Assembly: GCA_003427395.1 (NCBI GenBank)
Contig: BFEA01000031.1
Coordinates: 683,753 to 747,752 of the forward strand
Length of the DNA stretch: 64,000 nt
Reading direction: 5' to 3'
From: Chara braunii
Taxonomy: Eukaryota > Plantae > Charophyceae
Below are positions 1 to 64,000 of this stretch, one piece after another. Position numbers and translations under genes: made by a program. The notes under the pieces were generated by a model. The model was not told the DNA's origin, did not search any database, and was given only the letters and a program-made list of their open reading frames with translations. Positions within the stretch are counted from its first letter, which is position 1; every line of letters begins with the position of its first letter.

Positions 1-2773
1 GCAGGAGGCGGCGATGGCGATGGACCTTCGCGGGGCGCTCACAAATTCGTGACGACTTACAAGAACTCCACTGCGCCGCTGCAAATGCCCGTTTCCACCG
101 TCGCCAATATGGACGCCACCTGCCCCGCGTCGCCGTCATGACGTCCAGCACCCAATTTGAAATTTGATATTCGAACGGGAAGGTCCATTGCTTTTTAACG
201 TTTTTTTTGTTCCCAGTCGCCAGCGCCTTTCAAAAATTCCCGCCTTCGGCAGCTGGACCGCACCGTAGCAAGACGGACATCACCCAATGGACCAAGGCAT
301 TGCCCCCCCGTGGCTGACTATAATATTATGAAAATGGCTGCCAGGGGCCAAAAGGAATCATCCTTGGGAGACCACCCCAAGGATAGGTGGAACGATGGTG
401 GGAATTTCCTTCAAAACCCCGAAGGGAACTTCCTTCGGCCCCGAGGCCGCCCCAAGGAGTGTCTAACGAGCCCCTCCGTCATCTCATCTGTGGTAGCCAA
501 AACAAGGTCCCACTTGCAAGAATCAAGATATAAAAACTTTATTTTCCATTGATATGAAGTTATTTACAACCACTACAAAAGGGCAGGAGCTGGCATTTGC
601 CTGTTGGCGAGGTCCCACACTTGCAGACGCCTTCATTTTTTTTTAATTTCCATAGATCTCAGGAGATATAGGAAAAATATAGATCTTGTTATTGCCATGG
701 ACTCTACGGAAATAGAATAAAGAGATCTTCACAAGCCTTCTAGGGATGGATACTTTTAGCACCATAACCAGGAGGTGCAGGCCTTCCAAAAAAAAAAAAA
801 AAAAAAAAAAAAACTCCATTACCTACTTGGCGAGTTCAAAAAGCCCTTGTGGCTGAATGGTACACCCGGGGCCAGGTCCCATTTGGTCGAATTGTTTGTT
901 TCTGACTGGGGATTTCATAATCAAGGGTCATGTATGGAGAAATTGGGTAAGTGGGACGACCGCCATGAATTGTGGATACACAGACCCGAGATCGAATCCT
1001 GCTAGTGAATCATTCTACAACTAGAATAAATGTTAAGTTACCTGCGGCCAGTCGTGATTTCTGAATGCTGTGCCCTCTTTGAGACGACGAAAACGAGAAA
1101 TGTTGCCGCAATTTTTTTTACCCCGAAACAAAAAAAAAAGAGAGAAAGAGGGAGTCTAGAAGGCTGCTGTTCAATCATTGGACAAAGGTGGATTATTTCT
1201 GGGCTTCAGACCTCTTCCGCGTGTTTACCAGACCCCTGCCCCACTCCCTCTAACTCCATGGTGGAGATGCCATGGTACAGCCTGGAATAGAAGAGAGTGA
1301 TACCACCTGGGGGACTGCTAGTGGGGTGATATGAACAACCTCCAGTAGTAGACCCATGGTGGAGTCTCATGGTCAACAGAGAGATATAATGCTGAGAAGG
1401 GCAACAAAAGGGATGGGGCAGACTAGGAAAGAGAGCTGGTTTCGGCAACCCCACTTCGGGGTTGAAGAGGTCATGCATGCCGCAATCTGCAAATGCTTAT
1501 GGATTGATGTCATCACAAGGAATCCTGACCCCAGCTGCCAGCAGGCGTTGCTCCCCACAAATAGATGGAGCCTCAGAAGAGGTAGCGGCACATGTACAAC
1601 ATTCGGGTGGCCCCAAATTAGCACGCTGCTCAAGAAAGGAAAAACGACTACCTAGTCTGTCTGACTACGGCCTGTGGTGTATGTGCCAGTTTCTCTGCCC
1701 CTCAGAACATAAGGAAATTTTTGGAGGTAGTGTGTGCCAGCAGAATTCTGGATAGGTGTTCCAAGAAAGAAAGCTAGTCTTTTTGAAGGTCCAGAAGGGC
1801 AAGTGGGTCATTCCGAACTTCGAGTGACTGAACCCCTGAGAGTACTCTTGCGCCTGATATCCTGCCTCTACAACAACCTGGGCACAAGTACACGGCCCCA
1901 GCCGTGCAGCAAAAAAACTTCCATTGGGGAAAAAAAAAAAAAAAAAAAAAAAATCACACTGATGGTGTTTGCAGTCCTTGAACCACAAGTACACGGCCCC
2001 AGCCATGCAGCAAAAGAACTTGTCGCAACAAATTTGATGGTCGCGGCAGGAATTCCGTTGGAAAAGACGTCTGCCCAAAAAAGACGGTGGAAAATTTTTG
2101 GAACTCCCCTGCCCACCGTCCCAAAAAGGAAAGTTGTGGTTAGTCCTGGTGGTCGGCTGGGGAGGGCAGGAACCAGTGAGGTCCCGTAGCGTTGGGGTGG
2201 CACTTGCGGAACAAGACCCATGGGCGGACACCTTCTCCTCCAACCGGGGGAGGAGACCTTGGAAACTTTCAAGAAGTCGCCCCCTTCAACACTCTCCACT
2301 CGGCACAAAATCACAGCGATTTCCCCTCTCGCAGGACTTTTCCAGGCCATGAACGAAGTGAAAACGATTCCTGGCCTCTTCCAGGCCAAAAACCCGGGGC
2401 TGCGGGGTCCTGGGAAACAGTTCCGCGGAATAAATCGCAACTTTCTAGGACCTCTTCCGCGGGTGGTGGGGTCCCGGAAACAGTTCTGTGACAAAGTTTT
2501 TCCTTTCCGCAATCCTGTGGGGTCCAGGCCTTATTGGGCCCGCGCTGGCCCATGCACGGACTTTTTATTGTCCATGGCCGCCAATAAGGCCTCTCCTCTT
2601 TCTGGTTGTGCGGAAACTGGTGGGCACACAGGAACCCCCCCCCAAAAAAACAGATGAAAACGGCATGTGCGTTTTCGTTCCGTATGCGCAGTAGCCATCA
2701 CCGTGTGGCCTGCCCGCAGGGGCCTTCCAGCCTACCTCCTGCGCACGTGCCTTTGCCAATCTCGAGGGCAGAG

Positions 2774-2774
<1 letters not shown>

Positions 2775-2842
<68 letters not shown>
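2775..2842. repeat. (CT)n microsatellite; others at ~21731-22167, 37571-37663, 48248-48332, 53962-54025, 57807-57868, 62060-62138, 63659-63718, 63922-63965
   Basis: Seen directly. Several abut assembly gaps. Confidence 0.98.
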
Positions 2843-4967
2843 NNNNNNNNNNNNNNNNNNNNNNNNNNNNNNNNNNNNNNNNNNNNNNNNNNNNNNNNNN
2901 NNNNNNNNNNNNNNNNNNNNNNNNNNNNNNNNNNNNNNNNNNNNNNNNNNNNNNNNNNNNNNNNNNNNNNNNNNNNNNNNNNNNNNNNNNNNNNNNNNNN
3001 NNNNNNNNNNNNNNNNNNNNNNNNNNNNNNNNNNNNNNNNNNNNNNNNNNNNNNNNNNNNNNNNNNNNNNNNNNNNNNNGAAACAGTTTGTCACAGCCCC
3101 TCGTTTGTTGTCCTCTTCTCCCTCTCTGCCTACGGTTTACCGGGCAGTTCTATTTGACGATATATATATATATATATATTTGTGTGTAGGATATACTAAG
3201 GGAAGGACCCCACAGAACGGCGACAAACGGTTTTGGAAGTCTTCGACTTCCAGCTGACTGCCCACCGCCAACGAAGATGATGAAACAGAGGGGACCCCAC
3301 CGCCACCGCGAAATGTTGCTTTTGGGTCGGCAACGGCTACCCAAAAAGTAAATTTCAGGGCATTTTCCCTTTTTGGGAAAGGTTGGGGCCGGGAAGGCCA
3401 TTCCAGGTCCCTTACCAGTGATTGTAATGGAAGGGCTGCCAACTTCCGTCCTCATGCGCCGGAGTACGCACCCAAGAGGTAGGTAAACGGACTGAGTATT
3501 GGAAAATGGGAATTTAGGGCCACGTAGGAATAAAGGGGCAGTGGACCGAGTGAAAAGGGTTGCCCGTCGTCTTCCACAATGGGAATTTTGGTCTGTGGGG
3601 TCGGGGAAGTTGCCTCTCGCCTTCTGAAACTGTTTGCCGCCGTCCTGTGGGGTCCTACCCCAAGTTTGCAGCCAAGAGGATGCACTATACCCGGTTGCAT
3701 TTTTGGCGCGCAGCGGGTTTCCCGATCAGGAAATATCGACGAGCTTTTTGGGGTTTAAAGCGGTGTAGAGGGGGCGGGAATATGAAGCAGAAGGGTGCAG
3801 TCGTTGTCATAAGACCGATCGGTCATTTAGGCGGTCACAGTAGAGGCAAAAACCGAACGACCAGCGGTAGCCTGCAAAGGTCATGCAGCGGTCGTTTTGG
3901 ACGGTGTCGAGTGCATCGGTTCCCCAGGGGGACCCTCCCGGCCGCGCCACACAAGATTTCGTGCAGGATTTTCTTACCGCGATGCAATGGAGCTTTTGCC
4001 GCCGCTCCGGCCAAGTGCGCCAGCCATACCTCTCGCGAACCTCTATGACAGGATAGGGCTATGTGGGGTACAACTTACCTCCGCCAAAGGGGTTGTCACC
4101 ACCCTTGAACGGGCGTATCCCAGCCGAGTTACCGAACCACGTATGAAAGCTAATCAGTTGCAATCGCAGAGGTGGCCCAGCCGATGGCGTTTCTTATACA
4201 CTTTAGCATAGGGGGTATGCGTGGTCTCACGCCTCTATCGGACCCATACGTGAATCTAAGCACTAGGGGGTTGAAATCCCAAGCATGACTCGTCATCGGT
4301 CGACTAGGATACATCCTTCTTACCACACGTTACATCATGCCAAAGCAAAAAGTCAAATTATTCACACAAAACAAAACACTACTACTCTCTTTAGTATCAA
4401 ACCCATAATCTTTTGATATGAAAATTGGTTAGGCGTCGCGCGTGGGACTTAAGATAAAACCATACAAACCCCGGACTTTCTCATATCGACTAGCCATGCA
4501 TGAATACGCAAACAGTCATAGTAATGGATACCTATGTAGTACCCATAATCGCGTGGCCCTCAATGGTCTTGAAGGTCGCGTTTGTTACGGCTGACACGCA
4601 CCTTGAGGCGTTAATCTCTCAACACTAGACAACCACCAAGGCAGTTGAGAGACTTACCCTCTTCTGCACCCTGCGGAAAGTGGGTGGTAGACAGGTTCAT
4701 ACCTCTTTGTGGCGACCAACATTTATGGTCTTGGAGACGAGTTCCATCGTCCAGGGCCTTGAGAGAAGTCAAGGGGTTTGACTTTGACGGATACCATGGA
4801 CATCAACGTCCAACTATAAAAACTTAAAAAAACGAAAGTAAAAAGAGGGATCTCTTTTTTTTCTCCACACAGTCCGTTCGATCCTTACGTACGGTAGCAG
4901 TAGACCGCGCATATATATATATCATCAAATAGAACTGCCCGGTAAACCGTAGGCAGAGAGGGAGAAG

Positions 4968-5001
<34 letters not shown>

Positions 5002-5614
5002 ATTGGGTTATAATATATGAGGCGATCACTTCTCACAATCACGGTATGACTTTCTTCAAAACTATATATATATATATTCGCGGACAAGTCAAATCCAGAG
5101 TCTCCGCCACAATCTTACCTGCAATCACATCAAAGATTCAACTGAATGTCCACGCACTACACGGGTTCAACTTCAACCACTCTCTGCGCTCATACCCCTT
5201 GCTTTAGCGATACAAGCCTGGACGATTGTCCAACCTCCCATAATAAATACTCAGTATTTTTGTTAAATGACCATTCAATAAAGTCTGAGTGAAAACTCAA
5301 TAAAATAATTCAAATCACCAAGTTAAAACCTTTAGGTTGAGTGACAAGAGTGAATTAGAATTGAGTCGTAAACCGACGAATCGACAACCGACCTATTATC
5401 GCACATAACAGAAGATGATCCTCGTGGGATGAAGCTGAAAGTGGTCTAATCCTGAATCGAAATGTTCAACGAGGACCTGTAACAAAGGACAAGTCAATGC
5501 TCAAGGCTAGACTATAAGTGTATGGAGAATGAACCCCCATATCACATTCTCACTCAAAAGTTTCCCATAACTAAGTCTAAGTCTACCTTTAAGCAAGTGT
5601 CAAAGGAAAGGAAG

Positions 5615-6185
5615 ATTTTTGGCAACATTTTCTCTATATAGGTTGGATCGCCGAAATTTATCGCAACGCTTTCTATAGGAAAAATACATTTTCATAATTT
5701 ATATTTGTTCAAATATAAAAACCGACATGGTCCTCAACTCTAAAAAGTCAAATTTTGTTTAACTCCCCGAATTAGTAAAAAATTGGGCAGCATCTCCTTT
5801 AGAGAAGTAGACTTCTCATATTTATACTAAGTCAAATAAGAACTCGGAATAAGATTGGAGTTCTTACTAAAAAAAAGTTTAACCAACTCCTTAGATTTGT
5901 AAAAATTCAGCAACACTTCCTGTAGAGAAGTGTCAATCCAGAATTTATACAAAATTAAATATAAAATATGAAAAATAATTATGACTTCCCAAAGTCAAAT
6001 TTTATCTAACTCCTTGAATTAACAAAAAATCGGACAACACTTCCCCTAGAAAGGAAAACTTCTCAAATTTTTACTAAACCAGATATAAAACTAAGATAAA
6101 ATTGAACTTTGAAAAATCAAAATTTGGTTAACTACTTGGTTTTATAGAAATTTCGGCAGTGCTTCCCGTAGGGAAAATAACTTTC
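5615..6185. repeat. Degenerate tandem array with core (c)ggcaacacttcccgtagrgaaa
   Basis: About six units at ~5620, 5662, 5786, 5907, 6031 and 6154. Three inverted counterparts (ttttcctacgggaagcgctgccgaaattt) at ~28300-28500. Confidence 0.65.
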
Positions 6186-6498
6186 CAAAATTTATACAGA
6201 ACCAAGTAAAAAAAACGATCTCCGAAAATGCGAGAACTTGAACTAAGTAAAATAAACTTAATTTAAAAAATAAAAAAATTGAATCAATTCTTACAGCTCT
6301 AACACGTGGCGAGCAATTAAAGAAACTACCTATCAAACTGAACTCAGACTAAGTAGGGTTCACACTCAACCAAATGCAAGTCCATACTACAATGAGTAAT
6401 TACTCTCACCAAACCCTAGTCATTTTTCATAAAGAACAGTTAATGGAACCTTCAAATGATTTATATTTTTTTCCCCAGCTTACATAGGGCATAAAACT

Positions 6499-7272
6499 AG
6501 ACCATTCAACTTAAAAACAAAGTCTAGCTTTGTCATTGAATATACACAAACAGAGGGCACTGCTACTTTTATAATCTTTCGACATACGACTTACCTATTC
6601 AACTTAGAAACAAAGTCTAGTCGCCCTGGACTGTTTACATAGTCAAGTTTATATATATTTTATCTGCTCTTTGTTTTTTAAGGTAGCATTCAACTGCACC
6701 ATTCAACTTAGAAATAAAGTTTAACCTGCCCCGTCTTACGACCAATTATTATTCTTAGTTAAATACTATCTTCATTATGATAAGTTATAGCCAGACCATT
6801 CAACTTAGAAACAAAGTCTGACTAGCTTGTTCATAAAGTATAATAATAATAGAATATATATAGAACTATTCCTTACTTTCAATATGTACGTGGCTCCCAA
6901 CCAAACCATTCAACTTAGAAACAAAGTCTGGTCCTTCACATGATCTCCCTCAAAATAAACAAAAGGTAGTTTCAACCATTCAACATAGAAACAAAACTCA
7001 AATCTCATTTTTCAGAAACAATAAAGAAAGATGAGGAGGTTGTGTCATTTAACTTAAAAACAAACCCAATCTCACTTAGAAAATTTCAAAGTAAACCAAA
7101 GCGACAAAACCATTTAACTTCGAAACAAAACTTAGTCCCTAAAAATGCAACCGCAGACAACCCTCGCAAGTCAGAGCAACAAGACCATCTAACTTAGGAA
7201 AAAAATCCGGTTCTCCAAGCAGTCAAAATAAAACATAGTACTGGGTCTTTCAACTTAGAAAAACAAAGTCTA
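6499..7272 (-). repeat. Repeat-spacer array: ~27-bp ACCATTCAACTTAGAAACAAAGTCT units with unrelated spacers
   Basis: About ten units at ~6499, 6593, 6698, 6793, 6904, 6974, 7045, 7108, 7182 and 7245. On the minus strand a unit reads agactttgTTTC-TAAGTT-GAAtggtct, a hairpin. Confidence 0.85.
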
Positions 7273-8999
7273 ACCTTTGGTTGACCCAGTCAATCACAAG
7301 GAGAACCACCTTTCTCCCGACTTCCCCCAATTCAAACCCTTCTTCAATCTGAATTCTGACAAACAAAAAAAATAAAACTGCGATTGCGCATGCATTCCTT
7401 TACTGAACTTTGATTTAAGTCTGGAAAGTTAAACATAAGATAAATAGGGATGCCGGCAATGCCATCGGATAAACGATAGAAAACTGTATAGGTAAGGGTT
7501 TTAAATGGGTTTATAAGAGGAGATGAAGATTACCACTCAGTTCTATTCCTTTAAAACCTCGCCTGGGTTCCTGTAGAGCTCCCACAATTGGTGGGACAAC
7601 CTCCCACAGAGGCTTTGGCACGGATTACGGGTTGCAATCCCGCCTGTCGCCTTCCTCTCCAACCCAATAGACCAGACTTAGAATAAGAGGGCCCAAAGGA
7701 CTTGGAGAATCTTTAAGTCGCTCAGATATGAGAGAGGTGCACTCAGACTCGCGTGAGAGAGCCTTGAACTCTTGGATCGCCTGAGGGCCTCGCAATGACC
7801 GCCTAAATGCGAAGCAGCTTGGTCAACCGAAGTCAAAACACCAACTGTTGACTCCTTGACGATCCTCCAATTCGCAAAAAATACCCCTCTCTCAAAGAAC
7901 TCAGTTCCTCCGTAGAGCTTTGTGGTCTGAATCGCGATGGCTACAGGTAAGTTTGCAAGCTCGTAACTCTTCTTCCACTACTCCGCACGACGGGACGAAT
8001 GACACATCGACCAACAACCAAGTCTGCCTCTCACAACTGACTTGTTGCTCCTTCAACCCACATGGTAAGCAGCGTGTCAGTCAACAGGTATGTCCGCGGC
8101 CTCGTAACCCGTCTCCAACTTTCTTCATTTGACCGTCAACAACGTACTGGCCAGTAGGGAAGTCTACAACTCGCGCTTGGCCTCCTCGCCTTCATCCGAT
8201 ATGTTGACAACGCTTTGGCCAAACAAGTAAGTCTTCGTTCCCGCAATCGTCTGACGCTACCTCCACTGATACGACGTGGAAGTCGAAATGAATCTTCGGT
8301 TAGAACATAGGAAGATTTCCCCCCCAACTTCCTTCTTGCACTACTATGCTCAGCGTACCGATCTGCAAAAATGGGAAGGAACCTTTCGCAAGAACGTGGT
8401 ATACACTGGTTTCCAAGCACGAGTTCCGAGAATCAAAGAGAGGGTACTTGTAGGATGAGCAAAATCGAAATGGATCGTCCCGCTATCTGCAAAATCGAAA
8501 TGCAGCTTTCGTCAGATGATGGGAAGATACATTTAACTAGCGTCCTCTGCCTCAATTGGCACACAGTCCGGCATCACACTTCGACTTTCGGTTGCACCTG
8601 ACTCGCCAATTCGACTATGAGTACTCTCCCTCTCATGTGCACGCTTATACCCTGCACTCGCACACTCTCATTCCTATGTGCGCTCGTCTCGACGAGCTCG
8701 TATGCAGCCGCCCCAACCTGATGACCGCCATATGGAAAGGAAAACAAACACCGAACTAACTACACTTGTAAAAATGAGAATGAATCTTCCGCTAGGACAC
8801 AAAAAGATGCACGTCATTCTTACTACTGTGAGTGCGCTCCACCTGATGTCTTCACCCCGTCCGTCTGTCTACGTCGTTTGTTGTTTCCGCCCCCAACGAC
8901 ACATACACGAGTTAAGAATGAAACTTCCGCTAAAACGCGAGAAGGTACATGACCTACCCCTACTCTGCTAGCGTACGGTTTGACACAATAGCTCAACTT

Positions 9000-11900
9000 C
9001 CGATTCTTCTAGCGCCGCCTGCCCTCCAGGGTGAGCACTCGTTTCTCTTGCGCGTGGGACACAGGGGAAGGCAGATGAGTGTGGCTCAGAGCCACACTGG
9101 GAACCGAAAGACTGTACTTGGCTTGTATGTATGCATCCTTGGACCAGGATCACATTTTTCACGGCTCTTCAACATCTGCTCCCCCGAAATGTGGGGGACT
9201 TCAACACAACATCGATTCCTATGACAGACAGGCGATCCCCCACTCAGAATCCCCGGAACGCCCCGGTTCACGGCGACCCCGATGTTACAGCCTTGGGAAG
9301 TATGATGGCGGACCTAGGCCTTATAGACTCGTATAGACATCTCCATCCCACTAAAAAAACCTACACGTTTGTGAGTTCGAAGGGGGACAGAGACATCGCG
9401 AACTCCAGGATCGACCTGACCCTTATCTCAGAAGAAATCTCAAGACTACTCATAGTTGCGGACGTCTGTACTATCTCACCGTGTAAGTCCTTTGATCACA
9501 GAATGATAGTGACGGACCTATCCTTTCACTCACATATAACCAAAGGCCCGGGCTTCTCCAAATTTAACAATATGCTCCTTAAACTCCCATCTTTTGACAC
9601 CATAGTTAAGGAGTTCTGGGCATGTTGGACTACACACAAACCCAAGATGACATGCTCGTCCACTGGTTTAATGACGACATCGCACAACTCTGGGAAAGAG
9701 TGAAGCAATACTCAATAAAAAATGCAAGAGAGCATAAGGAGAACCTTGAGAGACTCATGGCCCCCATGGAAGAGTGCGATGCCCAACTCATGGACCATCC
9801 CCTGGACACAGACACCTACGATGCACTCCAAAGGGCGAGGGCTCAATTACAAGAATACCTGGATAACCAGACCTAGAAATGGAGAAACCATGCAAGAATC
9901 ACGAAGGATGCAATGAAAGGAATGATGACAAAGACGTTCTTTCGTAAAGCTAAGGCTAAAAAGAGACAAAGCACGAATTCCTTCTTGAGGCACCCGTTTG
10001 ATAACAACCAACCACTTGCATCCAATGCCTATAAGATGGTTGAGTATGCCTCGGAGTTCAATCAAAGACTTTTCACATCAGAAACTAATTAATATCCGCA
10101 ACACACTCTACAGAATGTTAGAGACACCCTCCGAAATGTTATCCCATCACTACCACACAGCAAAGGGAAGCTATAAAGGCACCCATCACACATGAGGATA
10201 TGTTATTAGCCCTGCGGAACATGGATGATGAGGAGACCCCGGGGATCAATTCTTTTCCCAAAGAATTATGGCTCCACTTTTGGGAGACATTCCAATAAGA
10301 TTTTTGTCAATATGTCAATGCAGTCTACAGAGAGGAGACGTTTGGGGATATGATTGGCCAGGGGGTCATAACTCTCATCTATAAAAAGGAAGACAAAGAT
10401 TACATACGAAACTATAGGCTATTACTCTCCTCCCGGTACCCTATAAAACTGTGGCAAAAGTTTGGGCTAACAAAACTTCGCTCCCACCTCTCACACCTCA
10501 TCCACCCGGACCAGTCTGGATTCATGCCCTATAGGAACATATAGGATAACATCATGTTAGTCAATGAAACCATAAGGTACGTAAAAAAACGCAGAGTGGA
10601 CGCTGCCATAATGCGTCATTTTCTTCATTGACTTCGAAAAGGCGTATGATTATGTGGACTGGGACTTCTTCGGATTATGCCTCAACAGAATGAACTTCGG
10701 CCCCGAATTTTAAAAACGGGTAAACATATTTCATCGAACTGCGGCCACAAACATCATGATGAATGGACACCTCACATCGCTATTCAGGTTGCAGAGATTT
10801 GTGTGTCAAGGATCACTCATAGCCCCGATGCTCTTTGTCCTCATGATGGAAGCATTGACGACTATGATAAACGTCAACCCAGAGATACAGAGAATTGCGG
10901 TGCAATAAATCTCGTATCACCTAGTCCCGGTCACTTCCATATTCGCAGATGACCTCACTGTCCTCTTCAGGGATGACCCGACCAGCTTTCAGGCACTAAC
11001 ACATACAATCCACCTATCCGAGGTCGCGACGGATATGAAAGTAAGCCGGGGCACTAAGACAAAGGGGTGGTGGCTCAACAAAGATGAGAACCCTCCGCTT
11101 GATGCCCCGAGGGTAGATTGGAAGCCTCTGGATGCTGCCATCAGAGTGATGAGAGTAAATCTCACTGCACTCAGCCCCCACATGACCATGGGGACAAACT
11201 TGTTGACACAGTAATCCAACGTATGAATGTTTGAGAAACTATTAATACTTTGCTGGTGGGCAGAGCTCTGACAATCAACAACGCTATTTTTGTGGCAATA
11301 TGGTATAAAGTGGTCTTTTGGCAACTTAGCAAGAAGCAATTAAAGACAATAAAATGGGTTGAGTCCACAATTAAAGACAATAAAATGGGCTGAGTCCACC
11401 TACCTCTGGCGTGAGGACCATTGAGTGCACCACATGTATCAGGAGGGTGGCGTGGGACGTTATTATACAACCATGTGCCAAAGGGGGGTTAGGTCTAATT
11501 GATCCGGAGAATAAAACAAAAGCGTTGATATTCAAGTTTATTATAAGACGGTTGTTAGACAATGATATCCCCTGGGCACCATATGCAGCCATCCAAATCT
11601 CCGGCCTGACCCCACAATGCACAAATTCAATCGAATCCATCCGCTGCGATGGCTGGCCAACAAACACTAGTCAATCCCAGCGTCCCCCCGCAACAGAAGA
11701 GACGACACGCCCGCCACCACAGCCAAAGGAGACCTAAGGGTCGATCCCCTTTGGACCAACATACTGCGTCTATGGAGGGAATGAGGACCGACCCAAAAAC
11801 CTGTGTTGCTTAGATGGGACGAAACATGGAGACAACCTCTGTTTAGAAACTCGTGCATATTGGATCACATGGGCAACCTTTTCTCGCTCCAAACGGGTTC

Positions 11901-13263
11901 CAAATGGATCCTCTGGGTGAGGAAAGAGATTTACACAGTTGGTGATTTGTGGAATATTCAAGCAAGCACGTGGTTATCGGTCCGAGACCTTTGACAAAAG
12001 CTTGACCACGTTAGAAAGTTGGACGAGGCACTGCAAGAGATCCAAGACGTTGTCCCCCTCGCATGGGTCTTGGAACTCAAGAGAGACCCGACATTAAGGC
12101 GGGGGGACTGGGTGGTACGACCAGAGGACTGGTCAATCCCGATGGCAGCTTCCAAGGTAGAGGAAGTTAACTCACATAAGGCAAGGCTTAACACATACAC
12201 ACCACACCTCCCAGGAGACAGATGGTCTAAATTGGACCGTCATGAAGTCCTAGACGTTGCGTACCCACCGTGGGACTTGTCGGAATATGTGTGATTAGGG
12301 GATAACAACAATGAACCCTTTGTCTATGAGCCGACCAACCCCCTATGCCATCTGCCATTCAATCCGCAAGAATGAGAATGGGAAATGGGAGGTTCTCGTA
12401 AGCTTCAGACTTAGTAGTACACAATTAAAGAGGGGTACCGAAGGTACTTAATAGCGCGGAAACCGGTACAGATATTCAGATCGATTAAAATGTTGTGGGC
12501 TAGAGACTCTCCCTTCAACACAAAATATCTAAACATACTCAGATGGGCCACCTACTCGGTTGTGCGCCCTACCAACCTGCGTGCGTTGCAATGGCAGATT
12601 ATTCACAGGTGCCTACCTACCCCAGACTGGATTGTGTCTAGAAGAAATTTGGAGGCCCGTGGAGTGTTGTCTCCGCTCTGTACCTACTGGTGTAGGACCT
12701 CCCCTAAGAAACGAGCCACACTCGAACATTGCCTGCTAGACTGCACCATGGTGGCTCAACTTTGGCAATGGTGGGATGAAGCATGGCATCATCTGATGGA
12801 CATCCACTTCCCATGGGACCTCAAGATTATTCTGTTGAGGAAAATGCCCCCACACGCGGTCAGGTGGACACCCTTCAGCCTCAACCTGCTGAAAGTAACA
12901 CGGCTGCCACTGCTAATGGCTGCATGGCGAATGAGATGTGCGCATGAGTATAGGCAACACACATATGGCTATATGGAGGCTCGAGCCTCGGTCCTATAAA
13001 CAATCACTGTCAACACACATGCGGCTTGGCAAAAACTCAGAAACATGCTACGAAAGAAATCAGATACAATCAAACGGAATGAACTCTATGATGATTTTCG
13101 GTCTGTCTGGGTGGATAGTGCACAGAGACTCTGCGAGTTGGATCAACACAACCAACTGCGATGGAAGCAGTGGTTGTCGAGAGAACCACAATGGGAATGT
13201 CTACCGAGAAGCCACTTTCAGTTCCCATTCCAACCGACCAACTTCATCCTAATCTCGGCTTGA
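9000..13263 (+). mobile_element. Decayed L1/Tx1-like LINE ORF2 (APE endonuclease-RT-zf-RVT), 5'-truncated
   Basis: Fragments GDFN..YTF..SRIDL..DH (EN); NYR/DQSGF/DFEKAYD/FADD (RT); LQWQIIHRCLPT..C..TLEHCLLDC (zf-RVT). Many stops and frameshifts. Confidence 0.93.
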
Positions 13264-14036
13264 CAAAGCACAACACACTCCTGGCTCCTGACTCCTGGTT
13301 CCTATCCCCCCAACTCCATACCCCTCCTCCTCCTCCTGAACCCTCCAAAGCCTACCCCAACCCGTCCCTCAATCCTGTCCCCCTACCCTCCTTCCCCACC
13401 CGCACCCCAGTCCTTTCGCAGAAGGCCGACCAATCAGGGACCTCCTAGAAGAGGAGCAGCGGAAGAGCTGACTACTCAGAAACCGAAGAAGCAATCAGCA
13501 TTTAAGTCCTGATAATGGAACTGGCAATGTATATCGGATTGTGGACAATAGACGGATCCCTACTGCCGGGTGACTGGGACAATGGGAACAAATGCATTCT
13601 TGAGAGGGTAGATGAAGATCAAGGTGGGTAGAAATCGTGGGTGGCCAAGGCTACCCCTCACAGTTACACTAACACACACCGTCACAACACAACACAAACA
13701 TGCAGCCCATGTATCAGGTGGAATTATGCCATTAGGGTTTAAGGGTTAAGGATTGAGGAGTTAAATGACCTGGCAATAGGAGGAATGACGACCAACAAGG
13801 TTGAAGGGTCTAACGAAGAACGGTCAGAAGCAGGGGGCATGAATTGGGTGAACTGGGTGGTGGAAGACACAAGTGTAGCCTAAACAATGAGGAGAGATTT
13901 TTACGCTTTGTCGGATAGGACATGCCTGCTAAATAATTGACTTATATACAGGCATATATCGCAAACACACAGAATACACACAAAACACATACATAAAACA
14001 CACACACAAAACACACACACAGAACACACACTCTTG

Positions 14037-14080
14037 AACATACTTACGAACATACTTACGAACATACTTACGAACATACT
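14037..14080. repeat. 12-bp minisatellite (GAACATACTTAC)x~3.7 after a CA-rich tract
   Basis: Seen directly in the sequence. Confidence 0.85.
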
Positions 14081-14109
14081 CAGCCACATCTGATACAGCA
14101 CAACGCACT

Positions 14110-17100
14110 ATGTGCGGGGTGACCATATGGGTCCCATCGGAATCATGGGCGGAAGTGGTATACTCGAAGGTAGAACATATGGAAGGAAGGTGGATATGGA
14201 CGTTGGTGATGTTGGAACTCGAACTCATATGCGTGGTATGCCTTTATGCCCCAAATGATGTTCGTGGAAGGAGATAATTTTTAAGTAAAATAAAAGGACA
14301 CCTGTCGGATGGTATCCCGGTAGTCCTGGCAGGAGACTATAACGCAGCCCCGGATCGGGGGCTAAACAAATGGCGAACTCCCACCCATGCCCGTGGTACA
14401 TCGAAGAGGGCGAAATGATCATTAAAGACCTATGCAACTCACTAGGGGTATACGACACATATCGCTGATCCCACTCAAAAGAGAAAGTCTTCACTTGCCT
14501 GCGGAACAATGCAACGACTATACAGTCCAAATCAAGGATAAATTTGATCCTCATATTAGAGGACCTTGAGGGGGCTCTCCAAATAGCAACGATCCCCCCC
14601 CTCAGTCCATACACAGGTTTGGATCATAAAATGTGCATGATTGCATTGACCTTTCGGAAAATACCGGATCAGGGGCCGGGTCACTACAAATTAAACACTT
14701 CTTTATTGAAAAACAACCAATTTAAGGCATACAAAGCGGATGTATGGTTCTATTGGCAAACGAAAAAGGAATTGTTTGACTCAGAAATAACCTGGTTCAA
14801 TAATGGCTTATTCTTTCTGGCAAAAAATTGCAAAGACTATTCAAAACTCCTGGCGTCACACAAACAACAACAAGAAATGACATTACTAGACCAAATTCAA
14901 CAGTTGGAAGACCACACCCAAACCGTCATCCAGACTGCACAAGTGGCAAATCTGAAAGAGAAACTCCTGGACTTTGCAAAACCCAGATAGAATGGAATAG
15001 GGAATAGGGGGAAATTGACAAAGTACCGAACGGAGGAAACAATAGACACCCTCTTCTTCAGTATGACCAAAGTTAAAATTGAAAGAACAGCGGTAGAAGG
15101 GCTGATGAATCCCTGAGCACATGAGGACCCCCTGAGTCTTTCCACCCTATTGCATCAAAATCGTGAGGGACTTCTTCAAGGACCTGTTTTCCTCCCATAT
15201 TGTAGACCCCGGGGGAGACGAGCACACCAAAGCGGTAGAGGACTTTCTTGGTCCTCTCCAACACCGTCTCTCTTACCAACAAAGGGACAATCTCGATGCC
15301 CCCCTCTCCAGAGAAGAAATATGGACAATGTTGATGTAAATGGAGGAAGAGAAAACACCCAGCATCGACGGTCTTCCAAAGGAAATTTGGAAGACTATGT
15401 GAAACGTACTGGATGAGGACCTCATGATGTACTTTCGCCAAGTATGGCAAATAGGGAAAATGGGGTAACTGGTAGGCCAGGGAGTTCTAACCTTACTGTA
15501 AAAAAAATGAGATAAAATGAATATCAGGAATTATCGACCAATAACGCTTCTAACAGTAGTCTACAAGATGTTAGCCAAGAGTCTAGCAAACCGGTTGATC
15601 CCTGTGATGGAGGACATCATCCACCCTGCACAGATAGGCTTAATCCAGAATAGGAACATTCAAGAAAATATTCTCTTGGTCAATGAAGTTCTAAGGCTAA
15701 CCAAACAAAACAATTAAAACGCGACCATAATCTTCATTGATTTTGAAAAGGCATACGACAATGTAGATTGGTTCTTTCTTGACAGATGTCTCCACAAGAT
15801 GAACTTTGGGCCGAACTTCGGGAAGTGGGTGTCAATACTCCACAAGAATGCGACCACAAGAGTTCAAATTAATGACAGCCTCGCACCAGAGATTCAACTG
15901 GCCCGATCAGTGAGACAAGGATACCCTTTAGCGCCTTTCCTTTTTGTGATTATAATTGAGGCCCTGACAACAAACTTAAGGCTCGACAAGGACCTAAGAA
16001 AAATTCGGGTGACAACCATACCAGAGGAAGTTATTTCGATCTGTTCCCTGTTTGCGAACGGGCCGACAATAATGATAATAGTCACGTGGGAGAACTTTGA
16101 AGAAATCCACAGATTAATGGATAAATTTCGTATAATTTCTGACATGACCGTAAAATGGGGAAGTTAAACCCAAGGATGGTGGATACACTCACAGGGAGGG
16201 AGGCTGCCGGATGAGCCTAAAATTAATTGGCTGGACAAGGACGCATCTGTCAGAGTCATAGGAGTCCAAATGACAGCAGAAGGCCGCCCATCCTCGAATA
16301 ATGAATGGATCACAGGACCGCCCGTACAGAAAATGACAGCATGGAAAAAGAAACACACCTTGTTATTCGGTCAAACTCTGATAATAAACAACGTGGTGTT
16401 GGCCGCACTTTGGTACAAATCATTAATATGACCCTTGAGCAAAGAGGCACAAAAAACGCCACAAAGACAAGTGGTCGCCTTCGTATGGATAGGAGACCAT
16501 GAATCCCCTGGTGCATTCAACCGAGTGACTTGGGACTCGATCATTCAGCCCAAGTCCCAAGGAGGGTTAGGCATAATCGACTCGGCCACACAAACAACAG
16601 TACTCAGTCTAAGATGGATTCAAAAACTCATAATGGAACCACAATCTTCATTGAGCGCGCTTGCATTGGAGCAAATAAGAAAATTAGCCCCACATGCACC
16701 CCTGTCTGTCGACCCTCTGTTGTGGTTAGAAGACAGATACTGGGCTCTCCCACGACCTAAGGGTAGAACAAGTAGAACCGGAGAAACATTCTGGCCGGAG
16801 CTCATAAGAAACTGGAGGAGATCACCCCTGCTAGGTAGATAGCCCCCAGAGAGATGAGAAAAGGTGTACAGACAACCCCTGTTCGGCAACAAATGGGTTA
16901 CTGACACGAGGGGCCAGGTTCTACATAGCATAGCGGCGCCCTGGAAAAACTGGGTGCGAAATGGGATCAACAGAGTCAGGGATCTGTGGGATACACAAGA
17001 ATGGGTTTGAAAAACGGTGGAGCAACTTAAAAATCAGCTAAAGTATGTCCTTGCAAGGGAGGACCGTATGTAAGACCTGATCTCCTCACTCCCACTGGAC

Positions 17101-18306
17101 TGGTATCGTATACTTAAGAAGGGATCTAAACTGCAGGAGGGGGATTGGGTCGCAATAACTGAAAGAAAAGGGTGGGTTGACCTGATTCACGAGCTCCGCC
17201 AGGAGGATGCGCTGGTCGAACTTTATACAATGAGGGGACGAAATCGGTTCGAGGGCAGTTATGACCCGTTTCAATGGGTTGAAAGGAACCTGATATTCAG
17301 AATTAGGGTGTTGGAAGATGGACAAGAAAGACCGGCGTACCGGTCGGAAACCCCAATCTCCAGGTTACCCTTCGACCCGCAAAACTGGAGATGGACCCCC
17401 TCGAAACACCCTCCTAAAGGGCCAAAGAAAACCCTGCTCTTGCATCAACTCTCGGTCAAATCCGCCTATCGGATGCTCCGTCCAAAACAAAAACCGGTAG
17501 ATAACATCAATGATAGATGGGCAAAGCACCTCAATGTATCAACAGACCTACTGAAACCAATCAAGTGGTTCTAGGCTACAAAAAGGAAATCGGGGAAGAT
17601 CACATCCCTACAATGGCAAATCGCGCACAGATGCCTTCCCACCCAAAACTGGCTAATAGACCACACCAGCTTAGAACAGAAGGGGTTGACATCCCCCTGG
17701 TGTCCTAGCTGTCTGCAGAACTTCCCCAATAGGAAGATTCCATAAACTATAGAACACATATTCATGCAGTGTCCGGGAGTAGTCCTCACATGGCGATGGT
17801 GGGACCCGATATGGAAGAACACAGTTGGAGAAGAGGACTGGCCCTGGGAATGGAGGGCGATACTCATAGGGCATTGCCCCTAAGGCCAGTCTAGTGAATT
17901 CAGATCCAATATGTTTCAGATTGGCAGACGAGCCATTCTATGGACACTGTGGTGGAAAAGATGTGTACTGGCCATAGACAAAGTAAGGGTGGAAGGACCG
18001 GAATCAACGAAGCAAATAAAATCACCAATACAAACAGAACTGCAATCAAGATGGCAGGAGCTAGAAGGGAAATTGGCCCTCCTGAACGACACCTCAGAAA
18101 TACAAAAGAAAATTGATGACTACAGCAGGGAATGGCTGGGGAGTGAACAAGGAGGATGGATGGCATCGGTAAAATGGGAAGGTAAGAACATGGGGACACT
18201 GCTCAGGGATTATAAGTTAGTCTTCAACAATTGGACAGACCTAGACCCGACTGTACCCCTCCGCCCCCCACAAGACTTCTCAGACCCCTTCCCCCCAACA
18301 CCCTAG
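14110..18306 (+). mobile_element. Decayed L1/Tx1-like LINE ORF2, second family, 5'-truncated within EN
   Basis: EGRW..LYAPND, GLDH, NYRPITLLTVVYK, DFEKAYD, SVRQGYPLAPFLF, WQIAHRCLPT, C-terminal PLRPPQDFSDPFPP. Homologous to the 40.9-45.5 kb ORF2. The 3' UTR carries the double-hairpin motif at ~18719. Confidence 0.93.
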
Positions 18307-20539
18307 CATTAGTTGAGAATGCATGGTATGGTCATTAAGAAGGACGGGGTTCGGGTGACGATCACATCTGGTGGACGCAGTGGGTTCAGGTCAGTAAGAC
18401 AACCACTAACCCTCTGGTGCCCCCCAGAGAAAGTTTGATGATGAGTGAACGGAGGCCCTGTCGGTGTGGAAGAACTACTGATCTTCAGAAACTACGATCA
18501 GCAAGGAAAAGCAGGGGACAGGAGTTGAGTGCAGCTGGAGAGGAAAAGGAAGGGGAAACTTGGAGTATCAGTAGGTATTTGGCGCCTCACATCAGGCGAA
18601 GAGGTTCTCCCCTTTCAACCACCCTGTTCAGTTAATCCTCTGGAACCCAGAGCAATCAATGCTGACAAGTGACACCTATCCCCTGTGTATCTGTCTGAGT
18701 ATCATTCTGATGTAAGATGGGACGCTGGACCCGATTTCCAGCAGGTCGGCTCCCACCAATAGACTGGAGCAACCAGGAAACCTGCTGACACCTGAAAGTC
18801 CTCAGGGTGGTAGACCCAGGGTGAAGGGTCAGAATGAGGCACTCAAGGCCTCTGGAGTCTAAGCAAGTCCCAGAAAGTCAAAAGTCAAACGCGCTCCCGA
18901 CACATAACTAATATTGGGAACTATCTTCCTCACCTCATTTTTTTCACCTTTGTCTATAATCTACTCCTCTTCCTATCCTTGAGTTGTTGTCAACCATTAT
19001 ATGTTGTGAGTTCATACATGCTGCGGAACTGTCAGCTTCTCTGTATTAGCCTATTAGGTCCATTACACTAGTGCAAAATAGAGTCAATATGAAGTCTTAC
19101 CAAAGTTTTCCCTGAGAGATACACACCAGGGACTGTAGTTGAAGCTCTGATCTGCCAGTGAGACAGCACAATCTCAGAAGAAATCATCATGGACACATAT
19201 TGCGGTCTTCACCCTAAAAGCAAGATCAATGGAGAAAATATCCCATGAAAGACTTGGGGATGAGCAGAGGGAGCAGGGGTGGGGGAAAGCGCAGACGACT
19301 TCCCTCGAAAGTTTCTCAAAACAGGAATTCAAGTTCATCTCTCTCTTCTCAATTATCCAGGAAAATAGGCCACACATTTGCCCATCCCCCCCCCCCCCCC
19401 CTCTTCCAGCTCCCTCCCCTCACCCCCTAGGTCCCACTTACCTGGATTCTTCACTTCAGGGCAGAAACCAACAATCTAGGTAAATGGGACCTTGAACTTG
19501 GGGAGACCCCACTCCCTTCCTCCCCCCATATAGAAGACATCATCTTTATAGGTGTAGTTTTCTGGTCAGGGATAGCTAGATCCACCATGTTTTCTAATGG
19601 CACACCTCGGGCGTGCGCATAGGTTTGGGCTCACTCATACTTGCAGTAGGACATGTGATGCCCTTCACAAAAGAGAGGAGCACCTAAAGAAAGAAAGAAA
19701 CAAAGGCTTGGACCCCACAGTGTTGTGCCGAAAAGCATCCAAAAGCTAGTATTGTTGCCATGTGTGGTGGGCGGAAGGAAATGGAAACTCGGAGCCAACC
19801 GAAATCTCCTGCTTATCCATTGCTGTCCGATGCCCGATCAGGAAATTGGCCGTCGACTTGCTGTGAATGGGAAGTCTACCTGCAAATGCATCGTTTGTCA
19901 TCCACTATCTAGGTCCATTTTCAGTCATTGGTGGCTAAGCGGAGAGGGTTCCCCCCCGCTCCCTCCTCCTGTCCCCCTCTCCAAGTTGAGAGGGCCCCAC
20001 CCCAGAGTGAAAAAGTCGGCCTCATGTTTCTAAAGCTTTTTAGTTGGCCTCATGTTTCTAAAGCTTTTTGGCCATGCACCGCAGATGTCTATGGAGTCTC
20101 CAAAACTGATTTCCAAGACTTTCCGCTAAGCTTGTGGGGTCCACACCTAAACAGTAAAAGACAAAGGAAATTCAAAAGGACGTCAGAGAATGAAAAGGAA
20201 GAAAACTTTGAAAAGAGGGAATAAAATGACAGAAGGAGAGGATAGAAAAGAAAGTACCCCTAAGTTTGTGGAGGGGGTCCACCCCTAAACAGCAAAAGAC
20301 ACAAAGGGCCTCCCCACACGACTCTTGAAATGAGAAAGTGTGTTCCCACAGAGAGTGGCAAGATGCATCCCTTACTAGGAATAGTAACGCATGCATCGTG
20401 CCCCTTTCTGAGGAAGATGCACACTGTTTTTTTTTTTTTTGTTTCCGGAGTGGTGTGGCGAGGCTCAAAGAGAATTGAAAAGGAAGTAGAAAAGAACATA
20501 AGAGAACAAAAAGGAAGAGAACTTAGTAACGAGGGAACA

Positions 20540-20795
20540 ACGAGTGGCCGACAGTACAGACTGATGGAGGAGGGTTTAAGAAAGCCTTAAGGACGACAGG
20601 AGGGCTGCAGGCGATGGGCCGGACTGCAGAAAGCTGGTGGCGGTGGGGTTGTAATGGACGACCGGTCCGCAGTAGAAGACTAATGGCGGAGGGTTTAAGA
20701 AGGGTTTAAGGAAAACAAGGGGGCTGCAGGCGAAGGCTCGGACTGCAGAAAGCTGTGGGTGGTGGGGTTGAAATGGATGAGTGGCCGGCAGTACG
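20540..20795. repeat. Two ~120-bp tandem units, with a partial inverted copy at ~21385-21442
   Basis: ggagggtttaagaa..gggctgcaggcga..cggactgcagaaagctg..ggtggggttg occurs twice. Confidence 0.75.
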
Positions 20796-22108
20796 CAACT
20801 TTTTTTTTTTTTTTTTTAATTATAAATCGCTCCATCTATTGGTGGGGAGCTGCACCTGCTGGAAAACGGGCCCAGCGTCCCTCATACATCATGGAATAAA
20901 AGTTGACTTTTTTCCCCGCTAATGAAGGGGTCAAAACATCTTCACCCTTTTTTTATTTTTATTTTTTTCCCTGCCCATCGGTAGGGCAATTGTCCTGAGT
21001 GCTGGTCATACTGAGGTAGGATAGTGGGATAGAGGGTGCTCGAGAAGTATTGACGTGAGGATGGGATGGGAGGTGGTCTCATATTCCAGGACATCCGCGG
21101 CTCACAGCTCCAGGTGATCACTGTGCACTCAGTGACTGGCCTCTACAACACCCTGGACTTCAAAAAAAAAAAAAAAAAAAAGAGGTACATCAGTTATGCA
21201 CAATGTCGGGGCTATGGGCCTTTTCAGCATGATTCCAGAGAACCCACTATCCCACGGGGCTGCTATGAATACCCATCCTTTTCCGGGTCTCCTATTCTAC
21301 TGGCCCAGCCCCCTCCTGGAAGATTGCCCTGCTTCCTATTGATTTCCGTTCCCCCTTGTGTCTATCAGGTGTTGACTACCCCAGGAGCCTGCAGCCCCCC
21401 TGTTGTTGTTAAACCCTTTTTAAAGCCTCTTCCATTATCTGGCACCCACAAAAGGGTGAAGATGTTTTAAACCACCAGTACCTGGCCCAGCTATCAAGTC
21501 CGAGCCTCGGCCGACCGGTACGCCGATCCGTGCCGAGGCTCGGACTACCGGGCGCAGGCATCCCGAACGTCGGAGTGAAAGAACGAAAAAACCGAAAAAA
21601 AAAACCGAAAAAAAAACCGAAAAAAAAAAACGAAAAAAAGTATGGCAGTGTATATTCCCACGCTATAGCGCCAGATTCATTCGATTTTGCTCATCCTATG
21701 GAGGGCGCAGTACCATGAGGCCAGCCGCGAAGAGAGAGAGAGAGAGAGAGNNNNNNNNNNNNNNNNNNNNNNNNNNNNNNNNNNNNNNNNNNNNNNNNNN
21801 NNNNNNNNNNNNNNNNNNNNNNNNNNNNNNNNNNNNNNNNNNNNNNNNNNNNNNNNNNNNNNNNNNNNNNNNNNNNNNNNNNNNNNNNNNNNNNNNNNNN
21901 NNNNNNNNNNNNNNNNNNNNNNNNNNNNNNNNNNNNNNNNNNNNNNNNNNNNNNNNNNNNNNNNNNNNNNNNNNNNNNNNNNNNNNNNNNNNNNNNNNNN
22001 NNNNNNNNNNNNNNNNNNNNNNNNNNNNNNNNNNNNNNNNNNNNNNNNNNNNNNNNNNNNNNNNNNNNNNNNNNNNNNNNNNNNNNNNNNNNNNNNNNNN
22101 NNNNNNNN

Positions 22109-22170
<62 letters not shown>

Positions 22171-23052
22171 TGGCGCGAATACCCTTACAAGGGTATCCGC
22201 CCTGGTTCTTGCAAGTGACAGGAAATAAGTTTTGTTCGACGTCGCAGTTGCGTTTTGTTCACATTGACTGAATAGGTTGACTAGAAGTAGCGAGTGTGTG
22301 GGCGCGCAGTTTTTTTAGGCACGCGTGATGATTTTTTCTCTTGATGCTATAGGGTCGGCGTGTCCGTCGACAACGTCTTTGGGCTTTGAGTAAAGCTAGG
22401 AAAAGTTTTCTTTTTATTGAGTTGACCATCCATGGTGGTGCACCTGCGTTCATACGGCATGCGCCGTTGGAAGTAGATTTGTTAGGTAGCGGCACACTTG
22501 TGCCGCGTGTGCGACGGCAGCCAAAGGGGGAAATTTACCCCTTCATACAGCAAGGGCCGGTGCGCAAGAACAGTAGGACGTGAGCGGTGGCCTCCACGCG
22601 GCATTATGGGGGCTACAATCGTGACATGCCGAGCAAGATCCGGTCCCTGGCGACATGTGCGCACGTACGGGGCATTGGGATTGGAGGAGAAGTCAAGCGG
22701 CAGCCTTAACGCTGCTGCCGCAGGCCCAAGCTGGTCACGGTTACCATTCACATACCGGGCTGCGCATTGTTTGTCTAGGCTTGGGCTTAGTCTTATTGGT
22801 TACAGTGCTAGACTTTTACCAGGCGGATCTTGGGATTGAGGCCAGCAACTAGTAATGGTGGAGCAAAGAAGCACTAGGGAGCAAACCAAGGGGTTGAGGG
22901 TTGGGACTATGCCCCTTAGTTTTGTTGGGGAGTCCGACAGCGGGCCCGATAGGCAGGACCGAGGACAAGGCTCTTCAGTGGATACACCACTGAACTGCTG
23001 AAGTACAGGCCAGTGTCCAATTGCTGCAGCCATCCTGAGGCAGCGGACCAAC

Positions 23053-23060
23053 TATTATAG
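23053..23060 (+). promoter_or_regulatory. TATA-like box upstream of the U6 copy
   Basis: tattatag begins 26 nt before U6 +1, close to the spacing of plant Pol III snRNA promoters. No convincing USE. Confidence 0.4.
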
Positions 23061-23078
23061 ATCTCCGCACGGGAAGTG

Positions 23079-23159
23079 GTCCTTCGGGACATCCGTTAAA
23101 ATTGGGATGATACAGAGAAGATTAGCATGGCCCCTGCGCAAGGATGGCATGCATATAAA
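23079..23159 (+). ncRNA. U6: U6 snRNA-derived sequence, 3'-truncated (variant or pseudogene)
   Basis: gtccttcgggacatccgttaaaattgggatgatACAGAGAagattAGCatggcccctgcgcaaggatggcatgcata matches the plant-type U6 5' stem, ACAGAGA box, AGC triad and ISL. The last ~20 nt and the oligo-T terminator are missing. Confidence 0.88.
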
Positions 23160-24239
23160 CCAGCGGGCAGACAGGCAACTCGGATTTCTGTCCTCCTCTC
23201 GGCCTCTCGCGTTGACTGTCAGTAGGTGGGAGCGCTGTAGGAGTGCCCAGGGTTCGTGAAGTAGGGAGGGGAGTTAGAGTGACCACCATGGCGCAGGCAA
23301 AAATCACGAGAGGAGAGGAGAAGGGACGAGCGGGGCTTGACTGTCACATCGCTGGGCGTCGTAAGTCCGCTGTGGCCGATTGCTGCTTTGGCAGCTAAGA
23401 GGAACGACGGGTCTGGCCGGTGGGGTGCAAATGAATGGGGGCGCCATAGAGCGCCAAGTGCATTTGATAAGGGAGATGGAGGATGGTAAACTGTGCATGG
23501 TAGAGGGAGGACTGTCTCTAGGCGCAGACCGGAAGCAGCGGGGCAGCGCAGTGAAGGCAAGGCTGGGAGCGGCGGGCTCCAGCTGTAGAAAGTTGGCAAA
23601 GAAGGGGATGAATGAACCCGGCTGGGATTCTGCGCCAGGTACAGCCAAAATAGAGATGGCGGAAGACATGGCTGAGAGCCATGGATGGGGTTGTTGCCTG
23701 ATTCTCCGCGGATTTAGGCGGGAAGAGGACCGAATAAGGGTTTTTTTGGATGGGCGAATCCAAATTTGAGGTTAGTTTTAGCTATAACTTAGTGTTATAG
23801 AAGCTAGGAGGAAAAAAAAAAAAAAAACATGCGCGGGAGATGGCGGACGGACCAAAGGAGAGAAGAGAAACGGGTGTATCTCGCCTAATTCTCAACAGAT
23901 TTGAGCAACGTAAGATTCGAGATTGGGGTTTTGTGGCATGGAGAATCTGATGGTAGCATCAGATTTAGCACTTGAGCAGTAGACAGGTCGGTATCAGTGA
24001 TGGAGGCTGCGTGTAATAGTGCCGACGACAGATGAGAAATGAACTGCGAGGGGCGGAAGGAAAGCGGGAGCTAAAAGGGTCTATCTCCCTCGTTTCTCTA
24101 TAGAATCAGGAGAAATAAGTTGCTAGGTAGGGGTTTTTCGGCATTACGAAGTGAATGGCCGCAACATATTTCGAATTTGTGCAGTGGTTGAACCAGCACA
24201 GGCAGCAAGAGCTGCGCCTATGAGGTAGATGCACTTTTA

Positions 24240-27200
24240 TGTAAAGGCGAGATGTATCTTACCGCGTTCTAGCGGAAGATTCAGTCTCATTTTGCACATT
24301 TTGTGAGTAGAATCGCGGTGCACAGATTCGGAGCTGTGTGATTCCTTGTATTCAACGGGCTCAACTTGCTGCTCGGCGTGACAAAGTCATTCCTCGTGGC
24401 CGCGGTGTTGCCCACAGTGTGCGCCCCCTGTCGAGACCATAGCCGGGGTCGTCTTCCTTGCCATCACGTTCCGGTGTTGATTCGGTATTGATGGCTCATG
24501 AGCGACTGCAATACTGCTTGCAGTCGTCCTCATCTTCGGGATCACTCGCCGGGATGACTGGCTCGTTTATGCCTGGCATATATAGAGAGAGAGAGAAAGA
24601 GAGAGAAGAAAGAGAAAGGAGATGAGTAGGATGCTTAGTACCTGGTTGGTTGAGCTGTCCAATGCATCCCGTCACCTGGACTGCACATGGCCAGGGAGAT
24701 GGTCTGTGTGCATTCATTTTTATTTTTCAACTTTGATATTAGTTTTTGTTTGTTATTATTGTTATTTATTTTTTTAAATTAAGCTTGACCGTAATATTGG
24801 TCAGATGCATTCAGGGAAGTTGGGTGTAAGGGGGGAGCCGCTCAGTTCGGGAAGCTTGACCGTAAATTAAGCATGAGCAAGGGAGAGGCAACAGATTGAA
24901 GTTCAGGGAGGAAAACGGGGGCAGTTTAAAGAGGGAAGGAGTGGAAGGAGAGCGACAGGGTCGAAGGGAGTCATACCTCTTGTTGGCAAGGTGGGCAACT
25001 GCCTCACCTCCAGGAAGACTGACTTTTCTTCGGCAAAGGGGTTGCTGCTGGCCTAGAGCTCGAGCTATAGTTACGAACTGCAGTGGACATCGCAAAGAGT
25101 GAGCCGCTGCTGTGTTTTTTTTCCCCCAGCGGCAGGCTGCTCAGCCACTGCTGCTCCTGGTCCATGGTGGCAGCCTTAGAACTGTGCATTGTTGGGTTGG
25201 CTGCGTCTGCTGCACTCCGACGAACCCTGCTGGCTGGGTCTGTCACGGATATTGCGCTCATGGCTGTTGTCACAACCTTTGCCCCAGCACATAGGCTGTG
25301 TGTGGTTGAGCCCTTGTGAAGCCGCTGCAGTGCCGCTTGGTTGTGCGCCTTTGCGGTACCGCCTCAAAGACGCTGGCCCTCGCCGTAAGCAGATTACTGT
25401 GTAAGGTACCGTTTGGGTTGGGCACTGTTGCTGTGCGGAGCACTAATTTGAGGCGCTGTTGCGGAGCAGAACGCTGTTCCTCACTGTGTACAGCAACAGC
25501 TGGGCCTAAGGGAGGACGCCGTGAGTAGGGGGGAGTGATTGGAGGCGTCTACAAGAGGCCACTGCAACAACATGGGGGCTGCCACGACGCGCAGCCGTGG
25601 TGTGCGCTGTACGTCCTTGGGCCTGCTGCGTCATGCGGTGTTTCACCAGGACTTGCTGAGGTACGGGGCTGTGGTTCGCCGTGCACCGCCGCACACTGCC
25701 TCGCAGCGCTGCCTTGCTGTGAACCCCGCCTTCTGCTCTGTTCTTTGTATACTGTGCACTCTTGCCACGCACTTGTTGAGCGCAATGCTGTCCCTCACTG
25801 TATTTTGCGTCATATACTACCTCAACGCGGTGCTGTTGCATGGAGTGTTCTGCTTACGAATGTCTTACTGAGCCTCGCTGCATATTGCTGCCCCTCGAAT
25901 AGACCACGGTCTGCTGTGAGGAAGCCTGAGTGTGGAAGCACGTACCTAGTGTAGCACGGAACTGCAGGATAGGCAGGTACTTGTGCTTCAACAGAGTAAC
26001 GTTGTTCTTACCGCAGGTGGAACTGTTGAGTTGGGGCTGCGCTGCCGTTTTCGGCATCTTGCTGTATTACATGGTACATCACTACGTTACCGTACGACCA
26101 GGCGGGGGGGGATACTGCTGCGGCTCGAGAGATAGTCAGGGGGACTGCTACTTGCGTTTCTACCATGGTTCGACCAGCTTCACTGCATTCCTTTTTGGCC
26201 ATCATTGCGGGGCCCTCCGGAGATTCAAGAGTCCAAGGTCCTCTCCCATGAGTTTGAGCGCACCACCCTTGTATCTCGAGAGCCTGAACGTTTCTACTTC
26301 TATCTTTCTCAGTCTAAGTCTAATCTAAGGTTACGAGAGGAAGGCGGCAGGCGGGATTGAAACCCGTAGGACCGCGCCAAGGCCTCTGTGGGAGGTTGCC
26401 CCACTTTTGCGGGAGCTCTGCCGGAGCCCAGGCGGGGTTCTGGAGGCAGAGAACACTCAGGTATAACCCTCGATTTATGCGTGTGATCCTATCACTAAAC
26501 TATATTATCCTATTGCTATTGACCTGACTGTAAGTATGATAACAAAAAAATAACTGTATTTCCTTGCTTGTTTGAATTCAGGACAATGATTTGCAAAGTA
26601 AACTGACAAATATGTATTGGGGTAATCAAGATTATCAGTGTGAAGTCAGAAAACACAGAGCTGTCAAATATGTTCCGGAGGCTGGGCGGACGCATAAGTT
26701 GCAGGCTGCTCAGTCTTTCGCTCTTGTTTTACTTGTTATTTGGCAAGCTAGACTACCCATAAGTTGGGTAGCCTAGTTCTACGTTGTATGTAATTGTATG
26801 GGCTGGCTAGGCGCAACATAAGTTGTTGTGCCTGGTCATATGCCTCTCGTCGTTTGTTCAGGCAAAGGCTGGGCTCCTCATGAGTTGAGGTAATCTAGTT
26901 CCTTGTGTATGCCGAAAGTTTAGGCTGACCTGTCTCACCATAAGTTGGTGGGGCCTGGTCATACGCCTTACGTCAATTGTTTAGGCAGAAGTTGACCACA
27001 CCATAAGTTGGTGTGGCTTAGTCTTATGCTTTATTGTTCCAGGCGAAACTATTCACACCATAAGTTGGTGTGGTCAAGTCATGAGCCGCCATCACTAAGA
27101 AAATCAGAGTATACAAAGTGATACATACTTATTATGTATATTCATGGCAGACTGAACGCCATAAGTTGGGAGATCCAGCCATATAAGCCGGTAGCAGACA

Positions 27201-30005
27201 AAGCAGAGGGAAAGAAGATGAACAATACAAAATGGTGGGGTAACTGTGGGCAGGCTGACTCACCCATAAGTTGGGTAGTTGGTCCAATTCCCTTGATAAC
27301 ACGAAAGCAGAGAGATATATAAAGTCTGGCTATTTTCCTTTTCTAAATATGTTTGACGTTTGGGTGGGGATCCTCATTAGTTGAGGTGACCTGGCCACTT
27401 GTCTGAAGACAAAATCTGATTGTGAAACTCATCTATTGATGTAGTTGTGTTGCGGGGGCCGGACGAATGCATAAGTTACGGGTTGTTCGGTCATTCGCGC
27501 TTGTTGTTGTTTGGGCGGGGCTAGACTACTCATAAGTTGGGTAGCCTGGTCTTATGCTATATGTCACTGTATGGGCTGGTCAGGCACAACATAAGTTGTT
27601 GTGTTTGGTCATATGCCTTTTGTTGTTGTTTAGGCAGAGGCTGACCCCTCATAAGTTAAGGAGGTTCAATTCTATGTGCATGCCGAACGTTCAGGCTGAC
27701 CAGCCTCACCATAAGTTGGTGCGGCCGGTCATACGCCTTATGTCGATCGTTTTGCAGAAACTGGTCACACCATAAGTTGGTGTGGTTTGGTCTTATGCGT
27801 ACGTATATGTATGTTACCAGACTTGGGCATTATGAGTTGGTGTGACCTAGTCATATAAATTGGCAGGTCAGTCACATCCATAAGTTGGGTTGGTTGACCC
27901 TATGTCTTATGTAAGGAAGGGTAAAAAGGGAATAATGAGGGTTTTTGAACGAACTACGTGACCTGGAAATGAACCTGAAGGTTGGTGAGAGATGTTGTTG
28001 CACTCACCTATGCATGTTTTTGAAGGTCATCTCTGGGGTATTCTCTTTGATAGAGTAGTTCTTGTAGATGCTCGCCAAGTGCTGGAGCCATAGGTAGGTA
28101 AGATGGATGATGGGAGGGAAGCTTGGGATGAGATAGGACCGACTCTGCTGAGGGTTAGGATCAACATTGGCTCATGGTCTCACTAAGAGGGCATGCAAAC
28201 TAATGTTGAGCCTAAGTTATCAAGCAGGTGTCAGAAGTTAGTCCAGGTATAATTTTGTCTTGCATTTTTGTTTTCAGTTTGTATAAATCTTGGTAGCCCA
28301 CTTTTCCTACGGGAAGCGCTGCCGAAATTTCTACAAATCTGAAAAAGTTAGTCATTTTTGGACTTGTAGAAATTCTGGGAAGGCACTTTTCCTACGGGAA
28401 GCGCTGCTGAAATTTTGCAGAATTTAGAGAGTTTGAGTATTTTCAGCCAGGAAAGATCTGGCAATCCATCCCGTTTAGGGGATATGCTGCCGAAATTTCC
28501 TGTATTTTTAGATAGATATGAGAGGTTAGTTAAAAAGGTAGGATTATTTCTTGATCACTCAAGCATGGCTTGGGTACTGGCCTGTGCTGCATTGCAGGTC
28601 ACCTTTATTCAGATTGATTCAAGGCTTGACTAGTTTCAAGCTGATCCTACAAAGATAATCTTCTGTTATCTTTTGATAACAAGTCGGTTTCCGGCCCAAC
28701 TCTAATCCACTCTTGCTACTCAACCTAAAGGCTTTAGCCCTGTGTTTTGTGTTGTTTTGTTCTATTTTCACCCGGACTTTAATTGAATGACCATTTAATA
28801 AAGACGCTGAGTATTTTATTTTGAGAGTTGCACAAAGAGTGAGATTTGTATAACTAAAGCGAGGGGTGTGAGCGCAAAGAATGGTTGAAGTTGACCCCGT
28901 GTAGTGTGTGCTCTGTTGATGTGAATTTTTTATGTGATTACAGGTATGTTCTGTGAATTGAAGTCCAGACTTGGTTCTGCGTATGATCATATGTGTATAT
29001 ATATATATTCAAAGGAAACCACACCGTGATTGTGAGAGTGATCGTCTCTTATCTCATAACTTTTATATCATATCTTCTTATGTTCGCACGACCCGTTGAG
29101 GCCGCGCATAGTGATTAAGTAAGAGCTGCACTGAGAGAAAAGAGAGGTCCCTGCTTAATTCTTGCTTTTTAGAGTTATTAGGGTTGGACGTTGTAGTCCG
29201 TGGCAGCCGTCAAAGTCAAACCCCTTGATATTTGATCGCCACGACAGCTTAGAGCTGTCTACTCAACCCCTCTGCACAGGGTGCAGAAGAGGGTGTGGTC
29301 TTCAACCGCACATGACGGTTATCTGGCGTCGAGAGATTACCCCTCAAAGCTCCTCTCAGCTGACACTTGAGCGTCGAACGTGACCCTCGAGAATATCAAG
29401 GGCCGCGAGGCTATGAGTACCACATAGTACCCCACCAGCACAAATGGTTGTGTATGTCCGCATGGCTGGTTGATATGAGGAGGCCATGCGCTCGCCCGAC
29501 ACTTATACGGGAACCCAGCGCGCGATACTTATCTGATTCTTGCTGCATAAAGTTATGGGTCGGATACTGAAGGGAGTAGGAGTGTTGTAGTGTTGTGGTG
29601 TTGTGGTGTTGTTTATGATACTTGTTTTGTGTGTGTCTATGTGTTATGTGTGGGTAGATGTGAGTGTTGTGGTGTAACGCGGGGTGTGTGCGATGCGTTC
29701 TGGTCGACCGACGCCGAGTCGCGTTTGGGACGTCAGCCCCCCAGAACGTTGACTCGCGTGCGGGTTCTATTTTGGGCGTTCGACCGCGCGTACCCCCTAT
29801 GCTACAGCGAACGAGAAACGCCCTCGGTTGGGCCACCTCTGCAATTGCATACGAAAAGCCTTCGCATGTGGTTCAGTAGCTCGGCGGGGATACGCCCACC
29901 TAAGGGATGGTGACAGCTCCCGCAGGTGGAGGTAAGCGGTGCCTCGCGTGACCCTGTCCTGTCGTAGGGGCTCGCGAGAGGTACGGCTGGCGCACTCGGC
30001 CGGAG
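24240..30005 (+). mobile_element. Unclassified large non-coding repeat element, copy B
   Basis: Colinear inverted homology with 4005-8960. It runs into a gap at 30006, and the left boundary may extend to the (AG)n at 22167. Confidence 0.7.
26680..27900 (+). repeat. Array of ~18 hairpins with loop core CA-TAAGT-TG and variable stems
   Basis: Examples: ctagactaccca-taagt-tgggtagcctag; ggctaggcgcaaca-taagt-tgttgtgcctggtc; ccacacca-taagt-tggtgtgg. Spacing mostly ~60 nt. Units 1-7 are re-duplicated about 780 bp downstream. Confidence 0.9.
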
Positions 30006-30934
30006 NNNNNNNNNNNNNNNNNNNNNNNNNNNNNNNNNNNNNNNNNNNNNNNNNNNNNNNNNNNNNNNNNNNNNNNNNNNNNNNNNNNNNNNNNNNNNNN
30101 NNNNNNNNNNNNNNNNNNNNNNNNNNNNNNNNNNNNNNNNNNNNNNNNNNNNNNNNNNNNNNNNNNNNNNNNNNNNNNNNNNNNNNNNNNNNNNNNNNNN
30201 NNNNNNNNNNNNNNNNNNNNNNNNNNNNNNNNNNNNNNNNNNNNNNNNNNNNNNNNNNNNNNNNNNNNNNNNNNNNNNNNNNNNNNNNNNNNNNNNNNNN
30301 NNNNNNNNNNNNNNNNNNNNNNNNNNNNNNNNNNNNNNNNNNNNNNNNNNNNNNNAACTTTTTGTCCGTTCGTTTTTTTTTTTCGTTTGTGTATTTGTTT
30401 TTTTTTTTTCCTTTTTTTTTTTTTTTGTTTTCTCAAGTGTGTCGTTCCTAGGTAAGTGGAGCCCGGCCTTCGCGCAGCGACCGGGCCTTCCCTTGAACGA
30501 CCCCCCTAGGGCTGCGGCGCGTATACGGGAGTGCCTGCGGCCCATAGCTGAGCGAGGTACTGGTGGTTTAAATTAAACCCACGGTGTCGAACGGGAACTT
30601 TGGACGCGAGGCCCAGACAATCTACTACAGGCCTCAAGAGACTATGGACCCTAGGTTCAGACAGGGTAGCACCCACTGTAGCAGTCTTACCGTCCTTCCC
30701 CTAGCTTACCCAAGGCCAGGCGGAACTCGAACTGGCCTGAGCGACTTATGTCCCTACCTTACCCTAGGGTCTAAGCCTTACATATAGCGACCAGACAGTT
30801 CTATCCGAATGTCAGTAGGAACCACACCCAGTGGCACCCTATCCAACCTACCTGAACGTACTGCAGATACCAGACCCCACCCAGTGACTAGACCCCCCCA
30901 GCCTGATATTATAGTGGTATGTATGCACCCACCC

Positions 30935-31342
30935 GGAAACTTGTGTATATAGCCCGTAGGCAATGTGTAGTTCGCAAGCTATGTGTATACCCGAAGGCTG
31001 TATCTGCTCTGTAAATCTATGTATCGAGATGTACAGACAGCATCATGTGTGGAAACTTGTGTATATAGCCCGTGGGCAATGTGCAGTCCGCAAGCTATGT
31101 GTACGCCCAAAGGCTGTGTGTGCTCTGTGATGCAGGCAATGTGTAGTTCGCAAGCTATGTGTATACCCGAAGGCTGTATCTGCTCTGTAAATCTATGTAT
31201 TGAGATGTACAGACAGCATCATGTGTGGAAACTTGTGTATGTAGCCCGTAGGCAATGTGTAGTTCGCAAGCTATGTGTATGCCCGGAGGCTGTGTGTGCT
31301 CTGTGAACCTATGCATCGAGATGTACGGACTGCATCATGTGT
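30935..31342. repeat. Tandem repeat, ~115-bp unit, ~3.5 copies
   Basis: ggaaacttgtgtatatagcccgtaggcaatgtgtagttcgcaagctatgtgtatacccgaaggctg recurs. Confidence 0.9.
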
Positions 31343-31394
31343 GTATATTGTGGAGAGAACGGGGCAAGCTGGACAAGGACCCCCCTCCCAGGTC

Positions 31395-31458
31395 CGAGCC
31401 AAGCTCGAACCCGTGACCTTGTAACATGTAATCAAATGACTCTGCCGTATGAACAACT
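31395..31458 (-). other. Degenerate tRNA-like segment (possible SINE head)
   Basis: Minus strand gttgttcatacggcagag...aaggtcacgGGTTCGAGCttgg has a B-box and T-arm-like context with a degenerate A-box. Confidence 0.4.
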
Positions 31459-31611
31459 ATTGGAAATGGCACGAACGTGTGATATGCCAGACTGGGGAGA
31501 TCAACAGAACACCCAAGCCCAACACCCCCAAGCAACCCCTGCGGAACCCAAAACCAACATACAACACCGTGGACAACCCTTGGGTGGTGCGCAGGCAGTG
31601 TCTGTAATAGT

Positions 31612-31741
31612 ACCATGCGTCAGCCCAAGGGGGTGTGTGTCCAGCCGTGAGTCAATCTAACGCCCTGCCTGTGTCCATGCGTTAGCCCAAGGGGGTGTGT
31701 GTCCAGCCGTGAGTCAATCTAACGCCCTGCCTGTGTCCATG
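31612..31741. repeat. Two ~64-bp tandem units
   Basis: ccatgcgtyagcccaagggggtgtgtgtccagccgtgagtcaatctaacgccctgcctgtgt occurs twice. Confidence 0.9.
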
Positions 31742-31803
31742 TGCAAGGCTGCGGGGTTTTGAACGCACATTTCCAACCAGTGCTCTAACCACTGAGCTAC
31801 ATC
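31741..31803 (-). other. tRNA-derived Pol III head (SINE-like or tRNA pseudogene)
   Basis: Minus strand gatgTAGCTCAGTGGttagagcactggttggaaatgtgcGTTCAAAACcccg has an A-box/D-arm and a B-box-like element. The anticodon arm is incomplete. Confidence 0.6.
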
Positions 31804-32600
31804 AACTGGTCAGGGACGCTGGACCCGGTTTCCAGCAGGTGCCGCTCCCCACCAATAGATGGAGCTGCCCGGCAGCCAAGGCCTCAATTCTGGTGGTTCT
31901 CTCACCACCACCGGGATAGTGGCCTTGCATAAGGGCTTCTTTCTCAAAAAAACAAAAAAACAAACAAAAAAAAGGAACGAGGCAACAAATGACAGAAGGA
32001 GAGGAAAGAAAAGCAACCACGGTAACCGTTGCCGTGGGAGGGCACCAGACTACCACTGCCCAGAACAGATGACACAGTCGTGGGCAACTTTTTGAATTTC
32101 AAAAAGGGAGGAAAAGCACACTGTGGCAATTATTACAGCCAACTTCTTCTTTCTTTTTTTTTTTCTCAGCCAAGATTTTGAAACAACTTCTTGTCTTGAT
32201 TTCAACTCTTTCCAAAACAGATGTTGAGCTCTTCTTTCAGATCATCATGAGCAGGGCCTTTCGGGTGGAGCCAATCCTTTTTGACATAAGGGTATGGTCT
32301 TCATAAAGCACCTGAAAGCGTGTGTCAGCAGCTGAAAGCTTGTCTACGTCAGCAGCTGCTTTCCTGTTCGTTTTTTTTGTTTCTTGTTTTATGTTTTAAA
32401 TTTAGAACAGCCCAAGCGGCTGCTAGGGGTGCTAATACAAGCACGCACCACTAGCACTCTTAGGGAGGCTCCATCTATTGGTGGGGAGTAGCACCTGCTG
32501 GACATCGGGTCCCGTTCTTTTTTTTTTTTTTTTTTTTTTTNNNNNNNNNNNNNNNNNNNNNNNNNNNNNNNNNNNNNNNNNNNNNNNNNNNNNNNNNNNN

Positions 32601-35600
32601 TTTTTTTTTGAAACAACCCGAAGCTGTGATAGAGGTGCTTATAAGAGCAGACACGTCTACCACAGTCGGGGAGGCTCCATCTATTGGTGGGGAGCTGCAC
32701 CTGCTGGAAACCGGGTCCAGCGTCCCTAAACATCGTGTTCCCTGTTGTACACAGACCAAATGAAACGGGCAGCAGTAGCAGGATGACCCAACCCTGATGG
32801 AGACAAATCATGAGTAAGGCCACACATCTACTCTACCTCCTTAGCCACTTGCCCACCGGACATTTGTATATTCGGGTGGTCGTGGCCCAAGTGTAGTGAC
32901 CACTATCACCATTTCTGCTCATAAGGGTGACCGTAGCCCGAATGTAGTGAACACTATCTCCGTTTCTGCTCACGAAGCTAAGTCAAAACCTCTGTGTATG
33001 AACCGCCCTGTGTGTAGGCAAAATGACCCCCATTCCCCAACCCCCACCCTCTAGAACAGTAAGTTTTGGTCCGTGTTAAAGGCTTTCAGTGCGTTGTGAG
33101 CGATATGAGACAGTATCAGTTATATATGGAGAAGCCGTTACAGGTTGCAGTCAGCCGTATTTTGAGTCTGTCCCAGGCTGTCGGGATGTGGTCCGCTCTG
33201 CATTCTGTAAACAATCCCTCCTGGGTAACCCCTAACCCCTAAACCCTTAAGACCGCGGCAGGTCCTATTTCCACAGCTGATGGCAATACTTACATTGTGT
33301 AACTTGCAAACAATGGTTCTTGAACCGGGACGCAAATTGTAGGCCCTCTCACCCCTAACCTCTAAACCTGCAAACCATGGAGATCACCGTAGTGCCTGTT
33401 ATCTCAGATGACAGAAGTCCGTTGATTGTGCAAGCAGCCTGTCTTGTTGTGTTGATCCCCTGACCCCAACCTGAGGCGGCTCCCTGGTCTGCGACTGCTG
33501 TTGCTCGTCGTCCAATGGGTCCGTTCATTGTGCAACCGGCCTGTGTTGTCGTGTTGATCCCCTGACCCCATCCTGAGGCGGGTCCCTGGTCTGTGATTGC
33601 TGTTGCGATTGCTGTCACTCCTCGTCCGCTGATCCGACGTACCCGGGTCACGTAGTTGCCCCCTCCTTTTACTGTATTTCCGAGAGATATGGGGGCGGTA
33701 GCAGTGCGGGATCGGGAGCAGGGCAAGGAGATGTGGGGTGGGGGTCTACGGGATGAGCAGGAAGCTGGTCGGGAGGAAGGGGACCGCAAAATCTTTCAGG
33801 GGTTTCCTCTGCCAGACTAGCTCCCCAGCTCTCCAATGCTTCCATTGTATGCTGAGATCGTGTTGCAATGCAGAGAAGAGACGGTGGGGGTCTTGCCATA
33901 TCTGGCAATACGATTCCCTGATAGCCTCCCTGAGAGTGGCATCCTTCTCTTCGTGATACTCCCGTGTCATGGTCTTCCAGGCATTGTGGGTATGGGATCT
34001 GATCTCGTACTTTATTTCCTGTTGCGGTCTCTGCAATCCAAACTGGTAGTCTTTTCTCTCGTAGGAGCACCGTGCCCTCCATGTTTGCATGAGGACATGA
34101 AAACTCGTATGTGAGAAGAGATTAACCCCAAACGGAGACCAGTTTGCTAGCAACTGTTGATTTTCGCCAAGGAGAATGAGGCCAAGATCCCACGGTATGT
34201 GATGGTCCGTCAAGGAGTGAAACGCTGCATCCCACCACCTCCAGATTTGAGCAGCCATCGGGCAAGACAGAAGGCAGTGCTCAAGGGTTGCCCTAGCAGG
34301 CTGAGAAGCCCGACCGCAGTACGTGCATATAGGGGACAACAGTCCTTTTTGCTCCAGGTTAGTTCTGGAAACAATCCAATCTGGGGTGGGGAGACAGCGA
34401 TGTAAGATTTGCCATTGCAGGGACCTAAGGCTTGTGGGCATGAGTTTAGCATATTTGGCCCAGGGAAGGGTGCTCAGCAACTGTGCATCAAGTGGTGAGT
34501 CGCGTTCCCATCTATGCACGATCGTTTTCCCAATCTGCTGCTGAGGCCGGGCTGCCTTATACCCTCCTCTGACCGTGTAGTCCCAGATATGCAGGTNNNN
34601 NNNNNNNNNNNNNNNNNNNNNNNNNNNNNNNNNNNNNNNNNNNNNNNNNNNNNNNNNNNNNNNNNNNNNNNNNNNNNNNNNNNNNNNNNNNNNNNNNNNN
34701 NNNNNNNNNNNNNNNNNNNNNNNNNNNNNNNNNNNNNNNNNNNNNNNNNNNNNNNNNNNNNNNNNNNNNNNNNNNNNNNNNNNNNNNNNNNNNNNNNNNN
34801 NNNNNNNNNNNNNNNNNNNNNNNNNNNNNNNNNNNNNNNNNNNNNNAGTCCCAGATATGCAGGTTGTGTTGGCCCTTCCATTCCCATTCGTCCGGGTCGA
34901 ATGGGAGCAGGGCCACGGGTATGGATGGCTCATACACCTGGAATCCTTTGTCGTGGTCCCCCACGACTCTGATATTTATCAATCCGACCCATGATTCTGT
35001 AACGTCGGAGTCCGCATCCCCGTTTAGGCGGAAGAGCCGCTTACCCGGCATATGTAGAGCAAAGGCATCCAGTGTGCAGCTCGCACCATTTCTGTTGCAG
35101 ACTCTGTAGACTTTGTCCGGTTGTGGGAGGTCAGCATATCTGACTACCCAGTCTTGCGGTTCAATCGTCGGACCTGTTTTGAGAGTTTGCAGCCAGGCCA
35201 GTGACAGTGCATCGGTGAGCTAGCGAGTCTTTTCTTCAATATTCCAGACATATTTTAGCTTAGCCCTCAGGACATCCGGTGAGAGCCATTTCTGTTCGAC
35301 CAGATCCCAGAGGTCACCCATCGTATAAATCCCTTTTTTTGCCTAGACCAGCCACGACGAGTTGGCTGTGAGCACAAAGGGGGACCCATCTTCATTCAAG
35401 ATAAAGGGGTTTCCGAAGAGTGGCTGCCGCCACACATTATGCCACCTGTTGGGTGCTCGCTTTTGCTTGGGGCCAGTCGTTCTCCATAGCTTAATCATGG
35501 TCGGCCAGAGAGGGTCATCGTGAATGTCCTGCCTGATGGCACGTGATGCAGCCCCGGCTTGTGTCTGTCGGCGAGGGCTCGGGAGTGACCAATGGTTATT

Positions 35601-37095
35601 GGTCAGCCATTGGAATGGGTGTATGTGACCTGAAGGCACCGATTCCGGTGCCAGCCCTGCAATCTGCACACAGGCCAGAGGCCTCCATGGAATATCATTT
35701 CCTACAAGGAGTCTAGTCAATACTTTGAACATCATAGCGTCAGTCTCCCTGTGAGGATCAAGTATCCCCATCCCCCCTACGGATCTCGGTTGTGTGAGAG
35801 TGTCCCAGCGTACCCTGTTCAAGCACTCTTCCTCTTTTGCGTTGTTCTTCCATAGATACGTTGTGAGCGCTTTCCGCAGTCGGGTATATTGCTTCGGTGT
35901 CAACGGCCACACCGCTAGCTTGTACCATATAGCTGCGAGGATGGCATTGTTGATTGCCAGCGCACGTCCAACCAACGATGTGTGCAACCCCTCCCATTTC
36001 GCAAGGCGGTTGATGGCCATGTTCACCAGGTTATCTCCATGATCCACCGGGGCCCCCATCGCTGTCAGCTTCACTCCCAATATTCTTATAGCATCTTCTT
36101 TCCTCGCCCATGCTACACACGGGGCCGGTGGCGGAGGTTCATCATGAGGGTGGAACCACCAGCCCTCTGTCTTTGAGCCCCAATTCACTTTCATATCTGC
36201 CGCCAACGAGAAGAGGTGTATAGTTTGGGTGAGGGCTTGCAGGCTGTCTCGATCTGCACGTATGAGGACCGTGAGGTCGTCAACAAACAGAGATGTCATC
36301 GAGATAAGATGATCAGGGATCTCTGGGATCGATATTTGCTTGGCGGACTGATCTCTGCAATTGGATCGGTGCAGAGAGATGGCCATTGAGCATGATATTT
36401 GTGGTGGCCGATCTGTGGAGGATTTGTACCCATCGACAGAACTGGGAGCCGAAATTCATTTTTGTCAGGCACATATCTAGGAAGTCCCAATCAACATGAT
36501 CATATGCTTTCTCGAAGTCTATGAACAGTATGGCTGCGTGGGCCCTGCGCTGGCGTGCATATTTGATAGTCTTGTTGACCAGCAGGATATTGTACTGGAT
36601 GTTACGGTTCGACATGAACCCTGTTTGATCCGGATGGATCAACAGGTTCATGTATGGCAGCAGGTGAATGGTGAGGGCTTTGGCCACCAATTTGTAGGGG
36701 ACCGGGAGGAGAGTGATCAGTCTATAGTTTCTAATGTCCTCTTTGTCTCCCTTTTTGTAGAGGAGCGTTGTGACCCCTTGGCTGATCATAGCCCCAAAAA
36801 AGCCTCCCTCTTGCACTGCCTTTATGTAATCCATGAGGTCATCTTTGAAGAGGTCCCAGAACGACACCCAGAATTCTTTCGGGAAGGAGTCAATTCCTGG
36901 AGTCTTCTCATCGTCCATGTCCCGCAGGGCATCCCATATTTCTTCCTGATCGGGTCCTGTTCTTGCTTTCTGAAATGTTGCATGTCTTTCTCTTTGGTTC
37001 CCTTTCCTAAGGGCATACTCACACTAGGACTTTCCTGTCCGTATCCGACCTCTTTTATGGTCGGACCTGGATGCATCTGATTGCTATCACGTCCC
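32601..37095 (-). mobile_element. 5'-truncated L1/Tx1-like LINE (RT-zf-RVT, 3' UTR, polyA), same family as 9.0-13.3 kb
   Basis: ORFs 36313-36918 (KTPGID..NYR..DFEKAYDHVDW), 35343-36386 (LFVDD) and 33746-35051 (LQWQILHRCLPT..CTYC..TLEHCLLSC). The GDP motif after SVRQ is deleted. The UTR ends in the double-hairpin motif (32669-32726) and an A tail. Confidence 0.92.
33417..33606. repeat. ~102-bp tandem duplication in the LINE 3' UTR
   Basis: gtccgttsattgtgcaa..gtgttgatcccctgacccca.cctgaggcgg.tccctggtctg occurs twice. Confidence 0.85.
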
Positions 37096-37568
37096 AAGAT
37101 AACTTGACAGTTGAAACAGTCCTTGCAGGATTATTATTATTATTATTATTACTATTATGCCCTAAAGGCTAAATTCCTTTTGGCATAACAAGTGGACCAG
37201 CCGCAGCAAAGGAGGATCACAAAAACATTTTGCAAAATACCCCAGACATTGGTTGGACCCCATCTCTGCAATGTACCTCTACCAGACACCATCCAACTTT
37301 GCAAAATGCCCCTGGAGTTGCGAACTTTTTGTAGGTGCAATTGCAAAAGCCCAGGGCGTAAACGGGGAGGCTGAGATTGCAAATTTGCACACCTGCCTGA
37401 CAGGGCCACAACACAAAGATGCCAGGCATTGTCAGCCCAAAAGGCCATTCCACTGTGCCCAGATCTTTCAGGGACATTTTGACATATATCTCAACGTATG
37501 GGGGCATTTGGCAAATTATCCCCCCCCAAAAAGGGTGGACTCTCTACCCCCCCCCCAAAAAAAAAGGT

Positions 37569-37570
<2 letters not shown>

Positions 37571-37666
<96 letters not shown>

Positions 37667-38185
37667 TTGTGCGACCTTGCGGCCTCCTTGTCCCCTCCTG
37701 GCCCCCTCCTCCTTTCCCCTTCCTGCACGACCTCCCGCAACCTCTCCTCTCCATCGTGCAACCTGCTCCTGCCCCTCCCACGACCTCCTCGTCACCTTTG
37801 TGCGACCTCCTCCCCCTCGTGCGACCTCCTCTCTGTCCTTGCGCGACCTGCACTTCCCCCTCGCACAACATCTTCGGGCCTCCTCTTTCCCCTTGCGTGA
37901 CCATCTCCCACCAGGTCCTCTCTTCCCAAGTCTTCCAGCCACCTCCAGCTCCTCCTCCTCCTTGCACGACTTCCTCCTCCCCCTCACACGTCCTCTTCTG
38001 ACCTCCTCATCCTGCTCGTACGAACTCCTCCCACCTCTTCCCACCTCCACACGTCTTCCGCGTGACCTCCTTCTCGTCCTTGCATGATCTGCACTTCCCC
38101 CTCGCACGTCATCATCCGACCTCCTCCTCCCCCTTGCGCGGCCTCCATGCGACCTCCTCCTCCCCCTCATGCATCCTCTTCTTGC
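37571..38185. repeat. (CT)n followed by a degenerate pyrimidine-rich minisatellite (tgcgacctcctcctcccc)
   Basis: Seen directly. It accounts for the spurious low-complexity ORFs here. Confidence 0.8.
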
Positions 38186-38592
38186 CAGGCCCACCCCAGG
38201 CATGGCCATTATCTGGCCCGGGCGACATTGAGGATGTTTGTTTTAGAACATGAGGGACGCACAGCATTCGGGGCCACATCGGCCAAGGCATCAGCACACC
38301 GTGGGATCCTTTGTAAATCAGAAGTTCAGAACTTTTTTTTTTTTTTTTTTTTTTTTTTAATGAGAAACAATCTGAGCTAATGCTAGGGGTGCTGATAGTA
38401 GCAGGCACCGCTAGCACTCCCGGGGAGGCTCCATCTATTGGTGGGGAGCAGCACCTGCTGGAAAACGGGTCCAGCGTCCCAAAACATTATGATCGTTTGA
38501 CACCTGCTGGAAAGCGGGTCCAGCATCCCAGATTACAACACGATAGTCTATATTGATTGATCGTTATTTGACGGGTAGCATTGATTGCCCTC

Positions 38593-40102
38593 TGTTAGGA
38601 GGGGATTGACTACCCGTTAGACCTCAGAAAAGGACACCCGCACATCACAGCATCTGGAAAGCCCTAACGCACATAACCCCAAATGAGTAAAGAATCAGCG
38701 CCCATCTCAGGTCTAGTCTAGTGAGGGGGACTAACCTAATTCGTGAAAAAGCAAAAGCAAATGAACCAGGGTGCGAATAGATTACCAAGCCGCCATCTCG
38801 CCCCCCCAGTAGTAAGGCTTCACCCCGCCCCTGCCACATGGCGAACCTTCTGGCACTTCGGCGAGAAGGAGGTGCGGTCATACCGTCAAGGCTCCTGGAA
38901 CCAGATCTCTGAAAACCATCTCAGTACAAAACTAATCCAGTCTTTTATCTCACAAATCACTCAAATGAAGTAGAGTCAATCCAAAACCAGTCAAACCACA
39001 TCAAATCCGATCTCCTCAACTGTACTCAATCAATTGTAATCAATTTAGTTAAATACAATCAACTCAATCTAGTCAAATCCAATCAGAGTCTACTAGAAGG
39101 GACCGGGGGAAGGTATGTCCAATTAAGGAGCCCCCACCCAGCAAGCACACGAGGGGAGACAAACTTCATCAGTCCTCCACCTGCAAACTTAGGAAGTTAT
39201 CTCCCTTAACCCCATCCTCTAGCCCACTCCCTCTCGCCACCTTCCACCCTATTTGATCCGGCAAGAGCTGTGTTGCCTCTCACCAGACGGCCCACCCAAC
39301 CTCTCCTCCCCGCCCCCACTCCGCCCTACCACTCTACCATACAAGAAAACAGAAAAGAGTTCATCCCTGTCAGCAGGAAATAGATCAGGAAATGACAGAG
39401 ACGGGAGAGAAAATGAGGGGGGTATAAGTGGAAGGAGGGCGAAAAACACAGCTCGCTCCTCTTGCTCCCTCTGCCGCTCACCTCCCTTCACCCGAGCCAA
39501 CACTGAAGATAGCGGGCCTGTTGCCAGTCTCGGGTCTGGCACGGACGTGCCACACAGCACCATCATTGCAGGCATTGATCTTGTTGTTGTTAGCTCCACT
39601 GTTGTTGTTGGTATTGTTATTGATGAAGCCGACAGCGGCGCAGGTGTTGTAGGTAGTAATATAGTGTGTGATGTTTGTTTTATCGTAGTTGGCACCGCTG
39701 TCGTTGTAAATGTCGTCGTGGATGCAGCTACCAGCAGTGCGGTCCTTGTAAGTGATGACATACTAGGGGTTGATGTTGTGATTGTTGTGCATGTGATCGG
39801 AGAGATCCTTCCTGGAGCAGATGCGGACAGCGCATCCGTTCTTTGCTTGATTAGCTCTTGGCCCCGCTCACGGCCTTCATTAAAGAGTTTGCGACAGTCG
39901 TCCCAAAGAAGGTTTGCCCGATGCCAATCAACATACTCATGCAGCTCCTGCGGCGGCCCCTCCTGGAATGGCAAGATCACTTCCATCATCTGCTGCACCA
40001 TTACCTCCGCCCATCTGGCCCCAGATGTCACCCCCCCAGTAACCTCTGGCCCAGGCAGGGAATGGGACGAAAGCTGGGAAGCCATAACCCGAAGTTTCTC
40101 TC
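38593..40102 (-). mobile_element. Unclassified repeat fragment with a Thr/Ser-rich ORF remnant, possibly LTR-retrotransposon derived
   Basis: About 280 open codons at 39249-40102 (WAEVMVQQMMEVILPF..WHRANLLWDDCRKLF, Thr-rich), not homologous to the LINE ORFs. tgttagga at 38593 resembles an LTR terminus, but no second LTR is visible. Confidence 0.3.
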
Positions 40103-40919
40103 NNNNNNNNNNNNNNNNNNNNNNNNNNNNNNNNNNNNNNNNNNNNNNNNNNNNNNNNNNNNNNNNNNNNNNNNNNNNNNNNNNNNNNNNNNNNNNNNNN
40201 NNNNNNNNNNNNNNNNNNNNNNNNNNNNNNNNNNNNNNNNNNNNNNNNNNNNNNNNNNNNNNNNNNNNNNNNNNNNNNNNNNNNNNNNNNNNNNNNNNNN
40301 NNNNNNNNNNNNNNNNNNNNNNNNNNNNNNNNNNNNNNNNNNNNNNNNNNNNNNNNNNNNNNNNNNNNNNNNNNNNNNNNNNNNNNNNNNNNNNNNNNNN
40401 NNNNNNNNNNNNNNNNNNNNNNNNNNNNNNNNNNNNNNNNNNNNNNNNNNNNNNNNNNNNNNNNNNNNNNNNNNNNNNNNNNNNNNNNNNNNNNNNNNNN
40501 NNNNNNNNNNNNNNNNNNNNNNNNNNNNNNNNNNNNNNNNNNNNNNNNNNNNNNNNNNNNNNNNNNNNNNNNNNNNNNNNNNNNNNNNNNNNNNNNNNNN
40601 NNNNNNNNNNNNNNNNNNNNNNNNNNNNNNNNNNNNNNNNNNNNNNNNNNNNNNNNNNNNNNNNNNNNNNNNNNNNNNNNNNNNNNNNNNNNNNNNNNNN
40701 NNNNNNNNNNNNNNNNNNNNNNNNNNNNNNNNNNNNNNNNNNNNNNNNNNNNNNNNNNNNNNNNNNNNNNNNNNNNNNNNNNNNNNNNNNNNNNNNNNNN
40801 NNNNNNNNNNNNNNNNNNNNNNNNNNNNNNNNNNNNNNNNNNNNNNNNNNNNNNNNNNNNNNNNNNNNNNNNNNNNNTTTACAGTAAACCTGCCCAAACC
40901 AGTCCATTCACCATCTCCC

Positions 40920-43900
40920 CTAATGACCTGTTAGGTCCATACCATACCATGACATATCCACNAGACAGTTGGAAGGCGGGGGAAAGAAGTCCAAGAAGTG
41001 TTCTGGGGGTTTTAGCGGGATCGAGGTGTCTACCCGGGTCCACTCGTGAAACTGCAGGCTATAATCTCTTGTAAACTCCTTCTCCGGAGGACCCTCCCCA
41101 GAAACTAACTGTTTTATGTGCTCACCATTCCACTCTACCTTGCCTATTCTCCCTCCCTCTGCACCCCCAAGCCAGGTTGAGCAAAAGTCTCTGATTTTTT
41201 GTCTGATATCGCATTGTCTGTGGAGGTGTTGGAGGCGTGCTTTTACTTCGTTCCATTTTGCCGTTATTTCTGTTTGGATTTGTTGTTGGACGCTCTCAGT
41301 AAATTCTGGGCCCTCTAATCGCACCCCCTCCATTTCCTCCAAAGCGCCCAGAGGATTGCCCGCCGGCCCATCTTAAGCATGTTCCCTGTGTATTCGTCCA
41401 GGTCCTCTGCCAGGGACGCGGGCCACGTTTCGCAGAGCAAGGCCTTCCAGTCCCAGGGCCATTGTACCTTCGTCCCCAGTTGGTCCCACACCCGGTCCCA
41501 CCATCTCCATAACCATAGCGCCCCGGGGCACTGGAGGAAGATGTGTTCGATTGTCTCTGGTCGTTTACGGGACGGGAATGCATTCATGCACAGTTTGCAC
41601 CACGGGAGAGCCTGCCCCTGCTGTTCCAGAGATGTTCTCTCAATGAGCCAATTGTTCGTCGGAAGGCAGCGGTGTTCTATCTGCCACTGGAGCGAGGCTA
41701 GTTTGGCTGGCTTCTCTTTAACTGTTTTAAACCAGCGGACCGGCCGCAACTCCCGTTTGCTGATNTTAAGGTGGTTTCTCCACNGTTCTCCCACCTGTTC
41801 CCGTAGTGCCATCTTTGGTCTAAGGAGTCTGTAAGTGGATTTAACAGTCAAGGTATGTAAGTTTTTTGTGAATTTTTTACCATTTTTGCTTGGAGTCGAC
41901 CATGACCATTCCTTTGGGTCCAGAGGTAGGTGCTGTAAGGGAATGTCCGGGTGGTATGTTGTCCATTGTTCTTTTCCGTTGAGTGCCCTTATTCGGTAAA
42001 CGCTGTCTGTTTGGCATGTTACGGTCTCGTCAGTGGCTGTTCTTTGGATGATGTTATCTGGCCCCAGCCGTGAGAGCCGTACTGCCACTGATCCGTCCTG
42101 AGGGGGGCGGACTATTCTTCCCACACTTCCTTGCCGGTCAGCAACTGTAACCCAGTCCAGTTTCTGTAGGGAAGGGCCTTTACGGAGGATTCTCCACCAT
42201 TGCAGCGGGATCATTTCCACCAGTTTCTCCAAGGCTGCATGTGGGCGGTGGCAGTAGCGCAGTTTTTCTCGAAGTTGGTCGGGTTCGATCCAGTCTCTCC
42301 TGTCCATGTCCCATATGTCATTTACCCTTGTTATTCCTTTTTGGATCCAACCCCGCCAAGGGGTGTCCGAGCTAAGGAGCATACGGCCTGTTGAGTCCAC
42401 CACCCATCTGTTTCCAAAGAGGGGCTGACGCACCACCTCCTCCCATCTGTCTGGCGCTGTTTTGTCTGGGGGTGGCAGGCTTCTCCACGTCCTGAGGAGG
42501 GTGGGCCAGAAGGGGTCGTGCCGTAGGTCGGCCTTTGCCGCTTGCCTGGGGCACTCCGGTTGGGGGTCCCTTTGCTGTACTCTTGTTCGGGGGATGGGGC
42601 ACTCTCTGTTTTCCAACCAAGTCACCGGGTCGACCCCCTCTGTGGTTTTCGGCGCTAGCCTCACAATTTGTTCCAGAGCTAGCCTTCTCCAAGGGATTTC
42701 AGGGTTGAAAAGGAGGCGTTTGAGCCATTGCAAGGCCAGTGCTTTAGTCTGCAGCAAGGGGTCGATGATACCCAGCCCCCCCCGAGTTTTGGGTTGAATG
42801 ATAGAGTGTCAGGCCACCCGGTTCAACACATTCCTTCGTTCGTGATCGCCTCGCCAAAGGAAAGCAGCAATCTGGTGTCGCAATGGGAGCACATCCATCT
42901 TTTCCAAGGCCCAGATCGCGGATTTATACCACATCGAGGCCAGCACCACGTTATTAATGACGAGCGCCCGACCAAACAGCGAGGTGTGTTTGTCTCTCCA
43001 GAGGGCCATCTTGGCCAAGGGGGGGATGGAGATCCATTCTTTGTTTGTTGAGGGCCTGCCTTCCGCTGTCNTAGAGACGCCCAGTACCCTGATGGGGCTC
43101 TCTTTAGGGAGCCAGTTAATCCTAGGTTGCTCCGGGGGTCTTACTCCTTGGTGGTGGATCCACCACCCGAGGGTTTTATTCCCCTAGTTAACTCTCATGT
43201 CTGAGAGGGAACAAAAGCGATCCATCAGGCGCTGCACCTCCTCCATCGCTTCTTTTGAGGCATCCACTAGCAAGGTTAGGTCATCAGCAAACAGGGAGCA
43301 TATCGGAATTGCCTCTTGCGGCATCGCTGTTATTTGGATGCGTTTTAGTTCTTTGTGGGTCCTCAGATTGGCAGTCAGGGCCTCCATAACAATGACAAAC
43401 AAATAGGGCGCTATGGGGTCGCCTTGTCTGACCAATCTCTGGAGGTTAATCGGGGGGGCCAGGTTGCCGTTTAGCATGACCCGAGTTGTTGCATTTCCAT
43501 GGAGAATATTGATCCAGCGTCTGAAATTTGGGCCAAAGTTCAGTTTGTCCAGGCACTTATCCAAGAAGAACCAATCCACGTGGTCATATGCCTTTTCAAA
43601 ATCAATGAAGATGATTGCTGCGTTATTTTTAGATTGACGTGATAATTTGATTACCTCATTCNCTAGGAGAATGTTGTCCTGGATGTTTCTNCCTTTGATG
43701 AAACCGGTTTGGTCTGGGTGGATGATGTNTCTCATCAGTGGTGTCATTCGATTGGTCAAGGNTTTTGCTAGCAGTTTGTACACTACTGTGAGGAGAGTTA
43801 TAGGCCTATAGTTTCTGATGTTGATCTTCTCTCCTTTTTTGTATAGGAGCGTCAANACTCCCTGCCCCACAATCTNACCCATCTGTCCCGCGTCCCAGAC

Positions 43901-45500
43901 TGTATGATAGTAGTCCATGAGATCTTGCGAGATTGTGGCCCACATGGTCTCCCAGAATTCTTTCGGTAACCCGTCCAGTCCAGGAGTTTTTTCATCTTCC
44001 ATTTGTTTCAATGCCTCCCATATTTCTTCTTTTGAGATGGGTGCGTCTAAAGTGTCCTTTTGTTGGTCAGTAAGGGATTTGGTCAACGGGAGCAAGAAAG
44101 TGTCAATCTCCTCCGATCGCTTTTCCTTCTCTTGGTTGCGGCATTCCGAGGTGAAGAGAGCTTGGTAGAAATCCCTTGCTATTTTGGTGCATGCTGCTGT
44201 GGATGTATGGAGAGGCCCGCAGTGACCTTGCGGGTCCTCAAGGGATTCGATTATCGTTCGGCCTGTTCTGGCCTTGGTCATAGCGAAGAATCTCGAGTCC
44301 ATTGCGCCCTCAGTGTTGTATTTGGAAAGCTTTCCCCGGATTCTGGTTCCTTGCCACCTATATTCCATGTAGTTCATGAGTTGGCCCTCCAAGGATTGAA
44401 TGGTTTCACTCAGTTCCTCTTGTTGGCGTAGGTCCGTCAGATCGTTTTCCTGTGATTGTAAGAGTTGTAATTGGTGTTGCAATCGTAGTTCTTCGGCATG
44501 GCGACGTGCTGCGAGCAAATGTGAGTATTCATTGCACTTGCGGCCCAGAAAAGCCAGGCCGTTGTTGAACCACAGGATGTCGTNGTTGANCTGGTNTCTC
44601 TNAGATTTCCAAAANGACCACACGTCCNTCAGGTAGGCCACGAAACGATCATAANACAAGAGGGATGTGTTAAGCNTATAGAAACCTTTCCCTTGGTCAG
44701 GTTTCTTTCTAAAGGAAAAGACAGCTAGGCACATTGCGTGATCCAGGCCCGGGTGGGGGCTTCTGGGGAATANCTCTGCTGCTTGCAAGCCTCCTTGCAA
44801 GTCTTNCGAGGCTAGGATCAGGTCTATGCGTGATTTGGAGACACCTTCCGCTGTATTTTTTCGATAACATGTGAAGCGACGCACGGTCGGGTGGCTCCGT
44901 CGGAATGTGTCAAAAAGATTGAGGGATGAGGAGAGATTTGCGATTGTGTTCTCGTCGTNTTCTATGTAGACCGGACAAGGGGAGGGGGTTCTCCACCTGT
45001 CCACCCATCTGTCCGGTGCTGCATTAAAGTCCCCCGCCAGGATCGTGGGGATGCCCGCCGGCAACTTATCCTTCAAGGATTCGATGAAAGTTTGTCTTGC
45101 CTGCGGGTCATTTGGGGCGTATACATTAAGAATGGTTACCACTTCAATTTCNAGCATNGCNAGCAGGTACACCCACCTCCCCTCTTCCTGATCCGCTNCC
45201 CAGTTGAGCATCTNTACTTTAGATCCNGGGGGTAGCCATATGGCAACGCCACAACTGCCCGGGCGCGGGGCATGAGCACGATATGCCTGATGTGGCCAGA
45301 TCTCTTTGTGCGTGTGATTGTGGTCCGGGGAGTCCATAAGGTGAGTCTCCTGCAAGCACACCACATCTGGTCAGCGGCGGCCTTCAATCCCTCTCAATTG
45401 GTCCATTATGGCCTGCCTTTTATGGGCTTTGGCGGTGGCCAGGCCATTGACATTTAATGAACGCAGGTCCAAGTCCGCCTGTCGTTTGCAGAGCTGTCAG
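40920..45500 (-). pseudogene. L1/Tx1-like ORF2, near full-length (EN-RT-zf-RVT)
   Basis: SLNVNGL, CLQETH, NVYAPND, GDFN, SRIDL, LDH; NYRPITLL, DFEKAYD, RQGDP, LFADD; LQWQIEHRCLPT, CKLC..ETIEHIFLQC. Few lesions, including stops at probable Trp positions (43184, 42809). Confidence 0.95.
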
Positions 45501-45612
45501 GCTTTGTCCCTACCAAAAAGCACGTCGACCACATTCATTGCTGTATTTCACCACCCCCTTCTCTGTAAATATTCTGTGTTTTTGTTTTTTCTGTGTTTTT
45601 TATTTTTATTTT

Positions 45613-47250
45613 TTATAGGGCCATCCATTTTGCAGTGTCTAAGATACCACCCTTCTGCAGGGTTCCTTTCCTGAGTATGTTTACTAGGAAGGATTCTGCC
45701 TCCGTTGCCGACCAGAGGTCGCCGGTCTTTATCTTCAGGAGCTGGAGGTCCAGGAGGGCGTCATTGTGGAACCGGCGCAGTCCCTCCATGTCCGGGTGGT
45801 CATATCGCACGTAGATGTCCCTGACGGTCAGTCTGTCCTGGCCGTGGGAGACCTCCAGGACTGACGTAGCGCCCCCTGGAAGGAGGCCATGAATTAGCTT
45901 GATAATGTCCTGTTTCCAGAAGGTCAGATTGTCCGCCCATGATGTCAAAGATAGAAAATAGGATGAGCGTCCCTGGAGGGACAACTCTCAGTGTGTCGCT
46001 TCGGGGGGGGTGGAGAGGCCTATCTCCCATGTTCCATGTGCGCGCCTGACTGGGAGAAGCAGCACCCCCTTATTGGAGGGCTGGAACTGGGACGCCTTTT
46101 CCAGTAGGTGACGGATTTTTTGTCGCCTGCTGGTGAGGGTGTCAGCAAGGGGTTCCGGGGGGGGAGGGGGGTCGGGAGGGTCGGGTTCGGGCACAGACGA
46201 GGCACAGTCCCAGGCTGGCAATGCCAGGCATAGCCCGCCTGCCCCATTGTCCTGTTCCACAGGCTGTCCCAAGCCCGAGTGTGGTTGGCCACTAGGCCTC
46301 GATTCAGCTTGTGGTTCCCCCTCATCTGCACTGGTATTTCCTTGCAGGGGACTCTTCCCATTTTTCTCATTTTCTGTGCCCCGGGTCTGTCCCTCATCTG
46401 CGTCAGTGTTTCCCAGTAGGGGATTTTTTCCTTTTTCTATGCCGCAGGTCTGTCCCGGTTCGGGGAGCGCTTCTGTCTGGTTTCCCGGGTGTGTCCCGTC
46501 GTGCTGCAGGACCTCCTGAGGATGTTGCAAATCCTCTCTCTCTGCTCCCGGGTCCGCCCTGTCGCTGGTCTTTTCCGGGCCCGGGTTTTTTACTTTTGAG
46601 CTCTGCTCTGCAGCNNCGGCCNGCTGNTGTACCCCGTTCCGGGANGAGCCATNTTCTGNGGCGTCATTACATTGGTGAGTCCCGTCCCNGTNCCTTCCCG
46701 CGGGGCCGCCCTNCCCACCCTCCTNTGTGTGTCTCACTGTTTNCCNCGAGGTCTGCACAGGCGAGGGGGACTGGAACCTGGTGAGAACTATGTGCAACAG
46801 TTTGTAGTGGATTTGGTTCCAGCTCGCTCCTGTTGGCAGGCCACGGGTTAAAGCGGTATGGAGGCTGGGGCTGCTTTCCAGCAGAGCTACTAGGTCTCTG
46901 TACACATCATCCCACATCTCCTCACTGTCATTTGGATATTTCAGGCGGAGGTTCTTCATCAACCACTCCGCTACGTCCTGTAGGGCCATTCCCCGTGTGT
47001 CTCCCGTTGTTTGTATATCATTTGGTAGATCGTTTCGCTCATCAGTGGCAGGCTGGGCGGTGTTCGCAGCTTGGGCGTCAGTCATTTCCACCTCGGGTGG
47101 GGGTGGTGCCCCGGGGAGTATTTCAATGTCCATCGGCGCGGGGCCGAAGGCGTCCTGGAGTGGGTCTGTTACCGCACTGGATTGTTGTGACCCATCTGTT
47201 GGGGATGCATGCTCATTTTGGGAGGGCTGTGCATTCGTCAGCAGCTTCAC
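45613..47250 (-). pseudogene. LINE ORF1, C-terminal part
   Basis: ORFs 45988-47250 and 45613-45984 share a frame with one stop between them and lie directly upstream of ORF2 on the same strand. Contains PEPDPPDPPP. No domain recognised. Confidence 0.6.
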
Positions 47251-48247
47251 CGTTTTCTCAACAGTTGAATGAGATCCAAACTTGTGTTGCCACCCGTGAT
47301 GCCAGCGTCAGCCAACTCACCTCGCTGCCATCCTCATCGCCGTAACCTGCGCAAAGACACTCCAGTGCTGGTGAAGGCGAGGCTCATTAGAGCTTCGTTG
47401 CCATGATCGCCATCGACGACCACCTGGCCTCCCACCTCGCTAGACCCCGCCTCGGCAGCGCCGAGGACCCTGGAGCAGATGCCCGCCGAGCCCGTCGACC
47501 GGGAGTGCTCCGTGCGTTGCTACGAACTTGTCTTAACCCTAACCCCACCTTACTACCCAACTGGAATTGAGTCGAAAGCAATCATGATTGACCTACCACC
47601 GCACTCAGGAACAGCGTGCTACACTCATGCTCTTCCTTCAAGTGCTCTTGATAAATCAGATTCTGAAAGCTCGAAGCCGTCCTAAAAGGCGTCCATATCC
47701 AAGAGCGAGAATCTGCTCCGCCGCGTTTGATTGTAGGACGATGGACGAAGGCTGCAGCTATTCGTACATCAGGGTGACGAATAGTGATCAGTTCAGAACT
47801 ATTTTATTTTAGTGTGGTCGCCGCTGGATTCGAATTCACGTCTGGAATAACAGTTTCATGTGCGAATCAACTGAGCAGCCTGCCAATGTGCAAAATGAGA
47901 AGGAATCTTCCGCAAGAACATGGGAACATACACCACGACGGACATACATTGAAAAGAAATCCCAGTGTGAGTATAGACTAAGGAGCTGTCAGATGCAAAT
48001 GTCGCGTGCGCACGAGNNNNNNNNNNNNNNNNNNNNNNNNNNNNNNNNNNNNNNNNNNNNNNNNNNNNNNNNNNNNNNNNNNNNNNNNNNNNNNNNNNNN
48101 NNNNNNNNNNNNNNNNNNNNNNNNNNNNNNNNNNNNNNNNNNNNNNNNNNNNNNNNNNNNNNNNNNNNNNNNNNNNNNNNNNNNNNNNNNNNNNNNNNNN
48201 NNNNNNNNNNNNNNNNNNNNNNNNNNNNNNNNNNNNNNNNNNNNNNN

Positions 48248-48335
<88 letters not shown>

Positions 48336-48394
48336 CATTTTCGTTGGGAGTGTCTGATTTCCTCTTTTTTTTTTTGCAGAATGTTCCCATGATG

Positions 48395-48479
48395 TGCTAC
48401 TGGTTGTCCGAGGCTCGGGAGTGACCAGGTACCGGTAGTCCGAGCCTCGGACTTGATAGCTGGGCGAGGTACTGGTGGT
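48395..48479 (-). mobile_element. Third terminus of the ACCACCAGTACC TIR family
   Basis: cttgatagctgggcgaggtactggtggt|ttag, with subterminal gtccgagcctcgg/ccgaggctcgg repeats as at 21471-21550. Confidence 0.75.
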
Positions 48480-51400
48480 TTAGGAAGGCCCTTATGCAAG
48501 GCCTCTATCCCAGTGGTGGTAAGAGAACCACTGGAATTGAGGTTTTGCCTGGTGGGCCGCTCCATCTATTGGCGGGGAGCATCACCTGCTGGAAACCGTG
48601 TCCAGTGCCCCTTGAATACATCTCTTTTTCTCTTTTTCACGTGCTGGGAACCGGGCCCAGCGTTCCTTATGACAACAATAGGATTGGAATGGTTCATTGC
48701 TGCTGGAAACCAGGTCCAGCTTCCTTTGTTCATGCTCTATTCCAGAGCTAGGGGCCAGCCGGGGACACTGGGGGGCACCAGTGCGTCCCTTCAGGCCCTT
48801 GTCTGCCTACCTCTACCTCTACCTCTAAAATTGAGACGAAAACGCAAGCAAGGCTTGAGAACCGGGCTCAGCGTCCTGTACTCTATGCGAAGCACTTTGT
48901 TTAAGGGACATGACCTCTGAGAATCTCTGAGAATGGGAAGAAAACACAAGGACTGGCTGAGAACTGGGCCCAGCGTCCCATACTCTATGCAAAGGACTTT
49001 CTCTCTCTTCTTTTTTTCTTTTGGAATGCTTCGATCTATTCGTGGGGAGCAGTATGTGCTGGGAACCGGGCCCAGCGTCCCTTATGAAGTGAACATCTTT
49101 GAACACGAGATCATCAGGACATAACCACTGTGCTGGAAAACGGGTCCAGCGTGGTCATCATCAATTTATTTTTTTTGGAGCATGAGACTATCAAAGGAAC
49201 CACTGTGCTGGAAAGTGGGACCTTTAAGTCATATCTATCCCAGCCATATTTCCAACGATCGGTGGTGGGGCAGAAAGGGGTCAGCAAAGTCTTCTGCCGG
49301 TCGTAGGGGGACGCCCGCGCTGATCATAGTCCAGTCCTTAAAAACCAGATGATAGTCCCGAGGGGGCTTCACTCCTATAGGCTCGTTCTCCATTTGATTC
49401 CGGTTTTTCCATGGTCCAGACCATGTCACATCGGCTACCCATCTTCCCCGGTCTCCGCCTAGCCATTCTTGGCCGAAGTTCTTGATTGTCCTTAGGATAT
49501 CCTTAGGATATCCTTAGATTAGTGAAGAGAGTCTAGCGTCTGTTTTCTTACTGCTGATTGTTGGGACAGCCCCAGTTGGAGCTTCTGTTTGAGGTATTCT
49601 TTCCTCTCTTCCCCATCCACCATCACCTTCTCCATAGCCAGGGCGCATCGTCGCCACAATAAAACCCATAGAATCACTCTCCTCCCTAGGTGGAACATGT
49701 TCCATGCAAAAGTCTGACTCTAGAGTGATGACAATACCCCAGCAAGATCGCCCTCCAGTCCCATGGCCATGAATGACCTGGGACTATCTGCCATCGCTAC
49801 TGCCACTGGGCATTGGAGAAAGATGACATTGTGCTCAACTGTCTCCTCCCTCTTTCATACTGGGAAGGTTGAAAGCCATCGGGGGCACCACGGGAGAGCC
49901 CGCCCTTGCTGATCCAATTGTGTATGATTGATCAGCCAACTGTTGGTGGGGAGGCAGCAGTGCACAATTTGCCATCGCAAGGATGTGATTTTGGTCGGAC
50001 CGCATTTGCAGTCCCTGAACCATCTAATAGGCGCCAACAGCTGCTTGTCAATATATTTAGGTGTCGCTGCCATCGCTCCTGGACTGTGTCTCTCAGGTCC
50101 CTTCTGACTACGGTAAGAGGTTTTTAACAGTCATCTTAAAAAGAGCCAGAGGTATAAGCTCACATATCTTTGGGTGCGCGGGCGGGTTCCAAACCCATTC
50201 TGTCGGGTCCAGAGGAAGCTTGAATAGCAGGATATCGGGCCTGAAAGCCATTCTCCCTTCCCCTTCGCCATAGATTCTCACTCTGTGCAACTAGCCTTTA
50301 GGGGACCACACGAAGGGCTCTCTGCTACCCACTAGCCGACCGTCCCTTCCCATGCTGTACCCTTCTACTAGGGCATCCTCTAGCCCTGCCAGATGAACTA
50401 GCCCCACTCGTAACGCAGCGTCTTTGGTAGATACCCAGTCTCCCTCCTGCAAGTGTGGCCCCCTGCGCAAGATGGGGAGCGCTACAGGAAAGGCTTCCAG
50501 GAGTTCCTCCAGAGCTGCTTCAGAGGTGTGACAGTAGCGGAGCCTCCCTCTCATTTCTTTTAGTGTTCTCCAGTTTCTACTGGAATCATCCCATAGGTTC
50601 CCCACTCGATCTCACTCTTGACCCATCCTTTCCACGGAGAATCTGAACTACAGAAAATTTGACTGTGCGAATTCGTAATCCACCGGTTTCCAAAAAGAGG
50701 TTGTCTCGCCACCTCTTCCCATCGCTTCAGAGGTGGGCGATCTGGGGGGGGGGGAGCTTTCTCCATATTTTAATCAACCGCAGCCACAAGGCCTCTCGTG
50801 GACACCCCCCAAAGACTTTTCGCGGGACCTCCCAATATCTATCATCCAACCATGTCAACGAGTCCACATCCGGAGGAGCTTGTGGTGCAAGATGTGCAAT
50901 CTGCCCCATAGCCAGCGGCTTCCACTGCCGGGACGATCCGAAAATCAAACGCACAAACCATAACAAGCTCAAGGCCTGGATCTGTGTAGGGGGGTCTAAT
51001 ATACCTAGACCACCTTGGGCCTGGGGCTGGACCACCGAGTCCCATGCTACCCTACTCATGGCATTGGTATTTTGACTATCCCCTCTCCACAAATAGGAGG
51101 CCACTTTTCGCTTGAGGGTTTTGCATGTAGTATTGTATAGATGTCTACTTTCTTGTATTAGCCCCTTCAAGGCTGTTTTCATTAGTACTTGGTGCAAGTT
51201 GTTCTCAGATTTTTCTCAAAAAAAAAAGAAAAAAAAAAAGACCTATCATCAAAGGGCGTCACTGCTCAGTTAATCCCTTGGTTCCGGGGCAATTAATACT
51301 GGCAGGGGGAGGTGTTCTTAAAATTTTTCGCAATTCTTCTAGAAAAAAAAACTTGAGAATGCCTAGGATTCTGGGTACTCCTTGCAACTCATTTTAGGCA

Positions 51401-53215
51401 TTTTTGATGCGGTTATATTCATGGACCTGCGTTTTTTAATGCTAGAACGACGCTGGCCGGTGCTGGGGGGTTGCCCTGTAAGGCTGTAACCTGTTGATAG
51501 CAGGAGCGTGAGGCGTGGTAGAGCGATCTGGGGATGCCTTGGGTCGGGCATTCCAAGGGAAAACCAAGGGTTGTTGTCGGGACGACGCTGGCCGGAGCTG
51601 GGGCGAGTCGTGTTGCCCTGTAACCTAGCAGGGTGGGGGCATGAGGCCTGGGAGAGCTCGACAGGGAATTAGACAGTGTTAGATAATTTTAGAGTGTTTT
51701 GTTGGGGAGTCCAGGGGTTCTGAGCATTCGAAGGACTTTTGTGGTAACTGCTGCTTGAGTAGCCTAGCAATAGGTCAACAGTTAGCCACGGTTTTCCAAA
51801 ATCTTCCTGAACCTTTTTCATAGTTTCAGATTGTTCTTAGCCGAAGCCAGGTAATGGCCCTGGTACTTCAAATAATTTGTATATCCTACATGGGATGCTG
51901 GGCCCGGTTCCCAATACGTGCTGCTCCCCACGAATAAATTGGAACATTTGTCCCCCCCAAAAAAGAAAAAAGAAAAAAAAAGAGCCTTCTCACTGACTGG
52001 CTATACGACGGACTTGTACCATAGGGTGGCTAGAACCACGTTGTTAATTACAAGAGATCTCCCAAAAAGGGACATATGTTTATGGTCCCATTGGGCAAAT
52101 TTGGCGAGGGCTGGGGCCGTAATCCACTCATCATCATCGCATGCGCGGTTGTGCGTCGTCATTTTTACCCCCAACACCCGAACTGGCGCATCCTAGGGAA
52201 TCCATGTAATACGTGGTCCCTCCGGGGGACGCCCCCCCTCGTGATGGATCCACCATCCCAGCGTCTTTTGCCCCCAGTTGATGGTCATATATGAGAGGGC
52301 GCAAAACCTGTTCATCAACCTCTGGATTTCCTCCATATTCTCAGGTGTTGCATCCATCATTGTTTTTAGGTCATCCGCGAAACGCGAACACACCGGAACA
52401 GCTTCCTCCGGGATTCCGGATAGATGAATCCTAGTCAGGTTCTTGCTGTTCCGCAAGTTAGCTGACATGGCATATATTATCAACACAAATAGGAAGGGGG
52501 CTATTGGGTCGCCTTGCTTGACTGATCCTTGCAGTCTAATCTTCGGGGCTAAAGACCCGTTTATCTGAACTTTGATGGTAGCATTCAGGTGCATGATCCT
52601 AATCCATCTTCGAAACGTCAGTCCAAAGTTTAGCTTTTTGAGGCATTCCTCTAAAAAGGTCCAGTCTACACGGTTGTAAGACTTCTCAAAGTCAATGAAG
52701 ACCAGTGCTGCATTACTCTTAGATCTGTGTGCCAAATCAACCACATCATGGATCAAAAGTATATTTTATTGAATATTCCTATTGCAGATGAACCATGTCT
52801 GTGACGGATGCACCAAATCTTCCACCACCTCAATTATACTGTTGGCGAGCGCCTTTGACAACATCTTGTAGACCACTGTCAAGAGAGTGATCGGGCGAAA
52901 TTTAGGTATGTTCATTTTATCTCTTTTTTTGTGAAGCAAGGAGAGCAGTGAGCACCCCCTGTCCCAACATTTCCCCCATTTCTCCTGTGTGTCAGACTAC
53001 GACATAGATTTGCATCAGGTCATCAGAAAGACACGGCCACATAGTTTCCCAAAACTCTTTTGGGAAAACCATCAATGCCTGGGTTTTTTCCCTCTTCCAT
53101 CTGCATCAGCGCGGTCCAGATCTCCTCCTTGCTTATCGGGCGCTCAATCCGTTCCATCTGCACCGCCGAGAGGCCTCCCTCCATATGGGCCAGGAACCCC
53201 TCCTCCTATGCAGGG
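48480..53215 (-). mobile_element. Decayed 5'-truncated L1/Tx1-like LINE with a 3' UTR hairpin-motif cluster
   Basis: ISKEEIW..PGIDGFP, DFEKSYNRVDW, QGDPIAPFLF, FADD, WQIVHCCLPT, C-terminal VPLRPAEDFADPF. Interrupted at ~51124-51980. Confidence 0.9.
51124..51980 (+). mobile_element. Retroposed insertion inside the LINE, ending in the double-hairpin motif and an A-rich tail
   Basis: The host reading (..EKAL|KTLKRKVASYLW) is split here. The insert ends gggatgctgggcccggttcccaatac..gctccccacgaataaattggaac..aaaaaagaaaaaag. No clear TSD. Confidence 0.65.
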
Positions 53216-53959
53216 GTGGCTATCATAATGCGTATAGTTCGACTTTTGTACATTGTGCCATGACTGCAGTGATTAAGGCCCCGGGTCGGATCTGTGCGTG
53301 CATGGAGGACGTCCAAGGCTGGAAATAGTACCGACATTATCGGCGACATAGTTAGGCCACTACTTTCACAACTGAATCCGTTAGTCATTCCAGTCAAATA
53401 CATCTACAACAGCCTTTGTGTTCACATGCCACCAGAAGTTTGGCCACAACATGACCATAGCCATATTTGGAATACGACAAAACCTGCTGCTCAAAGCTTG
53501 GCAGGGGGTTTGTTTTGCACCATGGGGGATATCTTTCTGCGAGTAAAAACCTCACCCATTCACAAAATCTGCCTGAGATGAAGTCCAAATTTTCTGGGAA
53601 CATCGTCATGAAATCCCACCGGGGACGGCGCAAGACAGCAGCAGTCTCACTGGATATCGTCGAAACCCTGAACCTAGCCCAGTCATCATGCACGAGGGCG
53701 TGCCCCACATGACCACGTGCAACGGGAGGGCTACCTTCCCTCTTTTGGAACTAGGAACATTGCCCTCAAAATTTTTGACCATAACAGAACGAATACTCCA
53801 AAAGCACCCCTTATGGGTAAGCCCTTCTTGGTTGGCACTAGCAAAACAGTAATGCCAGTCCCTCCCTCCGAATTCACTATAGTTCTTTCTCTTGCCCATT
53901 GTTGCAACATATCAATTTTGGACAACTGGGCAAGGACAAGTCCGTTGAACCCTTGTGAG

Positions 53960-54025
<66 letters not shown>

Positions 54026-54028
<3 letters not shown>

Positions 54029-55283
54029 TTTAGCAAAGTTTGCTAAAATTTCCGGTGGTCCCTGGGGAGATAATCTCTCCACGGTGTACCCCAGAATCAT
54101 GAGGTTTAGGACTTTTTGTTGAAAGAATTATTATCGTTTTTTGGAATTTTGGAATTTTGAAAATTGCAAAAGTAAAGATCGGGAATCGTCACTGATTTTT
54201 GGAAGTCTGTCAGTGAGTTTCCTTTGGGTAATCGTCAGAACGAAACTTAGAATGTACAGTAATGGAAGGGCCGTGTGGGTGTACAGTGCACACTAATGAA
54301 ATGAAAAAAGTCTTTTTGGAGATCTTGGTTCGCCACGGTTTGGGCTGTGTGGGTGTACACTAATGAAATGAAAATTTTTGGAGATCTCAGTTCGCCACGG
54401 TTTGGGACACTTCGAAGTTTCCAGAGACTAAGGTTAGCAGCTCAGTTGAACGGGCTGGCAGTAGTTAGAGTCAACGGAGGTCGGAGACCGAAGGGGCGAG
54501 CAGGGCGTAATTTTGGGAACTGTACCTTAGCCCGAGTGATGAGGGGGGTGCGATGGAGGGGGTGTGCACTATCGAGAACTTGGAAGATGCGCCCGGGAGA
54601 GGGAGAGGAAGAGGGGAAGGGGAGTGGAAAAATTGAAGTGAAGGGCAGGAAGGATCAGCGCAAGCGATCGAACTTAGAGCTAGAAGGACAACGGGAGCAG
54701 AGACGATGCAGCAACCGAGAAGTGAACGCTTCCGTGAACCCACCTAAGGAAGGAGGACATGAAGAGGTTGGGGCGTAGGGTGAGCGGGCGGGAAGAGGAG
54801 GAAAGGGTGCAAGGTCAGTTGGAGGTGTGTAACAGGCAGATGTGATCTGATCGTTGCACATTCGCGAAAAGGCGGAGGGAAAAAAAGCGGGAAAATGTGT
54901 AACTTTATTCGGTTCAAAGATGGAACAACAAACGGGAGGTAGTAAGGGGGGAGGTCGACATCGTAGGAGAGTTAGGAAAATAGGAAGGCGTCATCTTCAG
55001 TAGGTACGAGTGACTAAGAATTCCGTAGTACTTGACTATTTAAACCACGAGGGGGACTGTGTTTTCCTCACTGTGGGACATACGTATCGTATGGATAGCC
55101 CCCTGAAGAGTTGTCGTGATGCGCCGACAATGAAACGCGTCGGGATGATGCGTATCATCAGCGTATGTAGAGAGGAGGGGGAAAGGAAGCTAACGTCATG
55201 AATGCTCGGCGGAGGGCGCTTGCTTTGTAATATGTTAAAAATACCCGAGATAGGTTTTCTTCCTCTCTATTTCCTTGAATCTC
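54026..55283 (+). repeat. 5' pseudo-LTR (includes the last ~30 codons of RT)
   Basis: Highly similar to 60898-62063, which lacks an ~80-bp segment present here. Confidence 0.93.
55098..55146 (+). ncRNA. Type I hammerhead ribozyme (5' repeat)
   Basis: cccc-CTGAAGA-gttgtcg-tgatgcgc-cgacaat-GAAA-cgcg-TC-ggga. Confidence 0.8.
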
Positions 55284-55776
55284 CGTGAGCGCGGTAACTG
55301 ATATGTTTTAGACAGTGGATCGGTGGCTACGGATGTATGTATAGGCCGACACTTCGAGCGTGATCGTCTCGGGGAGTGGGCGATGGGATGATAAGGGCAG
55401 GGATAAGGAAGTTGGAGAGGTGGGTGTGTATGGTGGCGATCGTTCTGGGAGGTATAGCATGGATTCAAGGTTCCAACGATAAGAGGGAAGTAGGCGGGTG
55501 AAGCTTTAGATTACATATTGTAGTCACGTGTAGTTATCTGAAGAGGCGTTGAAAGGGATGTCGACCAGAAACTTTAGAGATATAGAACTCGAGAGACAGT
55601 GGATTGAGCTACAAAAGTTGATTGAATACACTCTTCCACCGGCGATATTCGTAGCCTTTCATTTTGGAGATCAAGAGACGAAGGAAGAGACGATCAATTT
55701 TTCAGAAATAGTATTGGGTATCTTATTAGGAATCAGAGATATCGGAGGAGGCGGCAAACAAGGAGAAGTAGGTAAG

Positions 55777-56694
55777 ATGGCAAATCCGCAACAGTATCAG
55801 ACGCAGGTTCCGGTGTACATGGGTGCATCAACTGCGGCCAATCCTGGGAGCCAACCGCCCGGAGGGGTGTCGTGCTATCTATGTGGGAAATACGGACACT
55901 ACCCACGAAATTGTTGGGCTGCCGGGAACGGCAGACCACCTCAGCAGAATCAGCAACAGTCACAGGTACCCGCGGGCGGGGACGAGGAGACGAATGAAGT
56001 GAAAGCGTATTTTTGAAAGAAGATTCGGAAACAAAAGTTAGAAGAGGAGAAGCAAGAAAGGGAGCGAGAAGAACGGAAGAGAAGACAGGACGAAGAGAAG
56101 AAGGAAGTCGAGAGACTCAGAGAAGCGGAAGCACGAGAAGCACGTTTAGAAGCGAGACTGGTGAGGTTGATGAGTCAACACTCGAGATCAGTGAGTAACG
56201 CCGTTACACCGAAGATAAGGAAGAAGTCACCAAAGACGAAGGCGCGAACGCTTAGAGAGATTTCTAGCTACATCGATGAATCTGGAGACGAAAGCGAAGA
56301 GGTGAAGGAAGAGGCAGGGCGGTTAGTAGACACCATTCAGAGAAGGAAAGGAAACGAAGGAGCAAAGGGGATAAGGCGTTATCCACTGCTCGTGCTAGAG
56401 CGACGAAAGCATACCCGATCGTAATTGAAGATATCCCCGAAGAAGTGGGGACCCCCCCCGGTGGGGAGGAAAGCGGAAAACGATGGCGCTCACAGTGGAG
56501 AGATGTTGGAGTTTGTATTAGAGATGCATAGGACTCTCTCGGCGAAGAAGGCTCCTGAATTACACAAAATATGCAACGAGGAGGGAATTGAGTGGACTAA
56601 GAAAGACATGGCAGTGAGCGAGATAGTTAGATGCAGAGCAAGGCTCGCGTTCGGAGAAACGAGTGAATCGGCGTATGTATCACCGATATCATGA
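55777..56694 (+). pseudogene. PLE ORF1: CCHC zinc knuckle, charged coiled-coil, SAP-like C-terminus
   Basis: CYLCGKYGHYPRNC; KQKLEEEKQERERE; LSAKKAPELHKICNEEGIEWTKKDMAVSEIVR. One frame with two internal stops (56014, 56422). Confidence 0.75.
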
Positions 56695-57155
56695 AGGTGA
56701 GAAAGATGGATCTCGTGGAGTCTCTCAAATGCCTAATGGTGAAGAGAAAAAATGGAGAGGCTCCAATTATAGGTGTGCTTGATGCACGAAGGGAGGATGA
56801 GATAGCTCGGATGTTCGTATTAATCATGATTAGAGGAGGATGTCCGTGGGCTAGGAAGTGGATTGGGATGTTGAATAAAGATGGCGAAGAGCTAAACACA
56901 AGAAGGGTCGGCGTGTACGTGTTGGTAAGCCCATGGTGCAGACATACCTACATTGGAAGCACAACGAGGAGCTTCCTGATTCGATGGTCAGAACACGTAA
57001 AGAATGTAAGTACGGGGAAGTTGGGGAACGCACCAAAATTATTGCATGCATGGTTGAGGCTGTTCGGGTGGGAGAAATACCTCATCTTACCTATCATGAT
57101 CGATGTAGTGGACCCGTGGTAGCTGAGAGGATGATAATCAAGCGGTACTCTGCAA

Positions 57156-57805
57156 CAGAGGTGGCAACTGGGTAACCGTTGCCTATACCCGACCGTACCC
57201 AGCTGTAACCGGCAGGTTATGGGCAGGTACGGGTACCCTTCCGGAGGAGGCCATCAGTATGGGGAGGCATAAATTTTATTTGTGGATTTGAGGGCAGGCA
57301 TGGTTGCTCTGCGTGGAGATCACGGGCAGGCATAAGCGGGTATTGGCAGTGAAAAGGGAAAAAACTCAGGTATGGGCGGCCAAGAAAAAGAAAAGCATGG
57401 GTACATCCGTTATAGGGTGGTGAAGAAAAAAAATCAGATGGGTATGGGCGGGTAAGCAATTCTGCTAGGTAACCGTACGTAATATCCACCTTTCCCCCCC
57501 TCCGCCCCCTTCCCCGGGCCTTCTTCCCAAGAAATATGCAGACCGGCGAAGCTGTTTTTTTCTTAGGCACATTTTTTTTCCCTGGCGAACGACGAGAAAA
57601 ATATTTCAGGAAATAGCCTCCCAACTTTGAAATTGGCCAGTTTCGAAATTGGAAGGGTCCAGCCTCGACTCAGGGAGTTCCCCCTTGGAAACTGGCCGCC
57701 CGTCATGGTTGTACCCGCCGCCCTTCTGTGTGTGCATGCCACTGCATGGCCATCGTCTGCCCCTCGTGGTTGTACCCGATGTCGTTCTATGTGTGCTTCA
57801 TGGCC

Positions 57806-57874
<69 letters not shown>

Positions 57875-58572
57875 TAAGTCTCCAACCCCGTGGCTGGCCT
57901 CACGCTACTTTCATCGATAGGATGGGCAAAATCGAATGAATCTCCCGCGGAGGGCAGTTAGAAGGGATATGGGGCGGCTAGGGGCGGTTAGGGGCGGTTG
58001 GGGACGGGTAGAGGCGATAAGGGGCGGTTAGGGGCGGATGGGGGCAGTTAAGGGTGGTTGGGGACAGTTAGGGGTGGTTGGGGACAGTTAGGGGAGGGTG
58101 GGTCACAAATGCGGATGGTTAAGGGCGGTTAGGGGTGGCTGTTAGGGATGGTTGGGGACATTTAGGGGCAGTTAGGGGCGGGTGNGGNTAGTTAGGGGNG
58201 GTTAGGGGNGGGNGGGTCACAAGTGTGGATGGTTATGGGTGGGTGCATACAATTGTGGGTGGGTACGGATGGGTAGGGGTGAAAAAAAAAATTGGTTGGG
58301 TAAGGTACAGGTGGTTAATAAAGGTTTGGGTGTAGGTGGCCATGGGTAGTTTTGAAATAGAAAGTCCATCATGATGGGCAGTTATGGACAGTTACAGTCT
58401 GAAGGGGTTCAGGTAGGGCAGGTACAGGTACACTTTTTTTTTTTTTTGAGCAGGTAAGGATAGGTAAAGGTCCGAGAGGCCATCTATACAGTGGGTATGG
58501 GTGGTTAGTTTTCAAGGAGGGTATGGGTAGGTAAGGTACAGGTATTCCAAAAAATCCCAATTGCCACCTTTG
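57156..58572. mobile_element. Non-autonomous hAT-like TIR element inside the GIY-YIG domain
   Basis: 17-bp TIRs CAGAGGTGGCAACTGGG / CCCAATTGCCACCTTTG (2 mismatches). 8-bp flanks ctctgcaa / ctctccag (6/8). Removing it restores ERMIIKRYSPALDTQG. Confidence 0.85.
57965..58245 (+). repeat. G-rich degenerate minisatellite (ggggcggtta)n
   Basis: Seen directly, inside the hAT-like element. Confidence 0.85.
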
Positions 58573-60897
58573 CTCTCCAGCCTTGGATACGCAAGGTTGG
58601 GGTGAGTGGGGGAGGATGGGGAGGAGAAGGAAAGGAAGCAGGGAGAGAGGGAATAGACACTCGTACGAGAGACAAGGAAGGGTCATTACATTTAATGGAA
58701 GTACGTCACTGATTGAGCTCATTAAGAGGATGGATAGACGAGCGAGAATCGTATCCAGTGGAGGTGAAGTATGTGCAGAGAAGTGGAGGGTGATAAAGGG
58801 GAAAGTCGGGGAAATCGTGGTTGAGATGCGTGGAAGAGAAGTTCCGATCAAAGAATGTAAGAGAGAGATGGAGAAGGGTGGAACATTCACCGTGGTACGG
58901 ATCAAGGTAACCTCATCAACCATTGAGCACAGAAGGTATGTACTACAGGATCTTTTGCGTCAACCATGGAAGATAAGGTATTTATATCGAAGAAGCGCGG
59001 TATTTATATCGAAGAAGCGCAACTGAGCTCCTTGCCCTGTATAGGACAGCAAGCACGTTCGGTAAGAAGGCTACTAGGAACCTGCTGAAGAACAGATTGA
59101 CAAGGGTGATCAAGACGGTTTTCGGTACAGAGATTAGAAGGTTACTGTATGTAAGGGTACCTTTCTCTACCGGGATCAATCCTCGGGAAGTTAGAGAACT
59201 GACAGCCAGAGTAATAGAGCAGGGGATTACCGAGCCGATTTTTCGGAGGTACGTGGCAGCAAGAGCACGGATAGTATTTAAGAAGAGGTATACCGTGGGA
59301 CAGATGATACACAACCAGCGGTTGTGTGCAAGGACGAAGGAGGTGTGGTGAACGTGCGAAGGGACGGACCTTCCGCGAACGCAGGGACATGTGAAGGTGA
59401 GAATAGATGACATACCTGGCGTACCGGTGCTTAAGAAGAATTCAAGGAATGTCACATGTGGGGAGGAAGTCTCGGCAGGGGAGTTACAGAGGAACTTGAT
59501 GATAACAGGTAAACCATGGAGTAAGGGTAAAATGGTAAGGATTGAAGATAGTGACCTGAGTAGGTGTTTCAAGGTCCAGCATGCCCGGGCAGATCGGGCA
59601 ATGACAAGTAGGAGGGTGAGAGCCTGGGGATTGAGCACATTGTGGCAGTGCCCATTCAACGACATCCCGGAGCAACTCTGATCATTTGTCCAGTGTTGTA
59701 TCTGCATGCGTGTGAGCTTACTTTTAATCGGGCTCCGAGTTTTCAAAGAATACGAAAAACAGAGGCGTTGGTGATTGAGGGAATGAAGAAGGAGTATGAG
59801 CAAGGTGGGTTGAAGAAAATTGCCGCATGGGGAAAGGGAGGACGAATTGGACAGGCGTACGTATTACCAAAGGATAAGGACTTGGAGAGATGGCGACCGA
59901 TATCCCTAGCCACGAAAGACCCGGTGAGTCTTGCGGGATCGAGGGTAGGGCGAGCAATAAGGTTCATGTTGTTTGCGATTGGGGAAAGGCGGCACTTCGA
60001 TCTACGATGTACAGACGACCTGCGAAGACAATCGTGAAGTATACAGGGAGAGCTGAGGAAGATGGGAGATTGGGCGATAGCACGGAGCTATGATATTAAG
60101 GATACGTTCGCAAGGCTGTCACATGAAAGCGTCATGAACGCTGTGAGGTGGGTGGTTGAGTTCCACCGCCGTAGAAGTCTGGTGGGGGTAAGGGTGAGTT
60201 TGAGGGGAAGGATGTGCATGATGGCGAGGAATAGGAGGAAGAGCGAAGGGTTCATACTGTTGGATTTCACAGTAATCATGAATGCGGTTAGATTCGAGTT
60301 GGAGAATACGTATGTAAAATGTGCAGGTGAAATTCTGAAGCAGGAATTTGGAATTCCGATGGGGAGGAATTTCAGTCCGGCGATTGCGTGCCTTGTATGC
60401 GCAAGGGCGGAAGCAGTGTTCCTCGAATCTTTGGGGGTAGATCGGGTGCTGGTGAGGGGGATGAGGATGATTGATGATGTTGAGGTATTCGTATCGTGCG
60501 AGTTGCATGCTGCCAAGCCGGTACTCGTTGCCGAATGCATCCTAGATCTATTTGAAGAATGTTACGATCACAATTTGAACCTGGTTCGGAAGGACGGTGG
60601 AAGTAATGTCTTTGAATTTCTCGGGACGCGCATGATGGTTGAGCCTTCACCAGTTACATTTCGCATCTTTCCCAGAACAAGGAATCAGGAACATCTGATG
60701 ACCTCTGGTGTAATCAGGGTCCATTCAATGCAAGACTTCGATTCATACTCGAAGAAGTCAGAAAAAAAAGCAACGCTTTTTGCAAGTATGGTCCAGGTAC
60801 ATAGGATTTCAACATCTGATGAAGCTACGACTGCAGCCTTATCGGCGATTATGATGGAATCACGCCTCCGAGGGTATCCCCCGGAGGTCTCTCTTGC

Positions 60898-62057
60898 TGC
60901 TTTAGCAAAGTTTGCTAAAATTTCCGGTGGTCCCTGGGGAGATAATCTCTCCACGGTGTACCCCAAAATCATGAGGTTTAGGACATTTTGTTGAAAGAAT
61001 TATTATCGTATTTTGGAATTTTGGAATTTTGAAAATTGCAAAAGTAAAGATCGGGAATCGTCACTGATTTTTGAAAGTCTGTCAGTGAGTTTCCTTTGGG
61101 TAATCGTCAGAACGAAACTTAGTATGTACAGTAATGGAAGGGCCTTGTGGGTGTACACTAATGAAATGATTTTTTTTTTTTTTTGAGATCTCGGTTCGCC
61201 ACGGTTTGGGCTGTGTGGGTGTACACTAATGAAATGAAAATTTTTGGAGATCTCGGTTCGCCACGGTTTGGGACACTTCCGAGTTTTCAGAGACCAAGGT
61301 TAGCAGTTCAGTTGAACGGGCTGGCAGTAGTTAGAGTCAACGGAGGTCGGAGACCGAAGGGGCGAGCAGGGTGTAATTTTGGGAACTGTACCTTAGCCCG
61401 AGTGATGAGGCGGGTGCGATGGAGGGGGTGGGCGCTATCGAGAACTTGGAAGATGCGCCCGGGAGAGGGAGAGGAAGAGGGGAAGGGGAGTGGAAGAATT
61501 GAGGTGAAGGGCAGGAAGGATCAGCGCAAGCGATCGAACTCAGAGCTAGAAGGACGACGGGAGCAGAGACGATGCAGCAGCCGAGAAGTGAATGCTTCCG
61601 TGAACCCACCTAAGGAAGGAGGACATGAAGATGCGATCTGATCGTTGCGCGTTCGCGAAAAAGCGGAGGGAAAAAAAGCGGGAAAATGTGTAACTTTATC
61701 CGGTTCAAAGATGGAACAACAAACGGGAGGTAGTAAGGGGGGAGGTTGACATCGTAGGAGAGTTAGGAAAATAGGAAGGCGTCATCTTCAGTAGGTACGA
61801 GTGACTAAGAATTCCGCTGTACTTGACTATTTAAACCACGATGGGGACTGTGTTTTCCTCACTGTGGGACATACTTATCGTATGGATAGCCCCCTGAAGA
61901 GTTGCCGTGATGCGCCGGCAACGAAACGCGTCGGGGTGATGCGTATATAGAGAGGAGGGAGAAAGGAAGCTAACGTCATGAATGCTCGGCGGACGGCGCT
62001 TGCTTTGTAATATGTTAAAAGTACCCGAGAGCGGTTTTCTTCCTTTCCATTTCCTTG

Positions 62058-62063
<6 letters not shown>
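60898..62063 (+). repeat. 3' pseudo-LTR
   Basis: Direct repeat of 54026-55283 that runs into (CT)n. Confidence 0.93.
61889..61937 (+). ncRNA. Type I hammerhead ribozyme (3' repeat)
   Basis: cccc-CTGAAGA-GTTGCCG-tgatgcgc-CGGCAAC-GAAA-cgcg-TC-gggg: complete core, 7-bp stem II and palindromic ACGCGT stem III. Confidence 0.9.
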
Positions 62064-62138
<75 letters not shown>

Positions 62139-63656
62139 NNNNNNNNNNNNNNNNNNNNNNNNNNNNNNNNNNNNNGTGTGTGTGTGTGTGTGTGTGTGTG
62201 ACTTCGTGTATGACACAGAGCATGTGTCTACAGACTCTACATGTGTTGTCGTAGTGTAAATGTCTATGTGTGTTAAAAAATGAATGCACAAGCAATACCA
62301 GATCTGTCTAATATCAATACCAGATCCCCCAAGAAGCCTCCAGTGATAAAAAATAGAGAGTGCAAGGATGGCAACGTTGATGTGGTCAATCACCCCAGAA
62401 GCCACAAGCAATAAATGAGCGCACACTGCCAGGTCAGCCACATTATGCGGCTGAGTGTGACCAGGTGCCCACACAACTGTCTGGCTGCAAGGCACACACT
62501 TGCATTCTGTGAATAGAGGGAGGCAGGCTAGAAGAGAAAACCAGCCTTTTCACAATAAAAAGAATCACAAGTCGATATCAATATATGAAGATCTCAAACG
62601 AACATTCAAGCAAGTACTATCCCGAAGCAGAGGCCAGACTGTCCAACCATGGTAACATGTAAGCCCCACCGTCTCCGACTGGCTGCCTGCCTGGTGACCC
62701 ATTGAAAAAAGAAACGAAACGAAAAGGAAAAAACAACGTATCTCAAAAGCTTCACAAACGTGGATGCAATTAACTCCATTCAAATCTGCACAGCAGCACA
62801 GTCAAAGCCAGGGTCATAACTTTTCGTCAAAGTCAAGATTCAGGGGTCAAGAGGTGCATCCCCAGTCTCAGAATGGTCTGTGAAAAGTCCCAGGTTCAAG
62901 GGGGGTATAAGGCCCCAAGTTAAAAGAAGTGAGTGAGCCCCTACTTGAGTCAGTCCCAACCCGGGAAAATAAGACCAATAGTCAAAGTCTTCCCAGAAGT
63001 CGAACAGGGCCATAGATCAGATGCACAATCAAAGGCTGTCTGCACGTCTTCACCGACGGGGGCCAGATACATTTGGATCAGAAGTGCATCCAGGGCCTCG
63101 AAGTCTTAAAAATCTGGGCCGTTGATGGACTCAAGAGAAGGCAGGACAACTGTCAACATGGGTCAATACGACAAAAGGACGGCCAGGCACCGGGGAGATC
63201 ATTCTGCCTTGCACTTTCCAGTGGCCAGAGTGCTGCTTGGCTGCTGGAAGGAAATGAGGCTGGCGCCAGACAACGGCAGTGAGCGCCAGTCAGGGAGGAG
63301 GTGTGTCGGAGCAGGCCATGGCCAGGAAGAAGGATCTACCGGTAGCTGTTAGGAGAAGACTGCACAAGGAAAAGGGTAATTAGGACTGTGAGAGTGTGTG
63401 TTTGTGAGGAGAGAGAGCACGTAGGAAGCTTACCTGAACTTAGTGATATTGAAGCTGCTGTTGGTCATCAAGAGGCTGAGGAAGGTCAGCGCCAACCTCC
63501 ATAGCCAAAAGTGTTGCTAGAGGCTGGGCGCCATAGCTGATACAAGGACTTCATCACATGCATTGCTGACGTGGCAAGTGGGGGGGGAGTATCCCGAAGG
63601 AGAAGAGGGAAAGGGGAACCGACATACTTGTATCATTGAATACTAATAAAACTTTG

Positions 63657-63723
<67 letters not shown>

Positions 63724-63918
63724 TTCTTCAAAATCTCTCATGACTCACGGCTTATGTCAAGTGCAATCGAATTAATTTGGATTGGTCTACATGTGAGAAG
63801 GACTACTTTTTTAGCGCATGAGTGTAGCTTGCATGATATTGTTGTGAGAGGTTCTCGTCACAGACTGGGTTTATTACAAGGGCTGTGTTGGACTATACCT
63901 ACCTCAAGGCAGTATCGA

Positions 63919-63969
<51 letters not shown>

Positions 63970-64000
63970 GTAGACAATGAAAAGCAGTAGCACTGAATTC

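What the first reader, a model, noticed from the sequence alone, without database searches (positions are those of the whole stretch)
26680..27900. Array of ~18 hairpins with variable stems but a near-invariant UAAGU loop
Seen: the core CA-TAAGT-TG recurs mostly every ~60 nt. The arms differ between units (actaccca/tgggtagc, gcgcaaca/tgttgtgc, ccacacca/tggtgtgg, cctca/tgagg) but stay complementary. Several imperfect pairs are G-T on the + strand (three in the ~26805 unit), which would be G-U wobbles in a + strand RNA and A-C mismatches on the other strand. Inference: structure rather than sequence is conserved, as expected for a multivalent protein-binding scaffold, a packaging signal or a polycistronic small-RNA precursor. 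A plain satellite would not behave this way. I do not recognise it as a described family.
Basis: partly seen in the sequence, partly recalled or inferred. Interest (0 to 1): 0.9.

Follow-up and report, generated by a model that had tools for sequence, protein, structure and literature searches.

The report
Fixed-loop RNA hairpin array in retroelement repeat
A 4-kb mobile repeat with LTR-like ends carries a row of 18 small hairpins that all show the same five-letter loop on differing but still-paired stems; selection has kept this fold on one strand, most likely as a multi-site docking strip on the element's RNA, but its partner and function are untested.

Summary
There are 18 hairpins at 26667-27912, all on the + strand. 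Each has a UAAGU loop closed by C-A/U-G on a two-tier stem of about 17 bp, mostly 57-65 nt apart. Pairing and covariation far exceed shuffled and slid controls. No Rfam family matches.

New here:
- A second copy in a public contig (L061, 78% identical) holds the same 18 units in the same order.
- With an inverted, diverged sister copy in this window, it defines a unit of about 4,045 bp. The unit starts TG, ends CA and has unrelated flanks, so it looks like an LTR.
- Between the two copies, loops (3.7% changed) and upper stems (9.9%) are far better kept than spacers and non-array parts of the unit (about 21%).
- Stem changes are biased to G-U over A-C (38 to 12), although transitions elsewhere in the unit are strand-symmetric. 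This points to selection on a + strand single strand.

Loops are the best-kept part and stems are too short, which argues against a microRNA-like precursor.

Best reading: a multi-site, loop-presenting docking platform on the element's RNA (packaging, export or stability).

The scan has already noted this kind of array many times on other DNA of this genome, which those notes call Chara braunii; I did not verify the species.

The parts
26116..30005 (+). LTR-like repeat unit holding the array. It starts TGCTGCG at 26116 (boundary good to about +/-10 nt). Its last ~120 nt are lost in the assembly gap 30006-30355. The full length in the second copy, L061, is about 4,045 bp and ends ..GCA.
   Evidence: L061 1847-5891 matches window 26110-30000 at 78% identity, and the inverted sister matches too. 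The flanks of all three copies are unrelated. N runs.
26104..26111 (+). Run of 8 G (polypurine-tract-like) 4 nt upstream of the unit's start. A similar GAGAGAGGGG precedes the sister copy, but nothing like it precedes L061.
   Evidence: Read directly from the sequence; its meaning is uncertain.
26330..26465 (+). Best-conserved block upstream of the array (72-84% identical even to the sister).
26530..26537 (+). GTAAGTAT, a perfect 5' splice-site / U1-complementary octamer. It is the only GTAAGT on the + strand of the unit and is conserved in L061, not in the sister.
26667..27087 (+). Hairpin units 1-7, period about 60 nt.
   Evidence: Model hits; folds.
27137..27409 (+). Hairpin units 8-10, spaced about 100-110 nt apart. 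A conserved TATATAAA lies at 27316-27323 between units 9 and 10.
27444..27912 (+). Hairpin units 11-18. Units 11-17 are an old duplicate of units 1-7 (79% identity). The duplication is also present in L061, so it predates the split of the two copies.
28282..28288 (+). TATAAAT conserved in all three copies: a candidate promoter TATA box of the unit.
   Evidence: Inference only.
28797..28802 (+). The only AATAAA on the + strand of the unit, inside a block conserved in all three copies (the sister has AACAAA): a candidate poly(A) signal.
   Evidence: Inference only.
3873..7882 (-). Inverted, diverged sister copy of the same unit (62-75% identity outside the array).
6502..7265 (-). Sister array at the equivalent position: 10 decayed units with a constant core of about 19 nt that contains UAAGUU. 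The outer stems vary, and the sense strand is T-rich.
   Evidence: (two weak model hits).

Best explanation
The array is a selected cis-acting structure on the + (sense) strand RNA of a retroelement's long-terminal-repeat-like unit. Eighteen hairpins of about 46 nt, joined by U/G-rich linkers of about 14 nt, each present the same pentaloop U(A/G/U)AGU closed by A-U and C-G. The most likely mechanism is a multivalent docking platform: many copies of one loop-specific binder, either the element's own capsid/nucleocapsid protein or a host RNA-binding protein, load side by side and mark the element's RNA for packaging, export or stabilisation. The stems differ between units because only pairing and the loop are needed. 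Diversified stems would also limit mispairing between units and loss of repeats during reverse transcription. Shown here: the hairpins, their covariation, stronger conservation of loop and upper stem, the + strand bias, and the location in a mobile TG...CA repeat. Inferred: that the strand is RNA, that a binder exists, and the function.
For: Eighteen model hits lie on one strand only. Covariation and pairing are far above shuffled and slid controls, and RNAalifold finds the helices independently. A second copy, L061, has the same 18 units in the same order. Divergence between the two copies is 3/80 in loops, 19/192 in upper stems, 46/252 in middle stems and 69/322 in spacers, against 21.6% in the non-array parts of the unit; loop and upper stem each give p about 1e-5. 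The array is 82-93% identical between copies, while the rest of the unit is mostly 65-90%. Stem differences are WC<->G-T 38 and WC<->A-C 12. Polarised transitions in the non-array parts are nearly strand-symmetric (C>T .194, G>A .168, A>G .150, T>C .145), giving p = 0.0016. The + orientation also fits the G-run just upstream and the order TATAAAT then AATAAA on the + strand. The sister copy keeps an array with the UAAGUU core at the same place. Several stem-loops that share a loop motif on unlike stems are how packaging signals of ssRNA viruses are described (PMC5699041, PMC7612645, PMC3593212).
Against: No candidate binder is encoded in the window, and nothing was found in Pfam for ORFs near the unit. 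Fold z-scores do not separate the strands (block A: -6.4 on + against -3.7 on -; block B: -3.9 against -4.3). G-T pairs are also tolerated in single-stranded DNA. Only one fully compensatory WC-to-WC change separates the two copies; the covariation comes from old divergence among units. If the TATAAAT at 28282 is the promoter, the array lies in U3, where tandem repeats usually act as DNA enhancers. LTR status is incomplete: no partner LTR, no primer-binding site, and an imperfect target-site duplication.
Confidence: 0.55

Rival explanations
1. DNA-level regulatory repeats. The array lies in the U3-like part of the unit, upstream of the conserved TATAAAT, and acts as an enhancer or chromatin element, like the tandem repeats in many LTR U3 regions. 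In this reading the hairpin potential is secondary.
For: The array ends about 370 nt upstream of a TATAAAT conserved in all three copies. A single AATAAA follows 515 nt later, which would place the array in U3. Tandem U3 repeats acting as enhancers are established for retroviruses and plant elements (own knowledge).
Against: A protein site on duplex DNA does not need arms that covary to stay complementary while differing between units. Strand-biased G-T tolerance has no meaning for duplex DNA. U3 is still present in the 3' part of the full-length RNA, so a U3 location does not exclude an RNA role.
Confidence: 0.1
2. Another RNA-level or single-strand role without a dedicated loop binder. Examples are a structured block that slows exonucleases or the silencing machinery, or a fold needed in reverse-transcription intermediates.
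For: The same structural evidence as for the best explanation; none of it identifies a binder.
Against: A purely structural block would not need an invariant loop, yet the loop is the most constrained part (3.7% against 21% divergence).
Confidence: 0.13
3. Polycistronic precursor of small RNAs (microRNA-like or short-hairpin-like).
For: There are regularly spaced hairpins on one strand, and each arm is about 20 nt long.
Against: Conservation is the reverse of that in microRNA hairpins: the loop is best kept and no arm sequence is shared among units. The stem is about 17 bp with an internal loop, which leaves no room for a 21-nt duplex plus a lower stem. No Rfam microRNA family matches.
Confidence: 0.06
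4. Decoys that mimic a 5' splice site. Each loop shows AUAAGU, which is the consensus GUAAGU without the essential first G. Eighteen such sites behind one perfect GTAAGTAT would recruit or hold U1 snRNP, suppressing premature polyadenylation or retaining the RNA.
For: UAAGU is complementary to positions 3-7 of the U1 snRNA 5' end (own knowledge). A conserved perfect GTAAGTAT lies 137 nt upstream of the array in the window and in L061.
Against: Only 5 nt match, and they sit in a tight pentaloop that would hinder pairing. Selection maintains the stems. Earlier scan notes, which I did not check, report sister subfamilies with quite different constant loops, which does not fit an invariant host RNA partner. 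A chance match of a pentamer to the U1 end is not rare once several loop types are allowed.
Confidence: 0.04
5. Non-functional by-product. The palindromic units are made and homogenised by a DNA-level process such as snap-back synthesis or conversion between arms, and they decay neutrally afterwards.
For: This copy carries many mismatches (39 other, 20 A-C and 46 G-T out of 299 pair cells). The sister array is heavily decayed. So the individual copies look dead.
Against: Loop and upper stem are conserved between copies well above the neutral level of the same unit. The wobble tolerance is strand-biased. Unit-specific stems stay in the same order in both copies.
Confidence: 0.08

Closest known systems
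Multiple packaging signals of ssRNA viruses (STNV, HBV pregenome, enteroviruses, MS2-type phages)
   Same: Several stem-loops share a short loop motif on stems of unlike sequence. Each binds one coat or core protein, and together they give specific, cooperative packaging (PMC5699041, PMC7612645, PMC3593212, PMC7793301).
   Different: In those viruses the signals are dispersed, degenerate and overlap coding sequence. Here 18 sit head to tail at a fixed period in a non-coding terminal repeat of a genomic mobile element, and no binder is known.
Engineered MS2 / PP7 / boxB hairpin arrays for RNA tethering and imaging
   Same: Tandem hairpins with a constant recognition loop, joined by linkers, load many copies of one protein. 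Later versions deliberately vary stems and linkers so that the array survives recombination and reverse transcription (own knowledge, not checked here).
   Different: Those arrays are artificial. The loop and stem geometry here (a pentaloop on a two-tier 17-bp stem with a 1x4 internal loop) matches none of them.
Xist A-repeat and similar repeat modules of long non-coding RNAs
   Same: A natural row of about 8 short hairpin-forming repeats separated by U-rich linkers serves as a multivalent protein platform (own knowledge).
   Different: The A-repeat units are conserved in sequence rather than covarying, and they belong to a host gene, not a mobile element.
Retroviral and retrotransposon cis-acting RNA elements (psi packaging signals, constitutive transport elements, direct repeats of avian retroviruses)
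   Same: Structured, non-coding, sense-strand elements near the ends of the genomic RNA that bind Gag or export factors (own knowledge).
   Different: Those consist of one to a few distinct stem-loops, not an 18-fold array with one loop.
Tandem enhancer repeats in LTR U3 regions
   Same: Position in the 5' half of an LTR-like unit, upstream of a TATA box.
   Different: Enhancer repeats conserve sequence, not complementarity, and show no strand-specific wobble pattern.

Membership tests
microRNA / small-RNA hairpin cluster | A stem long enough for a duplex of about 21 nt plus a lower stem | tested here: not met
   The consensus stem is 17 bp in two tiers with an internal loop.
microRNA / small-RNA hairpin cluster | Arms (the mature sequence) conserved more than the loop | tested here: not met
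   Loop divergence is 3.7% against 10-18% in the stems. Upper-stem sequences differ among units.
microRNA / small-RNA hairpin cluster | Discrete small RNAs mapping to the arms | not testable with these tools
LTR of an LTR retrotransposon | Defined ends 5'-TG...CA-3' shared by copies whose flanks are unrelated | tested here: met
   The unit starts TGCTGCG at window 26116 and L061 1847 (the sister has the diverged TTTTGCG). It ends ..GCA in L061 (5891) and the sister. Flanks differ in all three copies.
LTR of an LTR retrotransposon | Target-site duplication of 4-6 bp | tested here: inconclusive
   L061 has GCTAA on the left and GGTAA on the right (4 of 5). The sister is unclear. The window's 3' end is in an assembly gap.
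LTR of an LTR retrotransposon | Two direct copies flanking an internal region with a primer-binding site, polypurine tract and gag/pol | tested here: inconclusive
   There is no direct partner copy in the window and no PBS-like sequence after L061's end. A G-run precedes the window copy and the sister copy. The nearby ORFs with reverse transcriptase are LINE-type and lie on the other strand.
Rfam families (any of 4227) | A score at or above the gathering threshold | tested here: not met
   Only a U6 hit at 23079-23180. Nothing on the array even at E up to 10.
CRISPR array | Constant repeats, unique spacers, a prokaryotic host with cas genes | tested here: not met
   In this array the stems vary and only the loop is constant. 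The context is eukaryotic: U6 snRNA, LINE elements and microsatellites. The pattern is absent from 185,579 prokaryotic genomes.
Packaging-signal arrays (PS-mediated assembly) | Multiple stem-loops sharing a loop motif on variable stems | tested here: met
Packaging-signal arrays (PS-mediated assembly) | Sequence-specific binding of the loop by the cognate capsid protein | not testable with these tools
   No capsid or gag gene is linked to the unit in the window or in L061.

The most novel reading that the evidence does not exclude
The array is a natural counterpart of an MS2-type tag. Each retroelement subfamily would carry its own loop 'code', read by its own Gag or nucleocapsid protein, so that each lineage packages only its own RNA. 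The stems would be diversified under selection so that the 18-fold repeat survives reverse transcription. The sister copy, with a different constant core at the same site, would be another allele of that code.
Probability: 0.3. Interest if true: 0.8.

Novelty: new variant of a known kind. Interest (0 to 1): 0.62.

Why it matters
If the loops are read by a protein, this would be a natural multivalent RNA tag of a form not described in Rfam or in the papers I could search. It would offer a tractable model for how a retroelement marks its own RNA. It could also yield a new orthogonal hairpin-protein pair for RNA tethering. The design principle is notable in itself: a constant loop on deliberately unlike stems is the solution engineers reached for stable hairpin arrays. 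The evidence here also gives a testable strand and a defined 4-kb unit, so RACE, SHAPE and pull-down experiments can be designed directly.

Tried and rejected
The message said to go on with other tools, so I later used short loop patterns from the array in DNA pattern scans. I state this openly because the reason for the decline is unknown.

2. A scan of viral contigs for three loops 45-65 nt apart gave 60 loci. They are a 27-nt coding tandem repeat in phage contigs, and none matches the hairpin model. They are unrelated.

3. The more specific pattern is absent from viral contigs and from prokaryotic genomes.

4. Two protein searches found nothing. The query ORFs were 29414-29836 (-) inside the unit and 35343-36386 (-) in a LINE. 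My threshold of 1e-10 in the second search was too strict. I therefore could not fetch further copies by protein, and I could not confirm the species myself.

5. The G-T excess within the window does not work as a strand test, because base composition explains it.

6. Fold energy does not work as a strand test either. The + strand is more stable in 13 of 18 units and by about 47 kcal/mol per block, but shuffles of the G/U-rich strand also fold better, so the z-scores are similar.

7. The contrast in transition/transversion ratio between stems (61:19) and array spacers (26:43) looked striking. However, the non-array parts of the unit give 268:114, which is not different from the stems (p = 0.34), and the spacer alignment is unreliable. 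I dropped this argument.

8. No + strand site of 7 nt or more complementary to the loop exists in 22109-30005, so I found no support for an intramolecular kissing partner.

9. No tRNA genes were found, and the bacterial-type promoter/terminator scan was uninformative.

10. No paper describing such arrays turned up in the literature searches. The accession prefix of L061 appears in no paper.
Full report
**What is there.** Positions 26667-27912 hold 18 hairpin units, all on the + strand.
- The core CATAAGTTG (up to 1 mismatch) occurs 18 times in 26693-27887. The whole 64-kb window has 28 such matches against 13.8 +/- 3.6 in shuffles.
- Seventeen of the 18 are loops. One (26986) is a chance match in a spacer. 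One further unit (about 27832) has the loop UGAGU.
- Folding each unit gives one hairpin: a five-base loop U(A/G/U)AGU closed by A-U and C-G, an upper helix of about 6 bp, a middle helix of about 8 bp, a small asymmetric internal loop, and a 3-bp GGC/GCC foot.
- A covariance model of this structure finds the 18 units (E 9e-15 to 0.011). Elsewhere in the window it finds only two weak hits, both inside the sister array described below.
- Rfam has nothing for the array, even at E up to 10.

**Is it more than chance?**
- On the 18 units, 78% of pair cells form standard pairs, against 31-45% when partners are slid by 1-3 columns. The covariation score is 0.445 against 0.09-0.17, and no shuffle out of 500 reaches either value.
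- With 33 units from two copies the figures are 81% against 28-45% and 0.462 against 0.09-0.17.
- RNAalifold on its own recovers the upper and middle helices.
- The strongest covariation is in the upper helix. One pair, for example, reads A-U 13, C-G 12 and U-G 6.
- The units are not 18 independent samples. Units 1-7 (26671-27029) reappear as units 11-17 (27448-27798) at 79% identity. Between these two blocks the loops changed at 1 of 30 sites, stems at 46 of 203 and spacers at 38 of 124.

**A second copy, and the element.**
- A pattern scan of the metagenome collection returned one contig, L061 (BFBZ01003173.1, 7,932 bp). L061 1847-5891 matches window 26110-30000 at 78% identity. It carries the same 18 units in the same order, including the block duplication.
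- The window also holds an inverted, more diverged sister copy at about 3873-7882 on the - strand. It is 62-75% identical outside the array.
- The three copies become alignable at the same point: TGCTGCG at window 26116 and at L061 1847. L061 and the sister stop being alignable at ..GCA. Beyond those points the flanks are unrelated.
- The window copy runs into an assembly gap (N run 30006-30355).
- The array therefore belongs to a mobile unit of about 4,045 bp with TG...CA ends, which is the form of a long terminal repeat.
- The rest of the LTR definition is not met or unclear. There is no partner copy in direct orientation in the window. No primer-binding site follows L061's end. The candidate target duplication is imperfect (GCTAA / GGTAA).
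- A run of eight G lies just upstream of the window copy, and a purine tract lies upstream of the sister.
- The ORFs nearby that carry reverse transcriptase are LINE-type and lie on the other strand. ORFs inside and beside the unit match nothing in Pfam.

**Selection, and on which strand.** I compared 16 orthologous unit pairs between the window and L061.
- Sites changed: loop 3/80 (3.7%), upper stem 19/192 (9.9%), middle stem 46/252 (18%), foot 15/96 (16%), spacers and internal loops 69/322 (21%).
- The non-array parts of the same unit differ at 21.6%. Loop and upper stem are each below that level with p about 1e-5.
- Along the unit, the array is 82-93% identical between the two copies, while the rest is mostly 65-90% identical.
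It is not decisive there, because the + strand is G/T-rich throughout the unit and that predicts about 65% G-T.
- Fold energies do not settle it either. Block A gives z = -6.4 on + and -3.7 on -. Block B gives -3.9 and -4.3.
- A calibrated test does work. Using the sister as outgroup, transitions in the non-array parts are nearly strand-symmetric: C>T .194, G>A .168, A>G .150 and T>C .145 per site. A Watson-Crick pair should therefore decay to G-T about 54% of the time. Between the two copies the stems show WC<->G-T 38 times and WC<->A-C 12 times (76%, p = 0.0016).
- The constraint therefore acted on the + strand as a single strand. RNA is the natural candidate, although single-stranded DNA also tolerates G-T.
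- The + orientation agrees with the upstream G-run and with the order of the conserved + strand signals listed next.

**Position inside the unit.** The conserved + strand signals are few.
- GTAAGTAT at 26530-26537, present in the window and L061.
- TATATAAA at 27316-27323, between hairpins 9 and 10, present in all three copies.
- TATAAAT at 28282-28288, present in all three copies.
- The only AATAAA, at 28797-28802, inside a block conserved in all three copies (the sister has AACAAA there).
- If TATAAAT and AATAAA are the promoter and poly(A) signal, the array lies in U3. It would then be carried in the 3' part of the full-length RNA.
- If transcription starts at the inner TATA or upstream of the array, some or all hairpins lie in R.

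**What it most likely does.**
- The loop is the most constrained part, the stems need only pair, and the units are evenly spaced by U/G-rich linkers. This is what a row of identical docking sites presented on hairpins would look like.
- The closest described mechanism is the set of multiple packaging signals of ssRNA viruses. There, several stem-loops share a loop motif on unlike stems, and each binds one capsid protein (PMC5699041, PMC7612645, PMC3593212, PMC7793301).
- Engineered MS2, PP7 and boxB arrays work the same way. From my own knowledge, their later versions vary the stems to avoid recombination. That would also explain why a reverse-transcribing element keeps 18 unlike stems.
- I put 0.55 on a multivalent RNA docking platform for packaging, export or stability. 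I put about 0.85 on the narrower claim that this is a selected + strand fold in a mobile repeat.

**Rivals.**
- Small-RNA precursor cluster: unlikely. The conservation pattern is the reverse of that in microRNA hairpins, no arm sequence is shared, and the stem is only about 17 bp.
- DNA-level U3 enhancer: this explains neither the covarying arms nor the strand-biased wobble.
- 5' splice-site mimic: AUAAGU in every loop sits behind one perfect GTAAGTAT, which is intriguing. However, it rests on 5 nt in a tight loop. Earlier scan notes, which I did not check, report sister subfamilies with unrelated loops, and that would not fit.
- Neutral palindromes made by a DNA process: this does not fit the loop and upper-stem conservation.
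- This particular copy, and even more the sister array, look like decaying insertions. The selection inferred here acted in the active lineage, not at this locus.

**Relation to earlier notes of this scan.**
- The scan has already recorded this kind of array many times on other DNA of the same genome. Those notes call the genome Chara braunii and place the arrays in retrotransposon terminal repeats.
- I could not confirm the species with my own tools. I can only say the context is eukaryotic: a U6 snRNA, LINE elements and microsatellites.
- My results agree with those notes on the hairpins and on the mobile-repeat context.
- They add four things: a calibrated strand test, the gradient of constraint from loop to spacer, exact ends of the unit, and candidate promoter and poly(A) signals.
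- They differ on size. Some notes report terminal repeats of more than 8 kb, whereas this family's unit is about 4 kb with sharp ends in three copies.

**Novelty.** No Rfam family matches, and none of my five literature searches for such arrays found a description. The general kind, a repeated hairpin platform on an RNA or multiple packaging signals, is known. I therefore rate this a new variant of a known kind. Function and binder are untested.

Noticed in passing
window 23079-23180 (+): U6 snRNA match (Rfam 73 bits, full model length). Its 3' part diverges after AAGGATG and it has no T-run terminator. A TATA-like ATTATAG lies about 25 nt upstream. It is 3 kb upstream of the repeat unit and co-oriented with it. 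It may be a pseudogene or a captured copy.
   Followed up: partly
window ~28303-28330 and ~28387-28416 (+); a third, degenerate copy at ~28470-28500: A small repeated module: a UUCC-UACG-GGAA hairpin (UNCG-type tetraloop) followed by GCUGCCGAAAUUU. It is kept in the window, in L061 and in the otherwise poorly conserved sister copy. The first copy begins about 15 nt after the conserved TATAAAT.
   Followed up: no
window 26530-26537 (+): A perfect GTAAGTAT (5' splice-site consensus), the only GTAAGT on the + strand of the unit. It is conserved in L061 and lies 137 nt upstream of the first hairpin. The hairpin loops read AUAAGU, which is the same hexamer without the first G.
   Followed up: partly
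window 54016-55283 and 60888-62063 (+): A pair of direct repeats, 92-95% identical and about 6.87 kb apart: a candidate LTR or pseudo-LTR pair of another element.
   Followed up: no
window 33746-47250 (-); also 15242-16421 (+) and 52221-53127 (-): Several LINE-type ORFs (AP endonuclease, reverse transcriptase, zf-RVT), interrupted by many N and assembly gaps.
   Followed up: partly
window 2843-3079, 21751-22108, 30006-30355, 32541-32600, 34597-34846, 40103-40877, 48017-48247: Assembly gaps (runs of N). The piece with the array is bounded by gaps at 22108 and 30006. Several of the 'ORFs' and 'repeats' reported by the mechanical tools are artefacts of these gaps.
   Followed up: yes
L005 1095-1700 and 59 other IMG/VR loci: Phage contigs carry a 27-nt coding tandem repeat containing GCATAAGTTGC. 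It matches the loop string by chance and has no hairpin-array structure.
   Followed up: yes
window 30958-31422, 31613-31741, 32874-32972, 33417-33606: Several tandem repeats with periods of 51-176 nt lie just beyond the gap that follows the unit. Their nature is unknown.
   Followed up: no
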